Positions 1 to 64,000 of a stretch of DNA of 64,000 bases are shown here, one piece after another. Numbering within the stretch: position 1 is the first letter of the stretch; every line of letters starts with the position of its first letter. The notes beneath the pieces were generated by a model. The model was not told the origin of the DNA, made no database searches, and saw only the letters and a program-made list of their open reading frames with translations. This stretch comes from Candidatus Odyssella sp. (lineage in GTDB: Bacteria > Pseudomonadota > Alphaproteobacteria > Paracaedibacterales > CAITNM01). A program made the translations under genes and the position numbers. The stretch covers positions 66,526 to 130,525 of the forward strand of contig DYTB01000001.1 in assembly GCA_020726185.1 (NCBI GenBank), written 5' to 3'.

Positions 1-897
1 TTGAGCTTTGATTGGTTGCGTTACATCCATAGCGCAGATAGTATCTGCTACAGTGCTTTTTTCAAGGCCAGCAATAGCAATAATATCACCAGCTTGTGCT
101 TCATCAACAGCTATACGTTCAAGGCCACGGAAACTCAAAAGTTTCGCAATGCGTCCCTGCTCAACTTGTTCTCCACTTTGACCTAATACTCGAATAGGAG
201 TGTTTACTTTAATACTTCCCGTTTCAACACGGCCCGTTAAAATGCGTCCCAAATAAGGATCGTATTCTAGCGTTGTTACCAGCATTGAAAATGGTCCTTC
301 TGCTTTTTGCTTAGGTGCAGGAACATGCTTTGTAATAACTTCAAACATAGGAATTAACGTTTCTTGTGGCTCTCCTAGTTCATGTACTGCCCAGCCATTT
401 CTGCCCGATGCATACAAAATTGGAAAGTCTAATTGTTCGTCAGATGCGTCCATAGCAACGAACAAATCAAAAATTTCGTTAAGAACTTCTTCCGGGCGAG
501 CGTCTTGTCTGTCAATTTTGTTAATGACAACAATTGGACGCAAACCTAATTTTAGAGCTTTACCAAGCACGAATTTTGTTTGTGGAAGTGGGCCTTCAGC
601 AGCGTCTACCAGAATCACAACCCCGTCAACCATGCTTAAAATACGTTCAACTTCACCACCAAAGTCAGCGTGACCTGGCGTGTCGACAATATTAATACGA
701 TAATCATTCCAGTTTAAGGATGTGCATTTTGCCAAAATTGTAATGCCGCGTTCGCGTTCAAGATCATTACTATCCATGGCGCGTTCTGCCACATGTTGAT
801 TTGTACGAAATGTTCCACTTTGTTTTAACAGATTATCAACTAGGGTTGTTTTCCCATGGTCAACGTGAGCAATAATAGCAATGTTACGAAGTTGCAT
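1..897 (-). CDS. typA: Translational GTPase TypA/BipA, N-terminal 299 codons; the C-terminus lies beyond the window edge
   Basis: Reverse-strand translation from the ATG at 897-895 reads MQLRNIAIIAHVDHGKTTLVDNLLKQSGTFRTNQHVAER, followed by DTPGHADFGGEVER and NKIDR GTPase motifs. The frame stays open to position 1. It is absent from the ORF track because it has no stop codon in the window. Confidence 0.9.
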   Translation of the reverse strand, partial: MQLRNIAIIAHVDHGKTTLVDNLLKQSGTFRTNQHVAERAMDSNDLERERGITILAKCTSLNWNDYRINIVDTPGHADFGGEVERILSMVDGVVILVDAAEGPLPQTKFVLGKALKLGLRPIVVINKIDRQDARPEEVLNEIFDLFVAMDASDEQLDFPILYASGRNGWAVHELGEPQETLIPMFEVITKHVPAPKQKAEGPFSMLVTTLEYDPYLGRILTGRVETGSIKVNTPIRVLGQSGEQVEQGRIAKLLSFRGLERIAVDEAQAGDIIAIAGLEKSTVADTICAMDVTQPIKAQ

Positions 898-1257
898 TTT
901 TTCTTTTTTCTATTTGTTTCAAAGTCGAATTATATATTGTTTAGAAGAAAAAAACAAAGAAAAACTAGCGAGTTATCGAATTGGAATATTTTATTGAGAA
1001 GGTTCGTTTATACCAGATATATCAGAATACGTTTTGCCTTATTTGGTGTAGAAAATTATTTAAGACTATTTTTTGATTTATGAGTCAAGCAGATATGCAA
1101 AGATTCTTATTTTCCCCAAGGTTTTACTGGTGAAGCTGATATTTGCAAAAAACACATTAAATTAATTAACTATTATTTAATTTTTTATAAATAAATAATT
1201 AATTAATTCTATTATGAGATACATAATTGTATTAATCCTTTTTATTTGGTAATTATT

Positions 1258-1743
1258 ATGAAATTTTCACTTTTAGTTTTTTTTACCATTGCATATGGAG
1301 CAGAAGCCAGTCGAGCTGGTGATTTAGAGCTAGGAGGGGCGGCAACCCCATTACTAGCAGGAGCATCGGCTACTGTGCAGCGCACGCATCGCCTTCTTGA
1401 AGCTGATTACGAACGTAATGTTGGAGATTTAATTCAATCTCGTTGGTTTTTTAGAAAAGCTGCTAACTATTCTGAAGGCTTTGGTAATACTCTTTTGTAT
1501 ATTGGGTCAGGAGCTGCATCAGTTGCTGCTGGCATAAAGCTTATTGGGTCAGAAGATCTTTCCAATATATTTCTCTTCGCAAGTACGGCATGCTTTGCTG
1601 CACATATAGCACTTATAGGGATTGCTAAATGTAGTGCTCGTGAGGAAGGAGAACGTGAAAATCAGCTATCAACTTTGGCTCAACAAGTGGGGTTTAGTAT
1701 TGTGCCTCTTCCTCCTCAAATAACTGAAGTTAGCACACATTGA
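1258..1743 (+). CDS. Hypothetical secreted/membrane protein, paralog 1 of a tandem pair
   Basis: ATG at 1258 (the ORF-track start at 1246 is TTG). It has a signal-like N-terminus, MKFSLLVFFTIAYGAEA. The C-terminal ~105 aa is about two-thirds identical by eye to the next ORF (RWFFRK, STACFAAHI, IGIAKCSAREE, ERENQL). Two hydrophobic helices are separated by a short loop. Confidence 0.6.
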   Translation: MKFSLLVFFTIAYGAEASRAGDLELGGAATPLLAGASATVQRTHRLLEADYERNVGDLIQSRWFFRKAANYSEGFGNTLLYIGSGAASVAAGIKLIGSEDLSNIFLFASTACFAAHIALIGIAKCSAREEGERENQLSTLAQQVGFSIVPLPPQITEVSTH

Positions 1744-1871
1744 ATACCGTTGGATTATTGTATCGTGATAACCAATTCATATTTGGTAAATAAAAATTTA
1801 AGCATTCTTAATAAATATTTAATTTCAATATGCAAATATATAATTATCGTTAATTAACATTTGGTTATCAT

Positions 1872-2498
1872 ATGAAAGCAAAAATTATTCTTTTACTGCT
1901 GCTTACAACCATTTTCAATTGTGCTATTGGGGCAGGTGCTACTGAAGGTGTTTTGTTGGGAGTTGACGATGATATAGAGGCGGCAATAGGCAGGCCACGT
2001 GCACCATCAAGTCTTAATACTGAGGGAGCAGATACAATTAGATCTAATGATTCTGGTGTAATAGCTTACAGAACTGGAATACGAGAACAGGTAGTAACAG
2101 ACGTTCACAATTTACTTAGTGCTGATTATGGAAGAAATGTGAGCGATATTATTAATATGCGTTGGTTTTTTCGAAAGGTAGCTAATTGCAGTGAGGCCAT
2201 AGGAAATGTACTTTTGTATGTTGGATCAGGCGCGTCAGCAATGGCTTCAGGTGTGAAACTTGTTGAGGGTTCAGGTAACCTTATGAATATTCTTTTGTTC
2301 GGAAGCACTGCATGTTTTGCTGCCCATATAACTTTTATAGGCATCGCAAAATGTAGTGCTAGGGAAGAAGAAGAAAGAGAAAATCATCTTGCAAACTTAG
2401 CTCATGAGGTGAATTTTACAGTCGTTCCATTGGTTCCAACTGTAAACGACGATGGTCCAGTAGCAAGAAATTTTCTTCCCGATGATCAACGTAACTGA
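1872..2498 (+). CDS. Hypothetical secreted/membrane protein, paralog 2 of a tandem pair
   Basis: It has a signal-like N-terminus, MKAKIILLLLLTTIFNCAIGAGA, and the same conserved C-terminal module as 1258-1743. Its N-terminal region is longer and unrelated. Its 3-prime end overlaps the pheT stop convergently by 13 nt. Confidence 0.6.
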   Translation: MKAKIILLLLLTTIFNCAIGAGATEGVLLGVDDDIEAAIGRPRAPSSLNTEGADTIRSNDSGVIAYRTGIREQVVTDVHNLLSADYGRNVSDIINMRWFFRKVANCSEAIGNVLLYVGSGASAMASGVKLVEGSGNLMNILLFGSTACFAAHITFIGIAKCSAREEEERENHLANLAHEVNFTVVPLVPTVNDDGPVARNFLPDDQRN

Positions 2499-4819
2499 GC
2501 CCCAATCTTGATTGCAGTTTGAACGATAGATTCATGAATTTGGGTGAGGGATTCTTCATCCAAAGTTTTTTGTGTTGGTTGCAGTGTTACAGAGACCGCT
2601 AGAGATTTTTTACCTTGTTCCACATGTTGGCCCTGATAATAATCAAAAACATCAACTTGAACGATAAGATCGTGAGCTTTTTCAACGGCTTTAACAAGTT
2701 TTTGAGCTGGAATTGATGCATCCAGCACAAATGCAAAATCACGACGAACAGGCATAAGGTCCGTCAACGTTGCTTGAATTTTTTTTGTTTTTACAGCGTG
2801 CATAGAATCAAGAAAAATTTCAAACCCAACACAGTTTAAACCTTCAGTAATTTGAGGGTGTAATTCACCAAAGTAAGCAAGAACACGGTTACCTTGTTTA
2901 AACGAACCCTTACGTCCGGGGTGATAATAAGAGGGAGCATCATCACTTAGTTGAGCGGATGATTCTGATATTCCTAATGTTTTTAGTATGCTTAAAGTAT
3001 CAGCTTTTGCATCGAAGACATCAGCACTTCTTATAGGGGACAACCAGTGACGATCGTGAATATCGCCAAAGCGTAGTCCTGTAATGCACATGGCTTGTTT
3101 ATTTGGAAAATTTTCTCCGTAGACCGAACCTACTTCAAAAATAGCGCCATTTGGGCGTGCATTTGATGTGTTCGATTTTGCCACTTTCATCAATAAAGCT
3201 AATGCAGAAGGTCGCATGGTAGACAAATCTTCGCTGATAGGATTCGCTAGAAGTACTAAATTTTCAGGTGCATCTGTAAATTGTTTTGCTGTTCTATTGT
3301 CAGTGAAAGACCAGTTGATGGTTTCTAAAAATCCACGATTGCTTAAATGCTTACGAGCAATTTCTTCACGAGAAATAATATTTTGCACAGGCTTTAAAGG
3401 CAGCGATTGCGCAATGATTTCACTATATCCTTTTAGTCGAGCAATTTCTTCAATAAGATCTTCAGGAATTGTTAAGTCATGGCGCCAAGTAGGTGGAGTA
3501 ACTTTTAATGTTGAGCCTTGTTCAACTGTGCATCCAAGACATTCTAACATTGCAGCTATTTCATTTGCATCCACTGCTAATCCAAGTCGTTGCTTCACTT
3601 GGCTTGGAGTTAAATCTATGGTTATAGAATTCGTTGAGCATAGCCCCGCTTGCGAAGGTGCAGCAGGTGTTCCGCCGCAATGTTCCACAATCATTGCCGT
3701 TGCCATATCAAGGCAAGGTGAAATTAATGCCGCATCGACTCCGCGTTCAAAACGCTGCCGCGAATCTGATGATAGGTTTAGATATTGGCCTGTTTTTGCA
3801 ATAGAAATGGGGTCAAAACAAGCTAATTCAAGCAATACATTTGTAGTGTTTTCATCAACCGCGGTTTCGCGCCCACCCATAATACCAGCAAGGGAGATCA
3901 CGCCACTATCATCGGCAATAACAATCATATCTTCTGTCAAAGTGTAATCTTGGTCATTAAGGGCTTTAAGGATTTCCCCTTGCTTCGCTTGGCGAACGAC
4001 TAAATTTCCTTTGATTTTATCAGCATCGAATACGTGCATTGGGCGGCCTAGCCCTAAGCAAAAGTAGTTTGTAATATCAACTAATGCACTAATAGATTTT
4101 TGTCCAGCGCTTGTTAATAAATCTTGCAACCAAGCAGGAGAGGCGGCATTTTTAACCCCACCAATACGGCAAAGACCAAACTGAAAACATAAAGAGGTGG
4201 CAAGAGAAACAGCTGGTGTTTCACCCTGCCTTGCTATTGTTGGCAAATTTAGCGATTTTAAAATTCCAAAACCAGCAGCACTTAAATCACGAGCAATGCC
4301 GTATACGCCAAAACAATCGCCACGATTTGGTGTGATTGAAACATCATAAACTGCGTCGCAAGTTAGTATGTCTGTTAGTGGGGTGCCTGGTTTATAATCA
4401 AGACCCAAATCCATAATGCCATCTGAATCTTCACCTAATAATAATTCTTTTGATGAACAAAGCATGCCGCAACTTTCTACGTCGCGAATGGTTCCTTTTT
4501 TAAGTGCTTCACCAGTTATGGGAATGACTGTGCCAACTGATGCAAAGGCAACGCCCATGTTTGCTTTTACGTTTGGTGCCCCGCAAACAACTTGAATAAG
4601 TTGACCTGTTCCCGCATCAACTTTACATAAAGATAGTCGGTCAGCATTTGGGTGCTTTTCGCGTTCAACAACGCGCGCATAAACAAAACCTTTTAAGCCA
4701 GCGCTTGGATCATCAACAGATTCAACTTCAAGCCCAAGTTCAACAAGTTTTGTCGCAATATCATCAGGTGTTGCATCTATTTCTAAATATTTTTTTAGCC
4801 ATTGATTTGAAAATTTCAT
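2486..4819 (-). CDS. pheT: Phenylalanine--tRNA ligase beta subunit
   Basis: This is a 777-aa ORF. The N-terminal tRNA-binding domain reads MKFSNQWLKKYL...HPNADRL. B3/4 and B5 regions follow, and it overlaps pheS by 4 nt in the canonical pheST order. Confidence 0.93.
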   Translation of the reverse strand: MKFSNQWLKKYLEIDATPDDIATKLVELGLEVESVDDPSAGLKGFVYARVVEREKHPNADRLSLCKVDAGTGQLIQVVCGAPNVKANMGVAFASVGTVIPITGEALKKGTIRDVESCGMLCSSKELLLGEDSDGIMDLGLDYKPGTPLTDILTCDAVYDVSITPNRGDCFGVYGIARDLSAAGFGILKSLNLPTIARQGETPAVSLATSLCFQFGLCRIGGVKNAASPAWLQDLLTSAGQKSISALVDITNYFCLGLGRPMHVFDADKIKGNLVVRQAKQGEILKALNDQDYTLTEDMIVIADDSGVISLAGIMGGRETAVDENTTNVLLELACFDPISIAKTGQYLNLSSDSRQRFERGVDAALISPCLDMATAMIVEHCGGTPAAPSQAGLCSTNSITIDLTPSQVKQRLGLAVDANEIAAMLECLGCTVEQGSTLKVTPPTWRHDLTIPEDLIEEIARLKGYSEIIAQSLPLKPVQNIISREEIARKHLSNRGFLETINWSFTDNRTAKQFTDAPENLVLLANPISEDLSTMRPSALALLMKVAKSNTSNARPNGAIFEVGSVYGENFPNKQAMCITGLRFGDIHDRHWLSPIRSADVFDAKADTLSILKTLGISESSAQLSDDAPSYYHPGRKGSFKQGNRVLAYFGELHPQITEGLNCVGFEIFLDSMHAVKTKKIQATLTDLMPVRRDFAFVLDASIPAQKLVKAVEKAHDLIVQVDVFDYYQGQHVEQGKKSLAVSVTLQPTQKTLDEESLTQIHESIVQTAIKIGAQLR

Positions 4820-5805
4820 GACTGTGCTCCAAATCCATAAAGATCAAGCCAACGGGTGTCACCGTCGTAAAAAGATCTAATATCATCAATACCGTATTTC
4901 AACATCGTTAATCGTTCTATGCCCATACCGAAGGCAAAGCCCTGAAATTGGTCAGGATCAATATCGCAATTTCTTAAAACTTCTGGATGCATCATTCCAC
5001 AACCTCCCATTTCTAGCCACTTACCATTCTTCCATAAGATGTCCACCTCAGCGGAAGGTTCAGTGAAGGGAAAGAAACTTGGGCGAAACCGCAGATTCAT
5101 GTTGGGATTTTCAAAAAACCAGCTAAAAAAATCTATTAATGTGCCTTTTAAATGACTAAAATTAATGCCTTCTTCAATAACTACGCCTTCAAGTTGATGA
5201 AACATTGGCGTGTGTGTTGCGTCTAAATCATCACTGCGAAAAACTCTACCAGGAGCCAAAAAACGAATTGGCGGCTTGTGATTACGCAATGTACGGATTT
5301 GTACTGGTGATGTTTGAGTGCGCAAAATATCATTTAAGCCACTTACATAAAATGTGTCTTGGCTTTGACGGGCGGGGTGATGTGCAGGAATGTTTAAAGC
5401 ATCAAAATTCAGTTCTTGCGTTTCAACATGTGGCCCATCAAAAACTTGAAACCCAAGTTGAGAAAAATATTGAGTAATGTCTTGAGTGGCTTTTGAAATG
5501 GGATGAATTTTTCCAGTGGATTCTGGCCTTGATGGCAACGTAATATCAATTTTTTCATTGGCTAAACGCAGGTCAAGTGCTTGCGCTTCAAGGATGATTT
5601 TTTTTTCTTCAATGGCTAATGCAATTTGGTCCTTCAGCGCATTAATTTCTGCACCTTTAGCTTTACGTTCTTCCGGAGCTAAAGCGCCTAGAGTTTTAAG
5701 CTGTTGAGTAACTAAGCCACTTTTACCTAAGAGATTAACTCTTAAATCGTCAAGAGTTGTTAAATTTTGTGATGCTTGTATTTGTTGCAGCCATTGCTCT
5801 TGCAT
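4816..5805 (-). CDS. pheS: Phenylalanine--tRNA ligase alpha subunit
   Basis: Class II aaRS motifs are present (HPARQSQDTFY, FRPSFFPFTEPSAEVD, GMGIERL). The start is set at the internal ATG (MQEQW) at 5805, which avoids overlapping holC. The ORF-track start at 5832 remains possible. Confidence 0.9.
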   Translation of the reverse strand: MQEQWLQQIQASQNLTTLDDLRVNLLGKSGLVTQQLKTLGALAPEERKAKGAEINALKDQIALAIEEKKIILEAQALDLRLANEKIDITLPSRPESTGKIHPISKATQDITQYFSQLGFQVFDGPHVETQELNFDALNIPAHHPARQSQDTFYVSGLNDILRTQTSPVQIRTLRNHKPPIRFLAPGRVFRSDDLDATHTPMFHQLEGVVIEEGINFSHLKGTLIDFFSWFFENPNMNLRFRPSFFPFTEPSAEVDILWKNGKWLEMGGCGMMHPEVLRNCDIDPDQFQGFAFGMGIERLTMLKYGIDDIRSFYDGDTRWLDLYGFGAQS

Positions 5806-5809
5806 AATC

Positions 5810-6259
5810 TTATATTCCTTTTTCCCAAGCACCCTTTAGGGTCTGCTTCCATAGTACAATTTCATTGCCTGATTCTTGATATTTTTCCATTCGTTCTTTT
5901 GCGCTTTGAACGCTTGGTAAATCATTTCCATCATAAATATCTAAGATGCGTTCATAAGATTTATCTGTAGCATATTCTTGAGTAGTGATCACTAAAACTG
6001 TTGCATTAATGGGGTTATCACTACTAGTGGTTAGCCAAATGGGTTGGTGCACATGAAACTGTGCTGGGTCAGCATTTGAACCGTGGGGTAAAAACCCAAG
6101 AGTGGTATAAGTCCACATAGCGCTATCAATTGATTTCAAACGCTCTGAACTTTCTATACGAATAACGGCCTTAAGCCCGCCTTCGTAAACCTTCTCAAGA
6201 ATTTTAGGTAAGGTCTTTTCTAAGGAAGTAACCATAAGTTCATAAAAAGTTACTTGCAC
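5810..6259 (-). CDS. holC: DNA polymerase III chi subunit
   Basis: The 149-aa ORF reads MQVTFYEL...LPKILEKVYEGGLKAVI...LDSAMWTY...FLPHG, which matches the HolC pattern (FY, LW, FLPH). Confidence 0.75.
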   Translation of the reverse strand: MQVTFYELMVTSLEKTLPKILEKVYEGGLKAVIRIESSERLKSIDSAMWTYTTLGFLPHGSNADPAQFHVHQPIWLTTSSDNPINATVLVITTQEYATDKSYERILDIYDGNDLPSVQSAKERMEKYQESGNEIVLWKQTLKGAWEKGI

Positions 6260-6269
6260 TACTTATGCC

Positions 6270-6506
6270 TCATGACGCTAACAGAACTTCTACGGTATTA
6301 TTGCTAACTTGGGCAATGCCATTTTGAACGGTGAATGTTTCGGTGCTGTTAGCTAATTTTACTTGGATTTCTCCTTCGCTTAAGACAACTGACATAGAAG
6401 CATGATGAGGGCGTATACCCACCTTTCCATAAAGTCCTGGCAAGTTGATTTCAAGCGCGGCATCTGTGAATAAAACTTTATCAATGGTGCGTATGGTTAC
6501 GTTCAT
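6270..6506 (-). CDS. ATP synthase epsilon-subunit-like protein consisting of the beta-sandwich domain only (78 aa)
   Basis: The sequence LFTDAALEINLPGLYGKVGIRPHHASMSVVLSEGEIQV...VQNGIAQVSNNTVEVLLA matches the N-terminal domain pattern of AtpC (PG..G..GI.P.H.P....L..G). There is no C-terminal helical hairpin. It overlaps the upstream HIT gene by 4 nt. Confidence 0.55.
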   Translation of the reverse strand: MNVTIRTIDKVLFTDAALEINLPGLYGKVGIRPHHASMSVVLSEGEIQVKLANSTETFTVQNGIAQVSNNTVEVLLAS

Positions 6507-6862
6507 AACATAACAATCTTTGGGCCAAGATCTTGACCACCTAAAATGTGAATATGAAAATGTGGAACATCTTGACGACCATCTGTGCCGGTATTTGTAA
6601 TAAGGCGATATCCGTTTTGTGCTATGTTTAATGCATCAATGGTTGTATTTACGCCCTTCCAAAAACCAACAATTTCGTCAGTGGATGCGCGTGATGTAAA
6701 ATCATGAGCATTTTTATAATGCCCCGTTGGTATGACTAATGCATGTAGTGCTGCTTTTGGAGCAATGTCATGAAAGCTTAAGAAGTATTGATCTTCTGCT
6801 ATTTTTTTGCAGGGAATTTCGCTGCGAAGAATTTTTGCAAAAATGTTATCTTGATCGTACAT
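6503..6862 (-). CDS. HIT-family (histidine triad) nucleotide hydrolase
   Basis: The 119-aa ORF has the histidine triad HFHIHILGG near the C-terminus and a HinT-like N-terminus, IFAKILRSEIPCKKI. Confidence 0.88.
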   Translation of the reverse strand: MYDQDNIFAKILRSEIPCKKIAEDQYFLSFHDIAPKAALHALVIPTGHYKNAHDFTSRASTDEIVGFWKGVNTTIDALNIAQNGYRLITNTGTDGRQDVPHFHIHILGGQDLGPKIVML

Positions 6863-6968
6863 TAGCCACCTTATCCTTAACAGCTAAGCTAGCATTGTCT
6901 GGCAGTTGAGACAATATCCTAGCTTCGTTGAACGTGCTAGAATTCTGCTATCCACAATTCACTGAATT

Positions 6969-7466
6969 ATGATTATGCAAAAAACAACAACGACGCTACC
7001 AGAAATAAAATTAGTTGGAATTACAACCAGAACGAGTCTGGCATCAGAAATGAATTTAGCAACGGCTAAAATTGGTGTTACGGTTCAAAAATATTTTCAT
7101 GGCGGCTTATCTGAAAAAATTAATACCCGCAAAAAAGCGGGCGTTACCTATTGCGTATATACAGATTATGAAAGTGATTTTACAGGGGATTATACATACT
7201 TCATTGGTGAGGAAGTTGATTCACTTGATGGTTTGCCGGAAGGTTTTGAAAAACTTGTTATACAAACTCAAAATTATGCGAAGTTTACAACGGAGTCTGG
7301 TCCTATGCCTGCAGTGTGTATTGGAGCTTGGCAAAAAATATGGACGATGACATCAGCTGAATTTGGTAATGAGCGTGCGTACATTGCTGATTTTGAAGTC
7401 TATGATGAGCGTGCGCTTGATCACCAAAATGTTATTTTGGATATTTATGTTGGGTTGCGTGCGTGA
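6969..7466 (+). CDS. GyrI-like small-molecule-binding domain protein (AraC effector-binding-domain family)
   Basis: The 165-aa ORF has a GyrI-like pattern (IKLVGITTRTS...YCVYTDYESDFTGDYTYFIG...FEVYDER). It is the first gene of a tightly packed plus-strand operon. Confidence 0.6.
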   Translation: MIMQKTTTTLPEIKLVGITTRTSLASEMNLATAKIGVTVQKYFHGGLSEKINTRKKAGVTYCVYTDYESDFTGDYTYFIGEEVDSLDGLPEGFEKLVIQTQNYAKFTTESGPMPAVCIGAWQKIWTMTSAEFGNERAYIADFEVYDERALDHQNVILDIYVGLRA

Positions 7467-8299
7467 ACATTGAAACGATAGAAAAAAATGCCTTCGGTCA
7501 TTTTGCCTATTTGCCAAAAATGCTTGGTTTTGATGTTAAGGAGAACAAGCAGTTGACCACGATTGATTGCGGCTTGGGTTCTTCAATGTTTAATATTGTG
7601 TGTGGTACGCACTTGGAAAAATGGGCAAAAAATCAACGAGATGTCTACTGCTTTGAAAATAGAATTTATCAAGGTGAATGCGCTTACTATGGTGAAGAAT
7701 TCATTGAGGAAAAAATTCATGAAGTTATAACCAGTTTTAAAAAACAGCCATTTTCTTGGTGGGTTGGTTATTCATGTGATCCTGAATGGTTGGGTAATAT
7801 TTTGCATGAAATGCATTTTAAAAAATCAACCACAGAGCACGCTATGATGTGTGATCTTGAACAATTTGGTGCTCTTGAAAATAATGGGGCAATTACTATT
7901 GATCAAGTTGAAACGGCAACACAGCTGGAGCATTTTATTCAAGTGTTGGAAAAGTATGATGCATCAGCACGAATTTTTTACGAGAAGTTAACCAAGCATT
8001 TGAGGTATTCAAATGAAAAATTGTTTGTTGCTTATGAAAATGGTGCACCTGTTGTTATTGCTAGTTTGTATATTGATTATGAAAGTGATAGCGCAGGAAT
8101 TTTTAATTTGATAACAGCCGAAAATAAAAGAGGGCTTGGGTACGGCACAAAAATGATGAATCATTTGATGTGGCATGCAAAAAAAATGAATATGAAATAC
8201 GTAACGCTTTTGGCTTCTAGTGATTCGGGATATCGAATTTATGAGCGTCTTGGTTTTAAAGCGCTAGGGCAATTTGAGTGCTATGAATGGGAAAATTGA
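7463..8299 (+). CDS. GNAT-family N-acetyltransferase
   Basis: The C-terminal acetyl-CoA-binding motif reads NKRGLGYGTKMMNHLMWHAKKMNMKYVTLLASSDSGYRIYERLGF. The GTGA start overlaps the upstream stop. Confidence 0.75.
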   Translation: MNIETIEKNAFGHFAYLPKMLGFDVKENKQLTTIDCGLGSSMFNIVCGTHLEKWAKNQRDVYCFENRIYQGECAYYGEEFIEEKIHEVITSFKKQPFSWWVGYSCDPEWLGNILHEMHFKKSTTEHAMMCDLEQFGALENNGAITIDQVETATQLEHFIQVLEKYDASARIFYEKLTKHLRYSNEKLFVAYENGAPVVIASLYIDYESDSAGIFNLITAENKRGLGYGTKMMNHLMWHAKKMNMKYVTLLASSDSGYRIYERLGFKALGQFECYEWEN

Positions 8300-8577
8300 A
8301 AGGAATTTCTATGACAGTTATGAGCACGCGACATGTTTACCCCTTAAGCTACAGTGGAAGCTTAATTTTATTAATAGTATTCGCTATTTGTTGGCCGCCC
8401 CTCGGTGTGTTCTTATTTATAAAAAATGTCAGATTCCACAAAGATGATTCTGCATTTTACCTGCGTTACCGTGGTTCATGGTTTTGGGCAATCCTTTGGG
8501 TCATTTTGTTCTTCCCAATAGCGGTTATTATCATGGCAATCCGCGGAGCAGATGTTGTTGAAGAAATAAAGCACTAA
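8287..8577 (+). CDS. Small membrane protein, unknown function
   Basis: The 96-aa ORF has two clear hydrophobic helices (LILLIVFAICWPPLGVFLFI and FWAILWVILFFPIAVIIMAI). It is wedged without gaps between the GNAT and ABC genes. The exact start is uncertain. Confidence 0.45.
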   Translation: MGKLKGISMTVMSTRHVYPLSYSGSLILLIVFAICWPPLGVFLFIKNVRFHKDDSAFYLRYRGSWFWAILWVILFFPIAVIIMAIRGADVVEEIKH

Positions 8578-10326
8578 ATGAGCACCATTCAATTCATTTT
8601 AGAAACGACAAAACCTTACAGAAAATATTTATGGGGAATGTTTTTTGCAATTTGCATTGTTTCAATAGATGCGAATGTTAAGTGGTATATAATTAAGCGA
8701 TTGATTGATACGGCCGTAATGCCAGGTGCTACAGATTTTTGGTATTTGGTTGTTATCTTTGCCGTATTTCAAATACTTTTACTGCTTGCTTGGTCGTTCA
8801 GTGATTGGTGCGCCATTAGATTTACATCAGATTTTAGAACGTATGTTGCATCATTTTTAGCTAATAAAGTTGGTACGTTTTCATATAGTTTTTTTCAAAA
8901 TAATTTGAGTGGCAGTATTGTTGCTAAAATCAACGATGCATTTAATCTAATCCCTGCAATTATTTTTACGGCTAACTATCAGTTTGTTCATTGTGCGCTG
9001 ACAGCTTTAATAGCGTTGGTGCTACTTGCAAACGTTCATGTGTTATTTGCTGTGAGATTGCTTTTATGGATGATCACATTCTTTGTTATTGTTTACGTAG
9101 GCTTTAAAAAGGCTAGACCTTTAACAGCGGCATATGCTGAATCTAAATCAGAGGTTTTTGGGCATTTGTCTGATTATTTTACCAACATGTTGAATGTAAA
9201 ATTATTTTCAACATCTTTTTTTGAAATGAAGCGATTTCAAAATGCATCAAAAGATTATGTAAATCAAGCTCAAGCACAGGGGTATTTCTTGATGAAATTC
9301 TATGTGCTTCAAGGAGCAGTGTTTTCGGTTTATACAATTGGATTTTTGCTGTTCCTTGTACATTTGCACAACTGCAATGTTATATCGCCAGGAGATTTTG
9401 CTTTGGTGTTTATGGCCAATTTTAGAATTGTTGATAAGCTGTTTGAGCTTTCTCATCAGCTTCGTGATTTTATTACAAATTGGGGATCGGTTGATCAGGC
9501 ACTAACACTTTTGAAAGGTGCACCAGAAATTCAAGATGTGCCTAATGCAGCAGCGCTTATTGTGACTCATGGGCAAATTGTTTTTGATCATGTTAAGTTC
9601 AATTATAAGGGAGCTGAACCACTTTTTGACAATACCGCCGTTACAATTGAGCCAGGGCAAAAAATTGGATTAGTAGGGTATTCTGGCGGTGGAAAAACCA
9701 CGTTTGTAAATTTAATTTTGCGCCTTTATGACGTTACATACGGCCGTATTTATATTGATGGAATTGATTCTAAACAAGTGACACAAGATTCACTGCGTGC
9801 AAACATCGGGATGATCCCGCAGGATTCATCACTGTTTCACCGATCATTGATGGAAAATATTCGTTACGGAAAAATTGATGCGAATGATGAAGAAGTGATT
9901 GAGGCATCCAAGCGTGCTCATGCACATGAATTCATTGAAAAACTACCGAAGGGGTATGAATCATTAGTAGGTGAGCGAGGAGTTAAGCTTTCCGGTGGTC
10001 AGCGTCAACGTATAGCAATTGCGCGTGCGATTTTGAAAAATGCACCGATTTTGATTTTAGATGAAGCAACTTCTCAGCTTGATTCAATAACGGAAAATTA
10101 CATTCAAAAATCTTTACAGGAATTGATGGCTGGCAAAACAACCATTGTTATTGCGCATCGTCTCTCAACACTACTGCACATGGACCGCATTTTGGTATTT
10201 GATGCAGGGAAAATTGTGGCAGATGGAACGCACGGAGAATTATTAGCTCAAAATAGTTTGTACAAAACTTTATGGGATGCTCAAGTTGGAGGATTCTTAC
10301 CAGATAGGCATGAGGAAAATTTATAA
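8578..10326 (+). CDS. ABC exporter with fused permease and ATPase (MsbA/MDR-like half transporter)
   Basis: The N-terminal region has six TM helices. Walker A is GYSGGGKTT, the ABC signature is LSGGQRQRIAIARA, and Walker B is ILILDEATS. Confidence 0.9.
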   Translation: MSTIQFILETTKPYRKYLWGMFFAICIVSIDANVKWYIIKRLIDTAVMPGATDFWYLVVIFAVFQILLLLAWSFSDWCAIRFTSDFRTYVASFLANKVGTFSYSFFQNNLSGSIVAKINDAFNLIPAIIFTANYQFVHCALTALIALVLLANVHVLFAVRLLLWMITFFVIVYVGFKKARPLTAAYAESKSEVFGHLSDYFTNMLNVKLFSTSFFEMKRFQNASKDYVNQAQAQGYFLMKFYVLQGAVFSVYTIGFLLFLVHLHNCNVISPGDFALVFMANFRIVDKLFELSHQLRDFITNWGSVDQALTLLKGAPEIQDVPNAAALIVTHGQIVFDHVKFNYKGAEPLFDNTAVTIEPGQKIGLVGYSGGGKTTFVNLILRLYDVTYGRIYIDGIDSKQVTQDSLRANIGMIPQDSSLFHRSLMENIRYGKIDANDEEVIEASKRAHAHEFIEKLPKGYESLVGERGVKLSGGQRQRIAIARAILKNAPILILDEATSQLDSITENYIQKSLQELMAGKTTIVIAHRLSTLLHMDRILVFDAGKIVADGTHGELLAQNSLYKTLWDAQVGGFLPDRHEENL

Positions 10327-10949
10327 TGCATCCAGACCCTAATACCATATACCCAATCAACGGTGTAACGCGGACATGTTATCTTAAAAATGTTATCGTG
10401 AGCCCTCAAATTATTGTAGGTGATTATACTTACTACGATGATCCTATAGATATTTATAATTTCGAACGTAACGTTCTGTACCTTTTTGAATTTATGGGAG
10501 ACAAACTCATTATTGGAAAATTCTGCCAAATAGCCACTGGTGTTCGGTTTATTATGAATGGAGGGAATCATGCTATGGACGGTGTTTCGGCATATCCATT
10601 TAAAGTAATGGGGAAATCTTGGGCAACTGCCTCTGTAAATGTTACAAGCAAAGGCGATACAAACATAGGTAATGATGTTTGGATAGGAAATGGTGTTACC
10701 TTCATGCAAGGTATTACCGTTGGCGATGGAGCAATTATTGGCACTAATAGCCTTGTGACAAAAAATGTTGAGCCGTACACAATTGTAGGAGGTAACCCTG
10801 CAAAACCAATTCGTAAAAGGTTTGACGAAGAAACAATATCTTTTCTTTTGCAATTAGCCTGGTGGAATTGGCCTATCGAAAAAATTACAGAGCATTTGAA
10901 TGCAATAATAAATGGTGATTTTGAAACGCTAAAAGCGATTCATTACTAA
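10326..10949 (+). CDS. Xenobiotic O-acetyltransferase of the Vat/CatB hexapeptide-repeat family
   Basis: The 207-aa ORF contains GDYTYYDD, FIMNGGNH, hexapeptide repeats (IGNDVWIGNGVTFMQGITVGDGAIIG) and GGNPAKPIRKRF, typical of streptogramin A/chloramphenicol acetyltransferases. Its start overlaps the ABC stop (ATAATG). Confidence 0.8.
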   Translation: MHPDPNTIYPINGVTRTCYLKNVIVSPQIIVGDYTYYDDPIDIYNFERNVLYLFEFMGDKLIIGKFCQIATGVRFIMNGGNHAMDGVSAYPFKVMGKSWATASVNVTSKGDTNIGNDVWIGNGVTFMQGITVGDGAIIGTNSLVTKNVEPYTIVGGNPAKPIRKRFDEETISFLLQLAWWNWPIEKITEHLNAIINGDFETLKAIHY

Positions 10950-11072
10950 TTTTCAATATTTAATTTCGATTTTGTAAGAATGACTAGCAAAAATAGAGCT
11001 TACGCTTGTCTATTCACCTTTTGTTAACTATTTTTGCTTTCTAATAGAAGAAATAGGGGGGGCTGAAGTTTT

Positions 11073-12278
11073 ATGAAATATCTATTTTTTCTGTTAATGA
11101 TTTTTGCGTTACACCCCAAGAGTGATTCCCAAAAAAATAATGAAGTCTGTGGTTTAAAATGTCAGGCAAACAAAGCAACGGCAGAATTAAATAAAAAGCC
11201 TTTTGTACCCGCGGCAACAGTTGCACCAAGTGATTCAGCCTTACCTTTAAACCATTTAAAAGAGCTTAGTCTTTTGCAAAAATTGCAAAAAGTTTTAAAA
11301 GCAAAGGAAGATGTGACACTTCCTGAATTTGCGCCTAATCGTCCTTTGCGTCCAAGTGATAAGGACGATAATATCCCAGCATTGCGGCAGATTTTACAGT
11401 CTTTAGGGTATTTGGAAAAAGCTACTGATTCACCATTTTTTGATACAGCTGTAAAAGCTTTTCAAGCAGGGCATTGCATAGAACCAGATGGAATTATTGG
11501 AGATGAAACCAAATCCAGAATTAACTGGAGTTATGAAAAACGCTTGAAAAAAATAGATGCTAGTATCGCGAAAATAAAAAATTTAGTGTTCACAGACCGT
11601 ACCGTAATTGTGAATATCCCAACCTATACACTGCATGCATTTGAAGATCAAAAACTCAAAATGTGTATGAAGATTATTGTTGGGAAGCCTAAGCGTCCTA
11701 CGCCGCAGATGACAAGTTATATTAATGGTGTGGAGTATAACCCAGCGTGGGTGGTGCCAAATACAATTCTTTTCGAAGATAAGCTGCCCCAAATTCAAGA
11801 AGATAAAGAATTCTTTGAAAAGAATGATTTGCAGGTTTTTGACCATGATGAAAACGAAGTTGATCCTGGTACAGTTGATTGGAGTGAAGTAGATATTCAC
11901 GATTTTCCTTATATTTTCAAGTAAAGGCCTGGCAAAAAAAATGCCCTTGGTTTGTTGAAATTTAATCTGCAAAATGATGAATTTATTTACATGCATGATA
12001 CGCCGCAACGAGAATTGTTTAAAAAATATTCGCGTGCTTTATCATCGGGTTGTATTCGGTTAGAGAAAGCTGGAAAATTTGCAAGTTGGTTGTTAGAGCT
12101 TGAAAAAGATGAAGTAAAAATAGCTATTGAGACAGACGAGACAAAAACAGAAACATTAGAAACGCCAATAACTGTATATATAACGTACATACCAGTTTGG
12201 GTTGATGAGCATCAAGGTGATGGGAAAGTGCTATGGGGAGATGATCCTTATAGCCTCGAGCCAAAGCCATTCTATTAA
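11073..12278 (+). pseudogene. YcbB/LdtD-family L,D-transpeptidase interrupted by one in-frame TAA
   Basis: ORFs 11073-11924 and 11952-12278 are in the same frame. Reading through the TAA at 11922-11924 gives FPYIFK*RPGKKNALGLLKFNLQNDEFIYMHDTPQRELFKKYSRALSSGCIRL. This parallels my recollection of E. coli LdtD ([21 protein letters not shown]...YLHDTP...RALSSGCVRV). An upstream PG-binding-like region and a signal peptide are present. Confidence 0.8.
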
Positions 12279-13157
12279 TCCCCAAAAGTGGCAAAGTCCA
12301 AAAATTCTAATACTGTTTTGTGAATCGTTTGGGCTCCATTGTTTTAAAAGAATTTGCAAAAATAAGAAGCCTATACCTACCGGAATAATGCCAATTATCC
12401 CAAAAAATATAAACAGTGCGATATGTAGCAATAAATTGATGCATGTTAGCCAGGTTTTAGGGGCATTACGCATGACAATGGCTGTTGATTTTACATTGGC
12501 TTTTAAATCATCGGAAATATCGGCGAATGCATAAATGGTGTCGTAAAAAATTGTCCATAAAACCAAACTTGCGAATAAGCATAGAAGTTGCCAAGAAAAC
12601 GTAAGCGCTGAAAAGTGAGCAATCGCAATAAGCAACCCAATATTAAACGTGAACCCTAAAAATAGTTGAGGCCAAAAGGTGAAGCGCTTCATGAATGGAT
12701 AAATGATCATAAGAATTGCCGCAACAACACTTATGCATTTGGCTGCTGGGTTTAGGAACATCCAGATACATGCACCAATGCTTAGTAGAAAGCTTAAGAA
12801 AATGTATGCTTGTGTTTTGGTAAGCAGGTTGGCTGCTAAAGGCCTTGATTTTGTACGTTCAACTTTTGCGTCTATGTCTTTATCAACCAAGTCATTAATA
12901 ACACAACCAGCGCTGCGTAAGGCAACTGCGCCAATGAAAAATAGAATATAGTCAAAAAGACTACCATGGCTAATTGCAAGCCCACAAAAACATGGCCACA
13001 GTAGCAACCATATGCCAATGGGTCTATGTAGGCGCGCCAGGTGAATGTATGGTAGAAACTGTATAGGACTAAAAAATTTAAAATTATGACACGACTTTAC
13101 CTTACCCAAACCTTGAATGCAGGGCAAATTATTGAGCTGACTAAGGACCAACGTCAT
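12231..13157 (-). CDS. ubiA: 4-hydroxybenzoate polyprenyltransferase
   Basis: UbiA prenyltransferase motifs are present (NDLVDKDIDAKVERTKSRPLA, LARLHRPIGIWLLLWP) and the protein is polytopic. The start is uncertain because the annotated 5-prime end overlaps the rsmE 5-prime end by 72 nt. Confidence 0.85.
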   Translation of the reverse strand: MTLVLSQLNNLPCIQGLGKVKSCHNFKFFSPIQFLPYIHLARLHRPIGIWLLLWPCFCGLAISHGSLFDYILFFIGAVALRSAGCVINDLVDKDIDAKVERTKSRPLAANLLTKTQAYIFLSFLLSIGACIWMFLNPAAKCISVVAAILMIIYPFMKRFTFWPQLFLGFTFNIGLLIAIAHFSALTFSWQLLCLFASLVLWTIFYDTIYAFADISDDLKANVKSTAIVMRNAPKTWLTCINLLLHIALFIFFGIIGIIPVGIGFLFLQILLKQWSPNDSQNSIRIFGLCHFWGLIEWLWLEAIRIISP

Positions 13158-13757
13158 TACTTAGAAAAGGTTTTACGCTTTGAGCGAGGGCAGCATTTTT
13201 TGGGATTTAATGAACAATGTGGTGAATGGAAAATTGTTTATGAAAAACCCAGTTATAAGTGTTTAGATCAAATACGGATCTCTGAAAAAACTCAACCTTG
13301 TTGGTTGGCATTTTCCCCTATTAAAAATGACCCAATGAATTTTTTGATAGAAAAAGCAACGGAACTTGGCGTAACAGATTTTCAACCTATTTTATGTGAA
13401 CGAACAAATAGCCACCGATTAAATATTGAGCGTTTGATTAAAAACACGCAGGAAGCTTCACAGCAATGTGAACGACTTGATGTGCCAAAAGTTCACGCGC
13501 CATTGGCTTTAAGGGAATTTTTAAATACGTTAACGAGTGATATTCACTGGTACGCAGCATTGGAACGATCTGATTCTGCTGATACTGTAATAGAATTTCC
13601 TGCTGGGTTTATTATTGGTCCAGAAGGCGGGTGGTCAGTCCAAGAACAGGGCATGTTAAAAAAATGCGCTCGTCCTATTTCTCTTGGAAAAAATATATTG
13701 CGAGCAGAAACTGCAGCTATAGTTTGTTTAAGTGCTGGAATATTTCAAAAAATATAG
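13086..13757 (+). CDS. rsmE: 16S rRNA (uracil1498-N3)-methyltransferase
   Basis: The 223-aa ORF has the RsmE pattern (HYLEKVLRFERGQHF, EKATELGV, IGPEGGWS..E, LGKNILRAETA). Confidence 0.85.
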   Translation: MTRLYLTQTLNAGQIIELTKDQRHYLEKVLRFERGQHFLGFNEQCGEWKIVYEKPSYKCLDQIRISEKTQPCWLAFSPIKNDPMNFLIEKATELGVTDFQPILCERTNSHRLNIERLIKNTQEASQQCERLDVPKVHAPLALREFLNTLTSDIHWYAALERSDSADTVIEFPAGFIIGPEGGWSVQEQGMLKKCARPISLGKNILRAETAAIVCLSAGIFQKI

Positions 13758-13835
13758 TTGGTAATTTTCACAAGATAGCTTCCGATTTTGTTGGTTTTTT
13801 GTTACTCTATATGTGTGTTGATTGCGGAGAAATGT

Positions 13836-14993
13836 GTGAAGAAGATTTTAAATTGCTTTATTTTTTTTGTTTTGGTTTTTTTAAATTCTTCAAATGCGCA
13901 TGCTAATAACTTTGCATACATGATTGTTGATGGTCAGTCTGGAAAAGTTATGACAAGTCACCGAGCTGATGAACTTCGTCCTCCGGCATCATTAACTAAA
14001 ATCATGACTTTGTATTTAATTTTCGAAGCTATTCAAAATGGCAAAATAAATCTGACAACACGATTTTCAGTTTCTAAACGAGCAACGCAACAAGAGCCAT
14101 GCAACTTATGGCTAAAGATGGGCTCAACAATCAGTGTAAAAGACATTATCTACGCGTTGGTTACTAGGTCAGCTAATGATATGTCGGTAACCATTGCCGA
14201 GGGTCTTTCAGGGAGTGTTGAAAAATTTTCTGAACTGATGAATCAAAAAGCAAAAGAATTAGGAATGACGCGCACAAAATTTTATAATCCCACAGGTCTA
14301 CCTGATAGAAGACAAGTTACAACAGCTAAAGATATGATGACTTTGGCCAGGGCCCTTCACAAAAATTTCCCCAAAGAATACGCGTATTTTAAAACAAAAA
14401 CTTTTAGTTTTAATGGCAAGCCTATACGTAACCATAACCGCATGTTGAATTCATTTACTGGGTGCGATGGCATTAAAACTGGATTTACTTTTGCATCTAG
14501 ATTTAACATTAGTGTGTCCGCTCAGCGAATTGCCGCTGATGGAAAGCCAATTCGTGTTTTTGCTGTTGTGCTTGGCGGGCAGACGTCTGTTTCACGAGAT
14601 AAAAAAACGGCAGAATTAATGGAAAAGGCATTCAAGAAACTTCATGCTACGCCCAGAATGCAAGAAGTTGTTGCAACACAAGATGATGTTGCTGAAGCAG
14701 ATCAAATTGATCAACTAGTAGAGGAAACTGAGGTCGCAGAAGTAAACGAGCATATTCAGGAATTATCACAACCTTTGCAGTCATTACCGAAAGCTAACAA
14801 CAGAAGAAATCGAAAAAATTCAAAAGCGAAACCTAAGCAAGTTAAGCCATCACCAGTAGTGAAACCAAGTCAAATTTCTGTTAGTTTGAGCGATCCTATA
14901 GAAGAAATTATTAAAAATCCTTTGAATGTTGATATTAATCGAGATCTTCCTGCTGGTTGGGTAAAAGCAAAACCAAACTTTAAATCATCTTAA
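13836..14993 (+). CDS. D-alanyl-D-alanine carboxypeptidase (PBP5/6 class) with a charged low-complexity C-terminal extension
   Basis: The SxxK motif is SLTKIM, SxN is SAND, and KTG is IKTGFT. A GTG at 13836 gives a good signal peptide (MKKILNCFIFFVLVFLNSSNAHA). The ORF-track TTG start at 13788 is an alternative. Confidence 0.85.
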   Translation: MKKILNCFIFFVLVFLNSSNAHANNFAYMIVDGQSGKVMTSHRADELRPPASLTKIMTLYLIFEAIQNGKINLTTRFSVSKRATQQEPCNLWLKMGSTISVKDIIYALVTRSANDMSVTIAEGLSGSVEKFSELMNQKAKELGMTRTKFYNPTGLPDRRQVTTAKDMMTLARALHKNFPKEYAYFKTKTFSFNGKPIRNHNRMLNSFTGCDGIKTGFTFASRFNISVSAQRIAADGKPIRVFAVVLGGQTSVSRDKKTAELMEKAFKKLHATPRMQEVVATQDDVAEADQIDQLVEETEVAEVNEHIQELSQPLQSLPKANNRRNRKNSKAKPKQVKPSPVVKPSQISVSLSDPIEEIIKNPLNVDINRDLPAGWVKAKPNFKSS

Positions 14994-15084
14994 TGAATCA
15001 ACACATTACGGCAAACTATAAATTAAATAAATATTAATATTCTTAGCGTAATATATAGATAACAAAATAGATTTTGAGGTCTGT

Positions 15085-15555
15085 ATGAGAAGATTAATTT
15101 GTAGCTGTATGGTTTTTTTGTCTGTAACAGCATTGTGTGCCGGTGATCTTGATGGTGTATTGTTAAGTGTGTTGATGGCTAATCGTCAAGTACATGCTCA
15201 ACCTGAAAAGCCCGAGGTTAAAAATGGTAAAATACTCGAGCATGCAAAAGTTGAAACATCAGCGGTAGCGTTGCCTTCTCAAGCTGAGTTTTTAGCAGGC
15301 CAAGATGACGAAAGTTCACAGAAAAATAAAAGTGGCACTACTATTTTAGATAGCGCAAATGCACCTAATCCAGTGAGTGATGAACTGCATAAGCAAGAAA
15401 CAGTGGAAGATTTAAAAAAATATCCAGTTGTTTCAGGGCAAGGGCCAAATGAAGATGAATCAGTCAGTGAAGCCGCGCTTAATTTAAAACTGTTAAACCC
15501 AAATCCTGAAGGTGCAAGTGCTTTACGTATGGCCGAGCCTGCAGCAGCTACGTAG
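15085..15555 (+). CDS. Hypothetical secreted protein, low complexity
   Basis: It has a signal-like N-terminus (MRRLICSCMVFLSVTALCAG). The rest is acidic and Pro/Ser/Glu-rich, and I recognise no motif. Confidence 0.4.
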   Translation: MRRLICSCMVFLSVTALCAGDLDGVLLSVLMANRQVHAQPEKPEVKNGKILEHAKVETSAVALPSQAEFLAGQDDESSQKNKSGTTILDSANAPNPVSDELHKQETVEDLKKYPVVSGQGPNEDESVSEAALNLKLLNPNPEGASALRMAEPAAAT

Positions 15556-15557
15556 GT

Positions 15558-16832
15558 TTAAGGGGCTTTTCCGAATATTAAGGATGCGTTTGTTCCGCCA
15601 AATCCAAACGAGTTTGACATAACATAATTGAGCTTCTTTTCTTGTGCTGTGTGTGGCACGAAATTAAGGTCGCATCCTTCAGATGGCTCATCAAGGTTTA
15701 ATGTGGGGGGCAATATTCCATTTTGCATCGCAAAAATGGAGAAAATTGATTCCACAGCACCAGCAGCACCTAACAGGTGACCAGTTGCAGACTTGGTTGA
15801 TGATACTGCTAATTTGTAGCTGTGATCGCCAAATAGGCGCTTTATGGCTGTAACTTCAATGGGATCACCAACTGGTGTGGAGGTACCGTGAGCGTTGATA
15901 TAATCAATCTCTTCTGGTGCAAGGCCTGCATTTTTTAAGGCAGCGCGCATGGCACGGAAAGCGCCGCCACCATCTTCAGCAGGTGAAGTGATATGATGGG
16001 CGTCACCAGACATACCATAGCCAAGAACTTCCGCATAAATTTTAGCGCCACGCTTCTTCGCGTGTTCATATTCTTCTAGGACAACAATTCCTGAGCCTTC
16101 ACCCATGACGAAACCATCACGGTTTCTATCCCAAGGGCGAGAAGCTTTAGTAGGATTGTCATTAAATGCTGTTGAAAGAGTACGAGAGGCGGCAAATCCA
16201 GCCATGCCAGCGCGACAAACGGCTGCTTCTGCTCCGCCTGCAACCATAACGTCCGCATCATCAAGCATAATCATGCGGGCTGCGTCACCAATAGAATGCG
16301 CGCCTGTTGCACAAGCAGTGACAACCGCATGATTTGGCCCTTGAAATCCATGACGAATTGAAACTTGACCTGATGCTAAGTTAATTAGACTTGCTGGAAT
16401 AAAGAAAGGGCTAACGCGTCGTGCGCTTTGCTGGAGTAGGGTGACAGAAGTTTCATAAATCCACGGAAGGCCGCCGATTCCTGAGCCAATGGTTACGCCC
16501 GTGCGTTCTCTGCCTTCACTATCAGTAGGTTGCCATCCAGAATCTTTAACCGCTTCATCTGCCGCTGCTATAGCACACAAAATAAAACGGTCAATTTTCC
16601 GTTGTTCTTTAGGCTCTAAATAGTCAGAAGCATTAAAGAGCCCTGGTTGTATTGGTGCATCACTTGGTTGAAGTGGAAGTGACCCAGCAATTTTTGCTGA
16701 GAGATCCGACACATCAAAAGCATCAATCGAGCTAATGCCAGATTGACTAGAGATTAACTTTTCCCAAGTTAGTTGGGCACCATTTGCCAGTGGCGTAATG
16801 GCGCCAACACCAGTAACAACGACTCTTCTCAT
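15558..16832 (-). CDS. fabF: 3-oxoacyl-ACP synthase II
   Basis: The 424-aa ORF has the active-site context VVTACATGAHSIGDA, plus HGTSTPVGD and SNSFGFGGTNASL. It lies directly downstream of acpP. Confidence 0.93.
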   Translation of the reverse strand: MRRVVVTGVGAITPLANGAQLTWEKLISSQSGISSIDAFDVSDLSAKIAGSLPLQPSDAPIQPGLFNASDYLEPKEQRKIDRFILCAIAAADEAVKDSGWQPTDSEGRERTGVTIGSGIGGLPWIYETSVTLLQQSARRVSPFFIPASLINLASGQVSIRHGFQGPNHAVVTACATGAHSIGDAARMIMLDDADVMVAGGAEAAVCRAGMAGFAASRTLSTAFNDNPTKASRPWDRNRDGFVMGEGSGIVVLEEYEHAKKRGAKIYAEVLGYGMSGDAHHITSPAEDGGGAFRAMRAALKNAGLAPEEIDYINAHGTSTPVGDPIEVTAIKRLFGDHSYKLAVSSTKSATGHLLGAAGAVESIFSIFAMQNGILPPTLNLDEPSEGCDLNFVPHTAQEKKLNYVMSNSFGFGGTNASLIFGKAP

Positions 16833-16837
16833 TGTAT

Positions 16838-17074
16838 TTAATTAATTTTTTCCTGGAGATACACGATAGCTGAGCCAACTGTTGTTAGCTTTTGTGCAGC
16901 GTCATCGGGAATTTCGCATTTGAATTCTTCTTCGAACTTCATTACAAGTTCAACTTGATCAAGACTATCTGCGCCGAGATCGTCAACAAAATTTGCACCG
17001 TCAATAACTTTTGAGGCATCTACGCCAAGATGATCGACAACAATTTGTTTTACGCGTGCGGTAATATCAGACAT
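16838..17074 (-). CDS. acpP: Acyl carrier protein
   Basis: The 78-aa ORF has the phosphopantetheine attachment motif [13 protein letters not shown]. Confidence 0.93.
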
Positions 17075-17220
17075 GAAACCTTCACTGAGTTAATTTGTTA
17101 ATTGTGGTTAAGATTTAGCCGTGTTTTTGAGAAAATACAAGAACAAAACGCATGGCATGTGTATAAATGAATATTTAATATGCTAAATACCTTTTAAAAC
17201 TTCATTGCAACTGCGATTGG

Positions 17221-18318
17221 CTAGACATTAAATCTAAAATGGAAAATGTCCCCGTCATGCACAAGGTAGTCTCGCCCTTCTTGACGAAGCTTCCCCAAAG
17301 TTTTTGCACCTTGCTCGCCCTGACACGTAACGTAGTCTTGGTAAGCTATGGTTTCAGCGCAAATGAAGCCACGTTCAAAATCAGTGTGGATAGCACCTGC
17401 TGCCTGAGGGGCTTTGGCGCCTTTATGCACAGTCCATGCGCGTGCTTCTTTTGGCCCGATGGTGAAAAATGTTAATAAGTCCAGCAATCCATACCCAGCA
17501 CGAATAACTTGACGTAGACCAGTTTCTTTTAGTCCTAAGGACTGTAAAAATTCTTGTTGTTCTGCTTCGTCGTTGAGGCTGGAAACCTCAGCTTCTATTG
17601 CAGCAGAAATAATAACGGCAGAATCACCCCTGCTTTTGGCATATGCTATAACTTTTTCGGTAAAGCTATTACCTGTTGCAGCTTCTTCTGACACATTGCA
17701 CACGTACAAAATGGGTTTAGATGTAAGCAATTGCAATTGTTCAAAGGTCTCTTTTTCTGTTTCAGCTATTTTAGCTGCTTTTGCAGGTTTGCCTTCTTGT
17801 AGCAGAGGTAATACCTTTTGAATTACCTCTAAAATTTCTTTTGCTTCTTTATCATTGCCACGGGCGCGTTTTTCTAAATTTGAAATACGCTTTTCTACAG
17901 ACTCAAGATCAGCTAACAGTAGTTCAGTTTCTATAGTGGTAAGGTCCCGGATGGGATCGACAGATCCATCTACGTGAGTGATGTCATCATCTTCAAAGCA
18001 GCGTAGTACATGCAAGATAGCATCAACACTTCTGATGTATCCTAAGAACTGGTTACCAAGTCCTTCACCTTTGCTAGCGCCACGTACTAGACCTGCAATA
18101 TCAACAAATTCAAGTTGGGTTGGAATAATTTTTTGCGAACTAGCAAGTTTGGCCAAGATCTCTAAACGATCATCGGGCACACCTACGCGTCCAACGTTAG
18201 GTTCAATGGTGCAAAACGGATAGTTTGCTGCTTGTGCAGCTGCAGTTGCTGTTAACGCATTAAATAAGGTTGATTTACCAACATTTGGTAGACCAACAAT
18301 TCCACAATTAAATCCCAT
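17221..18318 (-). CDS. ychF: Ribosome-binding ATPase YchF
   Basis: The N-terminus reads MGFNCGIVGLPNVGKSTLFNALT and the C-terminal TGS-like region reads RAWTVHKGAKAPQAAGAIHTDFERGFI. The start is set at the ATG at 18318, not the longer ORF-track start at 18375. Confidence 0.9.
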   Translation of the reverse strand: MGFNCGIVGLPNVGKSTLFNALTATAAAQAANYPFCTIEPNVGRVGVPDDRLEILAKLASSQKIIPTQLEFVDIAGLVRGASKGEGLGNQFLGYIRSVDAILHVLRCFEDDDITHVDGSVDPIRDLTTIETELLLADLESVEKRISNLEKRARGNDKEAKEILEVIQKVLPLLQEGKPAKAAKIAETEKETFEQLQLLTSKPILYVCNVSEEAATGNSFTEKVIAYAKSRGDSAVIISAAIEAEVSSLNDEAEQQEFLQSLGLKETGLRQVIRAGYGLLDLLTFFTIGPKEARAWTVHKGAKAPQAAGAIHTDFERGFICAETIAYQDYVTCQGEQGAKTLGKLRQEGRDYLVHDGDIFHFRFNV

Positions 18319-18455
18319 ATTATTCTCAAGTCTATTTTTGTTCACTAATGTGGCGAATTTCGGGAAAAACAGCAAGGGTTTGTGGATTTTTGTATATTGC
18401 CTTTTTTACTAACCCCATAGACAAATTTTATTGTGAAAGCTAATATTTGCCTGTG

Positions 18456-18532
18456 GTTCCCGTAGCTCAGCAGGATAGAGCGCAAGATTCCTAATCTTGA
18501 GGCCATGAGTTCGAATCTCGTCGGGAACGCCA
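18456..18532 (+). tRNA. tRNA-Arg, anticodon CCT, with CCA encoded
   Basis: A manual cloverleaf fold works. The acceptor is GTTCCCG/CGGGAAC, the D arm is GCTC/GAGC, and the anticodon stem is CAAGA/TCTTG with loop TTCCTAA. The T arm is ATGAG-TTCGAAT-CTCGT, the discriminator is G and CCA follows, for 77 nt in total. Confidence 0.9.
18487..18532 (+). repeat. attL core (46-bp direct repeat, the tRNA-Arg 3-prime portion)
   Basis: It is identical to 32485-32530. Confidence 0.85.
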
Positions 18533-18575
18533 GTTATATAAATGGTTATGGGGATTTCTAAATTATCAAAAATTC

Positions 18576-18598
18576 TTCGGGGTTACGCCGGGGTTACA
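18576..18598 (+). promoter_or_regulatory. Tandem GGGGTTAC motif, a candidate integrase arm-type site (P-prime arm)
   Basis: TTCGGGGTTACGCCGGGGTTACA lies 43 bp after attL. A near-identical copy, TTCGGGGTTACACCGGGGTTACA, is at 32343-32365. Confidence 0.4.
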
Positions 18599-18681
18599 TT
18601 TTGAAGTAAATTAAGTCTCACTTTTTTGTAAACATTAAGTGTACATAAACTGTGTCTTTAATTTTTTTCACTTTCTCTGTG

Positions 18682-18887
18682 AAAAGGATTTGAAAAAACA
18701 CAACTTGAAGAAATATGGAAACGCTACAATACAAATATTTTTTCTGAGGCTCCGTAAAAAGGTCATTTTTGCCGTCCAGCCGTCCACCCCATATGAAAAC
18801 TGCGGCTTTCAGTCTTTTTTATCCGTCCACCTATCCGTCCACTCGGACACTTATCCGTCCAGCCGTCCAGTAAATATCAAAAATTGC
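18682..18887 (+). repeat. Island repeat family, copy A, left part (CCGTCCA heptamer array)
   Basis: It aligns nearly base-for-base with the reverse complement of 30835-31029. It contains six direct CCGTCCA units, and one inverted TGGACGG lies just beyond at 18892-18898. Confidence 0.8.
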
Positions 18888-18957
18888 GAAAGTGGACGGC
18901 AAATATCGAGGGATTAAAATATATTGAGAAAGAAATTCAGTTTGAGCATGTGAAAAT

Positions 18958-19260
18958 TTAAAGACCGTTAAATGCTCTACCACCATTAGCCCACATCCAG
19001 GCTGATAGACTAATGTGGTAATCATAGAGATGTTCTGGTGGCTCCTTGCCATTACTGGCTGCTAGAGATTTTGCAATGCGAATTTGTGATGGCTTGGCTG
19101 GTCTGCCATAACGCTCGGGGATTTTAATTGGTTTGCTTGGCCTACACTCTTTAGCAATATTTTTGATGAAATATTCGTGTTCTTGGGATACCCAAACTCT
19201 TACTTGTACGAATCCTTCTTCTTGTTTTTTCATCCGATAATTTTGCATTCTTGCTGTCAT
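18958..19260 (-). CDS. Small basic protein, possibly an RHH/DUF3018-like regulator or antitoxin
   Basis: The 100-aa ORF from the ATG at 19260 reads MTARMQNYRMKKQEEGFVQVRVWVSQEHEYF. The N-terminus recalls the DUF3018 pattern (R..G.R.V..WVP). Only this repeat copy retains the full ORF; copies B and C keep just MTARM(Q/K)R-stop. Confidence 0.35.
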   Translation of the reverse strand: MTARMQNYRMKKQEEGFVQVRVWVSQEHEYFIKNIAKECRPSKPIKIPERYGRPAKPSQIRIAKSLAASNGKEPPEHLYDYHISLSAWMWANGGRAFNGL

Positions 19261-19370
19261 AAATGAACGCCGTAGGCAATTTAGTGATGTAAAAAGTGTA
19301 GCGCACTTTATCACGACGCGTAAGTGCGCATTTAGCAAAATATGCTTAATGACACTTGATAAGACCTAAT
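19245..19370 (+). repeat. Island repeat family, copy A, right part (5-prime region of the small ORF with a conserved palindrome)
   Basis: It matches 19668-19797 and the reverse complement of 30685-30815. It contains GCGCAC-N17-GTGCGC at 19301-19329. Confidence 0.75.
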
Positions 19371-19527
19371 AGTGAGTATTAATTTTAATTTAGCAAACAC
19401 ATGTTGATGAGAGAGAAGTTTTTTATCTATTAATAAGCTGACAATAACTATTTAGGTAATTGGAATTCGGAATGATGTCAAAAGCAATTATGAGTATTCT
19501 TAAAATCTTTTGCTTAATCTTCAAAAA

Positions 19528-19800
19528 CATTTTTTCTGAGACCACTCAAAAAGGTTCTTTTTGCCGTCCAGCCGTCCACCCCATAGGAAAACTGCGGTTT
19601 TCAGCCTTTTTTATCCGTCCACCTATCCGTCCAGCCGTCCAGTAAAAACCAAAAATTGCTATCTTTGCATTCTTGCTGTCATGAATGAACGCCGTAGGCA
19701 ACATAGTGGTGTAAAAAGTGTAGCGCACTTTGTCCTTCGCATCAGTGCGCATTTAGCAAAATATGCAAAATGATACTTGATGTGATTTTGTGATTCTACA
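19528..19800 (+). repeat. Island repeat family, copy B (deletion derivative, same orientation as A)
   Basis: It aligns with the reverse complement of 30682-30975. It lacks the 357-bp segment that carries the small ORF in copy A and lacks one 21-bp unit of the heptamer array. Confidence 0.8.
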
Positions 19801-19955
19801 ATTTTAATGCAAAATTGTGCTCGGGGAATGGCATGAGAAAAAGGACATATAATTACTTAAAATTTTATATTTATTTCTTTTTTGTTGCTTAATGGTGTGT
19901 AATTGACTATTTTATTTAAATAATTCTGGTTTGAGTCTTTAGTATAAAAAAGTCA

Positions 19956-20426
19956 TTGAATATTATAGAAAACATAGAAGTCAATCGCTTTATAAACGAC
20001 ATCAAGTTGTCTGGTGTAGAGTACTTCTCCTTAGGCATTATTAAGGAAGATCAGATTTTTGCAATTTTTTCTTCTCCTACATGGCAAAAGTTCTATTTAG
20101 AAAATCAGTGTTTTGATTATGATCCTGTCATCAAAACGGCCTATGTAAATTATGATATGCCTGTTGATTGGCGTTCTGTGACAGTGCTTTTAAAAAAAGA
20201 GGCCTTCATCATGGAGGCACGAAGTGAGCTTACCGGTTGCCAAGAAGGTTTTAGCATGATCAAAAAAATCGATAGGGAAACCAGCGCAATTCTTGCATTT
20301 GGTGGGACAAAAGATTTTTCCACCGTGATGAATGCTTATGCAACCTATCAATCTGAAGTGACAAGACTCGCAGAGCTTTTGAGCTCTATCTACTTTCCCC
20401 CAAAGAAAAAGAAAAAAGAGAAGTAG
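19956..20426 (+). CDS. LuxR-type autoinducer-binding-domain-like protein without a DNA-binding HTH
   Basis: The 156-aa ORF (TTG start) reads SSPTWQKFYLENQCFDYDPVIKTA...PVDWRS...EARSELTGCQEGFSM...AILAFGG. This follows the Autoind_bind pattern (W..Y....y..DP.....p..W....a...G...G.s). It ends in a lysine tail and no HTH follows. Confidence 0.45.
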   Translation: MNIIENIEVNRFINDIKLSGVEYFSLGIIKEDQIFAIFSSPTWQKFYLENQCFDYDPVIKTAYVNYDMPVDWRSVTVLLKKEAFIMEARSELTGCQEGFSMIKKIDRETSAILAFGGTKDFSTVMNAYATYQSEVTRLAELLSSIYFPPKKKKKEK

Positions 20427-20495
20427 AGATAAAGGCAGACTAGAGATAGAGGGCTTTACGCGCCATGGAATTTTGATGCGCCTGTTAATTCTTTA

Positions 20496-21146
20496 TCATA
20501 AATGGAGTATTGATTGCATTCTTAACCAAAATATCGGGGCTGCCTTGGTGATTTTTACATTGATCTCCATATAAGCTGATCCTTCATGTTTGACGTTCGT
20601 ACCGTACAAAAACCATTCACCATTACAATAGCCAATTCTGCGTACCCGTATTTTTCCATCAGCGGTTTGCACAATGCAGGGAGAATCTAAGCACTTCTTT
20701 AAATCAGCTAGGTCTACAAGCTCACCACCAACAAAGTCTCCATGAACATAAAACGGTGCCATCGAATCATCATTGACCATTAAAGTCATCCCGTTAGGAT
20801 AAGACTCCTTAAAATAACTCAAATCCCTTAAGGCATTGATGGTTTTACTAGAGGTTGGACCTTTTGATTTGATGAACTTCGAGGGGAGAATAGTGCTAGG
20901 CGGTGATCCCTCTCCTTTTAGTAGCCATTCAGCACTGCACTCGATTGAATGGGCAAGGGCTGCAGTGATTAAGCGTTGAATATTTTGAGTTTTGATATTA
21001 TTAAAACCGCCTTCCCATTTTTCTAGGGAAACGGCTTTGATGTCATGGCGTTTTTCCATTGTTTGTCGATCAAGTCCCATTAGACCGCGCAAATAGCGAA
21101 TTCTATTGCCAATGATGCTTAAATCACTCGTATTTTTTTTACCCAA
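20496..21146 (-). CDS. CI/LexA-like repressor (XRE-type HTH plus S24 peptidase domain)
   Basis: The N-terminal HTH region reads IGNRIRYLRGLMGLDRQTMEKRHDIKAVSLEKWEGG. The C-terminal S24-like region reads VNDDSMAPFYVHGDFVGG. It is divergent from the toxin gene. Confidence 0.75.
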   Translation of the reverse strand: MGKKNTSDLSIIGNRIRYLRGLMGLDRQTMEKRHDIKAVSLEKWEGGFNNIKTQNIQRLITAALAHSIECSAEWLLKGEGSPPSTILPSKFIKSKGPTSSKTINALRDLSYFKESYPNGMTLMVNDDSMAPFYVHGDFVGGELVDLADLKKCLDSPCIVQTADGKIRVRRIGYCNGEWFLYGTNVKHEGSAYMEINVKITKAAPIFWLRMQSILHL

Positions 21147-21310
21147 CGGCTAACTCATGCTTCTTTTCTTCATAAAATACTCGATCTCGTTAAAAAGTCA
21201 AACCATATGAGCCGTTCAGCTGATCTTTGTGCTGATTCAAGTGATGCTTTTTCGTATACCTTTACCATTAAATTATCTCTTTCTTAAAATATATATCTAT
21301 AAAAAATATG

Positions 21311-21338
21311 TTTACACAGAAAAATATTAAGCTATAGT
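21311..21338 (+). promoter_or_regulatory. Candidate sigma70 promoter for the toxin operon
   Basis: TTTACA (21311-21316), a 16-nt spacer, then TATAGT (21333-21338), about 80 nt upstream of the RBS GAAGGAG and the ATG at 21416. Confidence 0.35.
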
Positions 21339-21415
21339 AACTTCACGAATTAGGGCGTATAGGTAAGGTGAAAAATCTTGCCAACAGTTTCAACAATGGA
21401 TGAAGGAGAACAAGT

Positions 21416-24400
21416 ATGTTTAAACGTTTAAGATCGCAAATTTTAAGAATTCTACCCACGATAATCATTTTAAGCTCCTTCGTTCATGGTGCTTATGATC
21501 CGAACGATCCACGTCATCAGCTCGTGAATAAAATCAAAGAGCAATATGCGACTGAAATCACTGCTCGTCAGGCTTTATTAGGAACCCATTACAATGTGGT
21601 GGCATTGGTTGATATTGCGCGTGAATGGTTGGAATTAGAAAGATTTACTCCATCTGATCCAAATTGAGGCTTAGTCATTCGTTATGCTTTATCGGGATAT
21701 GGATATAGTAAAGGCGTTGATACAACATTAAGAACAAGTGATGCTGAAATTAGCTCCCTTAAAGTTGGGCATGCATTAAGCAGCGCTTACTTACGTGCTC
21801 AAGGAGGTGCAGATCTGGTTGAAATTTCAAAAATGCATGCAGTGATGGCAGTATCAGCAATGGCATCTTTGGTTGATGTGACAGCTTGCATTACAGATGC
21901 TGTTCCTGTCCCATCTTTGATGTTGTCAAGCATTGCAGACTACGCGAGTATTCTGAATCGTGTTGCAGCCTCTATTCCTGCGGAAGTTCATGCTTTTGCT
22001 GAAATAGCTGTGGATCGTCTGCGCGGTTTAAGCCACCTTAATAAATTCAATGCATGGTTTGCCCATGAACGGTTTTGGGCAGCAGGTGGTGTTATTGATC
22101 CGCATACCTATGAACAACAAAGAACATCTCGTGCCGGATTTGCAGGAACACCGATAGCATTTTTGAATGATTTATCTACAAAGCTAGATACAGCAATGCG
22201 GTCGATGGATGCTGTGCCAACTCCCCAAAGTGTTGAGGATTTAGTTAGACAGTCACAACAGATTCTATTGACTATTGCCGCTGGAACACCAGGTGAAGAT
22301 GGTATTCCTATTCGTCTTAATCCTGCTAATGCTGCGGATTGGCAAATTATTCGCAAAGCACTATTCTTGGCCTTAAGCGTGACCAGTGATCCAATTAATG
22401 GTGGTGATACGTTTTTGAGTACATTGTTTGATTGTGCAAAGTTTTATCTAGAAAAGACTGAATCCGATGCAATTAAGGGCTATTATTGGAAAGCACAAGC
22501 ATTAGCTAAGAACTTTTCAAGTATTTGGAAGGGCCTATTATCAGGTCAGGCAGATGCTGAGCTTAATGCAGGATTAACACAGGTTATTGCGATTGCAGAT
22601 CCTTTGGTTTATAACGCTGCATGGACCTCGGAGCGTGGATCTAGTTATCCCGCTTTAAAAAGTGCTTATGAACAAGCAAAGACAATGATTTCTATTGCAG
22701 GGGTTCGCGGTGAACTAGCAACAGCTTTGTCATTACACCCAAAATTAAATCATCTGCAGACTTTTAAAGCTCTTTACCCTGATCTAATGATCTGGACTGA
22801 ATATCACATTCCTAGCCAGCAAGCTATTGATCTTGTGGATACCATCAGAACAACGATTACTCATCCGGTAGGGTTTGAACCGGAACGCGTGCACTTAAAA
22901 TATGAAGCAGGAAAATGGTCTCTTAGGGGTATTAAGTCTGCAGCATTAGGCAATGCAGAACATATTTTGTGGCGACAAGGTGCTAGTGCAGAGGAAGAAT
23001 TCATTGGTGCTTTAGAAGATGGCCGAGGAACGCATTTGTTTAGTTTCAAGGTCAATGGAGCTTCTGCAGTCATTAAGGCAATTAGCAGTGGTTATATTGT
23101 GAATCTTGGCGGAAATAATGCAAGCATTGGGGTTGCTCATGGTGCTGAACTGGGAATTGTAGAATCATCTGCTTATCCTGTGCAACTAATTGATGACCCA
23201 AGTGATGATAAAGAAAACGCTGTTTTAACTATTAAAGGAGCTGCCTATTCAGGTGAGCGTGGGGTTTTAATGGCAAGGCGCGGCAGTGTGTGGAACAGTG
23301 CTTCTTCCACTAATTTGAGCTATACAATCGCCCCTGAAATAAAACAACACAATGGAAAGAATTATAACTTCTTTGCACAAAAAGGTCATGGCATTATGGC
23401 GCATAAAGACATTGTGCTTGAAGGACAAAAGATCAATGCGTCACGAGGCATTTTAAACGCAGGAAGCAGGAAAAAGCATACATTTTGAAATGGATCGGGT
23501 TGCTGGTAAGGGCCAATTTAAAACCCATGGCAGTCTGATTCAAGCAGGAGATGAAATTATTCTAACTGGACAAGATTGGGAAGGTAATACAGAGGGTGTA
23601 TTTGCTGGATCGGCTGGTAATGTGTGTGACGTGCAGATCCCAGCAGATCTTGTGCCCAACAGCCCTCAAGCGTTACTAGATTATGGTCGTGCTTTAAGAT
23701 ACAGCTTAGGTCGTATTGAGTTTTCTAGTGAAGAAGAGAGAACAACCTTAGCACGTGGGCCCCATGCATATGGATCATATCAAAGCTTTTCATCATCGGC
23801 CCCTCGATGGAAGCCTGTTTATATATTAGTTGAGGCTGCTTATAAAAATGATGGATATGGAAGCGGTGGTTACGGAGGTGGTTTCGGAGGATTTGGAAAC
23901 TATGGAGGTGGCGGTGGTTTTGGACACACTGTTGGAAGTAGTTCATGGGCTCCACCAAGTAGCTCATTCCGTCAAGCAACAGTTGCACGACAAGAAAAGT
24001 TTATTCAACAATGCAGAGGCGGCGGTAGCGCAGCAGGTATGCCACCAGCTCCAGGAAGCTTTGGTACTATGTTTCAACAAGGTGGCTCTATAGCAGGTGG
24101 AGGCCCCAGCTCTATAGCTGGCCTAGCAGCAACCATGATTCCAGCTGGTGTTACAGAACAGAGTGTTGTTTTTGGAGGAGACAGCCGTGGTGGAGACATG
24201 ACAGCATTTGCATCTCTTTCCTTGTGCTCACAGACAGACAGCTGGACTGCAAGGGCAAGCTATACTTCAGGTCTTAGCGGTAAAAGTGTAGGATTAGAAT
24301 CAGCCTATTCAGGATCTGGTGATCGTGCAAGTGTATTGCGCGATATTCACGCCTTAACAGCTGCGAGCATTATGCAGTTGACTGATCGTCGTACAGATAG

Positions 24401-24896
24401 ATTGTCTGTTGCACCGTTGGTTTTGGGTGGATTAGCGATAGGACGCGTTGCGATTCCTCATGTAGTGAGATGGTCAAGGACTATTGTAAACGCTTATTTA
24501 TTGGCGGAGCAGGTTAGAGAACAAGCAGAAGAAGCCGCGAAAAAAGTTGCCGATGAATCATCATCTGCTGCAACCGGTGGACCAAAGGGGCAATTGCCTG
24601 ATGGCGAAGATCCTGAGAAAAAAGAAACAAAGGTTGAGCAAGGAAAAAGTCAGGCACCAAAAGTAGGGACGCCAGATTCTATCTATGAGCAGATTGGTGA
24701 TGATGGTAGTGTAAACTCAAGAACATATTATGATGAAAACGGTAGGCAATTTTCTAGGCAGGATTATGGCCATACTCATGGTGGGCAAGAAGGCCCGCAC
24801 CAACATGAAAGAACGTTTGATGCCCAAGGTTTGCCACTAACTGGGAAAGTTGTGAAACCTCTGCCTTCTGGGTACCCTAACACATCAAGTTTGTGA
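21416..24896 (+). pseudogene. Large secreted polymorphic-toxin-like protein (~1160 codons) broken by an in-frame TGA and a +1 frameshift
   Basis: ORF 21416-21667 (signal peptide) and ORF 21833-23488 share a frame, and the frame is open from 21668, so TGA at 21665-21667 is the only interruption. ORF 23490-24896 is open from 23457 in the +1 frame, and the junction is at the A5 run 23471-23475. A Gly-rich tract (GYGSGGYGGGFGGFGNYGGGGGFG) is followed by a hydrophobic helix and a Lys/Glu linker. The last ~70 aa carry RTYYDENGRQFSRQDYGHTHGGQEGPHQHE. Confidence 0.6.
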
Positions 24897-24903
24897 GGTA
24901 AGT

Positions 24904-25440
24904 ATGAGTAGTTTTTTAGTTGGAATTATTGAACAGAATGTGAGCAGAACAACTGATGATGGAAAGCACTCTAGAGCATTTGATAGTTGCTTGTATAAGA
25001 TGCAAAAAATAGGCATTGATCAAGGATTATCAATTTTAATAGGGTGGAATATTCAGCCATATGCTTTTAATGAAATCAAAGATTTTATTCCTGCTCACCT
25101 ACAGGATAAGTCTAATACGGCTAGATTTATGATTGCTAGGTCTCCTGAGGATAACTTTAGCGACGAACTGTTTAATGATTGGGAATATGAATCCTGTCGA
25201 GAGGGGTATGTGCCGGGGCAAGCAAAAGTGTTTAAAGAATTAGAAAGCTTTATCGCTCAAGTTTTTGCTTTAAATGAAGTAAAAAGCTTATGGCTTAGAT
25301 ATCAGTGTATGTCTGCGTGTGAGGTTAACAAGCTTGCAACCATTGCTGACTTAGAAGGGCAAATTTATAAGCAATGTTCCAACGGTGAGCTGTTCGAAGT
25401 TTCAGACTTTGAAATTAGCTTGAAGAAAGAAGAAAAATAA
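24904..25440 (+). CDS. Putative cognate immunity protein (hypothetical, acidic, cytoplasmic)
   Basis: The 178-aa ORF starts 8 nt after the toxin stop. It has no signal peptide, and the immunity call rests on position only. Confidence 0.4.
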   Translation: MSSFLVGIIEQNVSRTTDDGKHSRAFDSCLYKMQKIGIDQGLSILIGWNIQPYAFNEIKDFIPAHLQDKSNTARFMIARSPEDNFSDELFNDWEYESCREGYVPGQAKVFKELESFIAQVFALNEVKSLWLRYQCMSACEVNKLATIADLEGQIYKQCSNGELFEVSDFEISLKKEEK

Positions 25441-25454
25441 TGGGGAATTGATAA

Positions 25455-25535
25455 CAAATTTTGTTACGATTTCTTCTGCTTGGGTGGCTGTTCTTATGCC
25501 ACCCCTTTACGATGCAGCAACAGGAAAGGTGATTT
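25455..25535 (+). repeat. Inter-cassette spacer repeat, copy 1 (stem-loop GGGTGGC/GCCACCC at 25482-25504 plus the RBS for the next gene)
   Basis: It shares CAAATTT...GCTTGGGTGGCT...CACCC...ATGCAGCA..GGAA.GGTGATT with 25849-25916. Confidence 0.6.
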
Positions 25536-25838
25536 ATGAAAACAATATATCCTGATGTTTTTGAAAAGGTATTATTTATTTGTGACCAATATATAGCAAA
25601 TGAGTGTACGCCTAAAAAGGTTCAAGAGATTACTGGATGGGCTGAGAGTTTTATTCAGAATTTTGAAGAAAAAGATTTAAGGAAATTCTTTACGGTCATT
25701 GAAAGTGATATTGATTTTGTCAGGGTTATGGCAAATGAGGCAGACTTTGAATATAGGGGGATTCCTGAAAGAGAAAACAGAGAAGAAATGTTGAAGATAA
25801 TTCATAGGATCAAAACTGAATTGATTAATCATCAGTAA
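25536..25838 (+). CDS. Hypothetical small helical protein, possibly an orphan immunity cassette
   Basis: The 100-aa ORF is preceded by RBS AGGAAAGG within the spacer repeat and followed by a second copy of the spacer repeat. Confidence 0.35.
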   Translation: MKTIYPDVFEKVLFICDQYIANECTPKKVQEITGWAESFIQNFEEKDLRKFFTVIESDIDFVRVMANEADFEYRGIPERENREEMLKIIHRIKTELINHQ

Positions 25839-25848
25839 GATTACATAC

Positions 25849-25916
25849 CAAATTTCTAACAGTGCTTGGGTGGCTTTAAGTCACCCGTTTTATGATGCAG
25901 CAGGAACGGTGATTCA
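25849..25916 (+). repeat. Inter-cassette spacer repeat, copy 2 (stem-loop 25868-25886; the downstream start codon is lost)
   Basis: CCAAATTTCTAACAGTGCTTGGGTGGCTTTAAGTCACCCGTTTTATGATGCAGCAGGAACGGTGATTCAC. Where copy 1 has TTATG, this copy has TCACTGA. Confidence 0.6.
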
Positions 25917-26137
25917 CTGATAAATTTTTTAATTTTGATTTAGATTGTCGGGTGCATTAAAAATATCCAATTACAAATTAGTGATAGAAATAGAGGAACT
26001 TTTAATTGTCGCTGATCATCATGAAATCAGATAAGCTTGAAAATAATAAAAATTAGATAATTTTAAAATACCTGGTAAAGATTAATGCAAGAAATAAAAA
26101 AAGAATTAAACCTTCCAACAGCAAATCGGACTGAATC

Positions 26138-28744
26138 ATGAAATTTTGGGTCTTTCTGTTAGGATCATTTTTATGTGCATCTTATGCAGCTGAAAAAGCC
26201 CCTGAATTTCTGATAGAAGCTGCTCCTTCTTTTGTTGAGTCAATAAACGAAGAAGAATTTTTTAGCATTTCGGACCAAGAAAGTGCAAGTGGCGTTCATT
26301 AACAACTTCTTGATTCCCAAATAAAAAAAGAAACCGATAGGATTGATTACTTTACGCACATTTCTAAAAAGGTCATCAATCAAAACGGCATTGATAACGC
26401 AGCTATTATCGAAATTGAATTTGATCCTATAGGTGATTCACTTGTACTTCACCACGTAAACGTAAAACGCGGGAAGACAATTATTAACCATCTGAAAACT
26501 GCAAAAATTAAAGTGCTTCAGCGCGAAAAATCTTTAGAGAGAAAGCATTATACAGGCGCCAAATCTATTAACATTATCTTAGATGACATCAGAGTCGGAG
26601 ATATCATCGACTATTGCTTCACTATAAAAAGCAAAAACATTAATGATAATAAGAACTTTCATACCAGAATTTACCTTTCCAACGCTGTTCCAATTCATTT
26701 TTTAAGTAAACGTATTTTGTGGCCTCAAAGCCTGCCTCCGCTTGTTGTTAAAAATCATACGACTGATCTTCAACCCATCACAAGGAAACGCGAAAAATAT
26801 ACTGAATATTTATGGCAAAAAAAAGAAGTCCCTGTTGATCAATACGAACCTTATACTCCTATTTGGCATGATGTTGTGCCTTGGATTGAAATAAGCGCTA
26901 ACCTTAATTGGCGGGATATTAATCTTGCTCTGTCTGAGCACTATAAAGTCCAGGCTTTACCACCTTCCATAAAAAAACATGTTGATCGTATCATCAGTGC
27001 AGAAAAAGACTTAGGCAAACGTTTCATTACTGCAATACGCTTCATCCAAGATGAAATTAGATACATGGGAATGTCAGACCGTATTGATGGATATAAGCCC
27101 CTAAATGCAGAGCTAACTTATGAAAGACGTTTTGGTGATTGTAAAGACAAAACGTACCTTGCTTTGACTATGCTTAAAGCTTTGGGAATAGAAGCTTATC
27201 CAGCTGTTGTGCACACAATGTTTGGAAAACTTCTTGATTCACGCTTAGCAAATCCTGCAATTTTTAATCATATTATTGTTGTTGCCATTATTAATGGTAA
27301 AAAGTATTGGATTGATCCAACGTGTTCTTTGCAAGGAGGAACATTAAAAAATTACGTTCAGCCCGACTATGGCTACGCACTTATTCTGGATGGAAAATCG
27401 CAAAGCCTCATCAAAATGCCTTCTCTTGAGCTAACAGAGCCTTCCATTGAATTTTATGAGAAATTTGACCTTTCAAAAGGACCTGGAAACCCAAATTATC
27501 TATCGATAAAGACCGTGTATAAAAATATGCATGCAGATAGCCAACGTGGATATTTTCATATAACACCAAAAAAAGAGATGAACGAATCTTATGTTAATGG
27601 AATGAAAATAAATTACCCCCTTATTCGACAAAAAAGTGAACTTATTGTTTTAGATGACCGAGAAAAAAATGTCATAATTGTCGCAGAAGACTATGAAATA
27701 CCTGACCTGTGGAAAAGAAGGGAAGCTAAAAAACTCTGGATTATGTATACGTATGTTGATGAGTTTATAACTTATCTAAATAATAAAAATATTTTTGCTG
27801 ATAGAAAGACCCCTGTATCCCATATTTCCCCCAGATATATTACCAAGAAAATAGAGATGATTCTTCCTGACAAATGGGATTTCAAAACTGAATCAATAGC
27901 TGTAACTGATCCCACTTTTGAGTTTAAAAAAGAAACGCAGTTGCAAGATCTAAACTATTCGATTTCTTATGTTTATAGAAGCCTTAGTGATCATGTAGAA
28001 CACAAAATGATTGCTTCTTACATTAAAAACGCTGATCAAGCCTATGCTCTTTTAAAAAGTAATCTATGTCAATTTGATCCATCTCCCCCTGATAAGATGT
28101 CTGAAAAAAAAGAACCACCTAAAAAGAAAGATTCCCTAAATTGGCCAATCTTTTTACTGCTTGTTATTGCTCTTATATTTTTCATTTTTTTAGCCAAGAA
28201 AATTTATGTTTCTAAACCTAAAGTGCTTTTGGAAAAAGATGAAGGTTCAAAATTTTATGGCATTGAAGGTTGGCCGTTGTTGTCAGGTTTTTATATTCTT
28301 TTCAGAATCATTATTTATTTTGGGGCCTTTTATTCTATAGCAAGCGAGGTATTATCCCATGACACGTGGATTAGGGTCTCAACCTCAACCTCCGATACAT
28401 TCAAACCATTTTTTCTTCCTTTGGCATTTAAAGTAGCGTTTACGTCTCTTTTACTTACTGCATTGTGGGGGCTGGCAGCAATGCTTTTTTTGAAGAAGAA
28501 ACATCTATTTCCACATGTGTTTGTTTTTGCGTTGTTTGGGGATTTTTTATTTATAATATCCGATCAGATATTGTCTTATTTTTTCCTTTCTTCTGTTTCA
28601 ACAAAGACAGATATTATGGGCACCATAGTCTTTGGATTGGTTGTATTGATCTGGGGTGTATATATGGCAAAATCAAAAAGAATCAAAGTGACCTTTGGAC
28701 AAAATTACTCATTTAATTTCAAAAAAAATAACAATACACTCTAA
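26138..28744 (+). pseudogene. DUF3857-like N-terminal domain plus transglutaminase-like cysteine protease core plus C-terminal polytopic membrane domain, with one in-frame TAA
   Basis: The ATG at 26138 gives a signal peptide (MKFWVFLLGSFLCASYAAE) in the same frame as ORF 26513-28744. The only interruption is TAA at 26300-26302 (SASGVH*QLLDSQ). The transglutaminase core reads RRFGDCKDKTYLALTMLKALGIEAYPAVV. The C-terminal ~200 aa contain at least 5 TM helices. Confidence 0.65.
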
Positions 28745-28767
28745 TTAAAAAAGAAAGCGAAGTTCAA

Positions 28768-29286
28768 ATGCAAAAAAATCCGCTACAAAACAGCTCTGAT
28801 GAACTGGCAACAATAAAATTTTTCAGTTTTGAATTAGAAGCTATTAGCTTAAAACAAATATTAGATTTTTATGCTTGGTTTTTGATTGCTGAAATAATTA
28901 TTATGCTTGCAATAGCATTGCTTTTTGACAGGTTTAATGTTGGTGGAATTTATGGGGGTTTATATCTGTGTGGAGTCATAGGAACTTTGGGTTTTTGTAT
29001 TTATAGATACAGGTATTCACCGTACATGCATGGCCTTATAATTATTGCTTATGGCTATTCGTTTGGAGAAAAAATTAACTATTTAAAAAAATTCAAAACG
29101 GATTCATACTTAATTGAAAAGTTTAAAAATATTATATTTAACGAAGGAACCTTTGCTTCAATACATGATTTTTTTGCAGAAAGCTTATGCGAAAATATTT
29201 CTTATTATTTTAACGGCTTTTTTATGAGTTTGATTTTTTTCTATTTTGCATATTCCTATAAGAAATTGAATAAGCGCACTAACTAG
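28768..29286 (+). CDS. Hypothetical membrane protein
   Basis: The 172-aa ORF has about 4 hydrophobic helices and is followed by spacer repeat copy 3. Confidence 0.4.
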   Translation: MQKNPLQNSSDELATIKFFSFELEAISLKQILDFYAWFLIAEIIIMLAIALLFDRFNVGGIYGGLYLCGVIGTLGFCIYRYRYSPYMHGLIIIAYGYSFGEKINYLKKFKTDSYLIEKFKNIIFNEGTFASIHDFFAESLCENISYYFNGFFMSLIFFYFAYSYKKLNKRTN

Positions 29287-29292
29287 AATGAC

Positions 29293-29340
29293 TAAATTTC
29301 TAACAGTACTCGGGTGGCTTTTAAGTCACTTGTTTCTGTT
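29293..29340 (+). repeat. Inter-cassette spacer repeat, copy 3 (degenerate)
   Basis: TAAATTTCTAACAGTACTCGGGTGGCTTTTAAGTCACTTGTTT matches the left two-thirds of copy 2. Confidence 0.55.
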
Positions 29341-29419
29341 TTGTCAATACATGCGATGGCATTGTTTATAAAAACGCGGTACAATCAATTATAAAAACGC
29401 GGGTTAAATATTTATAAAA

Positions 29420-30661
29420 ATGGCGAGATCCTTAAATTCTATATATGCACGCATTCAAAAAGATTGCGTTGATTTAGCCTTGCAAACAAGTCGTGTTATT
29501 CATTTGTCTGGCCCTCGACAATGTGGGAAAACAACGTTAGCAAAAATGATGGTGTCTGAAGATTGTGATTATCGTACGCTAGATGATGAAACGTATTTAC
29601 AATCAGCGCTTATCGACCCAAATGGATTTGTTAGGCATGACAAAAAACATTTAATCATCGACGAAATTCAACGAGCTCCTAATCTTTTAATGGCAATTAA
29701 AAAGGTTGTAGATACTGACAACAGGCCAGGACAGTATATTTTAACTGGGTCATCTAACATTCAAGCATTACCAGGCGTTAACGAATCATTGGCAGGACGC
29801 ATCCGCAAAATTCGCTTGAGGACGCTAACAGAAGGAGAGATATTAGGGAATGCTGCTTCATTTTTAGAGAGAGCTTTTTCTCAGGTTTTTAAGGAAAAAA
29901 GTGATTTAAATCGTGATTCAATATTAGAAATTGGCTTTCGAGGGGGATTTCCTGAAGCCGTACGATTACCACCTAAAATTCGCTCTATATGGCATAAGGA
30001 ATATATGAATGCTCTTTTAGAGAGGGATTTAAAGGATATTGTTAAAATCCAACGACATGAAACAATGCATGATCTCATAAGGGTTATGGCTGGTTGGTCA
30101 TCAAAATTTATGGATATATCAGCAATTGGATCAAACTTAGGGGTAACCCGACCTACTCTTGAAACATACATCAATGCTTTAGAAGCAATGTATATTGTTG
30201 AGCGTGTTCGTCCATGGTCGCGAACTGACTATGATCGCGTAAGTAAACACAGTAAGGTTTTTATGACAGACACGGGGCTTATGGCTTCATTGTTGGGGTG
30301 GGACATAGATCAAGTGCGATTTGATTCGGATCGCTGCGGTAAGTTAATGGAAACCCTAGTATTTCATAGTTTATCTACTTTAATTGATGCAGATTTTGGA
30401 AAATATACACTCTATCATTATCGAGATCGAGAAAAACGAGAGATTGATTTTCTCATTGAGCGTGAGGACGGATCGATGCTCGCAATAGAGGTTAAAGCGG
30501 GGTCATCGGTTGGAAAGAGCGATTTTAAACACTTGGACTGGTTTAAACAAAATATGGCTAAGGAAAAGCCATTTATTGGGATAGTTGTGTATACCGGAGA
30601 AGCAGCAGTTCCCTTTGGAGATGGTTTTTGGGCAGTGCCAATGAGTGATATGTGGAAGTAA
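29420..30661 (+). CDS. AAA-type ATPase with a DUF4143-like C-terminal domain
   Basis: Walker A is LSGPRQCGKTTLAK and Walker B is LIIDEIQRAPNL. The C-terminal region (EIDFLIE...AIEVKAG) is a restriction-endonuclease-like pattern typical of AAA_14/DUF4143 proteins. Confidence 0.7.
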   Translation: MARSLNSIYARIQKDCVDLALQTSRVIHLSGPRQCGKTTLAKMMVSEDCDYRTLDDETYLQSALIDPNGFVRHDKKHLIIDEIQRAPNLLMAIKKVVDTDNRPGQYILTGSSNIQALPGVNESLAGRIRKIRLRTLTEGEILGNAASFLERAFSQVFKEKSDLNRDSILEIGFRGGFPEAVRLPPKIRSIWHKEYMNALLERDLKDIVKIQRHETMHDLIRVMAGWSSKFMDISAIGSNLGVTRPTLETYINALEAMYIVERVRPWSRTDYDRVSKHSKVFMTDTGLMASLLGWDIDQVRFDSDRCGKLMETLVFHSLSTLIDADFGKYTLYHYRDREKREIDFLIEREDGSMLAIEVKAGSSVGKSDFKHLDWFKQNMAKEKPFIGIVVYTGEAAVPFGDGFWAVPMSDMWK

Positions 30662-30681
30662 TTAAATTTTGTGTGTGAGAA

Positions 30682-31029
30682 TGTCAGAATCATAAAATCA
30701 GATCAAGTATCATTTTGCATATTTTGCTAAATGCGCACTGATGCGGAGGACAAAGTGCGCTACACTTTTTACACCGCTATGTTGCCTACGGCGTTCATTC
30801 ATGACAGCAAGAATGAAAAGATAGCAATTTGTTGATATTTACTGGACGGCTGGACGGATAAGTGTCCAAGTGGACGGATAGGTGGACGGATAAAAAAGGC
30901 TGAAAGTCGCAGTTTTCCTATATGGTGGACGGCTGGACGGCAAAAATGACCTTTTTAAGGGGCCTCAGAAAAAATATTTGTATTGTACCTTTTCCATATT
31001 TCTTCAAGTTGCTGTTTTTCAAATCCCTT
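30682..31029 (-). repeat. Island repeat family, copy C (contiguous form, inverted relative to A and B)
   Basis: Its reverse complement aligns with 18682-18887 plus 19245-19370 (copy A) and with 19528-19800 (copy B). It carries a stub ORF (MTARMKR-stop) and GCGCAC-N16-GTGCGC at 30733-30760. Confidence 0.8.
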
Positions 31030-31119
31030 TGGTTGGATGTCACCGATTTCTATATTTTTCGTGAGGATTTAGTAAGGGGTAAGAAGTCTACTTAGCTGAC
31101 GTGGTGGCCCTACTTTTGT

Positions 31120-32316
31120 TTAAATGAGACCACGTTCTGCAGATTTCTTTAATCCTGCCGCTACTAACATGGCGCCAGTTGCCCTATCAACAGATTCTCG
31201 CACCGGGTCTAAATCTAATCGTGCATAAATTGCGGTTGTACTTGGTGATTTATGATTCAACGACTTGCCAACTATCACCAATGATGCGCCTGTTTTTGCT
31301 TGCCAGCTACCAAGAGTACGCCGTAGATCATGAATTCGTAGGTTGGCAATCCCAGCCCGCTCTAATACACGTTTCCAGGATTTTTTAGGTTCAACAAGGT
31401 GGCCAGTAACACCAGTCCCTGGAAATACCCATGTCGTGTTAGTGCCTTGTCGTGCTCGTAAAATCTCAACAACTTCATGAGTTAGGGTAACTGTTTGAGA
31501 GTCCCCGTTTTTAGTAATAGGTATACGCCATTCTCCACGCTCTAGATGTATCTGTGACCATTGCATTTCTTGGACATTAGAACGCCTGGCACCAGTCAGT
31601 AAGGAAATAAGAAAATAGTCTCTCAACGTATCGTTTTGTTCTTCTGCTAGTGATTTGAAAAATGCAGGTAATTCATCGGACTGTAAAAAACGATCACGAG
31701 TATTTTCATAGAATTTTTTAATGCCTTGAGCCGGGTTAGTGCCTTTAAACAATTTTTTCTCAGTAGCATACCCAAACAAGCTAGATGCTAGGGCGATAAT
31801 CCGATTAGCCGTAGTTGGGTATTCTTTGCCTATCTCAGTATGTAGCTTACCAAAATCATTGTCTTTAAATTGGGATAACTGCCGCTTACTCCATTTGGCT
31901 AGGTACAAGTTAAAATTATATCGGTAGGTGCTTTTTGTGCTCGCTGATAAATATGCACCCTTTCGGTTACGACGATGTTTAAGGAACTCTTCAAACAATT
32001 CTTCCAATGTTGTTTCTGTTTTTAGTGCGCGAGCGTCAGAGTTTGGATTGATACCATCAACAATAAGTGCATTTATACGTGCTGCCTCATTACGTGCCTG
32101 CTCAATAGACATATCGGGGTAACGTCCCATGGTTACACGTTCAGGGTTTCCATTTTTGATGCGTCGATAAACGCAAAATGTTTTAACACCAGTACTCGTG
32201 ATGCGTATCTGTAGGCCATTGGTCTTTTTATCGTGATAAGCTTGGCGTTGACCACTGGCGGGTAAAGGCAGAGCATCTAAAGTTGCTTTGGTAAAGTTGA
32301 TTTTATTCTCTGACAT
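31120..32316 (-). CDS. int: Tyrosine-type integrase, P4-like, with a DUF4102-type arm-binding N-terminus
   Basis: The N-terminus reads TKATLDALPLPASGQRQAYHDKKTNGLQIRITSTGVKTFCVYRR...GRYPDMSIEQAR. The catalytic region contains ARRSNV, HDLRRTLGS and AIYARL. Confidence 0.9.
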   Translation of the reverse strand: MSENKINFTKATLDALPLPASGQRQAYHDKKTNGLQIRITSTGVKTFCVYRRIKNGNPERVTMGRYPDMSIEQARNEAARINALIVDGINPNSDARALKTETTLEELFEEFLKHRRNRKGAYLSASTKSTYRYNFNLYLAKWSKRQLSQFKDNDFGKLHTEIGKEYPTTANRIIALASSLFGYATEKKLFKGTNPAQGIKKFYENTRDRFLQSDELPAFFKSLAEEQNDTLRDYFLISLLTGARRSNVQEMQWSQIHLERGEWRIPITKNGDSQTVTLTHEVVEILRARQGTNTTWVFPGTGVTGHLVEPKKSWKRVLERAGIANLRIHDLRRTLGSWQAKTGASLVIVGKSLNHKSPSTTAIYARLDLDPVRESVDRATGAMLVAAGLKKSAERGLI

Positions 32317-32342
32317 AGCTATACCCTAGCTTATATGTTTTA

Positions 32343-32365
32343 TTCGGGGTTACACCGGGGTTACA
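32343..32365 (+). promoter_or_regulatory. Tandem GGGGTTAC motif, a candidate integrase arm-type site (P arm)
   Basis: TTCGGGGTTACACCGGGGTTACA lies 27 bp upstream of the int start and 119 bp before attR. Confidence 0.4.
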
Positions 32366-32484
32366 AATTAGGTAAAAACCAGCACATTTTGGTGTACCCC
32401 CATTAAGCTGACAATATGCTGTAATCGTTGCTGTGTAAAGGTTTTTTAAGTAGTATTAAACAGTAGAAAATGCCAGATCTTGGA

Positions 32485-32530
32485 ATTCCTAATCTTGAGG
32501 CCATGAGTTCGAATCTCGTCGGGAACGCCA
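32485..32530 (+). repeat. attR core (orphan copy of the tRNA-Arg 3-prime 46 bp)
   Basis: It is identical to 18487-18532. The upstream sequence cannot form the D arm or the 5-prime acceptor, so this is not a second tRNA gene. Confidence 0.85.
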
Positions 32531-32635
32531 ACCCTAGAAACATTCTTTAATGAAAATTTAATAGTTTTTAATGTATTCTGGCCTTGTCTAGACTAGAGTT
32601 TTCTAGCTATACGTCTTCCCAAGGAATAGAAAATC

Positions 32636-33625
32636 ATGAAGATTATTGTCTATAGCACTAAATCATATGAAAGAGATTACCTGAATGATGCTAATCAGGG
32701 TAAACATGAGCTTTACTTCTTGCCGGATATGTTGACATTAGAAACTGCAGATAAAGCTAAAGGTTACGATGGAATTAGTTGTTTTATTGTAGATTTTGTC
32801 AAAGAAGAGTTAATGGAAAAATTGGCAAAATTGGGCATTAAATTTATTACATTACGTTCAGCAGGATTTGATTATATTGATGGAGAAGCTGCTAAAAAAC
32901 ATAAAGTAGTGGTTTCTCGTGTTCCTAAATACGCTCCAGAAGCTATTGCTGAATTCGCTGTAGGTTTGATTTTAGTGCTTAATCGAAAAATCACAAAAGC
33001 TTATACGCAAGGATTACAGCACAACTTTACGCTTGAAGGATTGTTGGGATTTAATTTGCATAAAAAAACGGTAGGTATTATTGGAACAGGTAATATTGGT
33101 GAGGCTTTTTCGAAGGTCATGGCAGGTTTTGGGTGCAATATATTGGCATGTGATCCTGTTGTTAATCACTCTTGTGAAAAACTAGGTGTGAAGTATGTGG
33201 AGCTAAATGAGTTGTTTGCTAAATCAGATATCATTAGCCTGCACTGTCCAAATACTGATCAGACTCGAAACATTATTAATGGCGATTCTTTTGGTTTAAT
33301 GAAAAAAGGCGTAATGTTAATTAACACAGCACGGGGCGGACTTGTGGATACTGAATCCCTGATTCAAGCCTTAGAATCAGGCAAGGTTGGGAGTGCAGGG
33401 TTGGATGTTTATACAAAAGAGCCAGGCTTGTTCTATAGAGATCATCATGATGAATCTATTAAAGACAAAGAATTTCTAAAGCTGATTTCATTTCCTAATG
33501 TTCTGATTACGCCGCATTACGCATTTTTGACAGAGGAAGCTATGGCGAACATAGCGCAAGTAACGATAGATAATATTACTGCATTTGAGATGGGGAGTCC
33601 GATCAATCAAGTCTACAAAGCATAA
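32636..33625 (+). CDS. ldhA: D-isomer-specific 2-hydroxyacid dehydrogenase (D-lactate dehydrogenase-like)
   Basis: The 329-aa ORF has the NAD-binding motif VGIIGTGNIGEAF and the catalytic-region pattern NTARGGLVD...LDVY...TPH. Confidence 0.8.
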   Translation: MKIIVYSTKSYERDYLNDANQGKHELYFLPDMLTLETADKAKGYDGISCFIVDFVKEELMEKLAKLGIKFITLRSAGFDYIDGEAAKKHKVVVSRVPKYAPEAIAEFAVGLILVLNRKITKAYTQGLQHNFTLEGLLGFNLHKKTVGIIGTGNIGEAFSKVMAGFGCNILACDPVVNHSCEKLGVKYVELNELFAKSDIISLHCPNTDQTRNIINGDSFGLMKKGVMLINTARGGLVDTESLIQALESGKVGSAGLDVYTKEPGLFYRDHHDESIKDKEFLKLISFPNVLITPHYAFLTEEAMANIAQVTIDNITAFEMGSPINQVYKA

Positions 33626-33709
33626 TTCCTTAAATTCATGAAATTTCATTTATCTGAATAGGTATCTTGTGCAAGAATGCGATCAATGGTGGAAAATTAA
33701 GAGTTAACA

Positions 33710-35026
33710 ATGTATTCATTGCCTGATGCATTTCCATATATAGCATTAATGCTAGGGTTAGCATTGTGTCCATTATTGTTGCCAAAAATTTGGCATGCTT
33801 TTGAAAAACCAATTTTAATAGCCATTGGGATTTGGACGTTAATTGTAATGGTGCAGGCTGAAGGCGCCAATCAAGCTGTGCACAATTTTAGTCACATGTT
33901 GATCCACGAATACATTGCATTTTTGGCCATATTATTTGCGCTGTTCGTGGTGGCGGGGGGTATTCATGTGCAGTTCAATGTGTCTGATAGCTTGAAAAAC
34001 AATGTGATGATTCTTTTAAGTGGAGCTGTTTTAGCCAATTTTATTGGAACAACAGGTGCATCGATGGTGTTGATTAGACCTTTTTTAAAGCTAAATCATA
34101 ATCGTGCTTATAAAACGCATTTGGGTGTTTTCTTTATTTTTATTGTAGCAAACATTGGGGGGAGTTTAACGCCTTTGGGAGATCCTCCGTTATTTATGGG
34201 GTATTTGGCTGGGGTTGATTTTGGCTGGACTCTACAACATGGATGGATGCCATTTTTAATGATGATTACTTTTTGTTTAGGTGTCTTTGCATGTATTGAC
34301 CGGGCAAAAAATAAACACACGGTTTCGCAACGTTATGATGTAGGTATTACCATTGAAGGTGGTATGAATTTTGTGTTGATGGGGGCGATTGTGGCGATTA
34401 CGCTTTTAGCGCCTTGTTTGAGTAATGATTATGTTGCATCAGTTATGGGGGTCGGGATTTCCTGGCAGGATATTGTTCGTGATTTCGGCTATGTGCTTAT
34501 TGGAGTGCTATCTTTGTGGCTAACACCAAAGCATATTCATCATCATCATCATCAGCATTTTAATTTTGAGCCATTAAAAGAAGTGGCACGTGTGTTTTTG
34601 GTGATTTTTCTAAGTCTTATTCCTATATCTGCAATGTTAAAGCTGGGCGATGATGGGCCATTTCATGCGTTATTTAGTTTCGCGCATGAACAAGGAGTTC
34701 CTGTTGATGTGCGGTATTTTTGGTTGTCTGGTGGATTGTCAGCATTTCTTGATAATGCACCAACTTATTTATTATTTTTCAAAATGGCAGCTGGTAATGC
34801 GCAAACATTGATGCATCAACTGCCATCAACCTTGTTGGCAATATCGCTGGGGGCTGTTTATATGGGCGCGATGAGCTATATTGGAAATGCGCCAAACTTC
34901 ATGGTGCGCAGCATTGCAAAGCAAAGCGGCATTGAAATGCCTAGCTTTGTAGGCTACATGGTTTGGTCGTGTGTTGTTTTGCTTCCCATGCTGTATTGCA
35001 TTAGCCTTCTTCTTAATCACTTTTAA
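33710..35026 (+). CDS. ArsB/NhaD-superfamily ion transporter (putative Na+/H+ antiporter)
   Basis: The 438-aa protein is polytopic, with GGSLTPLGDPPLFMGY and FLDNAPTYLLF motifs. An internal His run reads KHIHHHHHQH. Confidence 0.5.
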   Translation: MYSLPDAFPYIALMLGLALCPLLLPKIWHAFEKPILIAIGIWTLIVMVQAEGANQAVHNFSHMLIHEYIAFLAILFALFVVAGGIHVQFNVSDSLKNNVMILLSGAVLANFIGTTGASMVLIRPFLKLNHNRAYKTHLGVFFIFIVANIGGSLTPLGDPPLFMGYLAGVDFGWTLQHGWMPFLMMITFCLGVFACIDRAKNKHTVSQRYDVGITIEGGMNFVLMGAIVAITLLAPCLSNDYVASVMGVGISWQDIVRDFGYVLIGVLSLWLTPKHIHHHHHQHFNFEPLKEVARVFLVIFLSLIPISAMLKLGDDGPFHALFSFAHEQGVPVDVRYFWLSGGLSAFLDNAPTYLLFFKMAAGNAQTLMHQLPSTLLAISLGAVYMGAMSYIGNAPNFMVRSIAKQSGIEMPSFVGYMVWSCVVLLPMLYCISLLLNHF

Positions 35027-35076
35027 AAACCTTAAAAAGCGTTTAGAAATAAGGGATCAAACAAAAAAGATTTACC

Positions 35077-37878
35077 ATGACACGGGATTATAAAGACACG
35101 GTTTTTTTGCCGAAAACTCCATTTTCTATGAAAGCCAACTTAGCAATTCGTGAGAAAGATTTTTTAGCGTATTGGCAAAAGATTGATATTTATAATGCGT
35201 TGCGTACGCAGTCAAAGGGAAAAAAGAAATTTATTTTGCATTGGGGGCCTCCCTATGCAAATGGTCATTTACACTGTGGTCATGCGTTAAGCTATATCTT
35301 AAAAGATTTAGTTAATAAAACTTATCAAATGGCAGGGTATGATGCGCCTTTTGTTCCTGGTTGGGATTGCCATGGTTTGCCTATTGAATTGAAGGTTGAG
35401 GAGCAATATAAAGCTAAGGGACAACGTAAAGAAGATGTTGAAGTTAGTGAATATATTGAGTCTTGCCGTGCTTATGCCAATAAGTGGATTGATATTCAAT
35501 CAGAAGAATTTCAACGTTTTGGTATAATTGCCAATTGGAAAAATCCTTACATCACAATGGACTTTAAAAATGAAGCTAAAATAGCGGCAGAGCTTGGTAA
35601 ATTTTTAATGAATGGTGGCTTATATCGTGGGTTAAAGCCAGTGATGTGGTCTGTTGTTGAAAAAACTGCATTGGCTGAAGCTGAGGTCGAATACCATGAC
35701 CATACCAGCGATGCAATTTTTGTGGCTTTTCCAATTGTTACTTCAAGTATTGAAACGTTAAAAAATGCCCATGCGGTAATTTGGACCACGACGCCTTGGA
35801 CACTCCCAGGAAATAGAGCCATTGCTTATGGCCATGATCATGCCTACACGGTTATTGAGGTGTTAGCTGGCACTGAATTAGTGCCAAGTGGAATGCGATT
35901 GCTTGTGGCTAAAGATTTGGTTGCAGAGGTGGCAACGGCTTTAGGCATTGAAAATTATGGAATCATTGGTCATGTGAATGGGGAAAATTTAAAAGGAACA
36001 ATTTGTCGTCACCCATGGCATGGAAAAGGGTACGATTTTGAAGTGCCAATGTTGCCGGGTGTGCATGTCACAACTGATGCTGGTACGGGCTTAGTGCATA
36101 CAGCACCTGGTCACGGAATTGAAGATTTTGGTGTTGGCCAAGAATTTGGCATAGAAGTGCCAGAAACGGTACAAGGAGACGGAGTGTATTATGCTCATGT
36201 TCCATTGTTTGCAGGCAAACATATTTTTAAAGTTGGTGCAGATGTTCTAGCAGCATTAAAAGAAGTTGGTGCATTGTTGCAAGCAACGAAGCTTGTGCAT
36301 AGCTACCCGCACTCTTGGAGATCAAAAGCGCCACTTATTTACCGGGCTACATCTCAATGGTTTATTTCAATGGACCGTAATGATTTACGTAAAAAAGCAA
36401 TGCAGGAAATTGATAAAGTTGAGTGGTTTCCGGCTATGGGTAAAAACCGTATTTCAGCGATGGTAACAAACCGGCCTGATTGGTGTTTGTCTCGTCAACG
36501 TACGTGGGGCGTGCCTATTACGGTATTTGTACATAAAGCAACAGGTGAAGCTTTGCGTGATGAAGCTGTGCACCAACGGATTGTTGATGCAATTGCAAAA
36601 GAAGGCATTGCAGCTTGGCACAAATACGACTCGGCATATTTCTTAGGCAGTGCCTATGTGGCAGATGATTATGAAAAAGCCAATGACATTTTAGATGTTT
36701 GGTTTGATAGCGCGTGTACCCATACCTTTATTTTAGAAAATAATCCAGACATGAGCTGGCCTGCAGATATGTATTTTGAAGGGTCTGACCAACACCGAGG
36801 ATGGTTTCAAACATCATTGTTACAATCATGTGGAACGCGTGGAGTAGCGCCATATCGCCAAGTTCTAACTCATGGATTTGTGCTTGACGAAAAAGGCTAC
36901 AAAATGTCGAAGTCCCAAGGTAATGGGTTTGAGCCACAACAAGTTATTGATTCCATGGGGGCTGACATGCTGCGCTTGTGGGCTGCAAGCTCTGATTATT
37001 CAGATGATGTGCGAATTGGTAAAGAAATTTTGAAACATCATGAGGATGTGTATAGACGTTTCCGCAATACCTTACGTTATCTTTTAGGGGCTCTTGCTGG
37101 GTACGAACACAAAAATGAAGTGGCTTATGATGAATTGCCAAATCTTGAGCAGTGGGTGCTGCACCGTTTGAATGACATTAAGAAAAGCCATCAGAAATTA
37201 TTTAAAACATACGACTTTGCGGCATTTTACAGTGAGCTACACACATTTTGTGCGACTGACTTATCAGCGTTTTATTTTGATATTCGTAAAGATACTTTGT
37301 ACTGCGATGCGTTAAATGGACAAAAGCGTTTGGCTACACTGAATGTTATGCATCATGTGTTTATGCATTTAGTGCATTGGTTGGCTCCAGTTTTAAGCTT
37401 TACAGCAGAAGAAGCTTGGCATGCTTTCCAGGAATGTGATGAACCAAATAGTATTCACACCCAATTTTTCCCCGAGATGCCTCGTCAGTGGGACAACCCG
37501 TCCATGGCGGCGAAATGGGAAGACTTGCGTAACATTCGCAGGGTGTTAACAGGTGCTCTTGAATTAGAACGAGCAGCAAAGACAATTGGTTCAAGCTTGC
37601 AAGCAAGCGTAATTATGTATGTAAGTTCTGAATGGTCAGACCGTTTGGATAACATCGACTGGGCTGAATTAGCGATCGCTTCGCAATTGGTAATTGTGCA
37701 TGCGCAAATGCCTGCAAATGCATTTACTTTGGAAGATGTGCGAGGTGTAGGTGTTGTCGTTGAGCTTGCTGAGGGGCAAAAATGCGGACGTTGCTGGAAA
37801 ATTCTTCCTGAAGTAGGGGAGCAACGCGAACCCGACTTGTGTAAGCGTTGTGATGAGGTTGTTCATGATCACTTTTAA
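35077..37878 (+). CDS. ileS: Isoleucine--tRNA ligase
   Basis: The 933-aa ORF has the HIGH-type motif PPYANGHLHCGH and the KMSKS motif. A C-terminal zinc-finger region reads CGRCW...CKRC. Confidence 0.95.
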   Translation: MTRDYKDTVFLPKTPFSMKANLAIREKDFLAYWQKIDIYNALRTQSKGKKKFILHWGPPYANGHLHCGHALSYILKDLVNKTYQMAGYDAPFVPGWDCHGLPIELKVEEQYKAKGQRKEDVEVSEYIESCRAYANKWIDIQSEEFQRFGIIANWKNPYITMDFKNEAKIAAELGKFLMNGGLYRGLKPVMWSVVEKTALAEAEVEYHDHTSDAIFVAFPIVTSSIETLKNAHAVIWTTTPWTLPGNRAIAYGHDHAYTVIEVLAGTELVPSGMRLLVAKDLVAEVATALGIENYGIIGHVNGENLKGTICRHPWHGKGYDFEVPMLPGVHVTTDAGTGLVHTAPGHGIEDFGVGQEFGIEVPETVQGDGVYYAHVPLFAGKHIFKVGADVLAALKEVGALLQATKLVHSYPHSWRSKAPLIYRATSQWFISMDRNDLRKKAMQEIDKVEWFPAMGKNRISAMVTNRPDWCLSRQRTWGVPITVFVHKATGEALRDEAVHQRIVDAIAKEGIAAWHKYDSAYFLGSAYVADDYEKANDILDVWFDSACTHTFILENNPDMSWPADMYFEGSDQHRGWFQTSLLQSCGTRGVAPYRQVLTHGFVLDEKGYKMSKSQGNGFEPQQVIDSMGADMLRLWAASSDYSDDVRIGKEILKHHEDVYRRFRNTLRYLLGALAGYEHKNEVAYDELPNLEQWVLHRLNDIKKSHQKLFKTYDFAAFYSELHTFCATDLSAFYFDIRKDTLYCDALNGQKRLATLNVMHHVFMHLVHWLAPVLSFTAEEAWHAFQECDEPNSIHTQFFPEMPRQWDNPSMAAKWEDLRNIRRVLTGALELERAAKTIGSSLQASVIMYVSSEWSDRLDNIDWAELAIASQLVIVHAQMPANAFTLEDVRGVGVVVELAEGQKCGRCWKILPEVGEQREPDLCKRCDEVVHDHF

Positions 37879-38353
37879 AGCCTTGCCAAAAAAGGGAAGC
37901 ATTGTTATTGGGCTTCTTGTTTTCGTGTTGGATCAGTTGTCAAAATTTTGGGTGCTAGAACATGTAGGTCCAGGAGAAAGCATGCATGTTTTTCCATGTT
38001 TGAATTTTCTGTTGGCTTATAATCCGGGGGTGACTTTTGGGTTGCTTCGCGCGTATTCCAATGTGCACTATATTTTGCTTGTGACGGGGGTTTGTGCTTT
38101 GGCATGCGTTGTTTGTAGATGGTGGTGGAAGGCAGAAAATGCTTTGCAGCGTTATGCAACCGCTATAATTCTGTTTGGGGCCTTAGGGAATTTGGTTGAT
38201 CGCTTGCGTTTTCGTGCAGTAGTTGATTTTCTTGATTTTCATATTTTTAGCTCGCATTGGTATACGTTTAACTTGGCTGATTCAGCTATTGTTTTAGGGG
38301 TTGGATTGCTGATGTTGGATAGTTTTTATAAGCCTAAAAATACCTTTATGTAG
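37850..38353 (+). CDS. lspA: Lipoprotein signal peptidase II
   Basis: It is polytopic with the LspA pattern (DQLSKFWV, NPGVTFG, GALGNLVDR, VVDFLDF, FNLAD). It follows ileS in the canonical ileS-lspA order. The start could be GTG 37850, ATG 37853 or ATG 37865. Confidence 0.88.
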   Translation: MMRLFMITFKALPKKGSIVIGLLVFVLDQLSKFWVLEHVGPGESMHVFPCLNFLLAYNPGVTFGLLRAYSNVHYILLVTGVCALACVVCRWWWKAENALQRYATAIILFGALGNLVDRLRFRAVVDFLDFHIFSSHWYTFNLADSAIVLGVGLLMLDSFYKPKNTFM

Positions 38354-39311
38354 GGTTTTTTGCAGGAAAAAAATTCATTTTATTAAGCTGTTCAATAACT
38401 TTATCCAACTCGTTTAAAACAAGTTGATTGTTAAGGTTTGCTTTTATTTCGAATGGTTGCGCATGTTTTCGGGCAAATAACTGTTGATAAAACCGTTTAA
38501 ATTTTAGTTTTGTTATGCCTGTTGGATAAATTAGTACAGGCTTGCCCATAACGCACGCTTCACTGGCCATGCTAATAGAATCTTCGCACACAATAATTGC
38601 ATCAACACCTTTTAATAAATTGGGATAAGGATTTTTGGTTTTTTGATTCCATATCCAGTAAGACACTCCATCAAGATTACGCTCAAAAATTTTCAACCAC
38701 TTTAAGGGTGTGCGACGTGATGGAGTAATAATAAGACTTGCTCCAATTAAAGCTGAATTCAAATTTATGAAAGTTCTTAAATCATTCGCCATTTTTATAG
38801 CGAGCTCATCTTTATAAGTGCCATGAACACTATTACCGCCTAGCAATACACCAACTCTAGGGTTAGTGTATTTTTCTAGAGTGCGTGGAAAAACAAGAAT
38901 TTCTGGCTGAATAGCATGTATAGCTCCTTGAGTGCAAATAACGTTTTTACCGTCTACCTGATCATGAACAGGAGCTATAACCACATCAAAATAATTTGGA
39001 GACACACCTGGGTTCATTAATACAACAGTTTTTGTACCGTGCTTTAAAGCAAGTGCTACAAGTACCGCTTGACGACCTGCTGCGATAATAATATCAGGTA
39101 GGGGGTCAGTTATACTTTTGACTGCCATGTTTTTCAAAAAAACAGGTAGCTTTGCAAATATTTTAGATGGCATCCAGCGACACCAAGAGGGCAGATGAAT
39201 TGGTTTTTTCTCATATTTTCCAATCCATTTTGATGCTAATGCTTCAGCTTGCTTCCAAGTTCCTACTTTTAAAGCATCTACGCATACCCAGCAAATATAT
39301 TTTTTCTTCAT
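38346..39311 (-). CDS. ELM1/DUF1022-family protein (glycosyltransferase-like)
   Basis: The 321-aa ORF fits my recollection of the alphaproteobacterial ELM1-like family (IIIAAGRQAV, VLLGGNS, ITPSRRTP, DSISM.SEA). Confidence 0.55.
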   Translation of the reverse strand: MKKKYICWVCVDALKVGTWKQAEALASKWIGKYEKKPIHLPSWCRWMPSKIFAKLPVFLKNMAVKSITDPLPDIIIAAGRQAVLVALALKHGTKTVVLMNPGVSPNYFDVVIAPVHDQVDGKNVICTQGAIHAIQPEILVFPRTLEKYTNPRVGVLLGGNSVHGTYKDELAIKMANDLRTFINLNSALIGASLIITPSRRTPLKWLKIFERNLDGVSYWIWNQKTKNPYPNLLKGVDAIIVCEDSISMASEACVMGKPVLIYPTGITKLKFKRFYQQLFARKHAQPFEIKANLNNQLVLNELDKVIEQLNKMNFFPAKNPT

Positions 39312-39513
39312 TTGGATTTATTTTTTTTTATTAAAAAAGTCCCTACAATTCAACCATAAAGCCAAATATAGCCTTCGTCCAGTATAAGAAAAAAATGATC
39401 CATTGAAAAGTAAATGCAAAATTTAACGAAATTTTAATAAAGCTTCGATTTAATGAGTATAAGGATCATTGGGTGGATTGCACCCATAGCAATATGTAAA
39501 TGAGGAAGAAATT

Positions 39514-41442
39514 ATGGTCGAAAGTATTCAGCATAAGCTCGACCGGGTGCGCCCACCGCGCGTCCAAATTACCTATGATGTAGAAATAGGTGATGCTATC
39601 GAAATGAAAGAGCTGCCCTTTGTGGTTGGTATTCTTGCAGATTTATCTGGTCATCTGTCTGACCCTCTCCCCCCATTAAAAGAGAGAAAATTTGTAGAAA
39701 TTGATCGTGACAATTTTCCAGAAGTTCTGGAATCTATCAAGCCACGCTTGGCAATTACTGTTCCCTACAAATTAGGTGCGGACAAAACTGAAACTTCTCT
39801 TGAGCTATTTTTCAGTTCCATAGAAGATTTTGAGCCATTAAACATTGTCAAAAGAGTTGATGATTTAAGTACGCTGTATGATTCACGCTGTCACTTAAAA
39901 GATTTAATGAATAAGCTTGATGGTAATGATGCACTTGCTGCAATGCTTTCTGATTTAATGGGAGATGCTGCAAAACAAAAAGCACTAGCAGATCAAATTG
40001 CTGCTGGTGCAGGTGCTGATCTCGATAAATTGTTGAGTGAAGGCAAAATGGTTCGTGATGAATCACAAAAACCAATAGTCTTAAATATTTTAAAAGAATT
40101 TTTAATGCAGGTTGCAACGCCTGACGAAAATGCACCAACACTACTTGGACATTATCTAGCGTATCATATGGACCGCATTGATAACCTTTTGACCAGTCAA
40201 CTTAATGAAATCATGCATCATCCAGATTTTCTAAAGTTAGAAGGATCTTGGAGAGGATTGTCTTACTTAGTGTACAAAGCTGAAACAGGTGAGCACTTAA
40301 AATTAAGGTTGATGAACCTTTCTCGTCAAGAACTGCAAAATGACCTAGATAAAGCAGTTGAATTTGACCAAAGCCAATTATTCAAAAAAGTTTATGAAGA
40401 AGAATACGGAACCTTTGGTGGACATCCATATTCTTGTTTGGTTGGTGATTTCGAATTTGGTAGATCTCCTATGGATATGGACTTACTTGAAAAAATTTCA
40501 GGTGTTGCCGCAGCTGCACATGCACCATTTATAAGCGCTGCACATCCTATGCTTTTTGACTTAGATAGCTTCGAGCACTTAGGCGTTCCAAGAGATTTAA
40601 GTAAGGTAATGGATAGCTTAGAGTTAGTAAAATGGCACAGTTTTAGGAGTGCTCCAGATTCTCGTTATGTGAGCCTAGTGTTGCCACGCGTTCTAATGCG
40701 CTTACCTTATGGTCCAGATACATCTCCTGTTGAAGGCTTGAATTTCAAAGAAGATGTAGGCATGGCTGACAGTAATCTTTTCTGTTGGGGTAATGCGGCA
40801 TTCGTTCTAGCTGAGCGCATGTGTAATGCGTTTAGCTTATATCGCTGGACAGCCGCTATCCGTGGCGTTGAAGGCGGTGGTATTGTTGAGGGATTGCCTC
40901 CTTACACATTCAAAACACCAGATGGAGACGTTGCTCTTAAATGTCCAACAGAAGTTAGCATTACTGATCGTCGTGAAAAAGAATTAAGCGACAACGGATT
41001 TATTTCTTTATGTCATTGCAAAGGAACTGACTACGCAGCATTCTTTGGTGGGCAAACATCACAAAAACCAAAGAAATATAATCTTGATGACGCTACAGCA
41101 AATGCAAACCTTTCAGCAAGGCTTCCATACATATTAGCCGCTTCACGATTTGCTCATTACATCAAAGTTATCATGCGTGATAAAGTCGGTAGCTTCATGA
41201 CAAAAGATAATGTTTCTCATTATCTAAATACATGGATAGCACAGTATGTGTTGTTAAACGACGGAGCACCTCAAGAAGTTAAGGCAAAGTATCCACTTCG
41301 TGAAGCAAGAATTGATGTATTTGAAGTTCCTGGACAACCTGGTTCATACACATCAGTTGCATATATCAGGCCACACTTTCAACTTGAAGATCTGGCAGTT
41401 TCTATTCGCCTGGTCGCAAAATTACCAGCACCACCCGCGTAA
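39514..41442 (+). CDS. tssBC: Type VI secretion sheath protein: TssB (VipA) and TssC (VipB) fused in one 642-aa polypeptide
   Basis: Residues 1 to ~165 match the TssB pattern (RPPRVQITYDVEIGDAIEMKELPFVVGILADLSGH...FVEIDRDNF...IEDFEPLNIV). The rest matches TssC (IMHHPDFLKLEGSWRGLSYLV, FDQSQLFKKVYEEEYGTFGGHPY, AAAAHAPFI, RYVSLVLPRVLMRLPYG, IRGVEGGG, ITDRREKELSDNGF, LSARLPYILAASRFAHYIK). There is no stop or frame change between the two parts. Confidence 0.85.
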   Translation: MVESIQHKLDRVRPPRVQITYDVEIGDAIEMKELPFVVGILADLSGHLSDPLPPLKERKFVEIDRDNFPEVLESIKPRLAITVPYKLGADKTETSLELFFSSIEDFEPLNIVKRVDDLSTLYDSRCHLKDLMNKLDGNDALAAMLSDLMGDAAKQKALADQIAAGAGADLDKLLSEGKMVRDESQKPIVLNILKEFLMQVATPDENAPTLLGHYLAYHMDRIDNLLTSQLNEIMHHPDFLKLEGSWRGLSYLVYKAETGEHLKLRLMNLSRQELQNDLDKAVEFDQSQLFKKVYEEEYGTFGGHPYSCLVGDFEFGRSPMDMDLLEKISGVAAAAHAPFISAAHPMLFDLDSFEHLGVPRDLSKVMDSLELVKWHSFRSAPDSRYVSLVLPRVLMRLPYGPDTSPVEGLNFKEDVGMADSNLFCWGNAAFVLAERMCNAFSLYRWTAAIRGVEGGGIVEGLPPYTFKTPDGDVALKCPTEVSITDRREKELSDNGFISLCHCKGTDYAAFFGGQTSQKPKKYNLDDATANANLSARLPYILAASRFAHYIKVIMRDKVGSFMTKDNVSHYLNTWIAQYVLLNDGAPQEVKAKYPLREARIDVFEVPGQPGSYTSVAYIRPHFQLEDLAVSIRLVAKLPAPPA

Positions 41443-41453
41443 GGAGATAAAAT

Positions 41454-42023
41454 ATGTCGATATCAATTATGAATATAGATCAAAAGGCTACGATCGTAAG
41501 TAATGCTGAGGGACGCGATGAATCACAGGCTTCTTCTGCGGACTTATTTGCAAAAATTGTCTACAGTGGAAAGGCAATAACTAGTAGTAGTGTTACTGAT
41601 TACATAGACGCTGCTGTTATTCATGGTCTAAAGATGAACGTTTGGAGAAAAGAAAGCGGAGACGTTTCCAATTCAGCTACAAATTCATCTGCTACGCTTG
41701 GAATGGATGAAATAGAATTCACACTACCTTGTAGTGACGTTGATATTACAGCCATTGAAACTATTGCAAACGGACAAATGGTCGATATTATTTTCACAAA
41801 AACTGGAAATATTACAGGACACAGCGTTAAAATTGAAACATTTAATTTTGAAAAAGCGCAAATTGTCAGTACGTTTTTTTTCATTCAAACAGCTGTGACT
41901 CCTTCAATTACAATTCGTTTTAAAGCAAAAAAAATTGAAATCACACGATTTGATTACAAAGAGGGAAAACCAGCTGGACAAAAAGTTTACGTTGTTGATT
42001 TCGTTACAAATACTAGTAAATAA
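41454..42023 (+). CDS. hcp: Divergent Hcp-like T6SS tube protein with a ~30-aa N-terminal extension
   Basis: It sits between tssC and tssE. By eye it is collinear with my recollection of Hcp1 (LFAKIVYSGKAITSSS..., EIEFTLPCSDVDITAIETIANGQ..., IEITRFDYKEGKPAGQKVYVVDFVTN) but lacks the usual GES motif. Confidence 0.55.
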   Translation: MSISIMNIDQKATIVSNAEGRDESQASSADLFAKIVYSGKAITSSSVTDYIDAAVIHGLKMNVWRKESGDVSNSATNSSATLGMDEIEFTLPCSDVDITAIETIANGQMVDIIFTKTGNITGHSVKIETFNFEKAQIVSTFFFIQTAVTPSITIRFKAKKIEITRFDYKEGKPAGQKVYVVDFVTNTSK

Positions 42024-42052
42024 GGTTACATTTTTAAAAAATTTGATTTTAT

Positions 42053-42085
42053 AGCCAATAGAACTCCATAATAGTTTTATTGGCT
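42053..42085 (+). terminator. Stem-loop downstream of hcp, a possible attenuating terminator
   Basis: AGCCAATA, a 17-nt loop, then TATTGGCT. The following tract is only moderately T-rich. Confidence 0.3.
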
Positions 42086-42100
42086 TAATTCATTCTACAA

Positions 42101-42631
42101 ATGGGCATCTCAACGAAGTCGCTTAAAAAAAATACAAGTACAAGCTCATTTCTAAATAAACCAGAACCAAAACCAAAAAAAGGTAGTAAAGCGCCTCTCT
42201 TTGAGAGATTGATTGATGACATTCCAGAAACACAGCAAGAACATCCTAAAAGGATAATTCTCAATCGTGCCCAAGTGTTAGAGTCTATAGTCAATGACGT
42301 TGCTCGTTTATTAAATACACACCTAAGCGCCACAGCAAAAATTTATAGTCGTTATCGTGACCAAGAATACGGCCTAGGTTTACCTTGGATGTATGGTGTT
42401 CCTGATTTTACATCAATGGACCCTGCTGACAAAACTCAGTGGGTGCGTATAGGTGATCTTTTTAAGGATGCCATCAGTTACTTTGAGCCTAGACTAAAAA
42501 AAGTAAGTGTTTCTCTTGACCATTTCGATGGACAGAGTCAGCGTTTATATATAAGCATTCGCGGACAAGTTGTAATGAAGGAATTTCAGCAACCCGTTGC
42601 TTTTGGTATAGAAATTAACAACCTCAGCTAG
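42101..42631 (+). CDS. tssE: Type VI secretion baseplate protein TssE (gp25-like)
   Basis: PLFERLIDD, SIVNDVARLLNT, GLPWMYGVPDF, ISYFEPRLKKVSV and LYISIRG follow the TssE/GPW_gp25 pattern. Confidence 0.8.
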   Translation: MGISTKSLKKNTSTSSFLNKPEPKPKKGSKAPLFERLIDDIPETQQEHPKRIILNRAQVLESIVNDVARLLNTHLSATAKIYSRYRDQEYGLGLPWMYGVPDFTSMDPADKTQWVRIGDLFKDAISYFEPRLKKVSVSLDHFDGQSQRLYISIRGQVVMKEFQQPVAFGIEINNLS

Positions 42632-42645
42632 CAATAAGGAAAAAT

Positions 42646-42984
42646 ATGACTATTGATAACATTCAAAAAAAAATAAAAAGTCTGCAACAAAAAATGGATG
42701 TATGGCCAACTGATAGTATCAAAGCTATGGATGATCGGAATGAAATTCTAGCCTTAACAGAATCGCATTTTCATGAAGTTGAGACTGATTTACAAAAATT
42801 GCTAGAGCAATGCAAAATGTTGCCAGTAAGTGAGCAAGGCTCTGTGACACCTTCTTTAAAAGAATTAAAGACTTTCGTACAAAACAAGTTTGTAAGCGCC
42901 GAAAAAGAGCTTATTGAAATTAAAAGCCAGATGAATCACGGACGGCATCATGTTAAAGCCATTCGTGCGTATACGAAAGCTTAG
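42646..42984 (+). CDS. Hypothetical coiled-coil protein in the T6SS locus
   Basis: The 112-aa ORF is helical and charged, has RBS AAGGAAAAA upstream, and shows no motif I recognise. Confidence 0.4.
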   Translation: MTIDNIQKKIKSLQQKMDVWPTDSIKAMDDRNEILALTESHFHEVETDLQKLLEQCKMLPVSEQGSVTPSLKELKTFVQNKFVSAEKELIEIKSQMNHGRHHVKAIRAYTKA

Positions 42985-42985
42985 G

Positions 42986-44206
42986 CTAAGCAGCTAAATC
43001 TGCAACTAAGTCGTCATAGGTCATCACGTGTTCAACCAACCCAAGCGTTGTAAGGGTTGGCTTGCCTAATAATACATTTTGGCATGCTGCCTGAACACTT
43101 TTCACATTAACGCGCGCTAACTTTTCAAGAACCTCTTCCATAGGAATAACACGCCCGAATAAATGCATTTGCTTTGCTAGACGTTCGCAACGATGCGAAG
43201 TGCTTTCAAGTCCCATCAAAAGCCCTGCTTGCATTTGATTTATTGAGCGATTGACTTCTTCTTCAGTAATTGTGCTTGCTGCTTTTTTAAGTTCAGCACA
43301 AATAACCGGTAGTAATTCAGCAACTTCCTTTGGTCCAGTGCCAGCATACACAGTCAGCATACCTGCATCGGTATAGCTGTATTGATCTGCTGAAATTGTA
43401 TAAACGAGTCCACGTTTTTCACGAATTTCATGGAAAAGACGAAACGCCATGCCGCCTCCTAAAACTGATGCTAATATCATATAATCGTAATATGTTGGGT
43501 CAAACATATTAACAGTAGGTAATCCGAGTACTACGTGAACCTGTTCTAAATCTTTTGTTTGCCTGAAATCTCCACCAACATATCCTGCAGGTAAAGGTGT
43601 TTGATCGCCCTTATCACAGATTTTTGTGAAATATTTATCAACAAGTCCGCAAAGTTCATCATGATCAACGCGCCCAGCTGCAGAAAACACCATGTTTTTT
43701 ACACCATAATGACGGTCCATGTATGCTTTTACAGCGCCTGGCGTAAGTGATTTTATAATGTCTTCTGTTCCCAAAGTTGCCCACCCCATAGGATGGTCAC
43801 CAAAACAAGTTTCCTGGAAATAATCAAAAACAACATCATTAGGCGTATCATTTGAACGACCTATTTCTTGCAAAACAACACCTTGTTCGCGCGCAAATTC
43901 AGCTTCGTCAAAAGTAGAATTTTGTAAAATATCAGATAAAATATCAACGGCAAGCTCAACATCTTTACGTAAAACTCTAACGTAATATGCTGTCATTTCG
44001 CGCGATGTGTAGGCATTCATATACCCGCCTACATCTTCAATAGCTTTTGATATGTCTAAGGCTGTACGATTCGTCGTACCTTTAAACGCCATATGTTCCA
44101 GCATATGCGCAATACCATGGCCCTGCACTGAATATAAGGTCAAAACTGTGGGGTTTAAATGGTAGCGTTTCCGAATCAATTTCAATAAGGCTTTCCATTG
44201 CCACAC
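42986..44206 (-). CDS. M16-family zinc metallopeptidase (MPP/PqqL-like), with an apparently damaged N-terminus
   Basis: The HxxEH zinc motif reads GIAHMLEHMAFKGT, followed by NAYTSREMTAYY. The ORF begins at a GTG. The expected N-terminal strand (ESLIEIDSETLPFKPHSFDLIFSAG) is encoded in another frame (ORF 44082-44375), and the usual GSRYE segment is missing. Confidence 0.75.
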   Translation of the reverse strand: MWQWKALLKLIRKRYHLNPTVLTLYSVQGHGIAHMLEHMAFKGTTNRTALDISKAIEDVGGYMNAYTSREMTAYYVRVLRKDVELAVDILSDILQNSTFDEAEFAREQGVVLQEIGRSNDTPNDVVFDYFQETCFGDHPMGWATLGTEDIIKSLTPGAVKAYMDRHYGVKNMVFSAAGRVDHDELCGLVDKYFTKICDKGDQTPLPAGYVGGDFRQTKDLEQVHVVLGLPTVNMFDPTYYDYMILASVLGGGMAFRLFHEIREKRGLVYTISADQYSYTDAGMLTVYAGTGPKEVAELLPVICAELKKAASTITEEEVNRSINQMQAGLLMGLESTSHRCERLAKQMHLFGRVIPMEEVLEKLARVNVKSVQAACQNVLLGKPTLTTLGLVEHVMTYDDLVADLAA

Positions 44207-44367
44207 ATCTTAAAAAAGTATGGTGGACCTGTAACGAAAAATTTCTTGAGAAAAAGCATAACCGTTGTTGCAAAATATCATTTAGAAAGGCTTGTAGTTT
44301 AATTACTTCGGAATGTGAATGCTTGATTTTAGTTTTTAAAAGACTGTTATCAAAAATTTTGGGAACA

Positions 44368-47300
44368 CTATGCAACAGAAACCTTTATCATTTCGCGCTT
44401 CTTTTTAGTGAAGTAGCTATAAAAAGCAGGTACAACAAACAAAGTAAACAATGTGCCAATCGTCATGCCGCCCACAATAACCCATCCTAATTGGCGACGA
44501 CTTTCTGAACCAGCGCCAGCAGCAAGTGCCAATGGCAATGCGCCTAATACCATAGCGCATGTTGTCATTAAAATTGGCCGCAAACGAATTTTACATGATT
44601 GAATAATAGCATTTTCAATACTTGCTCCATCTTCATCACGCATCTGGTTTGCGTACGTAACCATTAAAATTCCATGCTTTGTAATTAGCCCAATCAACGT
44701 AATCAACCCAATGTTCGAATACAAATTCAAGCTACCGCCTTCTAAAAAGGCTAAGGTAATGACGGCACCCGTAAGTGACAGCGGCACACTGAGCATAATA
44801 ATAAAGGGGTCACGCCAGCTTTCGAACTGTGCAGCCATAATCAGGTAAATAAACGCAATTGCTAATCCGAACACAAGAAGCATCATGGGGCCTTCTGTTA
44901 AAAATCGCTTTGCTTCTCCCATAAAGTCAATACGGTAATCGGTTGTTGTTAAGTCTTTTGATATAGTTTCAACTAAATTAATACCATCTTTCATGCTGTA
45001 TTCTGGTTTCAAAACACCCGAGAGCATTACTGAGCGCATACGGTTTGTGTGTTGAATTTCAACAGGTCCTGATCTCGAATTAATCACCACAAGTTCAGAC
45101 AAAGGAACCAATGTTCCATCTTTATCAGCTGCTTTTACGAAAAGATTTGTAATGTCATCTGGGCTCTGGCGCGCAGCATTTTCAACTTGCACCATAACAT
45201 CGTAGTTTTTATTATTTTTCTTGAATTTGTCTGCTTTTTTACCCTTAATTAATGCGGAAATTGTTTCAGCAATAGCATCAGGTTCAATGCCTAAGGAAGA
45301 AATTTTATCACGCAAAACGCTAACAGTATAATCTGCTACATCACCGCGTCCATTATTGAATATAGCTTGGAAATAACCAGAATGGTGCAATTCTCCCCAG
45401 AGAGTTCCTGACATTGCTTGAAGTTCTTGAAATGTTTTATTAGCTCGAATAACAAAATCAACCGCGCGTCCACTGTCACCGCCGCCGCCTCCACTACCAG
45501 AACCAGTATCAATTTTTACCTGAATTCCTGTAATTGTTTCAATAGATTCACGTATTTGAGCAGCAATTTCTTCTGTGCTTCGTTGTCGTTCTTTATTATT
45601 TTTAAGAATAATACTTCCATCAAAAGATGGATTGGTAATAGAAATAACTCGACGTTCAACTTCAGGAATTTTATTAATAGCATCATCAAGCAGCTGTACG
45701 TAACGTTCAGTGTAAGCAAGTGTCGAGCTTTGTGGCGATTGTCCTTCAATTTTAATAATACCTTGGTCTTCTGAGGGAGTTGTTTCAGCAGGCAAATATT
45801 GATAGGTTGTGTACCCTAAACAAGCAATCCCAACTGCAGTTAAAGCTACAGTCAATTTTTTTGGCATTAACATGTTTAGAATATGTTCGTACTTAGTTTT
45901 TAAATCAACCATCCAAGTATCTGTTAGAAAATAATCTTTAAATTTATCCCAAGAAGAAAAATTATTTTTGTTAAGATTTTCTTTTTTTGCATGATCGTCA
46001 TCACCTAATAGGCGGGCGCACATCATGGGTGAAAGGGTAAGTGCCGCAAAACCAGATAACAAAACAGCGCCAGCAAGAGTAATTGAAAATTCAACCAAAA
46101 ATTTTCCAATACGTCCACTGGCTAATGAAACAGGGGCATATACTGCAACAAGCGTAAGTGTCATTGCAACAATTGCAAAACTAATTTCACGAATACCCTT
46201 ATAAGTTGCTTCGAAAGGTTTCATACCTAATTCACGGTTTCTATGCACACTTTCAAGAACGACAATGGCGTCATCTACTACCAAACCAATGGCCAAAACC
46301 ATAGCCATTAGAGTCAACGAATTTAATGTAAAGTTCAGCAAATACATTAAAAATAATGCACCAATCAACGATACAGGGATTGTCACCAGTGGAATAATTG
46401 ACGCACGAACTGACCGCAAAAAGAAAACAACCACTAAAATAACCAGCAGAGTTGTTTCAAAAAGCGTGCGATATACTTCATGAATAGACCGTTCAATAAA
46501 AGTTGTTGTGTCACTTGCTACGTGAATTGTGATGTTGTCAGGCAAGCTCTTTTTTACTCGCTCAACAACAGCCTTAACACCGCGAGCAACATCAATGGGG
46601 TTAGCATTAGACTGCTTAACAATGCCGATGCTAATACCAGCCTTTCCATTAAAATATGTTTTTGTTTTTCTATCATCAGAATCGATTTCAGCACGGCCAA
46701 TATCACGCAACCTTACAAGAAAGTCTTTTCTAGGTGCCACAATCATGTTTTCAAATTCTTCAGGCTTTTCTAGCGATGCAACCGTTGTGACTGAATATTC
46801 ACGGTCCTTTGAAATAAGTTTTCCAGCAGGTTTTTCGATATTTTGTTTTTTAACTTGATGCAAAACTTCAGAGACGGTTATGTTGTAGGCAGCTAGGCTT
46901 AGCGGATTTAGGTAAATTCTCATTACGTAGTCACTGGCACCTAAGATATCAACACGTGCTGCACCGCTAACGGCTTCTAATTCTTTCTCTAGCTCACGCT
47001 TTGCAAAATCATGTAATTCACCTGCATCAAGTGCTGAAGAAGTTAATGCCAATGTGATAATTGCTCTGTCGTCAGCGCGCGATTTAGATAAAACTGGCTG
47101 TGTTGCATCCATGGGCATGCGTTCTTGGTTTTTTGCCAAACGATCTCGAATATCGTTAACAGCATCTTCACTTTTGCGTTCTGGTCGGAACGTCACAATA
47201 ACTTTTGAATCTTCTGAATTACTTATCGATTCAATTTGATCAACGCCTTCAACGCTAGAAACAGAATCTTCAATAATTCTGGTGACAGTTGTTTCAACAA

Positions 47301-47472
47301 CTTCTGGGCTAGCGCCAGGAAGCGTACATTCAATTGTAATGGTGGTATTGGAAACAGTAGGCATTGCTTGTAAAGGTAGTCTGTAAGCGCCTACAGCACC
47401 TAACAGCACCAAAATAAGCGTCATCACCCATGCAAAAACTGGACGCTCAATACAAACTTCGGAAATACGCAT
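44368..47472 (-). CDS. RND-family efflux transporter (AcrB/HAE1-like inner-membrane pump)
   Basis: The 1034-aa protein has a 12-TM RND architecture with two large periplasmic loops. The N-terminus reads ERPVFAWVMTLILVLLG, and VVDDAIVVLES is present. Confidence 0.9.
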   Translation of the reverse strand: MRISEVCIERPVFAWVMTLILVLLGAVGAYRLPLQAMPTVSNTTITIECTLPGASPEVVETTVTRIIEDSVSSVEGVDQIESISNSEDSKVIVTFRPERKSEDAVNDIRDRLAKNQERMPMDATQPVLSKSRADDRAIITLALTSSALDAGELHDFAKRELEKELEAVSGAARVDILGASDYVMRIYLNPLSLAAYNITVSEVLHQVKKQNIEKPAGKLISKDREYSVTTVASLEKPEEFENMIVAPRKDFLVRLRDIGRAEIDSDDRKTKTYFNGKAGISIGIVKQSNANPIDVARGVKAVVERVKKSLPDNITIHVASDTTTFIERSIHEVYRTLFETTLLVILVVVFFLRSVRASIIPLVTIPVSLIGALFLMYLLNFTLNSLTLMAMVLAIGLVVDDAIVVLESVHRNRELGMKPFEATYKGIREISFAIVAMTLTLVAVYAPVSLASGRIGKFLVEFSITLAGAVLLSGFAALTLSPMMCARLLGDDDHAKKENLNKNNFSSWDKFKDYFLTDTWMVDLKTKYEHILNMLMPKKLTVALTAVGIACLGYTTYQYLPAETTPSEDQGIIKIEGQSPQSSTLAYTERYVQLLDDAINKIPEVERRVISITNPSFDGSIILKNNKERQRSTEEIAAQIRESIETITGIQVKIDTGSGSGGGGGDSGRAVDFVIRANKTFQELQAMSGTLWGELHHSGYFQAIFNNGRGDVADYTVSVLRDKISSLGIEPDAIAETISALIKGKKADKFKKNNKNYDVMVQVENAARQSPDDITNLFVKAADKDGTLVPLSELVVINSRSGPVEIQHTNRMRSVMLSGVLKPEYSMKDGINLVETISKDLTTTDYRIDFMGEAKRFLTEGPMMLLVFGLAIAFIYLIMAAQFESWRDPFIIMLSVPLSLTGAVITLAFLEGGSLNLYSNIGLITLIGLITKHGILMVTYANQMRDEDGASIENAIIQSCKIRLRPILMTTCAMVLGALPLALAAGAGSESRRQLGWVIVGGMTIGTLFTLFVVPAFYSYFTKKKREMIKVSVA

Positions 47473-47481
47473 CGTTCCCCG

Positions 47482-48627
47482 CTACAGCATTACTTTTACA
47501 GATGGATCAGGCATATTTGAAATTTTAACTTTTGCACCATCACTAAGCTTGATTTGCCCTGAGGTAACAACAATTTGACCAGGCTGCAACCCAGCAACAA
47601 TTTCAACTTGTCCATTTTCACGTGATCCAGTCAGTACACGACGCTTTTCAGCGCGTCCTCTTTCTACTACCCACACAAATTCAATTTCACCGATTCTCTC
47701 AATTGAAGACTCATCTACAGTCATGGTATTGCCTTTTTCACCCACAATAAGGCTTACATTCGCAAACAGACCATCGCGCAATAAATTATCAGGGTTGGGA
47801 ATAACGCCTTTTACTTGCACACTGTGACTTTCTTGTTCAACCTTAGCATCAACTGCTTCTATCATGCCTGTGAATACTTGATCTTTAAACGCGCTGACTT
47901 TTACTTCAACAACTTGTCCCACGCCTATATCGTGCACATTTTTCTCAGGAACTTTAAATGTAACCTTAACAGACTTATTGTCGACAACTGTTACTAAATC
48001 AGTAGCTCCTTGAACAAATGCTCCAGCACTTATGTTCATAATGCCAATTGTTCCATCAAAAGGTGCTTTAATATTAGCTTTTTCAAGATTTGCTTTTGCT
48101 TGTAAAAGCTTGCCTTCTGTCATTTTCATACTGGCATTCGCTTCATCAAGTTTTTTATTGCTTTCAACTTTTTGCTCATGCAATTTCGAAATGCGCTCTA
48201 AGTTTGCTTTTGCATTTTCATGCTCACCTTCAGCTATTTGAACAGCTGCACGATATTCAGCATCTTCAAAGCGAATAATTAAATCACCTTTTTTAACGGC
48301 TCCACCTTCGGTGAATAATAACTCAGCAATACGTCCGCTTAATTCTGATTTAATGACCACCATAGCGTTAGCGCGCATATGCCCAACCGTGTTTATGCGC
48401 TTGCTAACAGTGCCCAAAGTTACTGTCTGTGCTTCAATAACACGCACTCGTTGTTCTCTATCAATAACACGATCTGTGCTCATTGCTGCAACGCAGATCG
48501 AGCGTGTTACTGGTTTGCCAACCCGCAGAACTACAAACCACAATGACAAAAAACAAATAATTATTGCCAAAATGGCTAACACTGCTTGGCTTGCTTTTAG
48601 AGTCTTTAGAAAACGAAAATAATACAT
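47482..48627 (-). CDS. RND efflux membrane-fusion (periplasmic adaptor) protein
   Basis: The 381-aa ORF has an N-terminal TM anchor, lipoyl/coiled-coil/beta-barrel patterns (GDLIIRFED, AKANLEKANIKAPFDGTIG), and lies directly upstream of the RND pump. Confidence 0.88.
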   Translation of the reverse strand: MYYFRFLKTLKASQAVLAILAIIICFLSLWFVVLRVGKPVTRSICVAAMSTDRVIDREQRVRVIEAQTVTLGTVSKRINTVGHMRANAMVVIKSELSGRIAELLFTEGGAVKKGDLIIRFEDAEYRAAVQIAEGEHENAKANLERISKLHEQKVESNKKLDEANASMKMTEGKLLQAKANLEKANIKAPFDGTIGIMNISAGAFVQGATDLVTVVDNKSVKVTFKVPEKNVHDIGVGQVVEVKVSAFKDQVFTGMIEAVDAKVEQESHSVQVKGVIPNPDNLLRDGLFANVSLIVGEKGNTMTVDESSIERIGEIEFVWVVERGRAEKRRVLTGSRENGQVEIVAGLQPGQIVVTSGQIKLSDGAKVKISNMPDPSVKVML

Positions 48628-48766
48628 TTTTACTTTTTTCTCTCACAGTGCATTTAATGTAGCGCAAGGACTTTAACAATTCATTAAAACCTCTATCTTC
48701 TCTTAATGCCAGAAAAAAGGTTGACCTTCAACCGCTAATTCACTATAAACATAGAGTAAGTATTTG

Positions 48767-48842
48767 GGGCCCTTAGCTCAGTTGGTAGAGCATCTGACTT
48801 TTAATCAGGGGGTCGAAGGTTCGAATCCTTCAGGGCCCACCA
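48767..48842 (+). tRNA. tRNA-Lys, anticodon TTT, with CCA encoded
   Basis: A manual cloverleaf fold works. The acceptor is GGGCCCT/AGGGCCC and the anticodon stem is TCTGA/TCAGG with loop CTTTTAA. The T arm is GAAGG-TTCGAAT-CCTTC, for 76 nt in total. Confidence 0.9.
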
Positions 48843-48854
48843 CTTTTACGACTC

Positions 48855-49595
48855 TTGAGTACATTGAAACGTTATCGATTTATCCTTGAATATGATGGTT
48901 CACGTTTCTTCGGTTGGCAGCGTCAGCCCATAGAACCAACAGTTCAGCAAACATTAGAAGACCAATTAGTTTTTTTTGTAAAACACCCGGTCACTATTCA
49001 TGGAGCCGGAAGAACAGACACTGGCGTTCATGCCACAGGTCAAGTTGCCCATGCAGATTTAAATTATCCACATAGTTCATACAGGCTTCAGGTAGCGCTT
49101 AACCATTTTTTGATCAAAAAAGGTCTTAGTGTTATTGCATGTGATGAAATTGACTCAGATTTTCACGCACGCTACAGCGCCACTTCAAGAGAATACCAAT
49201 ACGACATTCTCAACAGAACAGCTCCTGGCGTTTGGAACGCAAAAGTTTGGCACGTAAGGCCACTAAATACAGAAGCGATGCATGAGGCTGCACAGCACAT
49301 TGTAGGCACTTATGATTTTTCTTCTTTTCGTGACAGCAAATGCCAAAGCAAAAGCCCAATTAAAACACTTTCGTATTTTAGTATTAAACGCCATGGAGAG
49401 CTGATTACAGCTCAGCTCAAAGCGCCATCATTCTTGCACCATCAAGTTCGTATTATGATGGGCACGCTGAAAGCCGTTGGTGCTGGCATGATTAGTTTAG
49501 ATGAATTTATTAAAATTCGTGATGAAAAAGATAGAACAAAAGCTGGAGCGACAGCTCCTCCTGACGGATTAACTCTCACGCAAGTATGGTATTAA
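48855..49595 (+). CDS. truA: tRNA pseudouridine(38-40) synthase
   Basis: The 246-aa ORF contains YDGSRFFGWQRQP and GAGRTDTGVHATGQVAH (catalytic Asp context). Confidence 0.92.
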   Translation: MSTLKRYRFILEYDGSRFFGWQRQPIEPTVQQTLEDQLVFFVKHPVTIHGAGRTDTGVHATGQVAHADLNYPHSSYRLQVALNHFLIKKGLSVIACDEIDSDFHARYSATSREYQYDILNRTAPGVWNAKVWHVRPLNTEAMHEAAQHIVGTYDFSSFRDSKCQSKSPIKTLSYFSIKRHGELITAQLKAPSFLHHQVRIMMGTLKAVGAGMISLDEFIKIRDEKDRTKAGATAPPDGLTLTQVWY

Positions 49596-49627
49596 AGAAA
49601 TGGCCACACTAAGTGGCCATTATATTT

Positions 49628-49927
49628 TTAATGAACGTCTGCGTCTAAATCAGCAGGTAGATCTCCAAATCCAGGATCTTCCTCTTCTTCTAGTAGAGCA
49701 GGATCAACAACAGCAGAATCAGCACCATCTACCAGTGCTAAATCAAAATCATCCAAAGGTAGCACTACCTCTTTTGCTGATGCGCGTTCACGTTTACCAC
49801 GCATAGTTGTGTGAACCTCACACGTTGCTCCACATTTTGGGCATATTGCCGGAGACTTACGAAGATCATAAAACCGCGCACTACATCCATTACATGTACG
49901 CTTTACACCCCAAGATAATTCAGCCAC
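49628..49927 (-). CDS. FYDLN_acid family protein (TIGR02300-like zinc ribbon with an acidic tail)
   Basis: The N-terminus reads GVKRTCNGCSARFYDLRKSPAICPKCG and is followed by an acidic C-terminus. Confidence 0.7.
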   Translation of the reverse strand: MAELSWGVKRTCNGCSARFYDLRKSPAICPKCGATCEVHTTMRGKRERASAKEVVLPLDDFDLALVDGADSAVVDPALLEEEEDPGFGDLPADLDADVH

Positions 49928-50116
49928 TTTATTCCTTCAAAAAATTTACCTATTAGTTGGAAATGCCATGAAATTAAATTTTTGTCAAAAGGTTTATGCA
50001 AAAATGTAGCAGCAAATTGAGAATGTCCTAATTTATATGAGCTTATATATAAAGCCATGATATTGGTAAACTTGGGAATATCCAGTACAATTAGGCAGTT
50101 CTTCATTTTTTAATGC

Positions 50117-51202
50117 GTGATGTGGAAATTTCTAGTTTGTATTGCTTTTACTTGTTTGTGTGTCGCCCAAAAGGGTGAAAATACGACACCACTAAATGTA
50201 TCTTATCAAAAAAATACAATTTCTCATGGAAAATCACCGGCTATAACGGCAAATCCGGATTACGTAAAAATCAAAAGCGGACAAAAGCTTGTAACTGATG
50301 TGGACATTGACGATGTGGTTGCTCAAAAAATTGTAAGCAATTATAAAATCAAAGACTTACAAAATTTGTGGAAAGTTGAAAGCCTTGTAAGTTTAGGTCT
50401 TTTGCTCGGTCGCTTAGGAGTAATATTAATAATTTTTGCTGTGATGTGGAAAGTAACGAACCGCTTTACCAATAGTTTTGTTAATTCAGTGCTGAAACGT
50501 ACCTATAAGCATCAGAAGTACTCTGATTCGCAAGCTTTGGCGAATACTGCCGGTCCTATTTTAAATTCAATTCTTCATTGGGTTTTGATATGCATTACCT
50601 TGCTGATTGTGCTTGCTGAAATTGGCGTTGATATTATGCCAATTATCTATAGCTTCGGCGTTCTAGGTTTGGCTATTTCAATCGGTGCTCAAACCTTGGT
50701 AAAGGATATTATTTCAGGGATTCTAACCTTATTTGAAGGAATCATTTCTGTAGGTGAGATTGTTGAGATAAATGGGAATATTGGGACAATCGAAGGGATG
50801 TCGCTTAGGTCTATTGAATTTCGTCACAGCAATGGAACAATGCAGGTAGTTTCATTTTCTGAAATAAGCAGTTTGATTAACCTTTCCAGGGATTATTCTG
50901 TATGTAGTATTGTTGTGCCAGTTAGTCATGAAGCTGATATAGAAAAAGTCGAAGAGATCTATTCTAACGTTTTTAGCAAATTGAAAACCAGCGATGAATG
51001 GAAAGATGAAATTATTGGTGATATTGAAATTAAGGGAATTTTTTCGATAACAGAAACGGCTATTTATATTAAAGCATGTATGCGTATAAAGCCTGATCCT
51101 TATGACCTTTTTGGGCAAGAATTTCGTAAACAGCTTTTTATGAAAATGAAAGAATGCAAGATTCCTGCACCAAAATTTGCTAACGTGATGCTTGAGAATT
51201 AA
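50117..51202 (+). CDS. Small-conductance mechanosensitive channel (MscS family)
   Basis: TM helices are followed by the MscS core pattern LAISIGAQTLVKDIISGILTLFEGIISVGEIVEINGNIGTIEGMSLRSIEFRHSNG. Confidence 0.8.
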   Translation: MMWKFLVCIAFTCLCVAQKGENTTPLNVSYQKNTISHGKSPAITANPDYVKIKSGQKLVTDVDIDDVVAQKIVSNYKIKDLQNLWKVESLVSLGLLLGRLGVILIIFAVMWKVTNRFTNSFVNSVLKRTYKHQKYSDSQALANTAGPILNSILHWVLICITLLIVLAEIGVDIMPIIYSFGVLGLAISIGAQTLVKDIISGILTLFEGIISVGEIVEINGNIGTIEGMSLRSIEFRHSNGTMQVVSFSEISSLINLSRDYSVCSIVVPVSHEADIEKVEEIYSNVFSKLKTSDEWKDEIIGDIEIKGIFSITETAIYIKACMRIKPDPYDLFGQEFRKQLFMKMKECKIPAPKFANVMLEN

Positions 51203-51213
51203 AAGCTAGGATT

Positions 51214-51816
51214 TTGCTTATGTTAACGCACGCTGACATTTTGCCTCTGCAAACTTTTGAACAAATTCGTTCTTCAAAAAAACAAGAAATTTTGCAGCTA
51301 AAAAAGAACCGTCGGGTTGCCGTAGGCCCTGATGTGACTTTTTATTTTGAAAACACTCAAACAATATGGTGGCAAATTCAAGAAATGCTTCGTATTGAAA
51401 AGGGTGGAGATGAACAAATAACAGATGAACTTTCTGCATATAATCCTATGATTCCTGGTAGGTGTGAAAAAGGTTATGAGATATCAGCCACGATGATGAT
51501 TGAAATTGATGATGAAGTGCGTAGAAAAGTAGTGCTGAGTCAATTGTTTGGTATTGATCAGCACATCATGTTTGAATTGCCAAATGCAACAATTCCGGCG
51601 TTTAGTATTGACCCGACGGAAGAAAGAAATCGTGAATCCGACCACAAAACATCTGCAGTGCATTTTTTGAAATGGGTGGTGCCTGCTGATAAGGTTAGTG
51701 CATTTTTGAGTGAAGAGTCTTATCTTATGATTAATCATCCATATTATTCATTCAAAGCAAGCGTTTCATTGGCTTTAAAAGATAGTTTTAAGGCAGATTT
51801 TGAAGTGATGAATTAA
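51214..51816 (+). CDS. DUF3501-family protein
   Basis: The sequence NRRVAVGPDVTFYFENTQTIWWQIQEMLRIEKG...ELSAYNPMIP...ATMMIEIDD matches my recollection of the DUF3501 consensus. Confidence 0.55.
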   Translation: MLMLTHADILPLQTFEQIRSSKKQEILQLKKNRRVAVGPDVTFYFENTQTIWWQIQEMLRIEKGGDEQITDELSAYNPMIPGRCEKGYEISATMMIEIDDEVRRKVVLSQLFGIDQHIMFELPNATIPAFSIDPTEERNRESDHKTSAVHFLKWVVPADKVSAFLSEESYLMINHPYYSFKASVSLALKDSFKADFEVMN

Positions 51817-51884
51817 TAAGTTTTTGCACATATAATGCGCCCTTAGGTTTACCTGCTGAAAGGTAAGTAAACCCAAGTAGCTTT

Positions 51885-53543
51885 TTAAAATGCCTCATTC
51901 TTTACAAAATGCACTTCAGTAATGGGTTTTTTACCAAAACGTTGATTACATTCTTGTTTGACAGCACGTTGCAGTGCCTCAACGTAATTTTTTTCTTTGC
52001 CTAGGTTGTTCCGCATTGTGCGACGAACTATGTTTTGCATATCTTCCTGTAGTTTTTGTGCTTCTTCACCGGGTTCAACAACACCGTAAGAACTCACCAC
52101 AGGTGTGCCTTGCATTTGATAAATATCATCAACTGGAATACTTAAGAAAATAACGCCTTGAACGGAAATTTTCTGGCGTTCTTTTAAGATAAGGCTTTGC
52201 ATATTAACTAAGCATTTTCCATCAATACCCCAACGTCCAGAATCTACGGTATCAATTATCTTAGGGGCTTTTCCAGATAGCTCAATAAGAGTGCCATTAG
52301 AGGGCACTAGAGCTTGTTTGATGCCATTTGCTAATCCAAGTTCTGCTTGGGCATGCATGTGGCGTGCTTCACCGTGTACTGGGATTAGTGATTGAGGTTT
52401 TATCCACTTGTACATAGATTTTAAATCTTCTTGAGCAGGGTGCCCCGACACGTGTACTGCTTTTTCATGAGAAGTAATAATACGAATGCCCTGATGAATT
52501 AAGCGATTCTGCATAGCTGAAATGGTACGTTCATTTCCTGGAATAACTCTGGAAGAGAATATGACCGTATCACCTTCATCGAGAGATACTGTTTGGTGAT
52601 CACGTTGAGAAACTCGCGCTAGTGCGGAACGGTATTCACCTTGTGAACCAGTGCTTATGAATAATACTTTATCGCGTGGCATATCCATGGCTTGTTCTGC
52701 CGGTATAAAACCTAGCAATTCTTTCAGGTAGCCGGTAAGCGTTGCGGCGCGGATCATTTTTTCAAGTGAACGGCCCAGCAATGCAACTTTTCTACCATTC
52801 TTATGCGCAGCATAAGCAATAGATTCTACACGAGCGACATTTGAAGAGAAACAACATGCAACAATACGACCATTTGGAATTTGATCTATGAGTTTTTCAA
52901 ATTCATCACGTACGTCACCTTCTGATCCGGTTGATCCTTCATCAAATACATTTGTTGAGTCACATATTAAAGCTAAGACTCCTTCTTCTCCAATTTCCTT
53001 TAAGCGATTTTCGTTTGTTGCTTCGCCCAAAAGTGGTTGAGGATCAATTTTCCAGTCGCCTGTATGCAATACGCAGCCTAGTTCCGTTCGAATTGCCAAC
53101 GCATTTGGTTCAGGAATAGAGTGTGTTAAAGTAATATATTCAACATCAAATGAACCAATTTGTACTCTGCCAGAGAGAGGCACTTCAATAATTTTTACTT
53201 GCTTTGCCCAGGACTTTTTTTCTAGTTTTTGACGCAATATTTGAGCGGTAAAAGGTGTTGCGTAAACTGGGCATTTTAAATAGGGCCATAGATAAGGAAC
53301 TGCTCCAATATGATCTTCATGAGCATGGGTTAACACCAGTGCTTTAATGCTATCAGCATGCTCTAGTATGGCTGATGGGCCTGGCATAATGATATCAATG
53401 CCCAAACGGTCACCGAAAGTAATACCACAATCTACAATAATCCATTCATTATTGTGACCAAAGAGGTTAAGATTCATACCGATTTCGCCGGCTCCACCAA
53501 GTGGTAAAAACCAGAAATTAGTCTTTTTAGGAGTGTTTAACAC
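51885..53543 (-). CDS. rnj: Ribonuclease J
   Basis: The 552-aa ORF has the metallo-beta-lactamase motif THAHEDHIGAVPYL and a beta-CASP region. The N-terminus reads FLPLGGAGEIGMN. Confidence 0.88.
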   Translation of the reverse strand: MLNTPKKTNFWFLPLGGAGEIGMNLNLFGHNNEWIIVDCGITFGDRLGIDIIMPGPSAILEHADSIKALVLTHAHEDHIGAVPYLWPYLKCPVYATPFTAQILRQKLEKKSWAKQVKIIEVPLSGRVQIGSFDVEYITLTHSIPEPNALAIRTELGCVLHTGDWKIDPQPLLGEATNENRLKEIGEEGVLALICDSTNVFDEGSTGSEGDVRDEFEKLIDQIPNGRIVACCFSSNVARVESIAYAAHKNGRKVALLGRSLEKMIRAATLTGYLKELLGFIPAEQAMDMPRDKVLFISTGSQGEYRSALARVSQRDHQTVSLDEGDTVIFSSRVIPGNERTISAMQNRLIHQGIRIITSHEKAVHVSGHPAQEDLKSMYKWIKPQSLIPVHGEARHMHAQAELGLANGIKQALVPSNGTLIELSGKAPKIIDTVDSGRWGIDGKCLVNMQSLILKERQKISVQGVIFLSIPVDDIYQMQGTPVVSSYGVVEPGEEAQKLQEDMQNIVRRTMRNNLGKEKNYVEALQRAVKQECNQRFGKKPITEVHFVKNEAF

Positions 53544-53552
53544 GGAAATTCC

Positions 53553-54491
53553 TTAAATTGTATTTTCAAAAATGATATTTGTGCCCCGGTATCCATTTAA
53601 AAAATCACTGCACGAAACAGGTTTAGATCCGGATCTTTGCAGTATTTTAAGCTGTATTGCTCCTTTTTTGCAAGAAATTATCAACTTATGGTCATTTGTT
53701 ACAACCCAAGTTCCTGCAGGATAGACGCTAATATTCGCTACTTTTGCAGCTTCTATGACTTTTATAATTTCTCCGTCAAGAATTGCTGTGGTGCCAGGCC
53801 AAGGTGTTAAGGCGCGAATTTTTCGTAAAATTGTATCGGCGTCGGAGTCAAAATTCAGGGTGCTTTCTTCCTTCTTGAGCTTATGGGCATAAGTAACTCC
53901 ATCAAAAAGTTGAGCTGTTGATTCAATTTTCTTTAAAATAATTTTTGGCAAAGCTTCAAGTAATGACTCTGTTCCAAGCGTTAGCATTTTATCATGGAGC
54001 GTTTGGCTTGTATCAGCGCTTTCGACAGGAATTTTTTTAATAAGAAGCATAGCACCAGTATCTAGGCCTTCGTCCATTTGCATAATTGTGATGCCTGTTT
54101 CTGTATCACCTGCTTCAATAGCTCTGTGAATGGGGGCGGCACCTCTCCAGCGTGGCAGCAACGATGCATGGATATTAATGCAACCTAGTTTTGGGGCGTC
54201 TAGAATTTGTTTGGGGAGCAATAGACCATAAGCAGCTACAATGGCTATATCGGCATTTAGCAGAGCAAATTTTTCCTGTTCTGCTTGTGATTTCAGGGCT
54301 ACAGGTGTGTACACAGGAATATTTTGCTCTTGTGCAAACTGATGCACAGGCGATAAGGTTTCCGCATGTCCTCTTCCCTTTGGTCGGGGAGGTTGCGTAT
54401 ACACAGCTATAACTGAATAGCCAGCTTTCACCAAAGCTTGTAAGGGATAAAGGGCAAATTCTGGAGTGCCCATAAATATAATTTTAGTCAT
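53553..54491 (-). CDS. fmt: Methionyl-tRNA formyltransferase
   Basis: The sequence reads MTKIIFMGTPEFA...NIHASLLPRWRGAAPIHRAI..GD.ETG.TIMQMDEGLDTG. Confidence 0.93.
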   Translation of the reverse strand: MTKIIFMGTPEFALYPLQALVKAGYSVIAVYTQPPRPKGRGHAETLSPVHQFAQEQNIPVYTPVALKSQAEQEKFALLNADIAIVAAYGLLLPKQILDAPKLGCINIHASLLPRWRGAAPIHRAIEAGDTETGITIMQMDEGLDTGAMLLIKKIPVESADTSQTLHDKMLTLGTESLLEALPKIILKKIESTAQLFDGVTYAHKLKKEESTLNFDSDADTILRKIRALTPWPGTTAILDGEIIKVIEAAKVANISVYPAGTWVVTNDHKLIISCKKGAIQLKILQRSGSKPVSCSDFLNGYRGTNIIFENTI

Positions 54492-54621
54492 TGTTTTTTT
54501 ATTGAATATTTGTGCTTAGTATAATGTTCAACCAGGCATCAGCAAAGAAAAACATTTATGCGTCTTGGTAATTTCAGATGTTTTGCGTAGAATAAATCAC
54601 AATAAAGCCTGAGATTTAGCC

Positions 54622-54993
54622 ATGGCACTTGATGCATATTTCCCTATTTTAGTTTTTTTTGCTGTGGCATTTGGCTTTGCGGCATTGTTATTGGGAATAT
54701 CTTGGATGCGTAGCAAGCGTAATCCTTATGCACAGAAAAATGCTCCATACGAATGCGGTTTTGATTCATTTGATGCGCCTGAAAAAAATGCGCGTCGACA
54801 GTTTGATGTGCAATTTTATTTAGTAGCGATTCTTTTTATTATTTTTGATTTGGAAATAGCGTTTTTGTTCCCTTGGGCAATATCGCTGGAATATATTGGG
54901 TGGCCAGGCTTTTGGTCAATGATGATTTTTCTAGGGATTCTAACCATTGGTTTTGTGTATGAATGGCGAAAGGGCGCGCTTGATTGGCGTTAA
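54622..54993 (+). CDS. nuoA: NADH-quinone oxidoreductase subunit A
   Basis: The 123-aa ORF has 3 TM helices and contains YECGF and [12 protein letters not shown]. Confidence 0.92.
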
Positions 54994-54996
54994 TGT

Positions 54997-55536
54997 ATGA
55001 CAACAAGACTTGAAGATTTAAAAGCCTATTTGCCGCATGCTTTACAAAATGAAAAAGAGATTTTTCAGTCTCTTACTGAAGAAATTTCAAACAAGGGTTA
55101 TATTTTAACGAAGCTTGACCAGGTGGCAGCATGGGCTCAGAGTGGTTCTTTGTGGCCAATGACTTTTAGCCTTGCCTGTTGTGCCGTAGAGATGATGCAT
55201 AGTGCGGCAAGTCGTTATGATCTTGATAGGTTTGGACTTATTTTTAGACCAAGCCCTAGGCAGGCAGATGTCATGATTGTGGCGGGAACTTTGACGAACA
55301 AAATGGCACCAGCGTTACGTAGAGTTTACGATCAAATGCCAGAACCACGTTGGGTAATTTCTATGGGAAGTTGCGCTAATGGCGGGGGTTATTACCATTA
55401 TTCTTATTCTGTTACTCGTGGATGCGATCGGATTATTCCAGTTGATGTCTACGTTCCTGGCTGCCCACCAACGGCAGAAGCATTGTTTTATGGCATTATG
55501 TTATTGCAGCAAAAAATTACGGGTAAAATCGGTTGA
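54997..55536 (+). CDS. nuoB: NADH-quinone oxidoreductase subunit B
   Basis: It contains [41 protein letters not shown] and PGCPP (N2 cluster ligands). Confidence 0.94.
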
Positions 55537-55607
55537 AATCCTAAATCAATATACTTAAGATTGTGATCTCAAAACTTTTTTGTTTGCGGTTATATAAGGA
55601 ATAATAA

Positions 55608-56003
55608 ATGAAGCACGTGTTTTTAAGTTTTTTACTGTTAGTAACAAGTCAATTGTTAGGTGCTGATTTTGACGTAGCTCCAACAAGAGCTTCTTTAAAA
55701 GTGACTTGTTCTATCAAAATGTACACTCGGGATATTGAAATCAGTCAAGGTGCAACAGTTTATAAACATCCTTTTTCCTTGGGAGATTTGATGAATATGA
55801 ACAATATACAGATAGGACTGTATGTAGAAAGAACCTTAGGAGAACTTTCTCTAAGTGCTGAGTTGCTGTCTACACAAAAAAACATGATGCTTTTATTGAA
55901 AGAAGATGAAGATCATGTTGCTGCAATTATAGAATTTTTACACAAAAGCACACGAAATCCCGGAACCATAAGTCCTCTGAATTCTCCAAAATACGTATAT
56001 TGA
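55608..56003 (+). CDS. Hypothetical secreted protein
   Basis: The 131-aa ORF has a signal-like N-terminus (MKHVFLSFLLLVTSQLLGA). It occupies the position where nuoC would be expected. Confidence 0.4.
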   Translation: MKHVFLSFLLLVTSQLLGADFDVAPTRASLKVTCSIKMYTRDIEISQGATVYKHPFSLGDLMNMNNIQIGLYVERTLGELSLSAELLSTQKNMMLLLKEDEDHVAAIIEFLHKSTRNPGTISPLNSPKYVY

Positions 56004-56011
56004 ACCTAAAG

Positions 56012-56254
56012 CTACTTTTCTCCAACGCGAATTTTCTGTGGAAGCTTTATAGCCTCGCTAAGTGCTTCCACATTTTCGCTAGCGGCTTTATTTTCCTGTT
56101 TTATACGTTCATATAATTCTTGGCGTAGAACAGATGAAGTGCTGGGGTATTCGAACCCAAGTTTTACAATGCGTCCATTTATTTCTAGGACTGTGCATAC
56201 AATATCATCATTAATAATAATGGATTCGCCAACTTTGCGACTGAGACTCAGCAT
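56012..56254 (-). CDS. csrA: Carbon storage regulator / translational repressor CsrA
   Basis: [51 protein letters not shown] matches the CsrA consensus (MLiLtRkvGEsi.Igd.I.itvl...g..VrlGi.AP....v.R.Ely..i). Confidence 0.85.
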
Positions 56255-56333
56255 ACCTACTCATTCTTATAAATTTAATTAAATGTTAAACAATTTTTTT
56301 ATTATACATAGTAGGAATTTGAAGATTTTTTGT

Positions 56334-56700
56334 ATGAGTCTGTTTGACGATAAGCTCTCATTACTGCTTAACCACCGGCTTACTTGGCTGGGTGCTAGGT
56401 CAAACGTTATTGCACAGAACATTGCTCATGCTGACATTAAGAAAGCTCCGCACAAGGAAATGCGTTCTTTTGGGCAGGTTTTGAAACGTCATGGAGCAAT
56501 CCCAACCAAAAATGGTCAACAGGTAAGAATATTAAGACTTGGAGACAGTGACATTGTTTATAATAAAAAAAAGCGATTAATAGAGAGTCGGAAATGCTAG
56601 AAATGTCAAAAAATGTGCTTGAGCATGATGCAATTTTAAGTACGGTTAAAAACTTTCATCAACTGGTGAAAACAATTCTAAGCATGTCACAAGGAGGATA
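56334..56700 (+). pseudogene. flgB: Flagellar basal-body rod protein FlgB with a frameshift in an A8 tract
   Basis: The N-terminal part reads MSLFDDKLSLLLNHRLTWLGARSNVIAQNIAHADIKK (FlgB pattern R..vIa.NiAnadT). This frame stops at 56598-56600. The +1 frame continues as AINRESEMLEMSKNVLEHDAILSTVKNFHQLVKTIL, ends at 56700 and carries the RBS for flgC. The frames meet at the A8 run 56565-56572. Confidence 0.75.
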
Positions 56701-56706
56701 ATTTCT

Positions 56707-57141
56707 ATGACTTTTAATAAATCACAGTCTACTCTTACTCGCGCTTTGTATGTTGCTACCTCAGGAATGGTTGTGCAAAACAAACGTATGCTGATAATTT
56801 CTGAAAATCTTGCGAATGCAGGAGTGAAAAATACTGTGGCTGGTGAAATGCCATATAGGCGCCGTATCCCTGCTTTTAAAACCTACTACGATAAGAAAAT
56901 GAAAGCTGAATTAATTACCTTGGGGAAAATTCACCATGACAAAACACCTTTTCCTAAGGTGTATGCTCCTGATGATCCGGCAGCTGATAAAGATGGATTT
57001 GTGTACGAATCAAACGTTAAATCTATTCTTGAAATGGCTGATATGCGAGAAGCATCTCGCGGCCATGAAGGTAATCTAAAAGTCTATGAACGTATACTGG
57101 CGATGCTGCAAAACACGATAAATCTTTTAAAGAACAACTAG
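56707..57141 (+). CDS. flgC: Flagellar basal-body rod protein FlgC
   Basis: The sequence reads ALYVATSGMVVQNKRMLIISENLANA...YAPDDPAADKDGFVYESNVKSILEMADMREASRGHEGNLKV. Confidence 0.88.
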   Translation: MTFNKSQSTLTRALYVATSGMVVQNKRMLIISENLANAGVKNTVAGEMPYRRRIPAFKTYYDKKMKAELITLGKIHHDKTPFPKVYAPDDPAADKDGFVYESNVKSILEMADMREASRGHEGNLKVYERILAMLQNTINLLKNN

Positions 57142-57205
57142 CACTTGACCTTTCTGAGCTTCCCTCTCATATTTTATGAAGTTCAACTTGTTGAGTATTA
57201 ATATT

Positions 57206-57625
57206 ATGACAAAATTAAAAGGATCGAAAACCGAACAAAACCTTAAGGATGCGTTCGCAGGTGAATCACAAGCAAATCGCCGGTATTTATATTTTGCTCA
57301 AAAAGCAGATATTGAAGGCTATAATGATGTTGCTGCAGTATTTCGTTCAACTGCTGAAGGTGAAACTGGGCATGCGCATGGACATCTTGAGTTTTTAGAA
57401 GAAGTGGGTGACCCAGCTACTGGTCTTCCTATTGGCGCAACAACAGATAACCTAAAGGCTGCTATTGCTGGTGAAACCCACGAGTATACAGATATGTATC
57501 CTGGCATGGCTAAATCAGCACGCGAAGAAGGTTTTGACGAAATTGCTAATTGGTTTGAAACGTTGGCAAAAGCAGAAAAATCCCATGCAGGACGTTTCCA
57601 AAAAGCTTTAGACACAATGGCATAA
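57206..57625 (+). CDS. Rubrerythrin-family diiron protein (ferritin-like domain only, no rubredoxin domain)
   Basis: The ORF from the ATG at 57206 reads [31 protein letters not shown]...[13 protein letters not shown]...AGETHEY...AEKSHAGRF (ExxH diiron motifs). Confidence 0.8.
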
Positions 57626-57626
57626 T

Positions 57627-58883
57627 ATGACTAAATTGCAGCCTGTTCGAGGAACCCGTGATTTTCTAGGTGATTTTGCGAGGTGTATTCAATACATTCA
57701 AGATACAACCTTTTTAACTGCTCGTCAGTTTGGGTTTGAGCGTATTGATACCCCAATTTTTGAATACACCGGGGTTTTTAAGCGGGCTGTAGGTGAAACT
57801 AGCGATATTGTTGGCAAAGAAATGTACACGTTTTCAGATCGTGGGGGGGAAGAAATTACCCTGCGGCCTGAAGGCACAGCACCTGTGGTACGAGCGCTTC
57901 TTTCCAATAGTCTTACACAGCAGTTGCCATTAAAATATTGCTACTACGGTCCCATGTTTCGATATGAGCGACCTCAACGTGGTAGATACAGGCAATTGCA
58001 CCAGTTTGGTGTTGAATTTTTTGGGGTAGATAACCCTTGTGCCGATGTTGAAATGTTAGACTTAGCACAGCAAATTCTTGATCGATTAGAAATTAATGCA
58101 AGTTTGCACTTAAATACTATAGGGGATTCGCAAAGCAGAGATGCGTATCGGGTTGCATTAATTGAGTATTTTTCTAAATATCGAAGCGAGCTTTCAGAAG
58201 ATAGTCAGCAACGATTAGATAAAAATCCTATGCGTATTCTGGATTCTAAAGATTTAAACGATAAACGTATTGCAGAAGATGCGCCAAAAATTTCAGCACA
58301 TTTAACGACTGCTGCTGCGCAGTTTTTTGAAAAAGTGAGTGAAGGATTAGAAGTGCTTGGCATTAAATATACTCTCGATCCTACCTTGGTACGTGGCCTT
58401 GATTACTACACCCATACAGCATTTGAATTTAAAAGTACGGATCTTGGAGCTCAAGATGCTGTCTTGGGTGGCGGCAGATATGATGGTTTGGTTCAGCATA
58501 TGGGGGGGCCATCAATTCCAGCTGTTGGTTGGGGCATGGGGGTTGATCGTATTGCTTTGCTTTTAGAAAACAGAGCATTTGCAAAACCAGTGCCGATTGT
58601 AATCATTGTGATCGGTGATTATTTTTCTAAAGCACTACAATTAGCAAAAGCTTTCAGAGAAAAAGGTAATGTCTGCGAAATACTTTATAAAACAAATCCA
58701 GGAAAAGCTTTTAAAGATGCCGATAAACTTGGCGCGCGCTTCGCTATTATCATTGGAGAAGAAGAAACCAAAACCAATACGGTTAAAGTTAAAGACTTAA
58801 GTCTACCGCAAGATCATCCACAAAAAGAACGCACCATGAAAAACAGTGAAGTGCTTGAAATGCTGTGTGCTGAACATGCGTGA
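57627..58883 (+). CDS. hisS: Histidine--tRNA ligase
   Basis: It contains [45 protein letters not shown] and GGGRYDGL. Confidence 0.93.
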
Positions 58884-59040
58884 ATCAGTTATTGTTTCTG
58901 AAAAAGAAGTAATGTGTGATGGTTCGGTGGATGGTAAAACACTTGGGCATCCACGTGTTTATTTATCTATTCAAACAGATGATCGAATAGAATGCACTTA
59001 TTGCGGGAAAGTGTTTGTGTATGACTGTTCCCAAAACTGA
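58876..59040 (+). CDS. zf-CHCC zinc-finger protein (NDUFS6-C-terminal-like)
   Basis: The ORF from the ATG at 58876 reads [49 protein letters not shown], which fits the zf-CHCC pattern. Confidence 0.65.
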   Translation: MRESVIVSEKEVMCDGSVDGKTLGHPRVYLSIQTDDRIECTYCGKVFVYDCSQN

Positions 59041-59836
59041 TTTTTGTTGTCACTTAACAAACCGCACCATCATTGAAATACAGGGTAGTGACCGTGAAGC
59101 ATTTCTGCAGGGAATTATTACTCAAGATATAAAACTCCTGGATCGTCAGTCCATTATTTACAGCTTAATGCTATCTCCTCAAGGAAAATTTCAATTTGAT
59201 TTTTTTATAATTCGTACTGGTGATTCGTGGTTTATTGATATTGATGCAACGCGTGCTCATGCATTTGTACAGCGATTACAATTATTCAAATTACGTTCTG
59301 ATGTTAGCATTAATATAAATACCGATTGGCAGATTGGAGTTAGCTCAGCTCAAGTTGAAGTTGAAAACTGTTTTTTTGATCCTCGCTTAAAGGAGCTTGG
59401 TTACCGATTTTATGATAAGAAAATAGTTTCTGAAGCATCAAGTGACGTTTATGAAAACATGCGTATAAGCCTAGGTATTCCAGATGGAGCCCATGACATG
59501 GTTGTGGATAAATCAATTCCTTTAGAGTGGGGTATAGATGAACTTAGTGCCATTGCTTGGACCAAAGGTTGTTACATGGGGCAAGAACTGACAGCGCGTT
59601 CTCGTTATGTTGGGCAAATTCGCAAACGTGCTTTTCCAATTAGTTTCAGCGTACCTGGTGAATGTATCGTTGGAGATAAGCTTGTAGCTAATGGGCACGA
59701 GGTTGGAGAGCTGCGTGCAGCCAATGGTAGTGTTGGGATTGCATTGCTGAAATTAGAAGCCCTGCAGTCCGAAATAGTGATAAATGGTCATTCCGTAAGG
59801 GTAAGTAAGCCTAGTTGGATGCAGTTACCTGAGTAG
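59015..59836 (+). CDS. ygfZ: Folate-binding Fe-S cluster repair / tRNA-modification protein YgfZ (GcvT-like)
   Basis: The signature KGCYMGQE is present in a 273-aa GcvT-fold-sized protein. Confidence 0.8.
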   Translation: MCMTVPKTDFCCHLTNRTIIEIQGSDREAFLQGIITQDIKLLDRQSIIYSLMLSPQGKFQFDFFIIRTGDSWFIDIDATRAHAFVQRLQLFKLRSDVSININTDWQIGVSSAQVEVENCFFDPRLKELGYRFYDKKIVSEASSDVYENMRISLGIPDGAHDMVVDKSIPLEWGIDELSAIAWTKGCYMGQELTARSRYVGQIRKRAFPISFSVPGECIVGDKLVANGHEVGELRAANGSVGIALLKLEALQSEIVINGHSVRVSKPSWMQLPE

Positions 59837-59903
59837 ACCGCTTATTGCCCCCTTTATTGTTAAAATTTTATCATTTAAGCTTATACCAATATCTTTTAAA
59901 ATT

Positions 59904-61013
59904 TTGGGTTCTATGTCTGGTATACGGCGCAGTGCGTTTATTTCTATTTGTTTTATATGCATAATGTTAGGCGTGCTTGTAGCACTGTTTCCGCAGGCAA
60001 AATCTGCATTTGTAACCAATATTCCCTTGAATGGTACTATTTTAGCATTGTTTTTGTTTGGAGTTTTGTACAATGCCTACTTGTTTTTCTTTCTAAGGCA
60101 AGAAGCTATATGGTTTTCATTTTTTGAAAAATCACGTGACCATGAAACTAGCGCTCCAAAGCCAAGGGCGTTGAAACCTTTACAGCAGCTATTTCAGCAA
60201 ACTCGACCATCAAGCTTTATGTTGCAGGCAACGTTTGGAAGTATTCAAAATCGGTTTGATGAGAGTAGGGATATTAATCGCTACATAACAGGGCTGCTTG
60301 TTTTTCTAGGACTTCTGGGTACTTTTTGGGGATTATCCCATACGGTGACAGCAATTTCTGGCGTAATTTCTAGCATTGATTTGCAAGCGGGGGATATTCA
60401 AGATGCGTTTAAGACACTAAAGGACGGATTGCGAGCGCCTTTAGTTGGTATGGGAACTGCATTTAGTTCATCATTATTTGGGTTGCTTGGATCACTGATT
60501 ATTGGCTTTATTGATGTGCAATATAACAAGGGAATCCAAGGATTTTTCTATTATATTGAAGAGCGAATTCATTTTGGAAAACTTAACATTGGAAGTGCTG
60601 AAGGACAGAATGCTGGGCAAACTTATTCACAGAGTGTCTTTGAACAAGCAGCAGAAAGTATGCAGCTTTTGGCTCAGCAGTTGCAGCGTGGAGAAGAAAA
60701 TCGCCAGCAGTATATGCGTGGATTGACTGATCTTGCAGAAAAATTAAATATGCTGACTGACCAACAAAATCAGCAATTAGCAGCATTGCAAAACGTTGCG
60801 CAGAGCCAATTTAATATGCAGCAACTGCTAAGTCGTCAATCTGAAGTGGCAACAGATACTACTAAATATTGGCGTAGTCTAGACTCTCAGATGGTTAGAA
60901 TTCATGACGATATAACAACTGGGCGCCAACAGCTAAGCCGCGAGGTGTGCGAGGAAATTCGTACAGTGGCTAGAATACTCGCGGCTTTAGGTGAAGGACG
61001 TGATGCGGCTTAG
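59904..61013 (+). CDS. MotA/TolQ/ExbB proton-channel-family protein with a Gln-rich coiled-coil C-terminal tail
   Basis: It has four TM segments. The channel motif region reads GLLVFLGLLGTFWGLSHTV...GMGTAFSSSLFGLLGSLIIGFI. The C-terminal ~150 aa are a heptad-like Q/L-rich sequence. No MotB/ExbD/TolR partner gene is adjacent. Confidence 0.6.
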   Translation: MGSMSGIRRSAFISICFICIMLGVLVALFPQAKSAFVTNIPLNGTILALFLFGVLYNAYLFFFLRQEAIWFSFFEKSRDHETSAPKPRALKPLQQLFQQTRPSSFMLQATFGSIQNRFDESRDINRYITGLLVFLGLLGTFWGLSHTVTAISGVISSIDLQAGDIQDAFKTLKDGLRAPLVGMGTAFSSSLFGLLGSLIIGFIDVQYNKGIQGFFYYIEERIHFGKLNIGSAEGQNAGQTYSQSVFEQAAESMQLLAQQLQRGEENRQQYMRGLTDLAEKLNMLTDQQNQQLAALQNVAQSQFNMQQLLSRQSEVATDTTKYWRSLDSQMVRIHDDITTGRQQLSREVCEEIRTVARILAALGEGRDAA

Positions 61014-62587
61014 ACGTTGTGTGTGCCAAGAATAGTTCTCACTCTTTCTGAGCTTCTGCCTACTGGCTTCTTTTTGACTGGTGAATTTGGTGCTGTATTT
61101 TCTTTGCCTATTAGTATTAGTGGATCTTCCGAATCAGCTTTTTCTCTTGCATTACGATCTCTTTTTTCTGGTTGAGTAGATTTTTGAGATGCTTCATCGC
61201 TTGATTTGGCAATACTAATTTCTTGAACTCCTTGAGTAACTGAAGATGATGATCTCTGCAATTTTCCAGCAGAACCTCTTTTGGCTACGATTTTTTTTCT
61301 TCCAATTGGCGATGCTTCATCGCTTAATGAACCATCAGTTACAGTACTGCTTACGCTAACTCTGCGTATTTGTTGTACAAAAGAAGAAGATGATGCTACT
61401 GAGTCTCTTGAATTACTGTCATCAGAGGTACCATATTCAAATTCAGATGCAAAAGAAGTTCTTCCGCTCGAGAAGCTATCACGTCCTAATGATAAGTCAG
61501 AAGCTATGAAAACTTCAGTGTCGTCATCGCTATCTTCTAGTGCAGCTGCATGTTGTGCGTTTTGAGCTATTACGCGGTCAAAACCTTCTCTTAATTTTGT
61601 TGATTTTTTGAATTTAACTTCAGTGCCGTTTGGAATGATTGTAAGGTTTCCTCTGTATTCTTTTGTAAACATCAGAAAGTTAGAGGTTTCTTCTGAAACA
61701 CTGTCTTCATCATCTAATATGTGAGCAGTTGCTTTTGCCAACGTAAGAAAGGCGGTTAGTTTATTTATATAATAAGCTTCAGAGCTAGCTATAGCTCTAT
61801 TAATAAGGGTTTCTCTTTCTGATTTATGGTATTCCTTAAATTTTCCTTTATGTTCGCTATGACAAAGATAGCTTACAGTTTCTTGATTTTGATATGTATG
61901 ATGAATTTCTGAGACACCGCTATGACTTAGAGGGTTTTGCCCATTAAGCATTCTACGCACATTATACTCGCTATAAACAACACCTTCATCAAGAGTTAGT
62001 GTGGCTTGTTGATATAAGCCGAATCCTTTGTTTGGTTGTGTCATCCATTTTGGAATAAAATACGTATTACCAAAATGAGTGCTAACTAGGCAGAAATTGT
62101 CAGCTCCTACTGACTTTAAAAAGTCTGCAGGTCCTTTTGAAGTAAAAAGGGTCGATGGATTACCCTTAATGTCATGTAAATGTGTTCCATTGGCAGCAGT
62201 GTTTTCTGGTGTATAGTGTGCGCCCTTGCGCTGAAATTTTTGCAAGAAAACAGGAAGTAATGCATCAAAACATCTTTTTATATCATGAACTATAATTTTA
62301 GTTTTTTTATCATCTGGATGGCCCTCTGAAAAGCCTTCTGTATTGCCAAAAAGAATATGTATTTTTTGAATTTCTTCAATTGAACGTGCTAACAGCCATG
62401 ATAAAGATTCTATTTGAGCATCTGTCAGAGGAGTAGGTGCTGGAGCAGCGTTGGCGACGATATTAGGTTGAGGGGATCCTGGTAGAGGAGGAATAGGATC
62501 TTCACCATTAAAACTTGCATTAATAGGCAGAATAAAAATTGCTGAAATAAGAACGCTAAAAAGTTTTTTAAAAATAAAATTATTCAT
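61010..62587 (-). CDS. Hypothetical secreted protein with a Ser/Asp-rich disordered C-terminal half
   Basis: It has a signal-like N-terminus (MNNFIFKKLFSVLISAIFILPINA). The central region contains SEIHHTYQNQETVSYLCHSEHKGKFKEYH, an HH..N..H..H spacing reminiscent of the HNH/EndoVII fold. The C-terminal ~200 aa are low complexity. Confidence 0.45.
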   Translation of the reverse strand: MNNFIFKKLFSVLISAIFILPINASFNGEDPIPPLPGSPQPNIVANAAPAPTPLTDAQIESLSWLLARSIEEIQKIHILFGNTEGFSEGHPDDKKTKIIVHDIKRCFDALLPVFLQKFQRKGAHYTPENTAANGTHLHDIKGNPSTLFTSKGPADFLKSVGADNFCLVSTHFGNTYFIPKWMTQPNKGFGLYQQATLTLDEGVVYSEYNVRRMLNGQNPLSHSGVSEIHHTYQNQETVSYLCHSEHKGKFKEYHKSERETLINRAIASSEAYYINKLTAFLTLAKATAHILDDEDSVSEETSNFLMFTKEYRGNLTIIPNGTEVKFKKSTKLREGFDRVIAQNAQHAAALEDSDDDTEVFIASDLSLGRDSFSSGRTSFASEFEYGTSDDSNSRDSVASSSSFVQQIRRVSVSSTVTDGSLSDEASPIGRKKIVAKRGSAGKLQRSSSSVTQGVQEISIAKSSDEASQKSTQPEKRDRNAREKADSEDPLILIGKENTAPNSPVKKKPVGRSSERVRTILGTHNV

Positions 62588-62785
62588 TTGTTGATTTCGT
62601 TAATACAATGCATCGCACATATATGTCAAAAAGATAAAAATTAGTCAATATAGTTCTTAAAAATAATTTAAAAATTGTTTATTTGGTAATTAATTAAATG
62701 CGATTTGGATGTTTACAAAATTGATCTTTTCATATTCTTCGGTCTGTATGCTAGGCTTGTTCCAGCTAATATCTAATTAAGTTCA

Positions 62786-64000
62786 ATGATGTCTTATAAC
62801 GTAACTTTGATTCCAGGAGACGGGATCGGCCCAGAGGTAACAACATCAGCGCGTCAAATTATTGATGCTACTGGTGTGAAAATTAATTGGGAAATTTGTG
62901 AAGCGGGCGCTGAGGTTTTTAAAAAAGGTATGGCGACTGGTGTTCCACAAGAAACAGTTGATTCTATTAACAGAAATAAGGTTGCCCTAAAGGGGCCGCT
63001 TGCAACACCCGTGGGGTTTGGTGAAAAAAGTGCCAATGTAACATTACGAAAGATGTTTGAAACCTATGGAAACATTCGACCAGTAAAAGAATTCCCAGGA
63101 GTGGTTACTCCTTATAGTGGTCGCGGTATTGATTTAGTAATTGTGCGTGAAAATGTTGAAGACCTTTATGCTGGCATTGAACATATGCAAACACCAAATG
63201 TGGCTCAATGTTTAAAGCTTATATCCAGAAAAGGTTGCGAAAAAATTGTACGTTTAGGATTTGAATTTGCCCGTAGTCAAAACCGTAAAACCATTCACTG
63301 TGCCACTAAAGCAAACATAATGAAGTTTAGCGAAGGTATGCTAAAGCGAACTTTTGAAGATATTTCAAAAGAATATCCAGATATCGAAGCTCAGCATATT
63401 ATTGTAGATAACTGCGCGCATCAATTAGTAAAAAAACCTGAACAATTTGAAGTAATTGTAACGACTAATATGAATGGGGATATCTTAAGTGATTTATCTT
63501 CTGCGTTGGTTGGTGGTCTTGGCTTTGCGCCTGGTGCCAATATTGGTGACAACGCCTGCATTTTTGAAGCAGTGCACGGTTCTGCGCCTAAATATGCAGG
63601 GAAAAACAATATTAATCCTATGGCGGTTATATTATCAGGCGTTATGATGCTTCGTCATTTGGGAGAATTTAAAGCCGCTCTAGATATAGAGCATGCATTA
63701 TATATAACTTGTGCTGTTGATAAAATTCTGACTCGTGACGTGGTAGGCGATGCAAAAGGTGCTTCACCACTTTGTTTACAGAATCTGTCATTAAAAACCT
63801 TGGAAAACGCTATGAAGGCATTCACGATCGTGCTTATAAAGCAATTAATGTTGATAACTCAACCATTCCTGTAGCGCCAATTCAGGTTAAAGAGCGTTTT
63901 GTTGAAGGGGTAGATGTATTTTTTGAAAACACTAAACCAGTAAATGAATTTGGAAAATTAATGGAAGCTGCAGCAAACGAGGCTTCAGTGAAGTTAAAGC
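62786..64000 (+). CDS. icd: Isocitrate dehydrogenase of the isocitrate/isopropylmalate dehydrogenase family (long Rickettsia-type form) with an apparent 1-nt frameshift; the 3-prime end lies beyond the window
   Basis: It contains LIPGDGIGPEV, NVTLRK, IVRENVEDLYAGIEH, NMNGDILSDL and FEAVHGSAPKYAGK. The annotated frame degenerates after GDAKGAS (about 63764-63766). The +2 frame continues sensibly (TTLFTESVIKNLGKRYEGIHDRAYKAINVDNSTIPVAPIQVKERFVEGVDVFFEN...) to the window end. Confidence 0.8.

Follow-up and report, generated by a model that had tools for sequence, protein, structure and literature searches.

Organization of the island and its heptamer arrays

The window, the whole 64-kb stretch of DNA that was analysed, contains an island of about 14 kb, which is bounded by a tRNA-Arg gene at the left and by a second copy of the last 33 nt of this tRNA at the right (Table 1). 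Besides the integrase, the genes identified by Pfam include those for an Autoind_bind-only protein, an HTH/CI-like repressor, a 468-aa protein with an Ntox24 C-terminus, a transglutaminase/DUF3857/DUF2569 protein and a DUF4143 ATPase. The cargo looks like a collection of toxin, defence and regulator genes. The sequence GGGGTTAC has just four copies in the window, where 0.61 would be expected, and these form two doublets that flank the att cores and are separate from the heptamer arrays described below.

Counting both strands of the window, the exact heptamer CCGTCCA was found in 20 places, where 2.27 were expected (sd 1.44; no more than 6 in any of 100 shuffles), and 18 of these fall inside three arrays, designated A, B and C. 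The original prediction of dense CCGTCCA arrays in three copies was thus confirmed by the recount, together with their organization into doublets, for which periods of 8 nt (CCGTCCAGCCGTCCA) and 12 nt (ATCCGTCCACCTATCCGTCCA) were recovered. The partially inverted unit noted at that time was found in arrays A and C as the partial palindrome GTCCA-NN-TGGAC, and the number of GGA triplets on the TGGACGG strand was again nine for array C, the same as for array A and two more than the seven of array B. An AT-rich stretch is located in the distal part of the array A region.

Each array is enclosed within a module of about 350 bp, three copies of which exist in the island. In copies B and C, the distal inverted units and the 100-aa gene have been lost. 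The stub start codon pointed out in the original prediction belongs to the sequence MTARM(Q/K)R* retained in these two copies, which represents the first seven codons of the 100-aa gene. The inner region of the module includes a palindrome, GCGCACT-N13/14-AGTGCGC, the arms of which are invariant while the spacer is variable between copies.

Three other assignments of these sequences were examined and rejected. Modules A and C together constitute 202-nt inverted repeats with 93% identity, but they are not the ends of a MITE or transposon, since what looks 'terminal' is a stub of rep coding sequence, Pfam detected no transposase, and the module aligns collinearly with intact elements. For the inner palindrome, the sequence AAGTGCGC resembles the nic region of RSF1010; a role as oriT was dismissed because no relaxase was found and the palindrome sits upstream of the 100-aa gene. 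The sequence TTATCCGTCCAC was considered as a DnaA box and discarded, because it does not match TTATCCACA.

Table 1. Location of the island features within the window
Feature	Position	Strand	Description
tRNA-Arg(CCT)	18456..18532	+	ARAGORN, Rfam
attL core repeat	18500-18532	+	last 33 nt of tRNA-Arg; same 33 nt at 32498-32530
GGGGTTAC doublet, candidate integrase arm-type site	18579..18597	+	11-bp period; 47 nt from attL core
Module A	18682-18899 (array part) and 19242-19360 (inner part)	-	split, with the intact small gene between the parts
rep stub, copy A	18683..18757	+	last ~24 codons and stop
Array A region, most complete origin-like	18758..18957	+	repeat counts; near-identical to the L152/L153 region from rep stop to 100-aa gene
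Array A units	18772-18869 and 18893-18899		six direct CCGTCCA and one inverted TGGACGG, respectively
GAAAACTGCGG element within array A	18797-18807
100-aa gene	18958..19260	-	convergent with rep; intact in copy A only
Copy A inner region	19261..19365	-	conserved upstream region of 100-aa gene, with the palindrome
Module B	19525..19814	-	short rep-end remnant, array B, 7-codon stub, inner region
Array B	19564-19641		five units, within module B
7-codon stub of 100-aa gene, module B	19682-19659	-
Inner region, module B	19664-19814	-
Module C	30669-31030	+	inner region and stub, 30669..30824
7-codon stub of 100-aa gene, module C	30801-30824	+
Array C	30838..30945	-	six CCGTCCA units, 30843-30940; distal inverted units lost
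rep stub, copy C (pseudogene)	30955..31104	-	last ~50 codons, in-frame stop
P4-type tyrosine integrase	31120..32316	-	Pfam Arm-DNA-bind_3 and Phage_integrase
Second GGGGTTAC doublet	32346..32364	+	30 nt upstream of int start codon; ~135 nt from attR core
attR core	32498..32530	+	copy of the tRNA-Arg 3' 33 nt; right island end

Remnants of a primase-helicase gene beside the arrays

On its outer flank, every module carries what is left of the 3' end of a deleted rep gene, which in related elements encodes a primase-helicase with Toprim and DUF3631 domains. By tblastn, the window sequence between 31104 and 30964 (minus strand) was aligned with the last 47 aa of the Rep protein of a related locus, L143, with 77% identity (E 2e-16), and that between 18683 and 18748 with the last 22 aa of the same protein with 73% identity. 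The stubs of copies A and C differ synonymously, with AGG or CGC for Arg, GCC or GCT for Ala and CCT or CCG for Pro, which we take as a sign that the stub once evolved as coding sequence. Apart from the stubs, no rep sequence was detected by tblastn either in the island or in the rest of the window. The initiator gene next to the array, present in the relatives, is represented in the window by stubs alone, and the arrays therefore cannot fire on their own.

Arrangement of the arrays in intact relatives

Metagenome contigs were scanned with the inner-region pattern, and ten loci were obtained. The complete arrangement is found in L143 (= L140). Here a 760-aa protein is encoded that has a Toprim domain, a DUF3631 domain and a Walker A/B P-loop; a heptamer array begins within 14 nt of the stop codon of its gene, and beyond the array lie the convergent small gene and the inner region. 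The spacers of this array have diverged (72% identity overall) while the units are retained as TGGACGG, TGGACGA or TGGACAG. L145 shows the same arrangement as L143/L140.

In L152/L153, of which the Rep protein is 85% identical to that of L143, the order is int, three small ORFs, rep, array, 100-aa gene (minus strand), inner region, second array, inner region and a 156-aa Autoind_bind gene, the second array being located about 800 bp from the first. These loci are collinear with window positions 18681-21389 at 93.4% identity, with the breakpoint about 25 codons before the rep stop, indicating that arrays A and B belong natively to an element with rep. To judge from this alignment, the window island has lost the segment from int to rep at its left end. 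Array C adjoins the integrase gene and is accompanied by the second, longer rep stub.

A scan of genome contigs with the pattern TGGACGGNTGGACGGN{5,35}TGGACGG gave matches that were, as far as listed, mostly unrelated GC-rich tandem repeats; true relatives among the matches listed were only L022, L072 and L102, as identified by blastn. Rep-less modules are present in at least three species-level genomes, those of the window organism, the MAG ELA364 and a Candidatus Finniella MAG. The heptamer module of ELA364 is associated with another integrase and another att site, tRNA-Lys. Two short contigs of ELA364, L022 and L072, carry the same module-P'arm-tRNA-Lys junction joined to opposite ends of the cargo, which may reflect tandem elements, an inversion or the assembly. 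No match to module C was obtained by blastn among PLSDB plasmids, and among viral contigs the array pattern gave 11 loci, all unrelated, while neither the inner-region pattern nor the Rep protein gave any.

Variation of the repeat unit with the Rep protein

The genomic contexts of Rep homologues were then compared at decreasing levels of Rep identity. The operon of these homologues, consisting of integrase, AlpA/HTH_17 protein, an ORF of about 100 aa and rep, is typical of P4/PICI-like islands. At 72-85% Rep identity (L145, L152 and L153), CCGTCCA units are present on the 3' flank of rep. At about 60% (L146 and L147), the units are degenerate, including CCGTCCG, CGGTCCG and CAGTCCA, and are accompanied by a distal inverted doublet, TGGACGGTCGGACGG. 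For L148, with a Rep of 50% identity, seven direct copies of CCGCTAC and three inverted copies of GTAGCGG were found at 7253-7431, with periods of 8 and 12 bp as in the window. L149 (40%) carries a CGCCACA doublet opposed by an inverted TGTGGCG doublet 110 bp away (5863-5990), and in L150 (36%) GCGTTAC units face GTAAC(A/G)C units. The distant homologues have in common 8-bp-spaced inverted doublets 100-200 bp apart, with direct units between them, at the 3' end of rep.

An unbiased search was also carried out for a short-period doublet followed by its reverse-complement doublet within 300 bp. L143, L145, L148 and L149 each gave exactly one such pair per locus of about 10 kb, in every case where rep ends; among 200 shuffled sequences, only one contained any. 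The distance from the last conserved Rep residue to the start of the array is about 3-55 nt in each of the eight loci with rep, and in L145, L148 and L149 the annotated rep ORF reads on through the array. Opposed units, at least two per side, are found in L143, L145, L148 and L149, and are degenerate in L146/L147 and L150. L152/L153 and array A of the window carry a single inverted unit against six direct ones, and arrays B and C of the window carry none.

Such an architecture, conserved while the unit changes with the protein, is the signature expected of initiator-specific iterons. The units CCGTCCA, CCGCTAC, CGCCACA and GCGTTAC are paired with Reps of 85-36% identity, a co-variation that is confounded with phylogeny and includes only about four independent unit classes.

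Properties of the Rep and 100-aa proteins

The intact Rep consists of about 740-760 aa, with an N-terminal Toprim primase and a P-loop replicative-helicase core (DUF3631). In the AlphaFold model of Rep P0001 (pLDDT 83), the Toprim N-terminus and the P-loop core are followed by a C-terminal domain, of which residues ~640-730 are winged-helix-like, with helices followed by a β-hairpin wing. A Foldseek search of PDB with this model gave replicative initiator helicases, including MCM, the NrS-1 helicase, poxvirus D5/E5 and AAV Rep, and SaPI PriRep1 bound to double-stranded DNA (7pds) was among the best matches. At the sequence level, a profile search matched the N-terminus to the T7 gp4 primase, and nothing beyond the primase domain was found in PDB. 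The predicted recognition helix and wing are near-identical among the elements with CCGTCCA units, and different in L148, L149 and L150. A total of 1930 matches to the Toprim+DUF3631 initiator family were collected. Members occur in P4/PICI-like islands of Proteobacteria that have been little studied, and among named genomes Candidatus Finniella and an unclassified alphaproteobacterial MAG come closest.

For the protein encoded by the convergent small gene, 49 homologues were found, beginning with MT.RMQ.YR, and accordingly the true start of the gene was set at 19260 (MTARMQNYR...). The protein is 100% identical to its counterpart in L143/L140. It has no match in Pfam or NCBIfam, and its AF2 model (pLDDT 81) showed no fold match in PDB.

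Conservation of the heptamers in rep-less copies

A total of 13 distinct array copies from the window and related loci, most of them rep-less, were aligned. Variation was observed in only 1 of the 42 heptamer columns as compared with 19 of the 56 spacer columns (Fisher p 8e-5 for 13 copies that are related and not independent), and substitutions per cell, counted on the same related copies, were 1/539 in heptamers against 50/715 in spacers. Owing to this relatedness the contrast is no formal test of selection, but the heptamers in the orphan arrays appear to be under selective conservation. In one copy, L138, the units are visibly decaying. L143 originates from the metagenome Ga0247837, as do L137 and L141, which carry the island ends of the window itself; with all three in one metagenome, the supply of Rep in trans is conceivable.

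Heptamer arrays as candidate origin iterons

Considering where the arrays lie with respect to rep, together with the rep stubs, an architecture that is retained while the unit sequence changes, the fold class of Rep and the selective conservation of the heptamers, we consider it probable that the heptamer arrays are the origin iterons of a P4/PICI-like integrated element, orphaned by deletion of its primase-helicase gene. In an intact element, the C-terminal winged-helix-like domain of Rep would recognise the CCGTCCA units, and Rep would assemble on the two oppositely oriented sets of units, melt the DNA and then prime replication of the excised element. In the window, rep and its upstream operon have been deleted, leaving 3' stubs of 24 to about 50 codons beside the arrays. 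By this deletion the three arrays, two at the left and one inverted at the right beside int, would have become orphan origins.

The orphan arrays would act only with Rep supplied in trans from a related element, or as sites for titration or handcuffing. That they still act at present, by trans-replication or by Rep titration, is suggested only tentatively, and we are inclined to doubt it. Likewise rather unlikely, in our estimate, is the more specific model in which the rep-less islands represent a satellite of a satellite, keeping two or three selectively maintained origin arrays so as to be replicated in trans by the Rep of an intact relative in the same cell, or else serve as decoys that titrate or handcuff this Rep when elements compete. 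If this were the case, the inverted arrays around the toxin and defence cargo would delimit a segment to be amplified or inverted as one block.

In the original prediction, iteron-like protein sites were offered as one of two readings, and this was right in kind, as indicated by the position, the architecture and the co-variation of unit and protein. The binding proteins proposed there, an island-encoded regulator, the CI-like repressor or the integrase, were not supported, because the arrays accompany rep and not the integrase or repressor genes.

Comparison with known systems

The replication origins of SaPIs contain 6-12 short iterons located directly downstream of rep, with at least two on each side in opposed orientation, and it is through a winged helix in its C-terminal domain that Rep recognises them (PMC9371898). 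In the PICIs of Gram-negative bacteria, two sets of iterons adjoin pri-rep (PMC6092414). The present system resembles both in the array of short repeats directly 3' of rep, with units in opposed orientation on the two sides in the relatives L143, L145, L148 and L149, in the self-loading helicase fused to or beside a primase with a C-terminal winged helix (as modelled for the Rep of the relatives), and in the integrase-bearing island with an operon of AlpA/HTH_17, small ORF and rep (as found in the relatives). In contrast to the penta- or hexanucleotide units of SaPIs, however, the units here are heptamers with periods of 8 and 12 bp, and the Rep family is that of Toprim+DUF3631. The central AT-rich melting region of SaPI and PICI origins is not evident here, as the AT content in a 20-nt sliding profile shows no central peak (0.45-0.65) and reaches 0.70-0.80 in the distal part, towards the 100-aa gene. 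A further difference is the number of arrays, the second being about 0.8 kb away in the intact relatives, while the window has three with rep deleted.

The multifunctional alpha protein of satellite phage P4 combines primase and helicase with a winged-helix domain for DNA binding at its C-terminus (PMC2777425). The likeness to P4 extends from this primase-helicase-winged-helix initiator to the P4-type integrase at a tRNA gene and the small AlpA/Vis-like HTH protein. P4 alpha binds octamer type I iterons (TGTTCACC) that form two clusters, ori and crr, kilobases apart. The sequence and spacing of the units are different here, the helicase module is DUF3631 instead of the D5_N/P4 alpha type, and none of sid, psu and delta, the genes for capsid size and helper exploitation, was seen.

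Iteron plasmids such as P1 and F contain auxiliary iteron clusters, incA and incC, respectively, for titration or handcuffing. The presence of extra arrays of initiator repeats outside the functional origin, with several clusters per replicon, is a common feature, but the clusters of these plasmids share the replicon with rep, while the initiator gene is missing here and a control function is a matter of conjecture. The omega heptads of pSM19035 and the ParR/parC system consist of dense 7-11 bp units, direct and inverted, to which a ribbon-helix-helix protein binds cooperatively. A small conserved protein is also encoded beside the array here, but the units are spaced apart, the array is found 3' of a convergent gene pair and not on a promoter, the architecture persists without the small protein (L148-L151), and no partition NTPase is present.

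Alternative explanations

This last comparison bears on the possibility that the heptamers are operator, centromere-like or copy-control sites of the 100-aa protein. Its gene abuts the array in L143, L145, L152/L153 and copy A of the window, and stays intact in the rep-less island in which the heptamers are still conserved; the sequence, with a strand-like VQVRVWV followed by helices, is such that the N-terminus may be ribbon-helix-helix-like, on the model of the omega repressor with its heptads or ParR with parC. We nevertheless regard this explanation as improbable, since L148, L149, L150 and L151 share the array at the 3' end of rep without a homologue of the 100-aa gene in the locus, since the gene of L147 is 2.8 kb off behind a cargo gene and L146 has only a fragment, and since the array is located downstream of the gene and not at its promoter. 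The lack of a recovered DNA-binding fold, of a Pfam or NCBIfam match and of a partition NTPase points in the same direction. In the CCGTCCA class, where its gene is nearly always close by, the 100-aa protein may still be the binder or a co-binder. The arrays might also be inert scars, former iterons that are similar through recent descent or gene conversion. Rep is indeed absent, copies B and C are without the distal inverted units and the 100-aa gene, the related copy L138 is decayed, and all copies are about 90% identical so that little time has elapsed. The heptamer columns, however, are far less variable than the adjacent spacers of the same copies, GC-rich units are kept in a genome of about 38% GC, where mutation bias should probably erode them, and rep-less modules persist in the three or more species-level genomes mentioned above, making it quite improbable that the arrays are mere scars.

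Two other explanations receive very little or practically no credence. Arm-type sites for the P4-type integrase or its excisionase, shaping the attL and attR intasomes, would agree with the Arm-DNA-bind_3 domain of the integrase and with the inverted location of the arrays near both island ends, array A being 240-370 bp from the attL core. Array C, however, is separated from the attR core by about 1.55 kb that include the int gene, the arrays of L148 and L149 are located where rep ends, 3-4 kb away from int, and the same heptamer module is associated with two types of att site and integrase, tRNA-Arg and tRNA-Lys (ELA364). The GGGGTTAC doublets on both sides of the cores fit better as arm-type sites, and their counterpart changes with the integrase, and in L152 a comparable doublet of another sequence (GGTAGCACCAG x2) is placed directly upstream of int; the integrase explanation is thus very improbable. 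The reading preferred in the original prediction was a GGA-rich RNA that sequesters CsrA in the manner of CsrB/RsmY/RsmZ. Such a small RNA, transcribed from a promoter in the inner region, would agree with the nine GGA triplets within about 110-130 nt of arrays A and C, with the conserved upstream region pointing into arrays B and C, and with the csrA gene noted in that prediction, for which a putative CsrA-like ORF was found at 56012-56254 (minus strand). We consider it next to impossible. No Rfam family was matched at the gathering threshold or even at E up to 10, with two tRNAs alone being found, and consensus scans gave neither a sigma-70-like promoter nor an intrinsic terminator bracketing the arrays. 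Folding was no better than in shuffled sequences (z-scores of -1.5 and +0.3), and the GGA triplets are not consistently unpaired, those fully unpaired in the MFE structure being 0/9 in C, 1/10 in A and 5/7 in B; the ANGGA context exists for only two or three GGA per array. Moreover, the conserved unit is 7 nt long and present in both orientations, the arrays of L145, L148 and L149 are inside the extended rep ORF, and the homologous arrays are built of the GGA-free units CCGCTAC, CGCCACA and GCGTTAC.

Implications

With the heptamers as probable origin iterons, a striking repeat is explained without a new RNA or a new regulator, and the CsrA sponge is removed as a false lead. The kind of feature is a known one; the new instances are the Rep family, the heptamer code and the multi-copy rep-less state. 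For the uncharacterised Toprim+DUF3631 initiators, the analysis provides a candidate origin together with a candidate recognition code, that of the heptamer and the Rep winged helix. It also indicates that replicase-less islands can retain several copies of a probable origin, with the binding units seemingly under purifying selection, a hint that trans-replication or Rep titration may take place between related elements.

Sequence elements in and around the candidate origin array

The CCGTCCA arrays of the window island, read as candidate replication-origin iterons, include a non-repeat element, G(G)AAAACTGCGG, that is also found where the iteron unit is CCGCTAC. That arrays of differing units have the element in common suggests that it marks a site in the origin that is independent of the unit, for instance one for a host factor or for loading. 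The element is missing from the array of L143, one of the related loci that carry rep, the primase-helicase gene. In several of these relatives the annotated rep ORF reads through the array as a low-complexity C-terminal tail. Since the ORF extends across the array, the origin lies formally within the gene, and the lengths of Rep in the databases are inflated. Upstream of the AlpA/HTH_17-rep operon, both L143 and L148, of which the iteron units differ, carry clusters of ACCCAT/ATGGGT hexamers; a regulator common to the two elements may use them as operators.

Features mapped in the window and in related loci
Feature	Locus	Positions	Remarks
GGGGTTAC doublets	window	18579-18597, 32346-32364	11-bp period
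G(G)AAAACTGCGG	window	18797-18807, 19589-19599, 30908-30918	
	L145	7305-7316	
	L148	7399-7410	
rep ORF continuing through array	L145	7097-7328	
	L148	7226-7487	
	L149	5839-6106	
ACCCAT/ATGGGT clusters	L143	1984-2094	both orientations, six each
	L148	4258-4406	both orientations, six each
100-aa gene	window	18958-19260	minus strand; convergent with rep, beside origin
GCGCACT-N13/14-AGTGCGC inverted repeat	window	19317-19345, 19738-19766, 30717-30745	conserved region upstream of 100-aa gene
Module-P'arm junction (MAG ELA364)	L072	1-2000	
	L022	1-1040	
Cargo insertions	L145	7422-7724, 9652-9942	
	L147	7314-10039	
	window	19525-30945	
551-aa and 468-aa ORFs, then 178-aa ORF	window	21833-25440	neighbouring ORFs

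The 100-aa protein and its upstream region

The protein encoded by the small gene beside the array is conserved among 49 homologues, with invariant residues including R21, W23, C39, P75, H77, L78, Y79, H82 and W88, and showed no Pfam or NCBIfam match. Its AF2 model (pLDDT 81) is helical, with the VQVRVWV segment unpaired, and no PDB fold match was found for the protein modelled as a monomer. The 100-aa protein may be dimeric and ribbon-helix-helix-like. In the inverted repeat upstream of its gene, the arms are invariant and the spacer varies; TACACTTTTTACA comes after the repeat. The repeat may represent either an operator or a hairpin, and no consensus promoter was called in this region of the window.

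Elsewhere in the window, a putative CsrA-like ORF on the minus strand (56012-56254) adjoins a divergent 105-aa ORF (56283-56600).

Attachment sites and cargo

All four copies of GGGGTTAC in the window fall within the two doublets that flank the att core, the right one being located 30 nt upstream of the start of int, the integrase gene. These doublets are probably arm-type or autoregulatory sites of the integrase. A different doublet, GGTAGCACCAG x2, occupies the equivalent place before int of the related locus L152. Two contigs of MAG ELA364 share the same module-P'arm junction, joined in L072 to a partial tRNA-Lys(CTT) adjoining a split integrase pseudogene and in L022 to the full tRNA-Lys. 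Opposite ends of the cargo (156-aa side and 172-aa side) are found on the two contigs. Tandem elements, inversion of the cargo between inverted modules, or an assembly artefact could each give this pattern.

In the window cargo, the middle of the 468-aa protein is rich in Gly and its C-terminus weakly matches the Ntox24 toxin; this stretch resembles island cargo made up of a polymorphic toxin and a candidate immunity gene. Insertions of cargo genes recur, separating either the origin array from the 100-aa gene or duplicate copies of the latter from each other; examples are PLDc_2, a Sel1-repeat protein, AbiE (L143) and HipBA (L102, L146 and L147). The junction of the array and the 100-aa gene looks like the cargo hotspot of these elements.

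Follow-up and report, generated by a model that had tools for sequence, protein, structure and literature searches.

A probable decayed secreted polymorphic toxin gene with an intact immunity gene on a tRNA-Arg-associated genomic island

The closest known systems to the locus described here are MafB/MafI of Neisseria and other Sec-dependent polymorphic toxins of the "T2SS/signal-peptide" kind (Zhang et al. 2012, PMC3482391). Both have a signal peptide only, N-terminal regions that are conserved within a lineage and restricted to it, C-terminal toxin domains that can be swapped, an immunity gene next to the toxin gene and orphan cassettes, and both lie on a genomic island. The N-terminal region of the present family, however, is unrelated, roughly three times longer and free of DUF1020 (MafB-N) or any other Pfam match; its architecture of helical, beta-rich, Gly-rich and hairpin parts and its junction motif are its own, and the loci seen have no MafA-like neighbour. 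CdiA/CdiB and Rhs systems are similar in that a variable tip follows a constant body beyond a conserved pre-toxin motif (compare VENN or DPxGL), that immunity genes are cognate, that arrays of orphan tips with immunity genes retain a recombination handle, and that the putative receptor-binding region varies between strains, and Rhs, HINT and VENN proteins also carry Ntox24-type tips; the present family, however, lacks a TPS domain, FHA repeats, a CdiB partner, YD repeats and an Rhs core, and its junction reads TGGP..PDPxDE instead of VENN. Nuclease colicins and S-type pyocins likewise place receptor-binding and translocation parts before a C-terminal nuclease and have a Gly-rich disordered segment and an immunity gene in tight linkage; PF09000, the cytotoxic domain of colicin E3, occurs on some members of the family, and a CI/LexA-type repressor adjoins the toxin gene in this species. 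Colicins and pyocins, in contrast, are made without signal peptides and depend on lysis proteins for release, while the body of the present family resembles them in neither sequence nor fold and a lipoprotein lysis gene is absent. Finally, Ca. Bodocaedibacter vickermanii, also a Holosporales-type symbiont, has main toxins without recognisable N-terminal homology and orphan modules that share a pre-toxin region (Midha et al. 2021, PMC8163844); a genome scan for the two motifs of the present family returned no Bodocaedibacter locus.

The window, i.e., the whole stretch of 64,000 nucleotides that was analysed, contains what we take, with a probability of about 0.8, to be a decayed secreted polymorphic toxin gene, its cognate immunity gene, still intact, and a further, orphan immunity gene, all on a tRNA-Arg-associated island (Table 1). 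As the first-pass annotation had proposed, 21416-24896 is a single gene split into three ORFs. Full-length homologues (n=24; E from 0 to 1e-114, far above chance) measure 950-1160 aa and are each encoded by one ORF; among them is an orthologue of 1160 aa, intact, at the syntenic locus of a sister genome, MAG ELA364 (L003:972-4454), where the flanks are ~98% identical to the window at the nucleotide level. In tblastn, residues 1-665 of the homologue P0001 match 21416-23464 without a break and residues 664-786 match 23466-23852.

Table 1. Features of the toxin locus and its surroundings in the window.
Feature	Position	Strand	Basis
Genomic island holding the toxin locus	18456-32316		tRNA, repeats, integrase
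tRNA-Arg(CCT)	18456-18532		
Island repeat copies	18552-19814		
CI/LexA-like repressor, divergent	20496-21146	-	HTH and weak S24-like C-terminal domain with DDSMAP motif
Promoter-like site TTTACA-16-TATAGT, upstream of toxin gene	21311-21338	+	Consensus scan, 10/12 matches
Predicted toxin pseudogene, ~1157 codons, two lesions	21416-24896	+	Homologues, syntenic orthologue, tblastn
First ORF, 83 aa, TGA-terminated	21416-21667	+	
Putative Sec-type signal peptide (MFKRLRSQILRILPTIIILSSFVHGA)	21416-21493	+	Judged by inspection
Helical N-terminal domain of constant region	21494-22885	+	AF2 of P0001, conservation profile
Nonsense lesion TGG (Trp) to TGA, codon 84	21665-21667	+	L003, variants, family profile
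Second ORF, continuing in frame of first ORF	stop at 23486-23488	+	
Beta-rich domain, strain-hypervariable	22886-23852	+	AF2, L003 comparison
Frameshift lesion, perfect 7-bp tandem duplication GCAGGAA x2 (+7 = +1)	23459-23472	+	Sequence
Third ORF, 468 aa, +1 frame	23490-24896	+	
Gly-rich linker (GYGSGGYGGGFGGFGNYGGGGGFG ... GGGSAAG...GGGPSS)	23853-24113	+	AF2 of P0001, family consensus
Hairpin module: four amphipathic G/S/T-rich beta strands, then helix (..HxxxSAAILQLT..)	24174-24389	+	AF2, family alignment
Junction "pre-toxin" motif ATGGPKGQLPDGEDPEKK	24570-24623	+	Family alignment
Ntox24-like toxin domain, ~85 aa	24642-24893	+	Pfam PF15529
Predicted cognate immunity gene, intact, 178 aa	24904-25440	+	Co-occurrence with tip type
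Predicted orphan immunity gene, 100 aa	25536-25838	+	Homology to L018 and L008 genes
Membrane-protein gene, DUF3857 / transglutaminase-core / DUF2569	26138-28744	+	Pfam
Small membrane protein, 172 aa, at least 2-3 transmembrane segments	28768-29286	+	Local HMM search, hydropathy
Inverted copies of island repeat	30669-31030		
Tyrosine integrase	31120-32316	-	Pfam Phage_integrase, E=3.3e-25

The family to which the gene belongs is small, with ~25-30 sequence clusters, with relatives in the Holosporales symbiont Ca. Finniella inopinata, and its members are found beside secE-nusG, beside xseA and inside prophages (P0004 and P0003; terminase E=1.9e-70). Common to them are a signal peptide of the Sec type, ~960 aa of conserved N-terminal sequence that has no match in Pfam, PDB or phage-protein searches, and the junction TGGPxGxLPDPxDE..KK. 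On this shared body at least eight interchangeable C-terminal toxin domains occur, each with its own small downstream gene: three members end in PF09000 tips, and other members are followed by immunity genes of the known families Imm32 or DUF6980. Orphan tip/immunity arrays are present in L001, L008 and L014, and spare tip-plus-immunity cassettes pile up downstream with the hairpin/junction region retained, which could act as a recombination handle. With its constant N-terminal region, variable C-termini, paired small ORFs and orphan cassettes, the family behaves, in its sequence organisation, as a textbook polymorphic toxin, as the annotation had suspected.

The protein body is modular. The expected Sec-type signal peptide is recognisable by inspection from a basic n-region, a hydrophobic core at residues 9-23 (Kyte-Doolittle 2.17) and a small-residue c-region, a pattern also kept in homologues. 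Residues 23-460 of P0001 are modelled by AF2 as all-helical (pLDDT mostly 80-93); this domain holds the most conserved motifs of the family, NAWFAHERFW (22049-22078) and IRKALFLALS (22349-22378), and has no match in Pfam, PDB or BFVD. The beta-rich part (P0001 residues 465-770, pLDDT 85-95) is a candidate receptor-binding domain by analogy: identity between the window and L003 proteins is 93-98% in residues 1-320 but falls to 20-60% from 320 to ~1090, despite the near-identical flanks. The glycine-rich tract is where it had been described, its consensus is kept across the family, and its counterpart in P0001 (770-869) is modelled without secondary structure at pLDDT <35, so that the linker is probably disordered; the suggested resemblance to colicin translocation regions (T-domain) is one of glycine richness only. 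Conservation climbs again within the hairpin module, which in the AF2 model of P0001 has strands at 872-883, 886-896, 901-911 and 914-924 and a helix at 932-948. Orphan cassettes start within this module, those of L001 from MMGSMNLGSTTMGFNY, and it is a candidate membrane-insertion or translocation element by analogy, although model confidence there is only moderate (pLDDT 55-73). The junction consensus S-x-T-G-G-P-x-G-x-L-P-D-P-[DE]-D...K-K then divides the constant region from the variable tip, and the tip types diverge right after it. A segment likened earlier to filamentous-repeat proteins had no match in Pfam or NCBIfam at E<=1, and the comparison is not supported.

The tip carries the Y-D-x-x-G...H...P-H-x-H pattern noticed at first sight, and a profile search of this C-terminal segment matched Pfam PF15529 (Ntox24) at E=1.5e-4 over profile positions 13-81 of 91, with 22.5 bits, i.e., 1.5 bits under the gathering cutoff of 24. 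An exhaustive phmmer search found 172 relatives of the tip, all at protein C-termini; among the 64 matches of at least 250 aa covered by a domain scan, 18 match Ntox24 (best E=4.7e-9) and several have RHS, PT-HINT or PT-VENN domains, in agreement with the proposal of a module common to Rhs-type toxins. Every residue conserved in at least 88% of 151 aligned sequences is present in the window (Y/R/D/H/PHxH, with His at 24777-24779, 24798-24800 and 24804-24806). Like Ntox24 domains, the tip is strictly C-terminal, has the conserved Tyr and two His, is associated with RHS, HINT and FilH/VENN scaffolds and has a predicted beta-rich structure; it differs in its sub-threshold score and in being paired with a new immunity family, whereas Imm50 and Imm53 are the families reported with Ntox24. 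Ntox24 is a predicted metal-independent endoRNase (PMC3482391), and the same activity is predicted for the window tip.

The start codon of the 178-aa ORF (ATG) lies 7 nt past the toxin stop, and its product has no hydrophobic segment by hydropathy. Homologues with 42-66% identity stand directly 3' of every toxin or orphan fragment with this tip type among the loci examined (L003, L008, L009-11, L012-13, L014-15); across six locus types the pairing is strict, and other tips are followed by unrelated ORFs. This gene thus behaves, in comparisons of loci, as the cognate immunity gene of the tip, a role earlier proposed from its position. The profile search recommended for it was empty: there was no Pfam match, including to Imm50 and Imm53, and the pairing comes from locus comparison. 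An AF2 model (pLDDT 80.7) has an alpha+beta fold with no significant match in PDB, and the protein represents a new family of predicted immunity proteins. The 100-aa gene further downstream is 93% identical to L018:13913-14212, the third gene in the immunity array after toxin P0003, and 56% identical to L008:6555-6857, located after an orphan toxin tip. It sits on a ~720-bp insertion lacking in L003 (inferred from the comparison), and tblastn found no corresponding toxin stub within the window.

It is from these immunity genes only that bacterial rather than host targets are inferred. A toxin aimed at the eukaryotic host as an endosymbiont "addiction" module would suit the relatives in Holosporales symbionts of protists, and Midha et al. 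put forward host addiction as the role of novel polymorphic toxin systems in a Paracaedibacter-like symbiont (PMC8163844). We consider this unlikely here: cognate and orphan immunity genes, immunity paralogues in tandem and swaps of tip and receptor region between strains are the signature of conflict between bacteria, Zhang et al. argue likewise for Odyssella (PMC3482391), and some members have colicin-E3-type tips.

Two lesions should, judging from the reading frame, abolish the full-length secreted toxin. At the in-frame TGA flagged in the annotation, L003 reads TCT GAT CCA AAT TGG GGC and the window AAT TGA GGC, with the same flanking codons; the Trp is near-invariant family-wide and occurs in variants P0187, P0189, P0190, P0191 and P0196. 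The +1 frameshift is equally real, but it was ascribed to an A5 run, and its cause is a tandem duplication, GCAGGAA|GCAGGAA, that overlaps the A-run and brings a premature TGA into frame. With one copy removed, the sequence reads NAGKSIHFEMDRV, in agreement with P0190, an environmental variant of at least 90% identity (...ILNAGKSIHS), and regains the homologue spacing of P0001 (LAGQSVCLDMDRV); a slip in the A-run was rejected, as deletion of a single A leaves an extra SR absent from all homologues. Sequencing or assembly errors in an intact gene are a quite unlikely source of both lesions. The sequence does come from a metagenome-assembled genome, and several environmental variants of at least 90% identity have Trp at codon 84 and are read through at the second site. 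Against this, both lesions are found again in a second NCBI assembly, GCA_973787335.1 (L016), which is 99.985% identical over 13,407 nt, with 2 SNPs in these 13.4 kb and a different contig structure, although the two assemblies, from which the lesions are read, possibly derive from one population or study; Logan assemblies record exactly the broken 83-aa and 551-aa ORFs, and a clean 7-bp tandem duplication is atypical of homopolymer or base-calling error. With the lesions corroborated in this way, this copy of the toxin gene appears to have been inactivated recently and the immunity gene kept, much as first suggested.

As to delivery, searches of the toxin in Pfam, NCBIfam, PDB and BFVD found no known delivery domain, in line with the earlier remark that the N-terminus has no PAAR, VgrG, Rhs-core, LXG or TPS features. 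A type VI secretion system is encoded ~14 kb downstream (fused TssB-TssC sheath protein, 39514-41442; TssE, 42101-42631), and Midha et al. suggested such transport for their polymorphic toxin systems (PMC8163844). A type VI effector is nevertheless a very unlikely identity for this toxin, given its cleavable-looking Sec signal peptide, the lack of PAAR, VgrG, Hcp, MIX and Rhs features, and the family members at secE-nusG, at xseA or in prophages, where T6SS genes are not nearby.

Production of the full-length protein by recoding, with TGA decoded as Trp or selenocysteine and the +1 frameshift programmed, is scarcely credible, even though the TGA takes the place of a Trp codon, the frame shifts at an A-rich site and the next ATG lies 1 nt past the stop. 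The genetic code here is standard: TGA terminates the PheT, HisRS and repressor genes, and Trp is TGG at 109/109 codons in 22 genes, with no in-frame TGA. The sister strain has one uninterrupted frame with TGG, the duplication behind the shift is missing in relatives, and Rfam shows no recoding elements. That the pieces are three separate genes followed by an unrelated ORF, as gene callers annotate them individually, has practically no chance against homology that is collinear over both breaks and a single ORF in every relative outside the window's lineage.

The surroundings of the toxin gene are those of a mobile region. The island repeats are inverted and 89-93% complementary, and in L003 the island end differs, with a repeat followed by a tRNA. 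The divergent repressor matches HTH_19 (E=8.5e-4) and Peptidase_S24 (E=0.03) in Pfam, a DicA-type repressor in NCBIfam (E=2.3e-7) and the transcriptional repressor phrog_4 in PHROG (E=2.5e-11), and 99.5%-identical copies lie upstream of two toxin alleles in MAG ELA364 (L002, L003). The promoter-like site is weak evidence, because such sites are no more frequent in the region than in shuffled sequence; a Shine-Dalgarno-like GGAG is found at ~21404-21407. Downstream, the large membrane-protein gene (869 codons) is itself inactivated by a TAT-to-TAA change at 26300-26302, its sole in-frame stop, at codon 55, which is TAT in L003 and Tyr in the intact 880-aa protein of L014/L015. Homologues of the 172-aa membrane protein, which has no Pfam or PHROG match, were found by local HMM search solely 3' of toxin/immunity arrays, at four types of locus that differ in their flanking genes (window/L003/L016, L014/15, L017 and L007), making it a candidate accessory or release factor.

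With domain roles drawn by analogy from colicins and CdiA, an intact toxin of this kind would be controlled by the CI/LexA-like repressor and exported by Sec to the periplasm, and then released or displayed at the surface, with the 172-aa membrane protein or phage-induced lysis as candidate routes; the toxin loci of the family share no consistently linked gene for an exporter, a receptor or lysis. The variable beta-rich domain would bind a receptor on related bacteria, the hairpin module would help the tip across a membrane and the tip would act as a metal-independent RNase, while in the producer cell the 178-aa cytoplasmic protein would bind and neutralise it. The locus belongs to a previously undescribed toxin family from uncultured Alphaproteobacteria of the protist-symbiont type, and its immunity genes presumably remain beside the decayed toxin because they still protect against toxin-making neighbours.

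The three consecutive reading frames of the toxin locus belong to one gene, as the first-pass annotation had proposed: the reconstructed protein matches 24 homologues (~950-1160 aa, E from 0 to 1e-114), whose tblastn alignments against the window cross both breaks without interruption. In the MAG "Alphaproteobacteria bacterium ELA364", locus L003, syntenic with window positions 20495-29408 and with flanks of ~98% nucleotide identity, encodes the toxin in a single unbroken frame of 1160 aa at L003:972-4454, with a 178-aa ORF behind it. The earlier interpretation was correct on essentially every point, its two corrections being the nature of the frameshift and a supposed resemblance to filamentous-repeat proteins, which found no support: segment-by-segment searches of Pfam and NCBIfam returned nothing over approximately the first 1070 residues. 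No further toxin copies or stubs occur in the 64-kb window.

The in-frame TGA reported at 21665-67, the only one in the frame-1 translation from 21416, proved genuine: codon 84 is TGG in L003, with identical neighbouring codons, and environmental variants sharing at least 90% identity with the window gene, five in all, likewise have Trp at this position. The frameshift is real as well, but its cause is a perfect 7-bp tandem duplication of GCAGGAA spanning 23459-23472, not the A-run slip assumed earlier. Removal of one copy yields ...NAGKSIHFEMDRV..., where the environmental variant P0190 has ...ILNAGKSIHS, and a 6-residue spacing in agreement with the homologues; repair of an A4-to-A5 slip by deletion of one A was rejected, since it would leave two residues absent from all relatives. 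Both lesions recur in assembly GCA_973787335.1 (locus L016; 99.985% identity over 13,407 nt, 2 mismatches), and the exact broken ORFs are likewise recorded from Logan assemblies, so the lesions are very probably real and recent. Genetic code 4, in which TGA is read as Trp, is ruled out by codon usage in 22 window genes, which follow the standard code: all 109 Trp codons are TGG, TGA never occurs in frame and it ends three genes. Despite the lesions, every conserved residue is still present in the C-terminal toxin domain (the tip). The ATG of the 468-aa ORF lies one nucleotide after the premature TGA (window 23486-23492). Termination-reinitiation could yield a cytoplasmic fragment that carries the tip and has no signal peptide; if made, such a fragment would further explain why the immunity gene was kept.

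Features of the toxin locus, its surroundings and its relatives (L, comparison loci; P, toxin-family homologues, numbered in residues for P0001)
Feature	Sequence	Position	Strand	Remarks
tRNA-Arg	window	18456-18532		
Repeat copies, ~100-370 nt	window	18552-19814		several, just past tRNA-Arg
LuxR-type autoinducer-binding-domain-only ORF	window	19956-20426		156 aa; Pfam E=2e-6; without HTH; just upstream of repressor and toxin genes
First ORF of toxin gene	window	21416-21667	+	83 aa; frame continues to stop at 23486-88
Second long ORF of toxin gene	window	23490-24896	+	468 aa; +1 frame
Downstream ORF	window	24904-25440	+	178 aa
Orphan immunity ORF	window	25536-25838		100 aa
Hairpin-containing repeat	window	25474-25500, 25866-25890, 29291-29321		~45-70 nt
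DUF3857/transglutaminase-core/DUF2569 membrane-protein gene	window	26138-28744		broken by TAT-to-TAA at codon 55 (26300-26302)
Membrane protein	window	28768-29286		172 aa
Its homologues	L014; L017; L007	7949-8479; 13856-14347; 8895-9212		
AAA_14/DUF4143 ATPase	window	29420-30661		PADLOC candidate defence PDC-S01, E=3.9e-137; missing from syntenic L003 locus
Inverted repeat copies	window	30669-31030		beside integrase
Tyrosine integrase	window	31120-32316	-	
Fused sheath gene	window	39514-41442		642 aa
gp25/TssE gene	window	42101-42631		
P0004 with immunity gene	L009	8001-13730		prophage-like DNA
P0003 with immunity genes	L018	10001-22997		prophage-like DNA
178-aa homologue	L003			directly after toxin
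178-aa homologue	L008			after P0001
178-aa homologue	L009-11			after P0004
178-aa homologue	L012-13			after 1131-aa toxin, tip type confirmed
178-aa homologues	L014-15			three tandem paralogues after orphan tip
Helical domain	P0001	23-460		pLDDT mostly 80-93
Beta-rich domain	P0001	465-770		pLDDT 85-95
Disordered Gly-rich stretch	P0001	770-869		pLDDT below 35
Four strands, ~11 residues each	P0001	872-924		pLDDT 55-73
Helix	P0001	932-948		pLDDT 55-73
Charged linker, then tip	P0001	after 948		pLDDT low

The window tip, at 24642-24893, scores 22.5 bits against Pfam Ntox24 (PF15529; E=1.5e-4, profile positions 13-81 of 91) and so does not reach the gathering threshold of 24. An exhaustive phmmer search with the last 109 residues against 1.84 billion representative proteins gave 172 matches, all C-terminal; among the 64 of at least 250 aa included in a domain scan, 18 match Ntox24 (best E=4.7e-9), ten carry RHS repeats, ten PT-HINT and five PT-VENN, with SpvB/TcdB found in others. 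The window tip contains the whole signature P-[ND]-S-I-Y-E..G..S-R-T-x-Y-D-x-x-G..R-x-D..H..P-H-x-H and keeps the Tyr (93% conserved), the His (97%) and both histidines of PHxH (95% and 88%); its conserved His codons lie at 24777-79, 24798-800 and 24804-06. Judged by transitivity and motif, the tip is an Ntox24 relative, though below Pfam's own score. Ntox24 is a predicted metal-independent endoRNase of all-beta structure with conserved Y/H/H, described once with one key His and elsewhere as "Y, H, H", and its given immunity partners are Imm50 and Imm53 (Zhang et al., PMC3482391). A PDB sequence search with the tip returned nothing significant.

Members of the family share ~960 N-terminal residues (the body) and the junction ..S-x-T-G-G-P-x-G-x-L-P-D-P-[DE]-D..K-K, after which at least eight unrelated C-termini follow among at least 24 homologues. 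In three members the C-terminus is the colicin E3 cytotoxic domain, PF09000; Imm32 lies downstream of the homologue P0016 and also in the P0003 immunity array, and DUF6980 downstream of P0007. In locus L001 a full-length toxin and its immunity gene precede three orphan C-terminal fragments, which all start within the conserved beta-hairpin region and have a small ORF apiece after them; orphan tips also occur in L008 and L014, and the window has an orphan immunity gene only. Varying tips on a conserved body, a co-varying immunity gene and orphan cassettes are the marks of polymorphic toxins in the sense of Zhang et al. 2012, and the family, as its gene arrangements indicate, shows the defining behaviour of such a system. 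The first-pass reading of the pair as toxin and downstream immunity gene is likewise borne out at the level of prediction, as tips vary after the shared junction and the 178-aa family tracks the tip. What is new about the system is the body, the junction and the putative immunity family; the cassette logic is already known. A repeat search with the family profile brought in no additional distant members. MAG ELA364 has two toxin loci (L002 and L003) with repressor and promoter regions 97.5-99.5% identical and different toxin alleles, which may indicate mixed strains or genuine paralogy; its P0006 allele is missing the first ~180 residues and starts with another signal peptide.

The 178-aa ORF is free of hydrophobic segments and belongs to no Pfam family, neither Imm50 nor Imm53, a weak DUF7810 match (E=0.0054) being the only hit. 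In the loci examined, its homologues (42-66% identity, with 56% for the L003 protein) stand directly after every toxin or orphan fragment with an Ntox24-like tip and are tied to this tip only; behind other tips come DUF6980, Imm32 or other ORFs. The family comprises just 12 clusters, and the confidently modelled alpha+beta fold (pLDDT 80.7) has no significant PDB neighbour, a PDB sequence search being equally empty. Since the homologues track tip type and match neither a known family nor a PDB neighbour, the ORF is read as a new putative immunity family for the Ntox24-like toxin. The ORF after a YD-shell toxin of the same tip type may be a remote relative, at a blastp E of 0.003 but an hhalign probability of 5%. 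PHROGs and PADLOC searches with the toxin and immunity proteins returned no match.

The 100-aa orphan immunity ORF shares 93% identity with one gene of the P0003 immunity array and 56% with one following an orphan tip in L008; no matching toxin stub occurs in the window, and the ORF is carried on a ~720-bp insertion absent from L003. This insertion is bounded by two copies of the hairpin-containing repeat (..CTAACAGTGCTTGGGTGGC...GCCACCC.TTTTATGATGCAGCAGGAA..), whose copies trail three consecutive cassettes: the 178-aa immunity, the 100-aa orphan immunity and the 172-aa membrane-protein genes. The repeat may act as a terminator or in recombination. The window locus combines an inactivated toxin gene with intact immunity genes, a common outcome.

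The body fits none of the known systems compared. Pfam finds no TPS domain, FHA repeats or VENN motif in it, and a CdiB-like gene is absent from the examined loci; the cassette logic is that of CdiA and Rhs, but their defining domains are missing. As a Sec-dependent polymorphic toxin it resembles MafB in its way of working, but MafB-N (DUF1020) is absent, with no Pfam match at E<=1. Domain order and some tips (PF09000) are common to colicins and S-pyocins, whereas their bodies show no sequence or fold match, and the toxin has a signal peptide and no lysis lipoprotein gene. Delivery as type VI secretion cargo would fit the fused TssB-TssC and TssE genes ~14 kb downstream in the window, but is unlikely because the toxin has a signal peptide and lacks all T6SS markers (PAAR, VgrG, Hcp, MIX, Rhs), and because its relatives lie in unrelated contexts; no T6SS genes occur near the other loci examined. 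The toxin family, judged by the absence of defining domains, is therefore outside the CdiA, Rhs, MafB, colicin/pyocin and T6SS-effector families. The sheath protein itself fuses the small and large subunits (VipA/TssB and VipB/TssC), and its gene is followed by a 189-aa ORF without family match and then by the TssE gene; the fused protein is widespread in metagenomes, its sequence cluster numbering 107 members. The Amoebophilus APD1/APD2 prodomains (Zhang 2012) were dismissed, being lipoprotein-anchored and Bacteroidota-specific, with nothing tying them to the toxin family. Polymorphic toxin systems with unrecognisable bodies are known from a Paracaedibacter-like symbiont (PMC8163844).

The intact homologue P0001, modelled with AF2 from an alignment of 24 sequences (mean pLDDT 67.9), divides into the segments tabulated. 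Foldseek found no match to the model at E<=0.001 among PDB structures and BFVD viral models, nor did a profile of the 24 homologues match PDB sequences. When the window protein is compared with that of L003, identity is 93-98% over residues 1-320 but only 20-60% from 320 to ~1090, although the flanking DNA is nearly identical; the pattern is one of mosaic strain-level diversification, as known for the receptor-binding parts of CdiA and of colicins. Export would begin with a Sec-type signal peptide, called from inspection and hydropathy; the beta-rich domain would recognise target cells, the G/S/T-rich amphipathic hairpins, at 24174-24389 in the window, would take part in membrane passage, and the junction would set the cassette boundary. 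No exporter is conserved across the examined loci. The 172-aa membrane protein (motifs KFFxFxL..LKxxL..AW, FFRYSPYMHG and FFYFAYSYKKL; no Pfam or PHROG match) has homologues, in the DNA compared, only at the 3' end of the family's toxin/immunity arrays, in four locus types with differing flanks. It may act as a release factor or have some other accessory role.

The window's species has a CI/LexA-like repressor gene that runs divergently from the toxin gene. As 99.5% identical repressor copies precede two different toxin alleles, repressor-controlled toxin expression is suggested, and SOS-type regulation is possible. The locus lies between tRNA-Arg and the tyrosine integrase, flanked on both sides by inverted copies of a ~200-370-nt repeat. 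These copies are 89-93% complementary and bracket a ~12-kb island; at the other island end, in L003, the same repeat adjoins a tRNA. Apart from the toxin locus, the island contains the LuxR-type ORF, the nonsense-mutated DUF3857 gene, the gene for the 172-aa membrane protein and the PDC-S01 candidate defence ATPase. Rfam detected two tRNAs and nothing else over the whole window. The DUF3857 gene was disabled independently in two strains, because the window has the TAA, whereas the L003 gene keeps the TAT and lacks its first ~37 codons; in L014 and L015 an intact version of 880 aa is found at the corresponding site behind the immunity genes. P0003 and P0004, with their immunity genes, sit in prophage-like DNA, which makes the family phage-borne at least in part. 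In L009 the gene for a terminase large subunit (E=1.9e-70) lies directly 3' of the immunity gene, with YqaJ, RecT, SSB and VRR_NUC genes close by. Toxin relatives occur in Ca. Finniella inopinata (order Holosporales, family Paracaedibacteraceae), and the window organism is itself an uncultured alphaproteobacterium.

A broader and, as a whole, improbable proposal (roughly 15%) is that the ~960-aa constant region is in itself a complete, hitherto unrecognised platform for delivering bacterial toxins. After Sec export, copies of the conserved module, with its four amphipathic strands and helix, would assemble into an oligomeric beta-barrel or pore, in the manner of a beta-pore-forming toxin stem or an autotransporter anchor with four strands per subunit; the pore would pass the tip through an outer membrane, the 172-aa protein would serve as dedicated release factor, and prophages would spread the whole system among protist-associated Holosporales.

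The principle of polymorphic toxins is well understood, and the window case, with the weapon gone and the shield retained, is an ordinary one. Each new delivery body, however, represents another way of transferring protein between bacterial cells, and this toxin family is without counterpart in Pfam, solved structures or phage protein libraries. The group in which it occurs, akin to protist endosymbionts, has been little studied and is largely uncultured; the toxin family is also partly phage-borne and brings a putative new immunity family for a predicted, uncharacterised RNase. It also offers a concrete way to test whether such symbionts compete with one another or manipulate their hosts via secreted nucleases.

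What the first reader, a model, noticed from the sequence alone, without database searches (positions are those of the whole stretch)
39514..41442. T6SS contractile sheath encoded as a single fused TssB-TssC polypeptide
The sequence shows one uninterrupted 642-codon ORF. Its first ~165 residues carry the TssB/VipA hallmarks (RVQITYDVE..G...KELPFVVGILADLSG, IDRDNF, EDFEP). The remainder carries the TssC/VipB hallmarks through to the C-terminus. The junction lies near nt 40000-40040 (...QIAAGAGADLDKLLSEGK...). In the canonical T6SS classes I know, the sheath is made from two separate proteins. The VipA C-terminus and VipB N-terminus both contribute to the inter-subunit handshake domain, and the free N-terminal helix of VipB is what ClpV recognises to disassemble the contracted sheath. 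A covalent fusion removes that free N-terminus. This would imply a different recycling mechanism, a single-shot device, or a phage-sheath-like single-chain architecture. I do not know of a described natural fusion, so this needs a database check.
Basis: partly seen in the sequence, partly recalled or inferred. Interest (0 to 1): 0.75.

Follow-up and report, generated by a model that had tools for sequence, protein, structure and literature searches.

The report
Single-chain (fused TssB–TssC) T6SS sheath
One gene here really does encode both halves of the type VI secretion "spring" as a single protein. This fused form is common in public genomes, travels without the usual ClpV recycling ATPase, and I found no paper that describes it.

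Summary
Window 39514..41442 (+) is an uninterrupted 642-codon ORF. Residues 6-162 match TssB/VipA and residues 169-638 match TssC/VipB, all above curated cut-offs. It is not an assembly error: the identical protein sits on at least 10 independently assembled contigs.

It heads a small tail operon: tssBC, a divergent hcp, tssE and a 112-aa ORF, embedded among housekeeping genes of an alphaproteobacterial MAG.

The fusion is not rare. All 120 best 90%-identity clusters are fused, as are 119 of the best 149 50%-identity representatives. Carriers include Holosporales and other alphaproteobacterial MAGs and the gammaproteobacteria Bacterioplanes, Thalassomonas and Algicola.

It links two tails that are disordered in split relatives.

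Fused and split forms alternate on the tree. In 60 of 69 split relatives tssB and tssC share one reading frame.

The recycling idea has circumstantial support. Within 10 kb, none of 21 fused contexts has clpV, against 42 of 69 split loci. Two complete clusters lack it. The ClpV-binding motif is lost in 133 of 134 fused proteins.

I found no published description. Verdict: real, a new variant of a known kind, moderate interest.

The parts
39502..39508 (+). Shine-Dalgarno-like box GAGGAAG, 5 nt upstream of the ATG
   Evidence: Read from the sequence. Function is inferred.
39514..41442 (+). tssBC: a single 642-codon ORF encoding the fused sheath protomer
   Evidence: The identical protein is on at least 10 independent contigs.
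39514..39999 (+). TssB/VipA module (residues 1-162). It includes the N-terminal strand RVQITYDVE, which is the handshake arm.
   Evidence: PF05591 on 10-162 and TIGR03358 on 6-162. R16, V17, I19 and T20-G26 are invariant across 24 fused homologues.
40000..40017 (+). Fusion joint AAGAGA (residues 163-168). It is the shortest form of a linker that reaches 40-300 low-complexity residues in relatives.
   Evidence: Alignment A1. In the AF2 model it is a turn at 165-167 between helices 152-164 and 168-175, with pLDDT 87-90. Linker spread.
40018..40035 (+). DLDKLL (residues 169-174). This is the position of the ClpV-binding helix motif (VipB LLDEIM; LLDxII in split relatives), here without the consensus.
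   Evidence: Motif definition from PMC5924787.
40018..41439 (+). TssC/VipB module (residues 169-642), with the C-terminal gp25-like domain and the C-terminal handshake strand
   Evidence: TIGR03355 on 169-638, PF05943 and PF18945. 668 bits to Azotobacter vinelandii TssC, PDB 9n4v.
41454..42023 (+). Divergent hcp/tssD (inner tube), 189 aa, 11 nt after tssBC
   Evidence: No Pfam or NCBIfam hit and pairwise BLAST is negative. A profile of the ORFs in this conserved position matches an Hcp profile with hhalign probability 96.4%, E = 1.2e-9, over 141 columns.
42101..42631 (+). tssE (gp25-like baseplate and sheath initiator)
   Evidence: PF04965 at 1.5e-12. TIGR03357 at 79.6 bits, cut-off 53.2.
42646..42984 (+). 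112-aa ORF of unknown function, last gene of the mini-operon
   Evidence: Kept in the same position on the same-species contigs L002-L005. No family hit. Membership in the system is inferred from position only.

Best explanation
This is a genuine, native gene for a single-chain contractile sheath protomer of a type VI secretion system derived from the T6SS-i class. With the adjacent divergent Hcp tube gene and tssE it forms the tail mini-operon of an alphaproteobacterial MAG, probably related to Holosporales. The organism's other T6SS genes lie elsewhere in its genome.

In split relatives TssB ends in a disordered tail and TssC begins with one. Both emerge from the outer helical domain 3. Here the two tails are joined by a six-residue Gly/Ala turn. 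The TssB N-terminal strand and the TssC C-terminal strand, which weave subunits together, remain free. Assembly and contraction should therefore proceed as in two-chain sheaths, with 1:1 stoichiometry enforced by the covalent link.

Shown: the fusion is real, conserved and widespread. It is derived, because it is nested among split T6SS-i sheaths. It interconverts with the split state.

Inferred: these fused-sheath systems work without ClpV. After firing, the sheath would be taken apart by another factor, such as housekeeping ClpB as in Francisella, or not recycled at all. Whether the fusion caused the loss of ClpV, followed it, or merely coincides with it is not resolved.
For: Identity and integrity.

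Selection on both halves: 24 fused homologues share 64% mean column identity, with invariant residues throughout the TssB and TssC parts.

T6SS context: the Hcp-like ORF and tssE. GC content equals that of the flanks. The same tssBC-hcp(-tssE) unit occurs in L006-L008, L089 and L093. It matches the scattered [tssB-tssC-hcp] layout reported for Holosporales (PMC8163844).

Derived from the split T6SS-i form: the best solved relatives are all two-chain sheaths. These are A. vinelandii 9n4v (668 bits), P. aeruginosa 5n8n (492), V. cholerae (350) and Francisella (217).

Joint in domain 3: helices 152-164 and 168-175 have pLDDT 87-90. Domain assignment follows PMC5807055. Split relatives have disordered tails at exactly this point.

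Abundance: 120 of the 120 best 90%-identity clusters are fused. So are 119 of the 149 best 50%-identity representatives and 11 of 80 species genomes, checked on DNA.

Lability: there are fused/split sister pairs with 100% bootstrap, one of them checked on DNA (P0015 fused, L049 split). In 60 of 69 split loci tssB and tssC are in frame, and in 45 only one stop codon separates them.

ClpV: TssH-like ORFs lie within 10 kb in 42 of 69 split loci, against none of 15 fused loci and none of 6 further fused contexts including the whole window. Five of five sampled ORFs are TIGR03345 TssH. The complete clusters of Bacterioplanes sanyensis and Thalassomonas actiniarum hold tssA, BC, D, E, F, G, K, L and M, a candidate tssJ, and in Bacterioplanes vgrG, but no clpV. 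Their closest split relatives have tssG followed directly by clpV.

Motif: the pattern hh[DE]xhh is present in 1 of 134 fused proteins and in 13 of 13 correctly anchored split proteins that have ClpV nearby.
Against: No whole genome could be scanned, so clpV could be encoded away from the sheath gene. In the alphaproteobacterial carriers T6SS genes are scattered anyway.

The link between ClpV absence and fusion is confounded by shared ancestry, and the tree backbone is weak (bootstrap below 50 for deep nodes).

The helix after the joint is still conserved and amphipathic, so some Hsp100 could still bind it. AAA+ unfoldases can engage internal segments.

The other core T6SS genes of this particular organism are not in the window, so a complete apparatus is inferred from relatives and the literature.

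The AF2 model is only partly confident (mean pLDDT 64.7).

There are no expression or functional data.
Confidence: 0.7

Rival explanations
1. The fusion is functionally neutral. The two tails happen to be adjacent and disordered, so loss of one stop codon is tolerated. Recycling is unchanged, with ClpV encoded elsewhere, or ClpV loss is an unrelated lineage trait of reduced genomes.
For: Fused and split states alternate among close relatives. Split relatives need only a single stop-codon change to fuse. Linker length is unconstrained, from 6 to more than 300 residues. Split genes nested in the fused clade (L031, L049, L076/77, L085, L088) also show no nearby clpV.
Against: Intact free-living gammaproteobacterial clusters lack clpV exactly where split relatives have it. 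The ClpV-binding consensus is lost in 133 of 134 fused proteins.
Confidence: 0.25
2. The fusion is a sequencing, assembly or gene-calling artefact: a missed stop or frameshift, or a TGA-as-sense gene call across an in-frame tssB stop.
For: Most split relatives are in frame with only one stop codon between the genes. A wrong genetic code or a single base error could therefore fake a fusion in some database entries.
Against: The window ORF is stop-free under table 11. The identical protein occurs on at least 10 independent assemblies. Sixteen other fused loci were verified stop-free on DNA. The joint has lost the tail sequences rather than reading through them.
Confidence: 0.01
3. The fused form is a relic of the ancestral single-chain phage sheath, and the two-gene state of T6SS is derived from it.
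For: The TssB-then-TssC order is colinear with phage gp18 (PMC5924787). The in-frame arrangement in split relatives could be a scar of an older fused gene.
Against: The fused proteins are 50-70% identical to split T6SS-i sheaths from Azotobacter and Pseudomonas. They are far closer to those than those are to the V. cholerae, Myxococcus or Francisella sheaths, which are all split. The fusion is therefore nested well inside T6SS-i.
Confidence: 0.04
4. The protein does not serve a T6SS and is a sheath-like module of another system.
For: Some distant fused homologues sit without other T6SS genes. L094 is an orphan. L092 lies next to TIR and MoxR-like genes and carries a conserved N-terminal domain.
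Against: The window gene has no N-terminal extension. It is followed directly by hcp-like and tssE genes. Its clade's gene layout matches T6SS loci.
Confidence: 0.03

Closest known systems
Canonical T6SS-i two-chain sheath TssB/TssC (A. vinelandii 9n4v; P. aeruginosa TssB1C1 5n8n; V. cholerae VipA/VipB 3j9g)
   Same: Both protein families are present at full length. About 60-70% identity to A. vinelandii TssC. The handshake strands are conserved. It sits next to hcp and tssE.
   Different: One polypeptide instead of two. The terminal tails are deleted or merged. The LLDxII ClpV motif is replaced by DLDKLL. No clpV was found in any related cluster examined.
Francisella T6SS-ii (IglA/IglB sheath, disassembled by ClpB)
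   Same: A T6SS without a dedicated ClpV and without the ClpV-binding consensus, in an intracellular bacterium (PMC5924787).
   Different: IglA and IglB are separate proteins and only distantly related (217 and 30 bits). Use of ClpB here is a hypothesis, not a result.
Single-chain sheaths of myophages, R-pyocins, eCIS and Amoebophilus T6SS-iv
   Same: One chain per protomer, colinear with TssB followed by TssC. No ClpV and no recycling (PMC5924787 and PMC10433429).
   Different: The sequence families differ. The window protein keeps the T6SS-specific domain 3 and matches only the TssB and TssC models. Its relatives have TssJLM-type membrane-complex genes.
Holosporales 'non-standard' T6SS as described in the literature
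   Same: Scattered loci including [tssB-tssC-hcp]. tssH is never listed. The system is conserved even in the smallest genomes (PMC8163844, bioRxiv 10.1101/719211 and PMC11909080).
   Different: Those papers treat tssB and tssC as two genes, and some report the Hcp tube as missing. Here many members have a fused tssBC and a divergent but detectable Hcp. UBA6184 is genuinely split (L085).

Membership tests
T6SS contractile sheath (TssB + TssC families) | Matches the TssB/VipA family model above the curated threshold | tested here: met
   TIGR03358 at 159.7 bits (cut-off 97.25), residues 6-162. PF05591 at 3e-48.
T6SS contractile sheath (TssB + TssC families) | Matches the TssC/VipB family models above threshold, including the C-terminal gp25-like domain | tested here: met
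   TIGR03355 at 649.5 bits (cut-off 271.5). PF05943 and PF18945. 1.5e-199 to PDB 9n4v chain A.
T6SS contractile sheath (TssB + TssC families) | Encoded next to tube (Hcp) and baseplate (TssE) genes | tested here: met
   tssE matches TIGR03357 above cut-off. The 189-aa ORF is Hcp-like by profile-profile comparison, 96.4% probability.
T6SS contractile sheath (TssB + TssC families) | The remaining core genes (tssA, F, G, K, L, M and vgrG) are present in the same genome | not testable with these tools
   None are in the 64-kb window. They are present in relatives' clusters and reported for Holosporales.
T6SS contractile sheath (TssB + TssC families) | Polymerises around Hcp and contracts | not testable with these tools
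   Needs imaging or cryo-EM.
Canonical T6SS-i as usually defined | The sheath is a heterodimer of two separately encoded proteins | tested here: not met
   A single ORF with no internal stop.
Canonical T6SS-i as usually defined | A dedicated ClpV/TssH ATPase is encoded with the system | tested here: inconclusive
   Absent from the window and from 20 further fused contexts. Absent from two complete clusters. Whole genomes were not searchable.
Canonical T6SS-i as usually defined | ClpV-binding consensus helix at the TssC N-terminus (LLDEIM / LLDxII) | tested here: not met
   The window has DLDKLL. 1 of 134 fused proteins against 13 of 13 anchored split-with-ClpV proteins fit hh[DE]xhh.
Single-chain phage / eCIS / T6SS-iv sheath | Belongs to the phage-type sheath sequence families and lacks the T6SS domain 3 | tested here: not met
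   Only TssB and TssC models hit. Domain-3 helices are predicted with high confidence. The resemblance is architectural only.

The most novel reading that the evidence does not exclude
Fused TssBC marks T6SS lineages that have abandoned ClpV. Tying the TssC N-terminal helix to TssB makes ClpV threading impossible or unnecessary, so these machines use ClpB or fire once. The same-frame, single-stop layout of tssB-tssC in split relatives would reflect repeated switching between the one-chain and two-chain states, possibly with some stop-codon read-through product. If so, chain topology would be an evolvable control on sheath recycling.
Probability: 0.3. Interest if true: 0.65.

Novelty: new variant of a known kind. 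Interest (0 to 1): 0.5.

Why it matters
T6SS reviews state that the sheath is a TssB/TssC heterodimer, and that ClpV grips the TssC N-terminal helix to recycle it. Here there are more than a hundred sequence clusters in which the two chains are covalently joined at exactly that helix. clpV is missing from the intact clusters examined, and the binding motif is gone.

This natural experiment bears on three questions. Why is the T6SS sheath split at all? Does ClpV need a free TssC end? How do ClpV-less systems, which include the T6SS conserved in nearly all Holosporales symbionts of protists, reset or discard their sheaths?

There are practical consequences too. Annotation pipelines call these proteins only 'large subunit', so surveys can score TssB as missing. 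The same applies to the divergent Hcp, which has been reported as absent. Thalassomonas and Bacterioplanes are named, sequenced strains, which should make the question testable if they can be grown and manipulated.

Tried and rejected
1. Plasmid collection (tblastn): 585 records contain sheath genes, and every listed hit came as two pieces with separate tssB and tssC. There were no fused examples, and no plasmid resembling the Sneabacter one was found.

2. Pairwise BLAST of the 189-aa ORF against Bacterioplanes Hcp was negative. Only profile-profile comparison worked.

3. The first NJ tree suggested one origin of the fusion with five reversions. With 149 more representatives and bootstrapping that picture failed. 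Fused sequences are not one clade, deep nodes are unsupported, and the parsimony count rose to at least 22. I therefore claim only lability, not a number of events.

4. The count of 119 fused among 149 representatives is biased, because a fused query scores fused hits higher. I use it only as a lower bound on the number of fused clusters, not as a frequency.

5. The first motif comparison, by BLAST extension, reached the motif in only 90 of 341 sequences. The anchored version mis-anchors the Burkholderia-type sequences (HARAKD...). These were excluded rather than counted as non-matching.

6. The promoter and terminator scan was uninformative: 9 promoter-like sites against 11.6 expected, and no terminators.

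7. PADLOC and NCBIfam gave no family for the N-terminally extended sheath proteins or their neighbours beyond weak TIR and MoxR-like hits.

8. Five literature searches returned only engineered fluorescent-protein fusions. The library lacks most subscription journals, so 'undescribed' is provisional.
Full report
OBSERVATION

The window holds one stop-free ORF at 39514..41442 on the + strand. It is 642 codons long, starts with ATG, and has a GAGGAAG box 5 nt upstream.

- Pfam places T6SS_VipA on residues 10-162, VipB on 220-517 and VipB_2 on 527-637.
- The NCBIfam equivalogs for the small subunit (TIGR03358, residues 6-162) and the large subunit (TIGR03355, residues 169-638) both score far above their cut-offs.

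An error is excluded. The identical protein is encoded on at least 10 independently assembled contigs, each with the same neighbours. The sources are the NCBI MAG GCA_037138055.1, named 'Alphaproteobacteria bacterium' (protein MEI7493921.1), together with ENA, Logan and JGI assemblies.

SURROUNDINGS

- Eleven bases downstream lies a 189-aa ORF with no family hit and no pairwise similarity to Hcp. A profile built from the ORFs that occupy this position in 16 related loci matches an Hcp profile, with hhalign probability 96.4% and E = 1.2e-9 over 141 columns. It is a divergent tube protein.
- Next comes tssE (PF04965; TIGR03357 at 79.6 bits against a cut-off of 53.2).
- A 112-aa ORF of unknown function follows.
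- Everything else in the 64 kb is housekeeping, transport or unknown: IleRS, LspA, PheST, AcrB, RNase J, NADH dehydrogenase and so on. There is no other T6SS gene and no Clp-type ATPase.
- The GC content of the operon equals that of its flanks.

The same small unit, tssBC plus an hcp-like gene and sometimes tssE, set among housekeeping genes, recurs in Holosporaceae and other alphaproteobacterial MAGs and in a 558-kb symbiont genome. In that genome tssG-tssF lies a few kb away. [quoted passage not shown]

HOW COMMON THE FUSION IS

- The 120 best clusters at 90% identity all carry the three domains in one protein of 640-762 aa.
- In a search of 1.84 billion 50%-identity representatives, 119 of the best 149 new hits are fused. 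The ranking favours fused proteins, so this is a lower bound on the number of fused clusters, not a frequency.
- In one genome per species, 11 of the 80 best loci are fused, checked on the DNA. They are Holosporales and other alphaproteobacterial MAGs, a Thiotrichales MAG, two 'Caedibacter sp.' MAGs, a Thalassomonas species and an Algicola species.
- Bacterioplanes sanyensis and Thalassomonas actiniarum, both with complete genomes, also carry the fusion.
- PGAP names these proteins only 'contractile sheath large subunit'.

WHAT THE JOINT IS

In close split relatives, TssB ends in a disordered acidic or glycine-rich tail. TssC begins with 15-30 disordered residues, followed by a conserved helix LLDxII..G(R/K)MARD. 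In the window protein both tails are reduced to AAGAGA. In Holosporaceae the linker has instead grown to 40-120 Pro/Ala/Gly/Thr-rich residues, and in some proteins to about 300.

AlphaFold2 on a 24-sequence alignment gives only a mean pLDDT of 64.7. Residues 40-290 score 80-92, however. The joint is a three-residue turn between helix 152-164 (TssB) and helix 168-175 (TssC).

According to the P. aeruginosa sheath structure paper, the handshake is formed by the TssB N-terminal strand and the TssC C-terminal strand. The TssB C-terminal helix and the TssC N-terminal helices form the outer domain 3, which ClpV targets (PMC5807055). Both handshake arms stay free, and they are invariant in the alignment. 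The TssB-then-TssC order is colinear with single-chain phage sheaths (PMC5924787).

ORIGIN

The nearest solved structures are all two-chain sheaths: A. vinelandii 9n4v (668 bits), P. aeruginosa 5n8n (492), M. xanthus (379), V. cholerae (350) and Francisella (217). The fused proteins are nested inside T6SS-i, so the fusion is derived and not a phage relic.

A first NJ tree suggested a single origin. A broader bootstrapped tree of 261 sequences did not support this.
- Deep nodes are unsupported and fused sequences fall in several groups.
- There are fused/split sister pairs with 100% bootstrap. One pair, P0015 (fused) and L049 (split), has its split state confirmed on DNA by separate reading frames.
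- Two independent MAGs, L076 and L077, share a split gene pair that is sister to the window's own clade.

The state is evolutionarily labile. A likely reason is that tssB and tssC lie in the same reading frame in 60 of 69 split loci. In 45 of them only the tssB stop codon separates the two stop-free stretches, although the spacers vary from 0 to more than 20 nt, always in multiples of three. The bias survives dereplication at 80% identity: 21 of 30 clusters, p = 4e-5. One substitution can therefore fuse the genes, and one nonsense mutation in a linker can split them.

RECYCLING

- A ClpV-like ORF lies within 10 kb in 42 of 69 split loci, usually as tssB-tssC-hcp-tssE-tssF-tssG-clpV. All five ORFs sampled are TIGR03345 TssH.
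- None is present in 15 fused loci. None is present in five further fused contexts or anywhere in the window (Pfam lists).
- By extending the Bacterioplanes and Thalassomonas loci through tssM I obtained two whole clusters. Their order is a sigma-54 activator, an ORF of about 80 aa, tssBC, hcp, tssE, tssF, tssG, an ORF of about 170 aa (possibly tssJ), tssK, tssL, tssM and tssA, followed in Bacterioplanes by vgrG. There is no clpV.
- The ClpV-binding consensus is LLDEIM in VipB (PMC5924787) and LLDxII in this subtype. It fits hh[DE]xhh in 13 of 13 correctly anchored split proteins with ClpV nearby, but in only 1 of 134 fused proteins. The window has DLDKLL and most fused proteins have ILKEMF.
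- Papers on the Holosporales T6SS never list tssH.

Together this supports a ClpV-independent system. Three caveats apply. Whole genomes could not be searched. The association is confounded by common descent. The split genes nested in the fused clade also lack a nearby clpV.

Francisella shows that ClpB can substitute for ClpV, and V. cholerae lacking clpV still fires occasionally (PMC5924787 and PMC10433429). Either ClpB-driven disassembly or single use is therefore plausible here. This step is inference.

KNOWN OR NEW

Five full-text searches found only engineered fluorescent fusions. A 2018 review states that canonical T6SS sheaths are heterodimers, whereas phage and eCIS sheaths are single proteins. 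A 2023 review and a 2025 Holosporales review do not mention a fusion. The library misses most subscription journals, so 'undescribed' is provisional. Domain-architecture databases surely list these proteins.

I class the finding as a new variant of a known kind. It is real and widespread, with a plausible functional correlate, but it is not a new kind of machine. Interest 0.5.

Noticed in passing
L092:1248-7178 (ENA ERZ25039493 contig_43114); proteins P0225, P0250, P0196, P0240 and others: 35 of 119 fused TssBC representatives carry N-terminal extensions of more than 100 aa. Twenty of them share one homologous domain of about 300 aa, with the motif RIEPQLLRxxRLxLxPxxDAGxEAELWFS. P0196 also has a weak TIR_2 hit. 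P0225 sits after a TIR protein, a MoxR-like AAA ATPase and a 323-aa ORF, with no other T6SS gene within 10 kb. This may be a sheath protein recruited into a conflict-system-like locus. PADLOC and NCBIfam recognise no system.
   Followed up: partly
Split loci among L012-L088 (junction of tssB and tssC): In 60 of 69 split relatives tssB and tssC are in the same reading frame. In 45 only the tssB stop codon interrupts the frame, with spacers of 0 to 21 nt or more that are multiples of three. The bias persists after dereplication (21 of 30 clusters at 80% identity, p = 4e-5). It could be a scar of fused ancestry, or it could allow read-through fusion products.
   Followed up: partly
window 41454-42023 and the equivalent ORFs in L006-L010, L013, L016, L027, L029, L048, L089, L093: The conserved 180-210-aa ORF after tssBC escapes the Pfam and NCBIfam Hcp models but is Hcp-like by profile-profile comparison. 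Published statements that the Holosporales T6SS lacks the inner tube (bioRxiv 10.1101/719211; PMC11909080) are probably a detection failure.
   Followed up: yes
P0044, P0038, P0075, P0189 and similar; alignment A1 columns 176-300: Linkers between the TssB and TssC modules range from 6 residues to about 300. They are low-complexity, rich in Pro, Ala, Gly and Thr, and are preceded in Holosporaceae by a conserved LKANKQT(V/I)TADFAT segment. On an assembled sheath they would form a dense outer brush. Their function is unknown.
   Followed up: no
L094:7668-9620 (ENA ERZ25072999): A fused TssBC of 650 aa, 42% identical to the window protein, sits alone among metabolic genes with no Hcp, TssE or other T6SS gene on a 17.7-kb contig.
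   Followed up: no
window 21833-25440: Three consecutive ORFs (551, 468 and 178 aa) have no family assignment apart from a sub-threshold Ntox24 toxin-domain hit at the C-terminus of the 468-aa protein. They are possible effector or immunity candidates for the T6SS.
   Followed up: no
window 29420-32316: An AAA_14/DUF4143 ATPase gene and a tyrosine integrase gene (31120-32316, minus strand) lie between housekeeping blocks. The integrase is also present in the NCBI MAG contig (L002). This is a possible integrated element. No tRNA gene is adjacent; the nearest are at 18456 and 48767.
   Followed up: no
window 38346-39311 (minus strand) and L089:13796-14812: An ELM1-like gene (PF06258) lies next to the tssBC-hcp-tssE unit both in the window and in a relative whose sheath protein is 62% identical. 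The linkage recurs, but it may be plain synteny.
   Followed up: no
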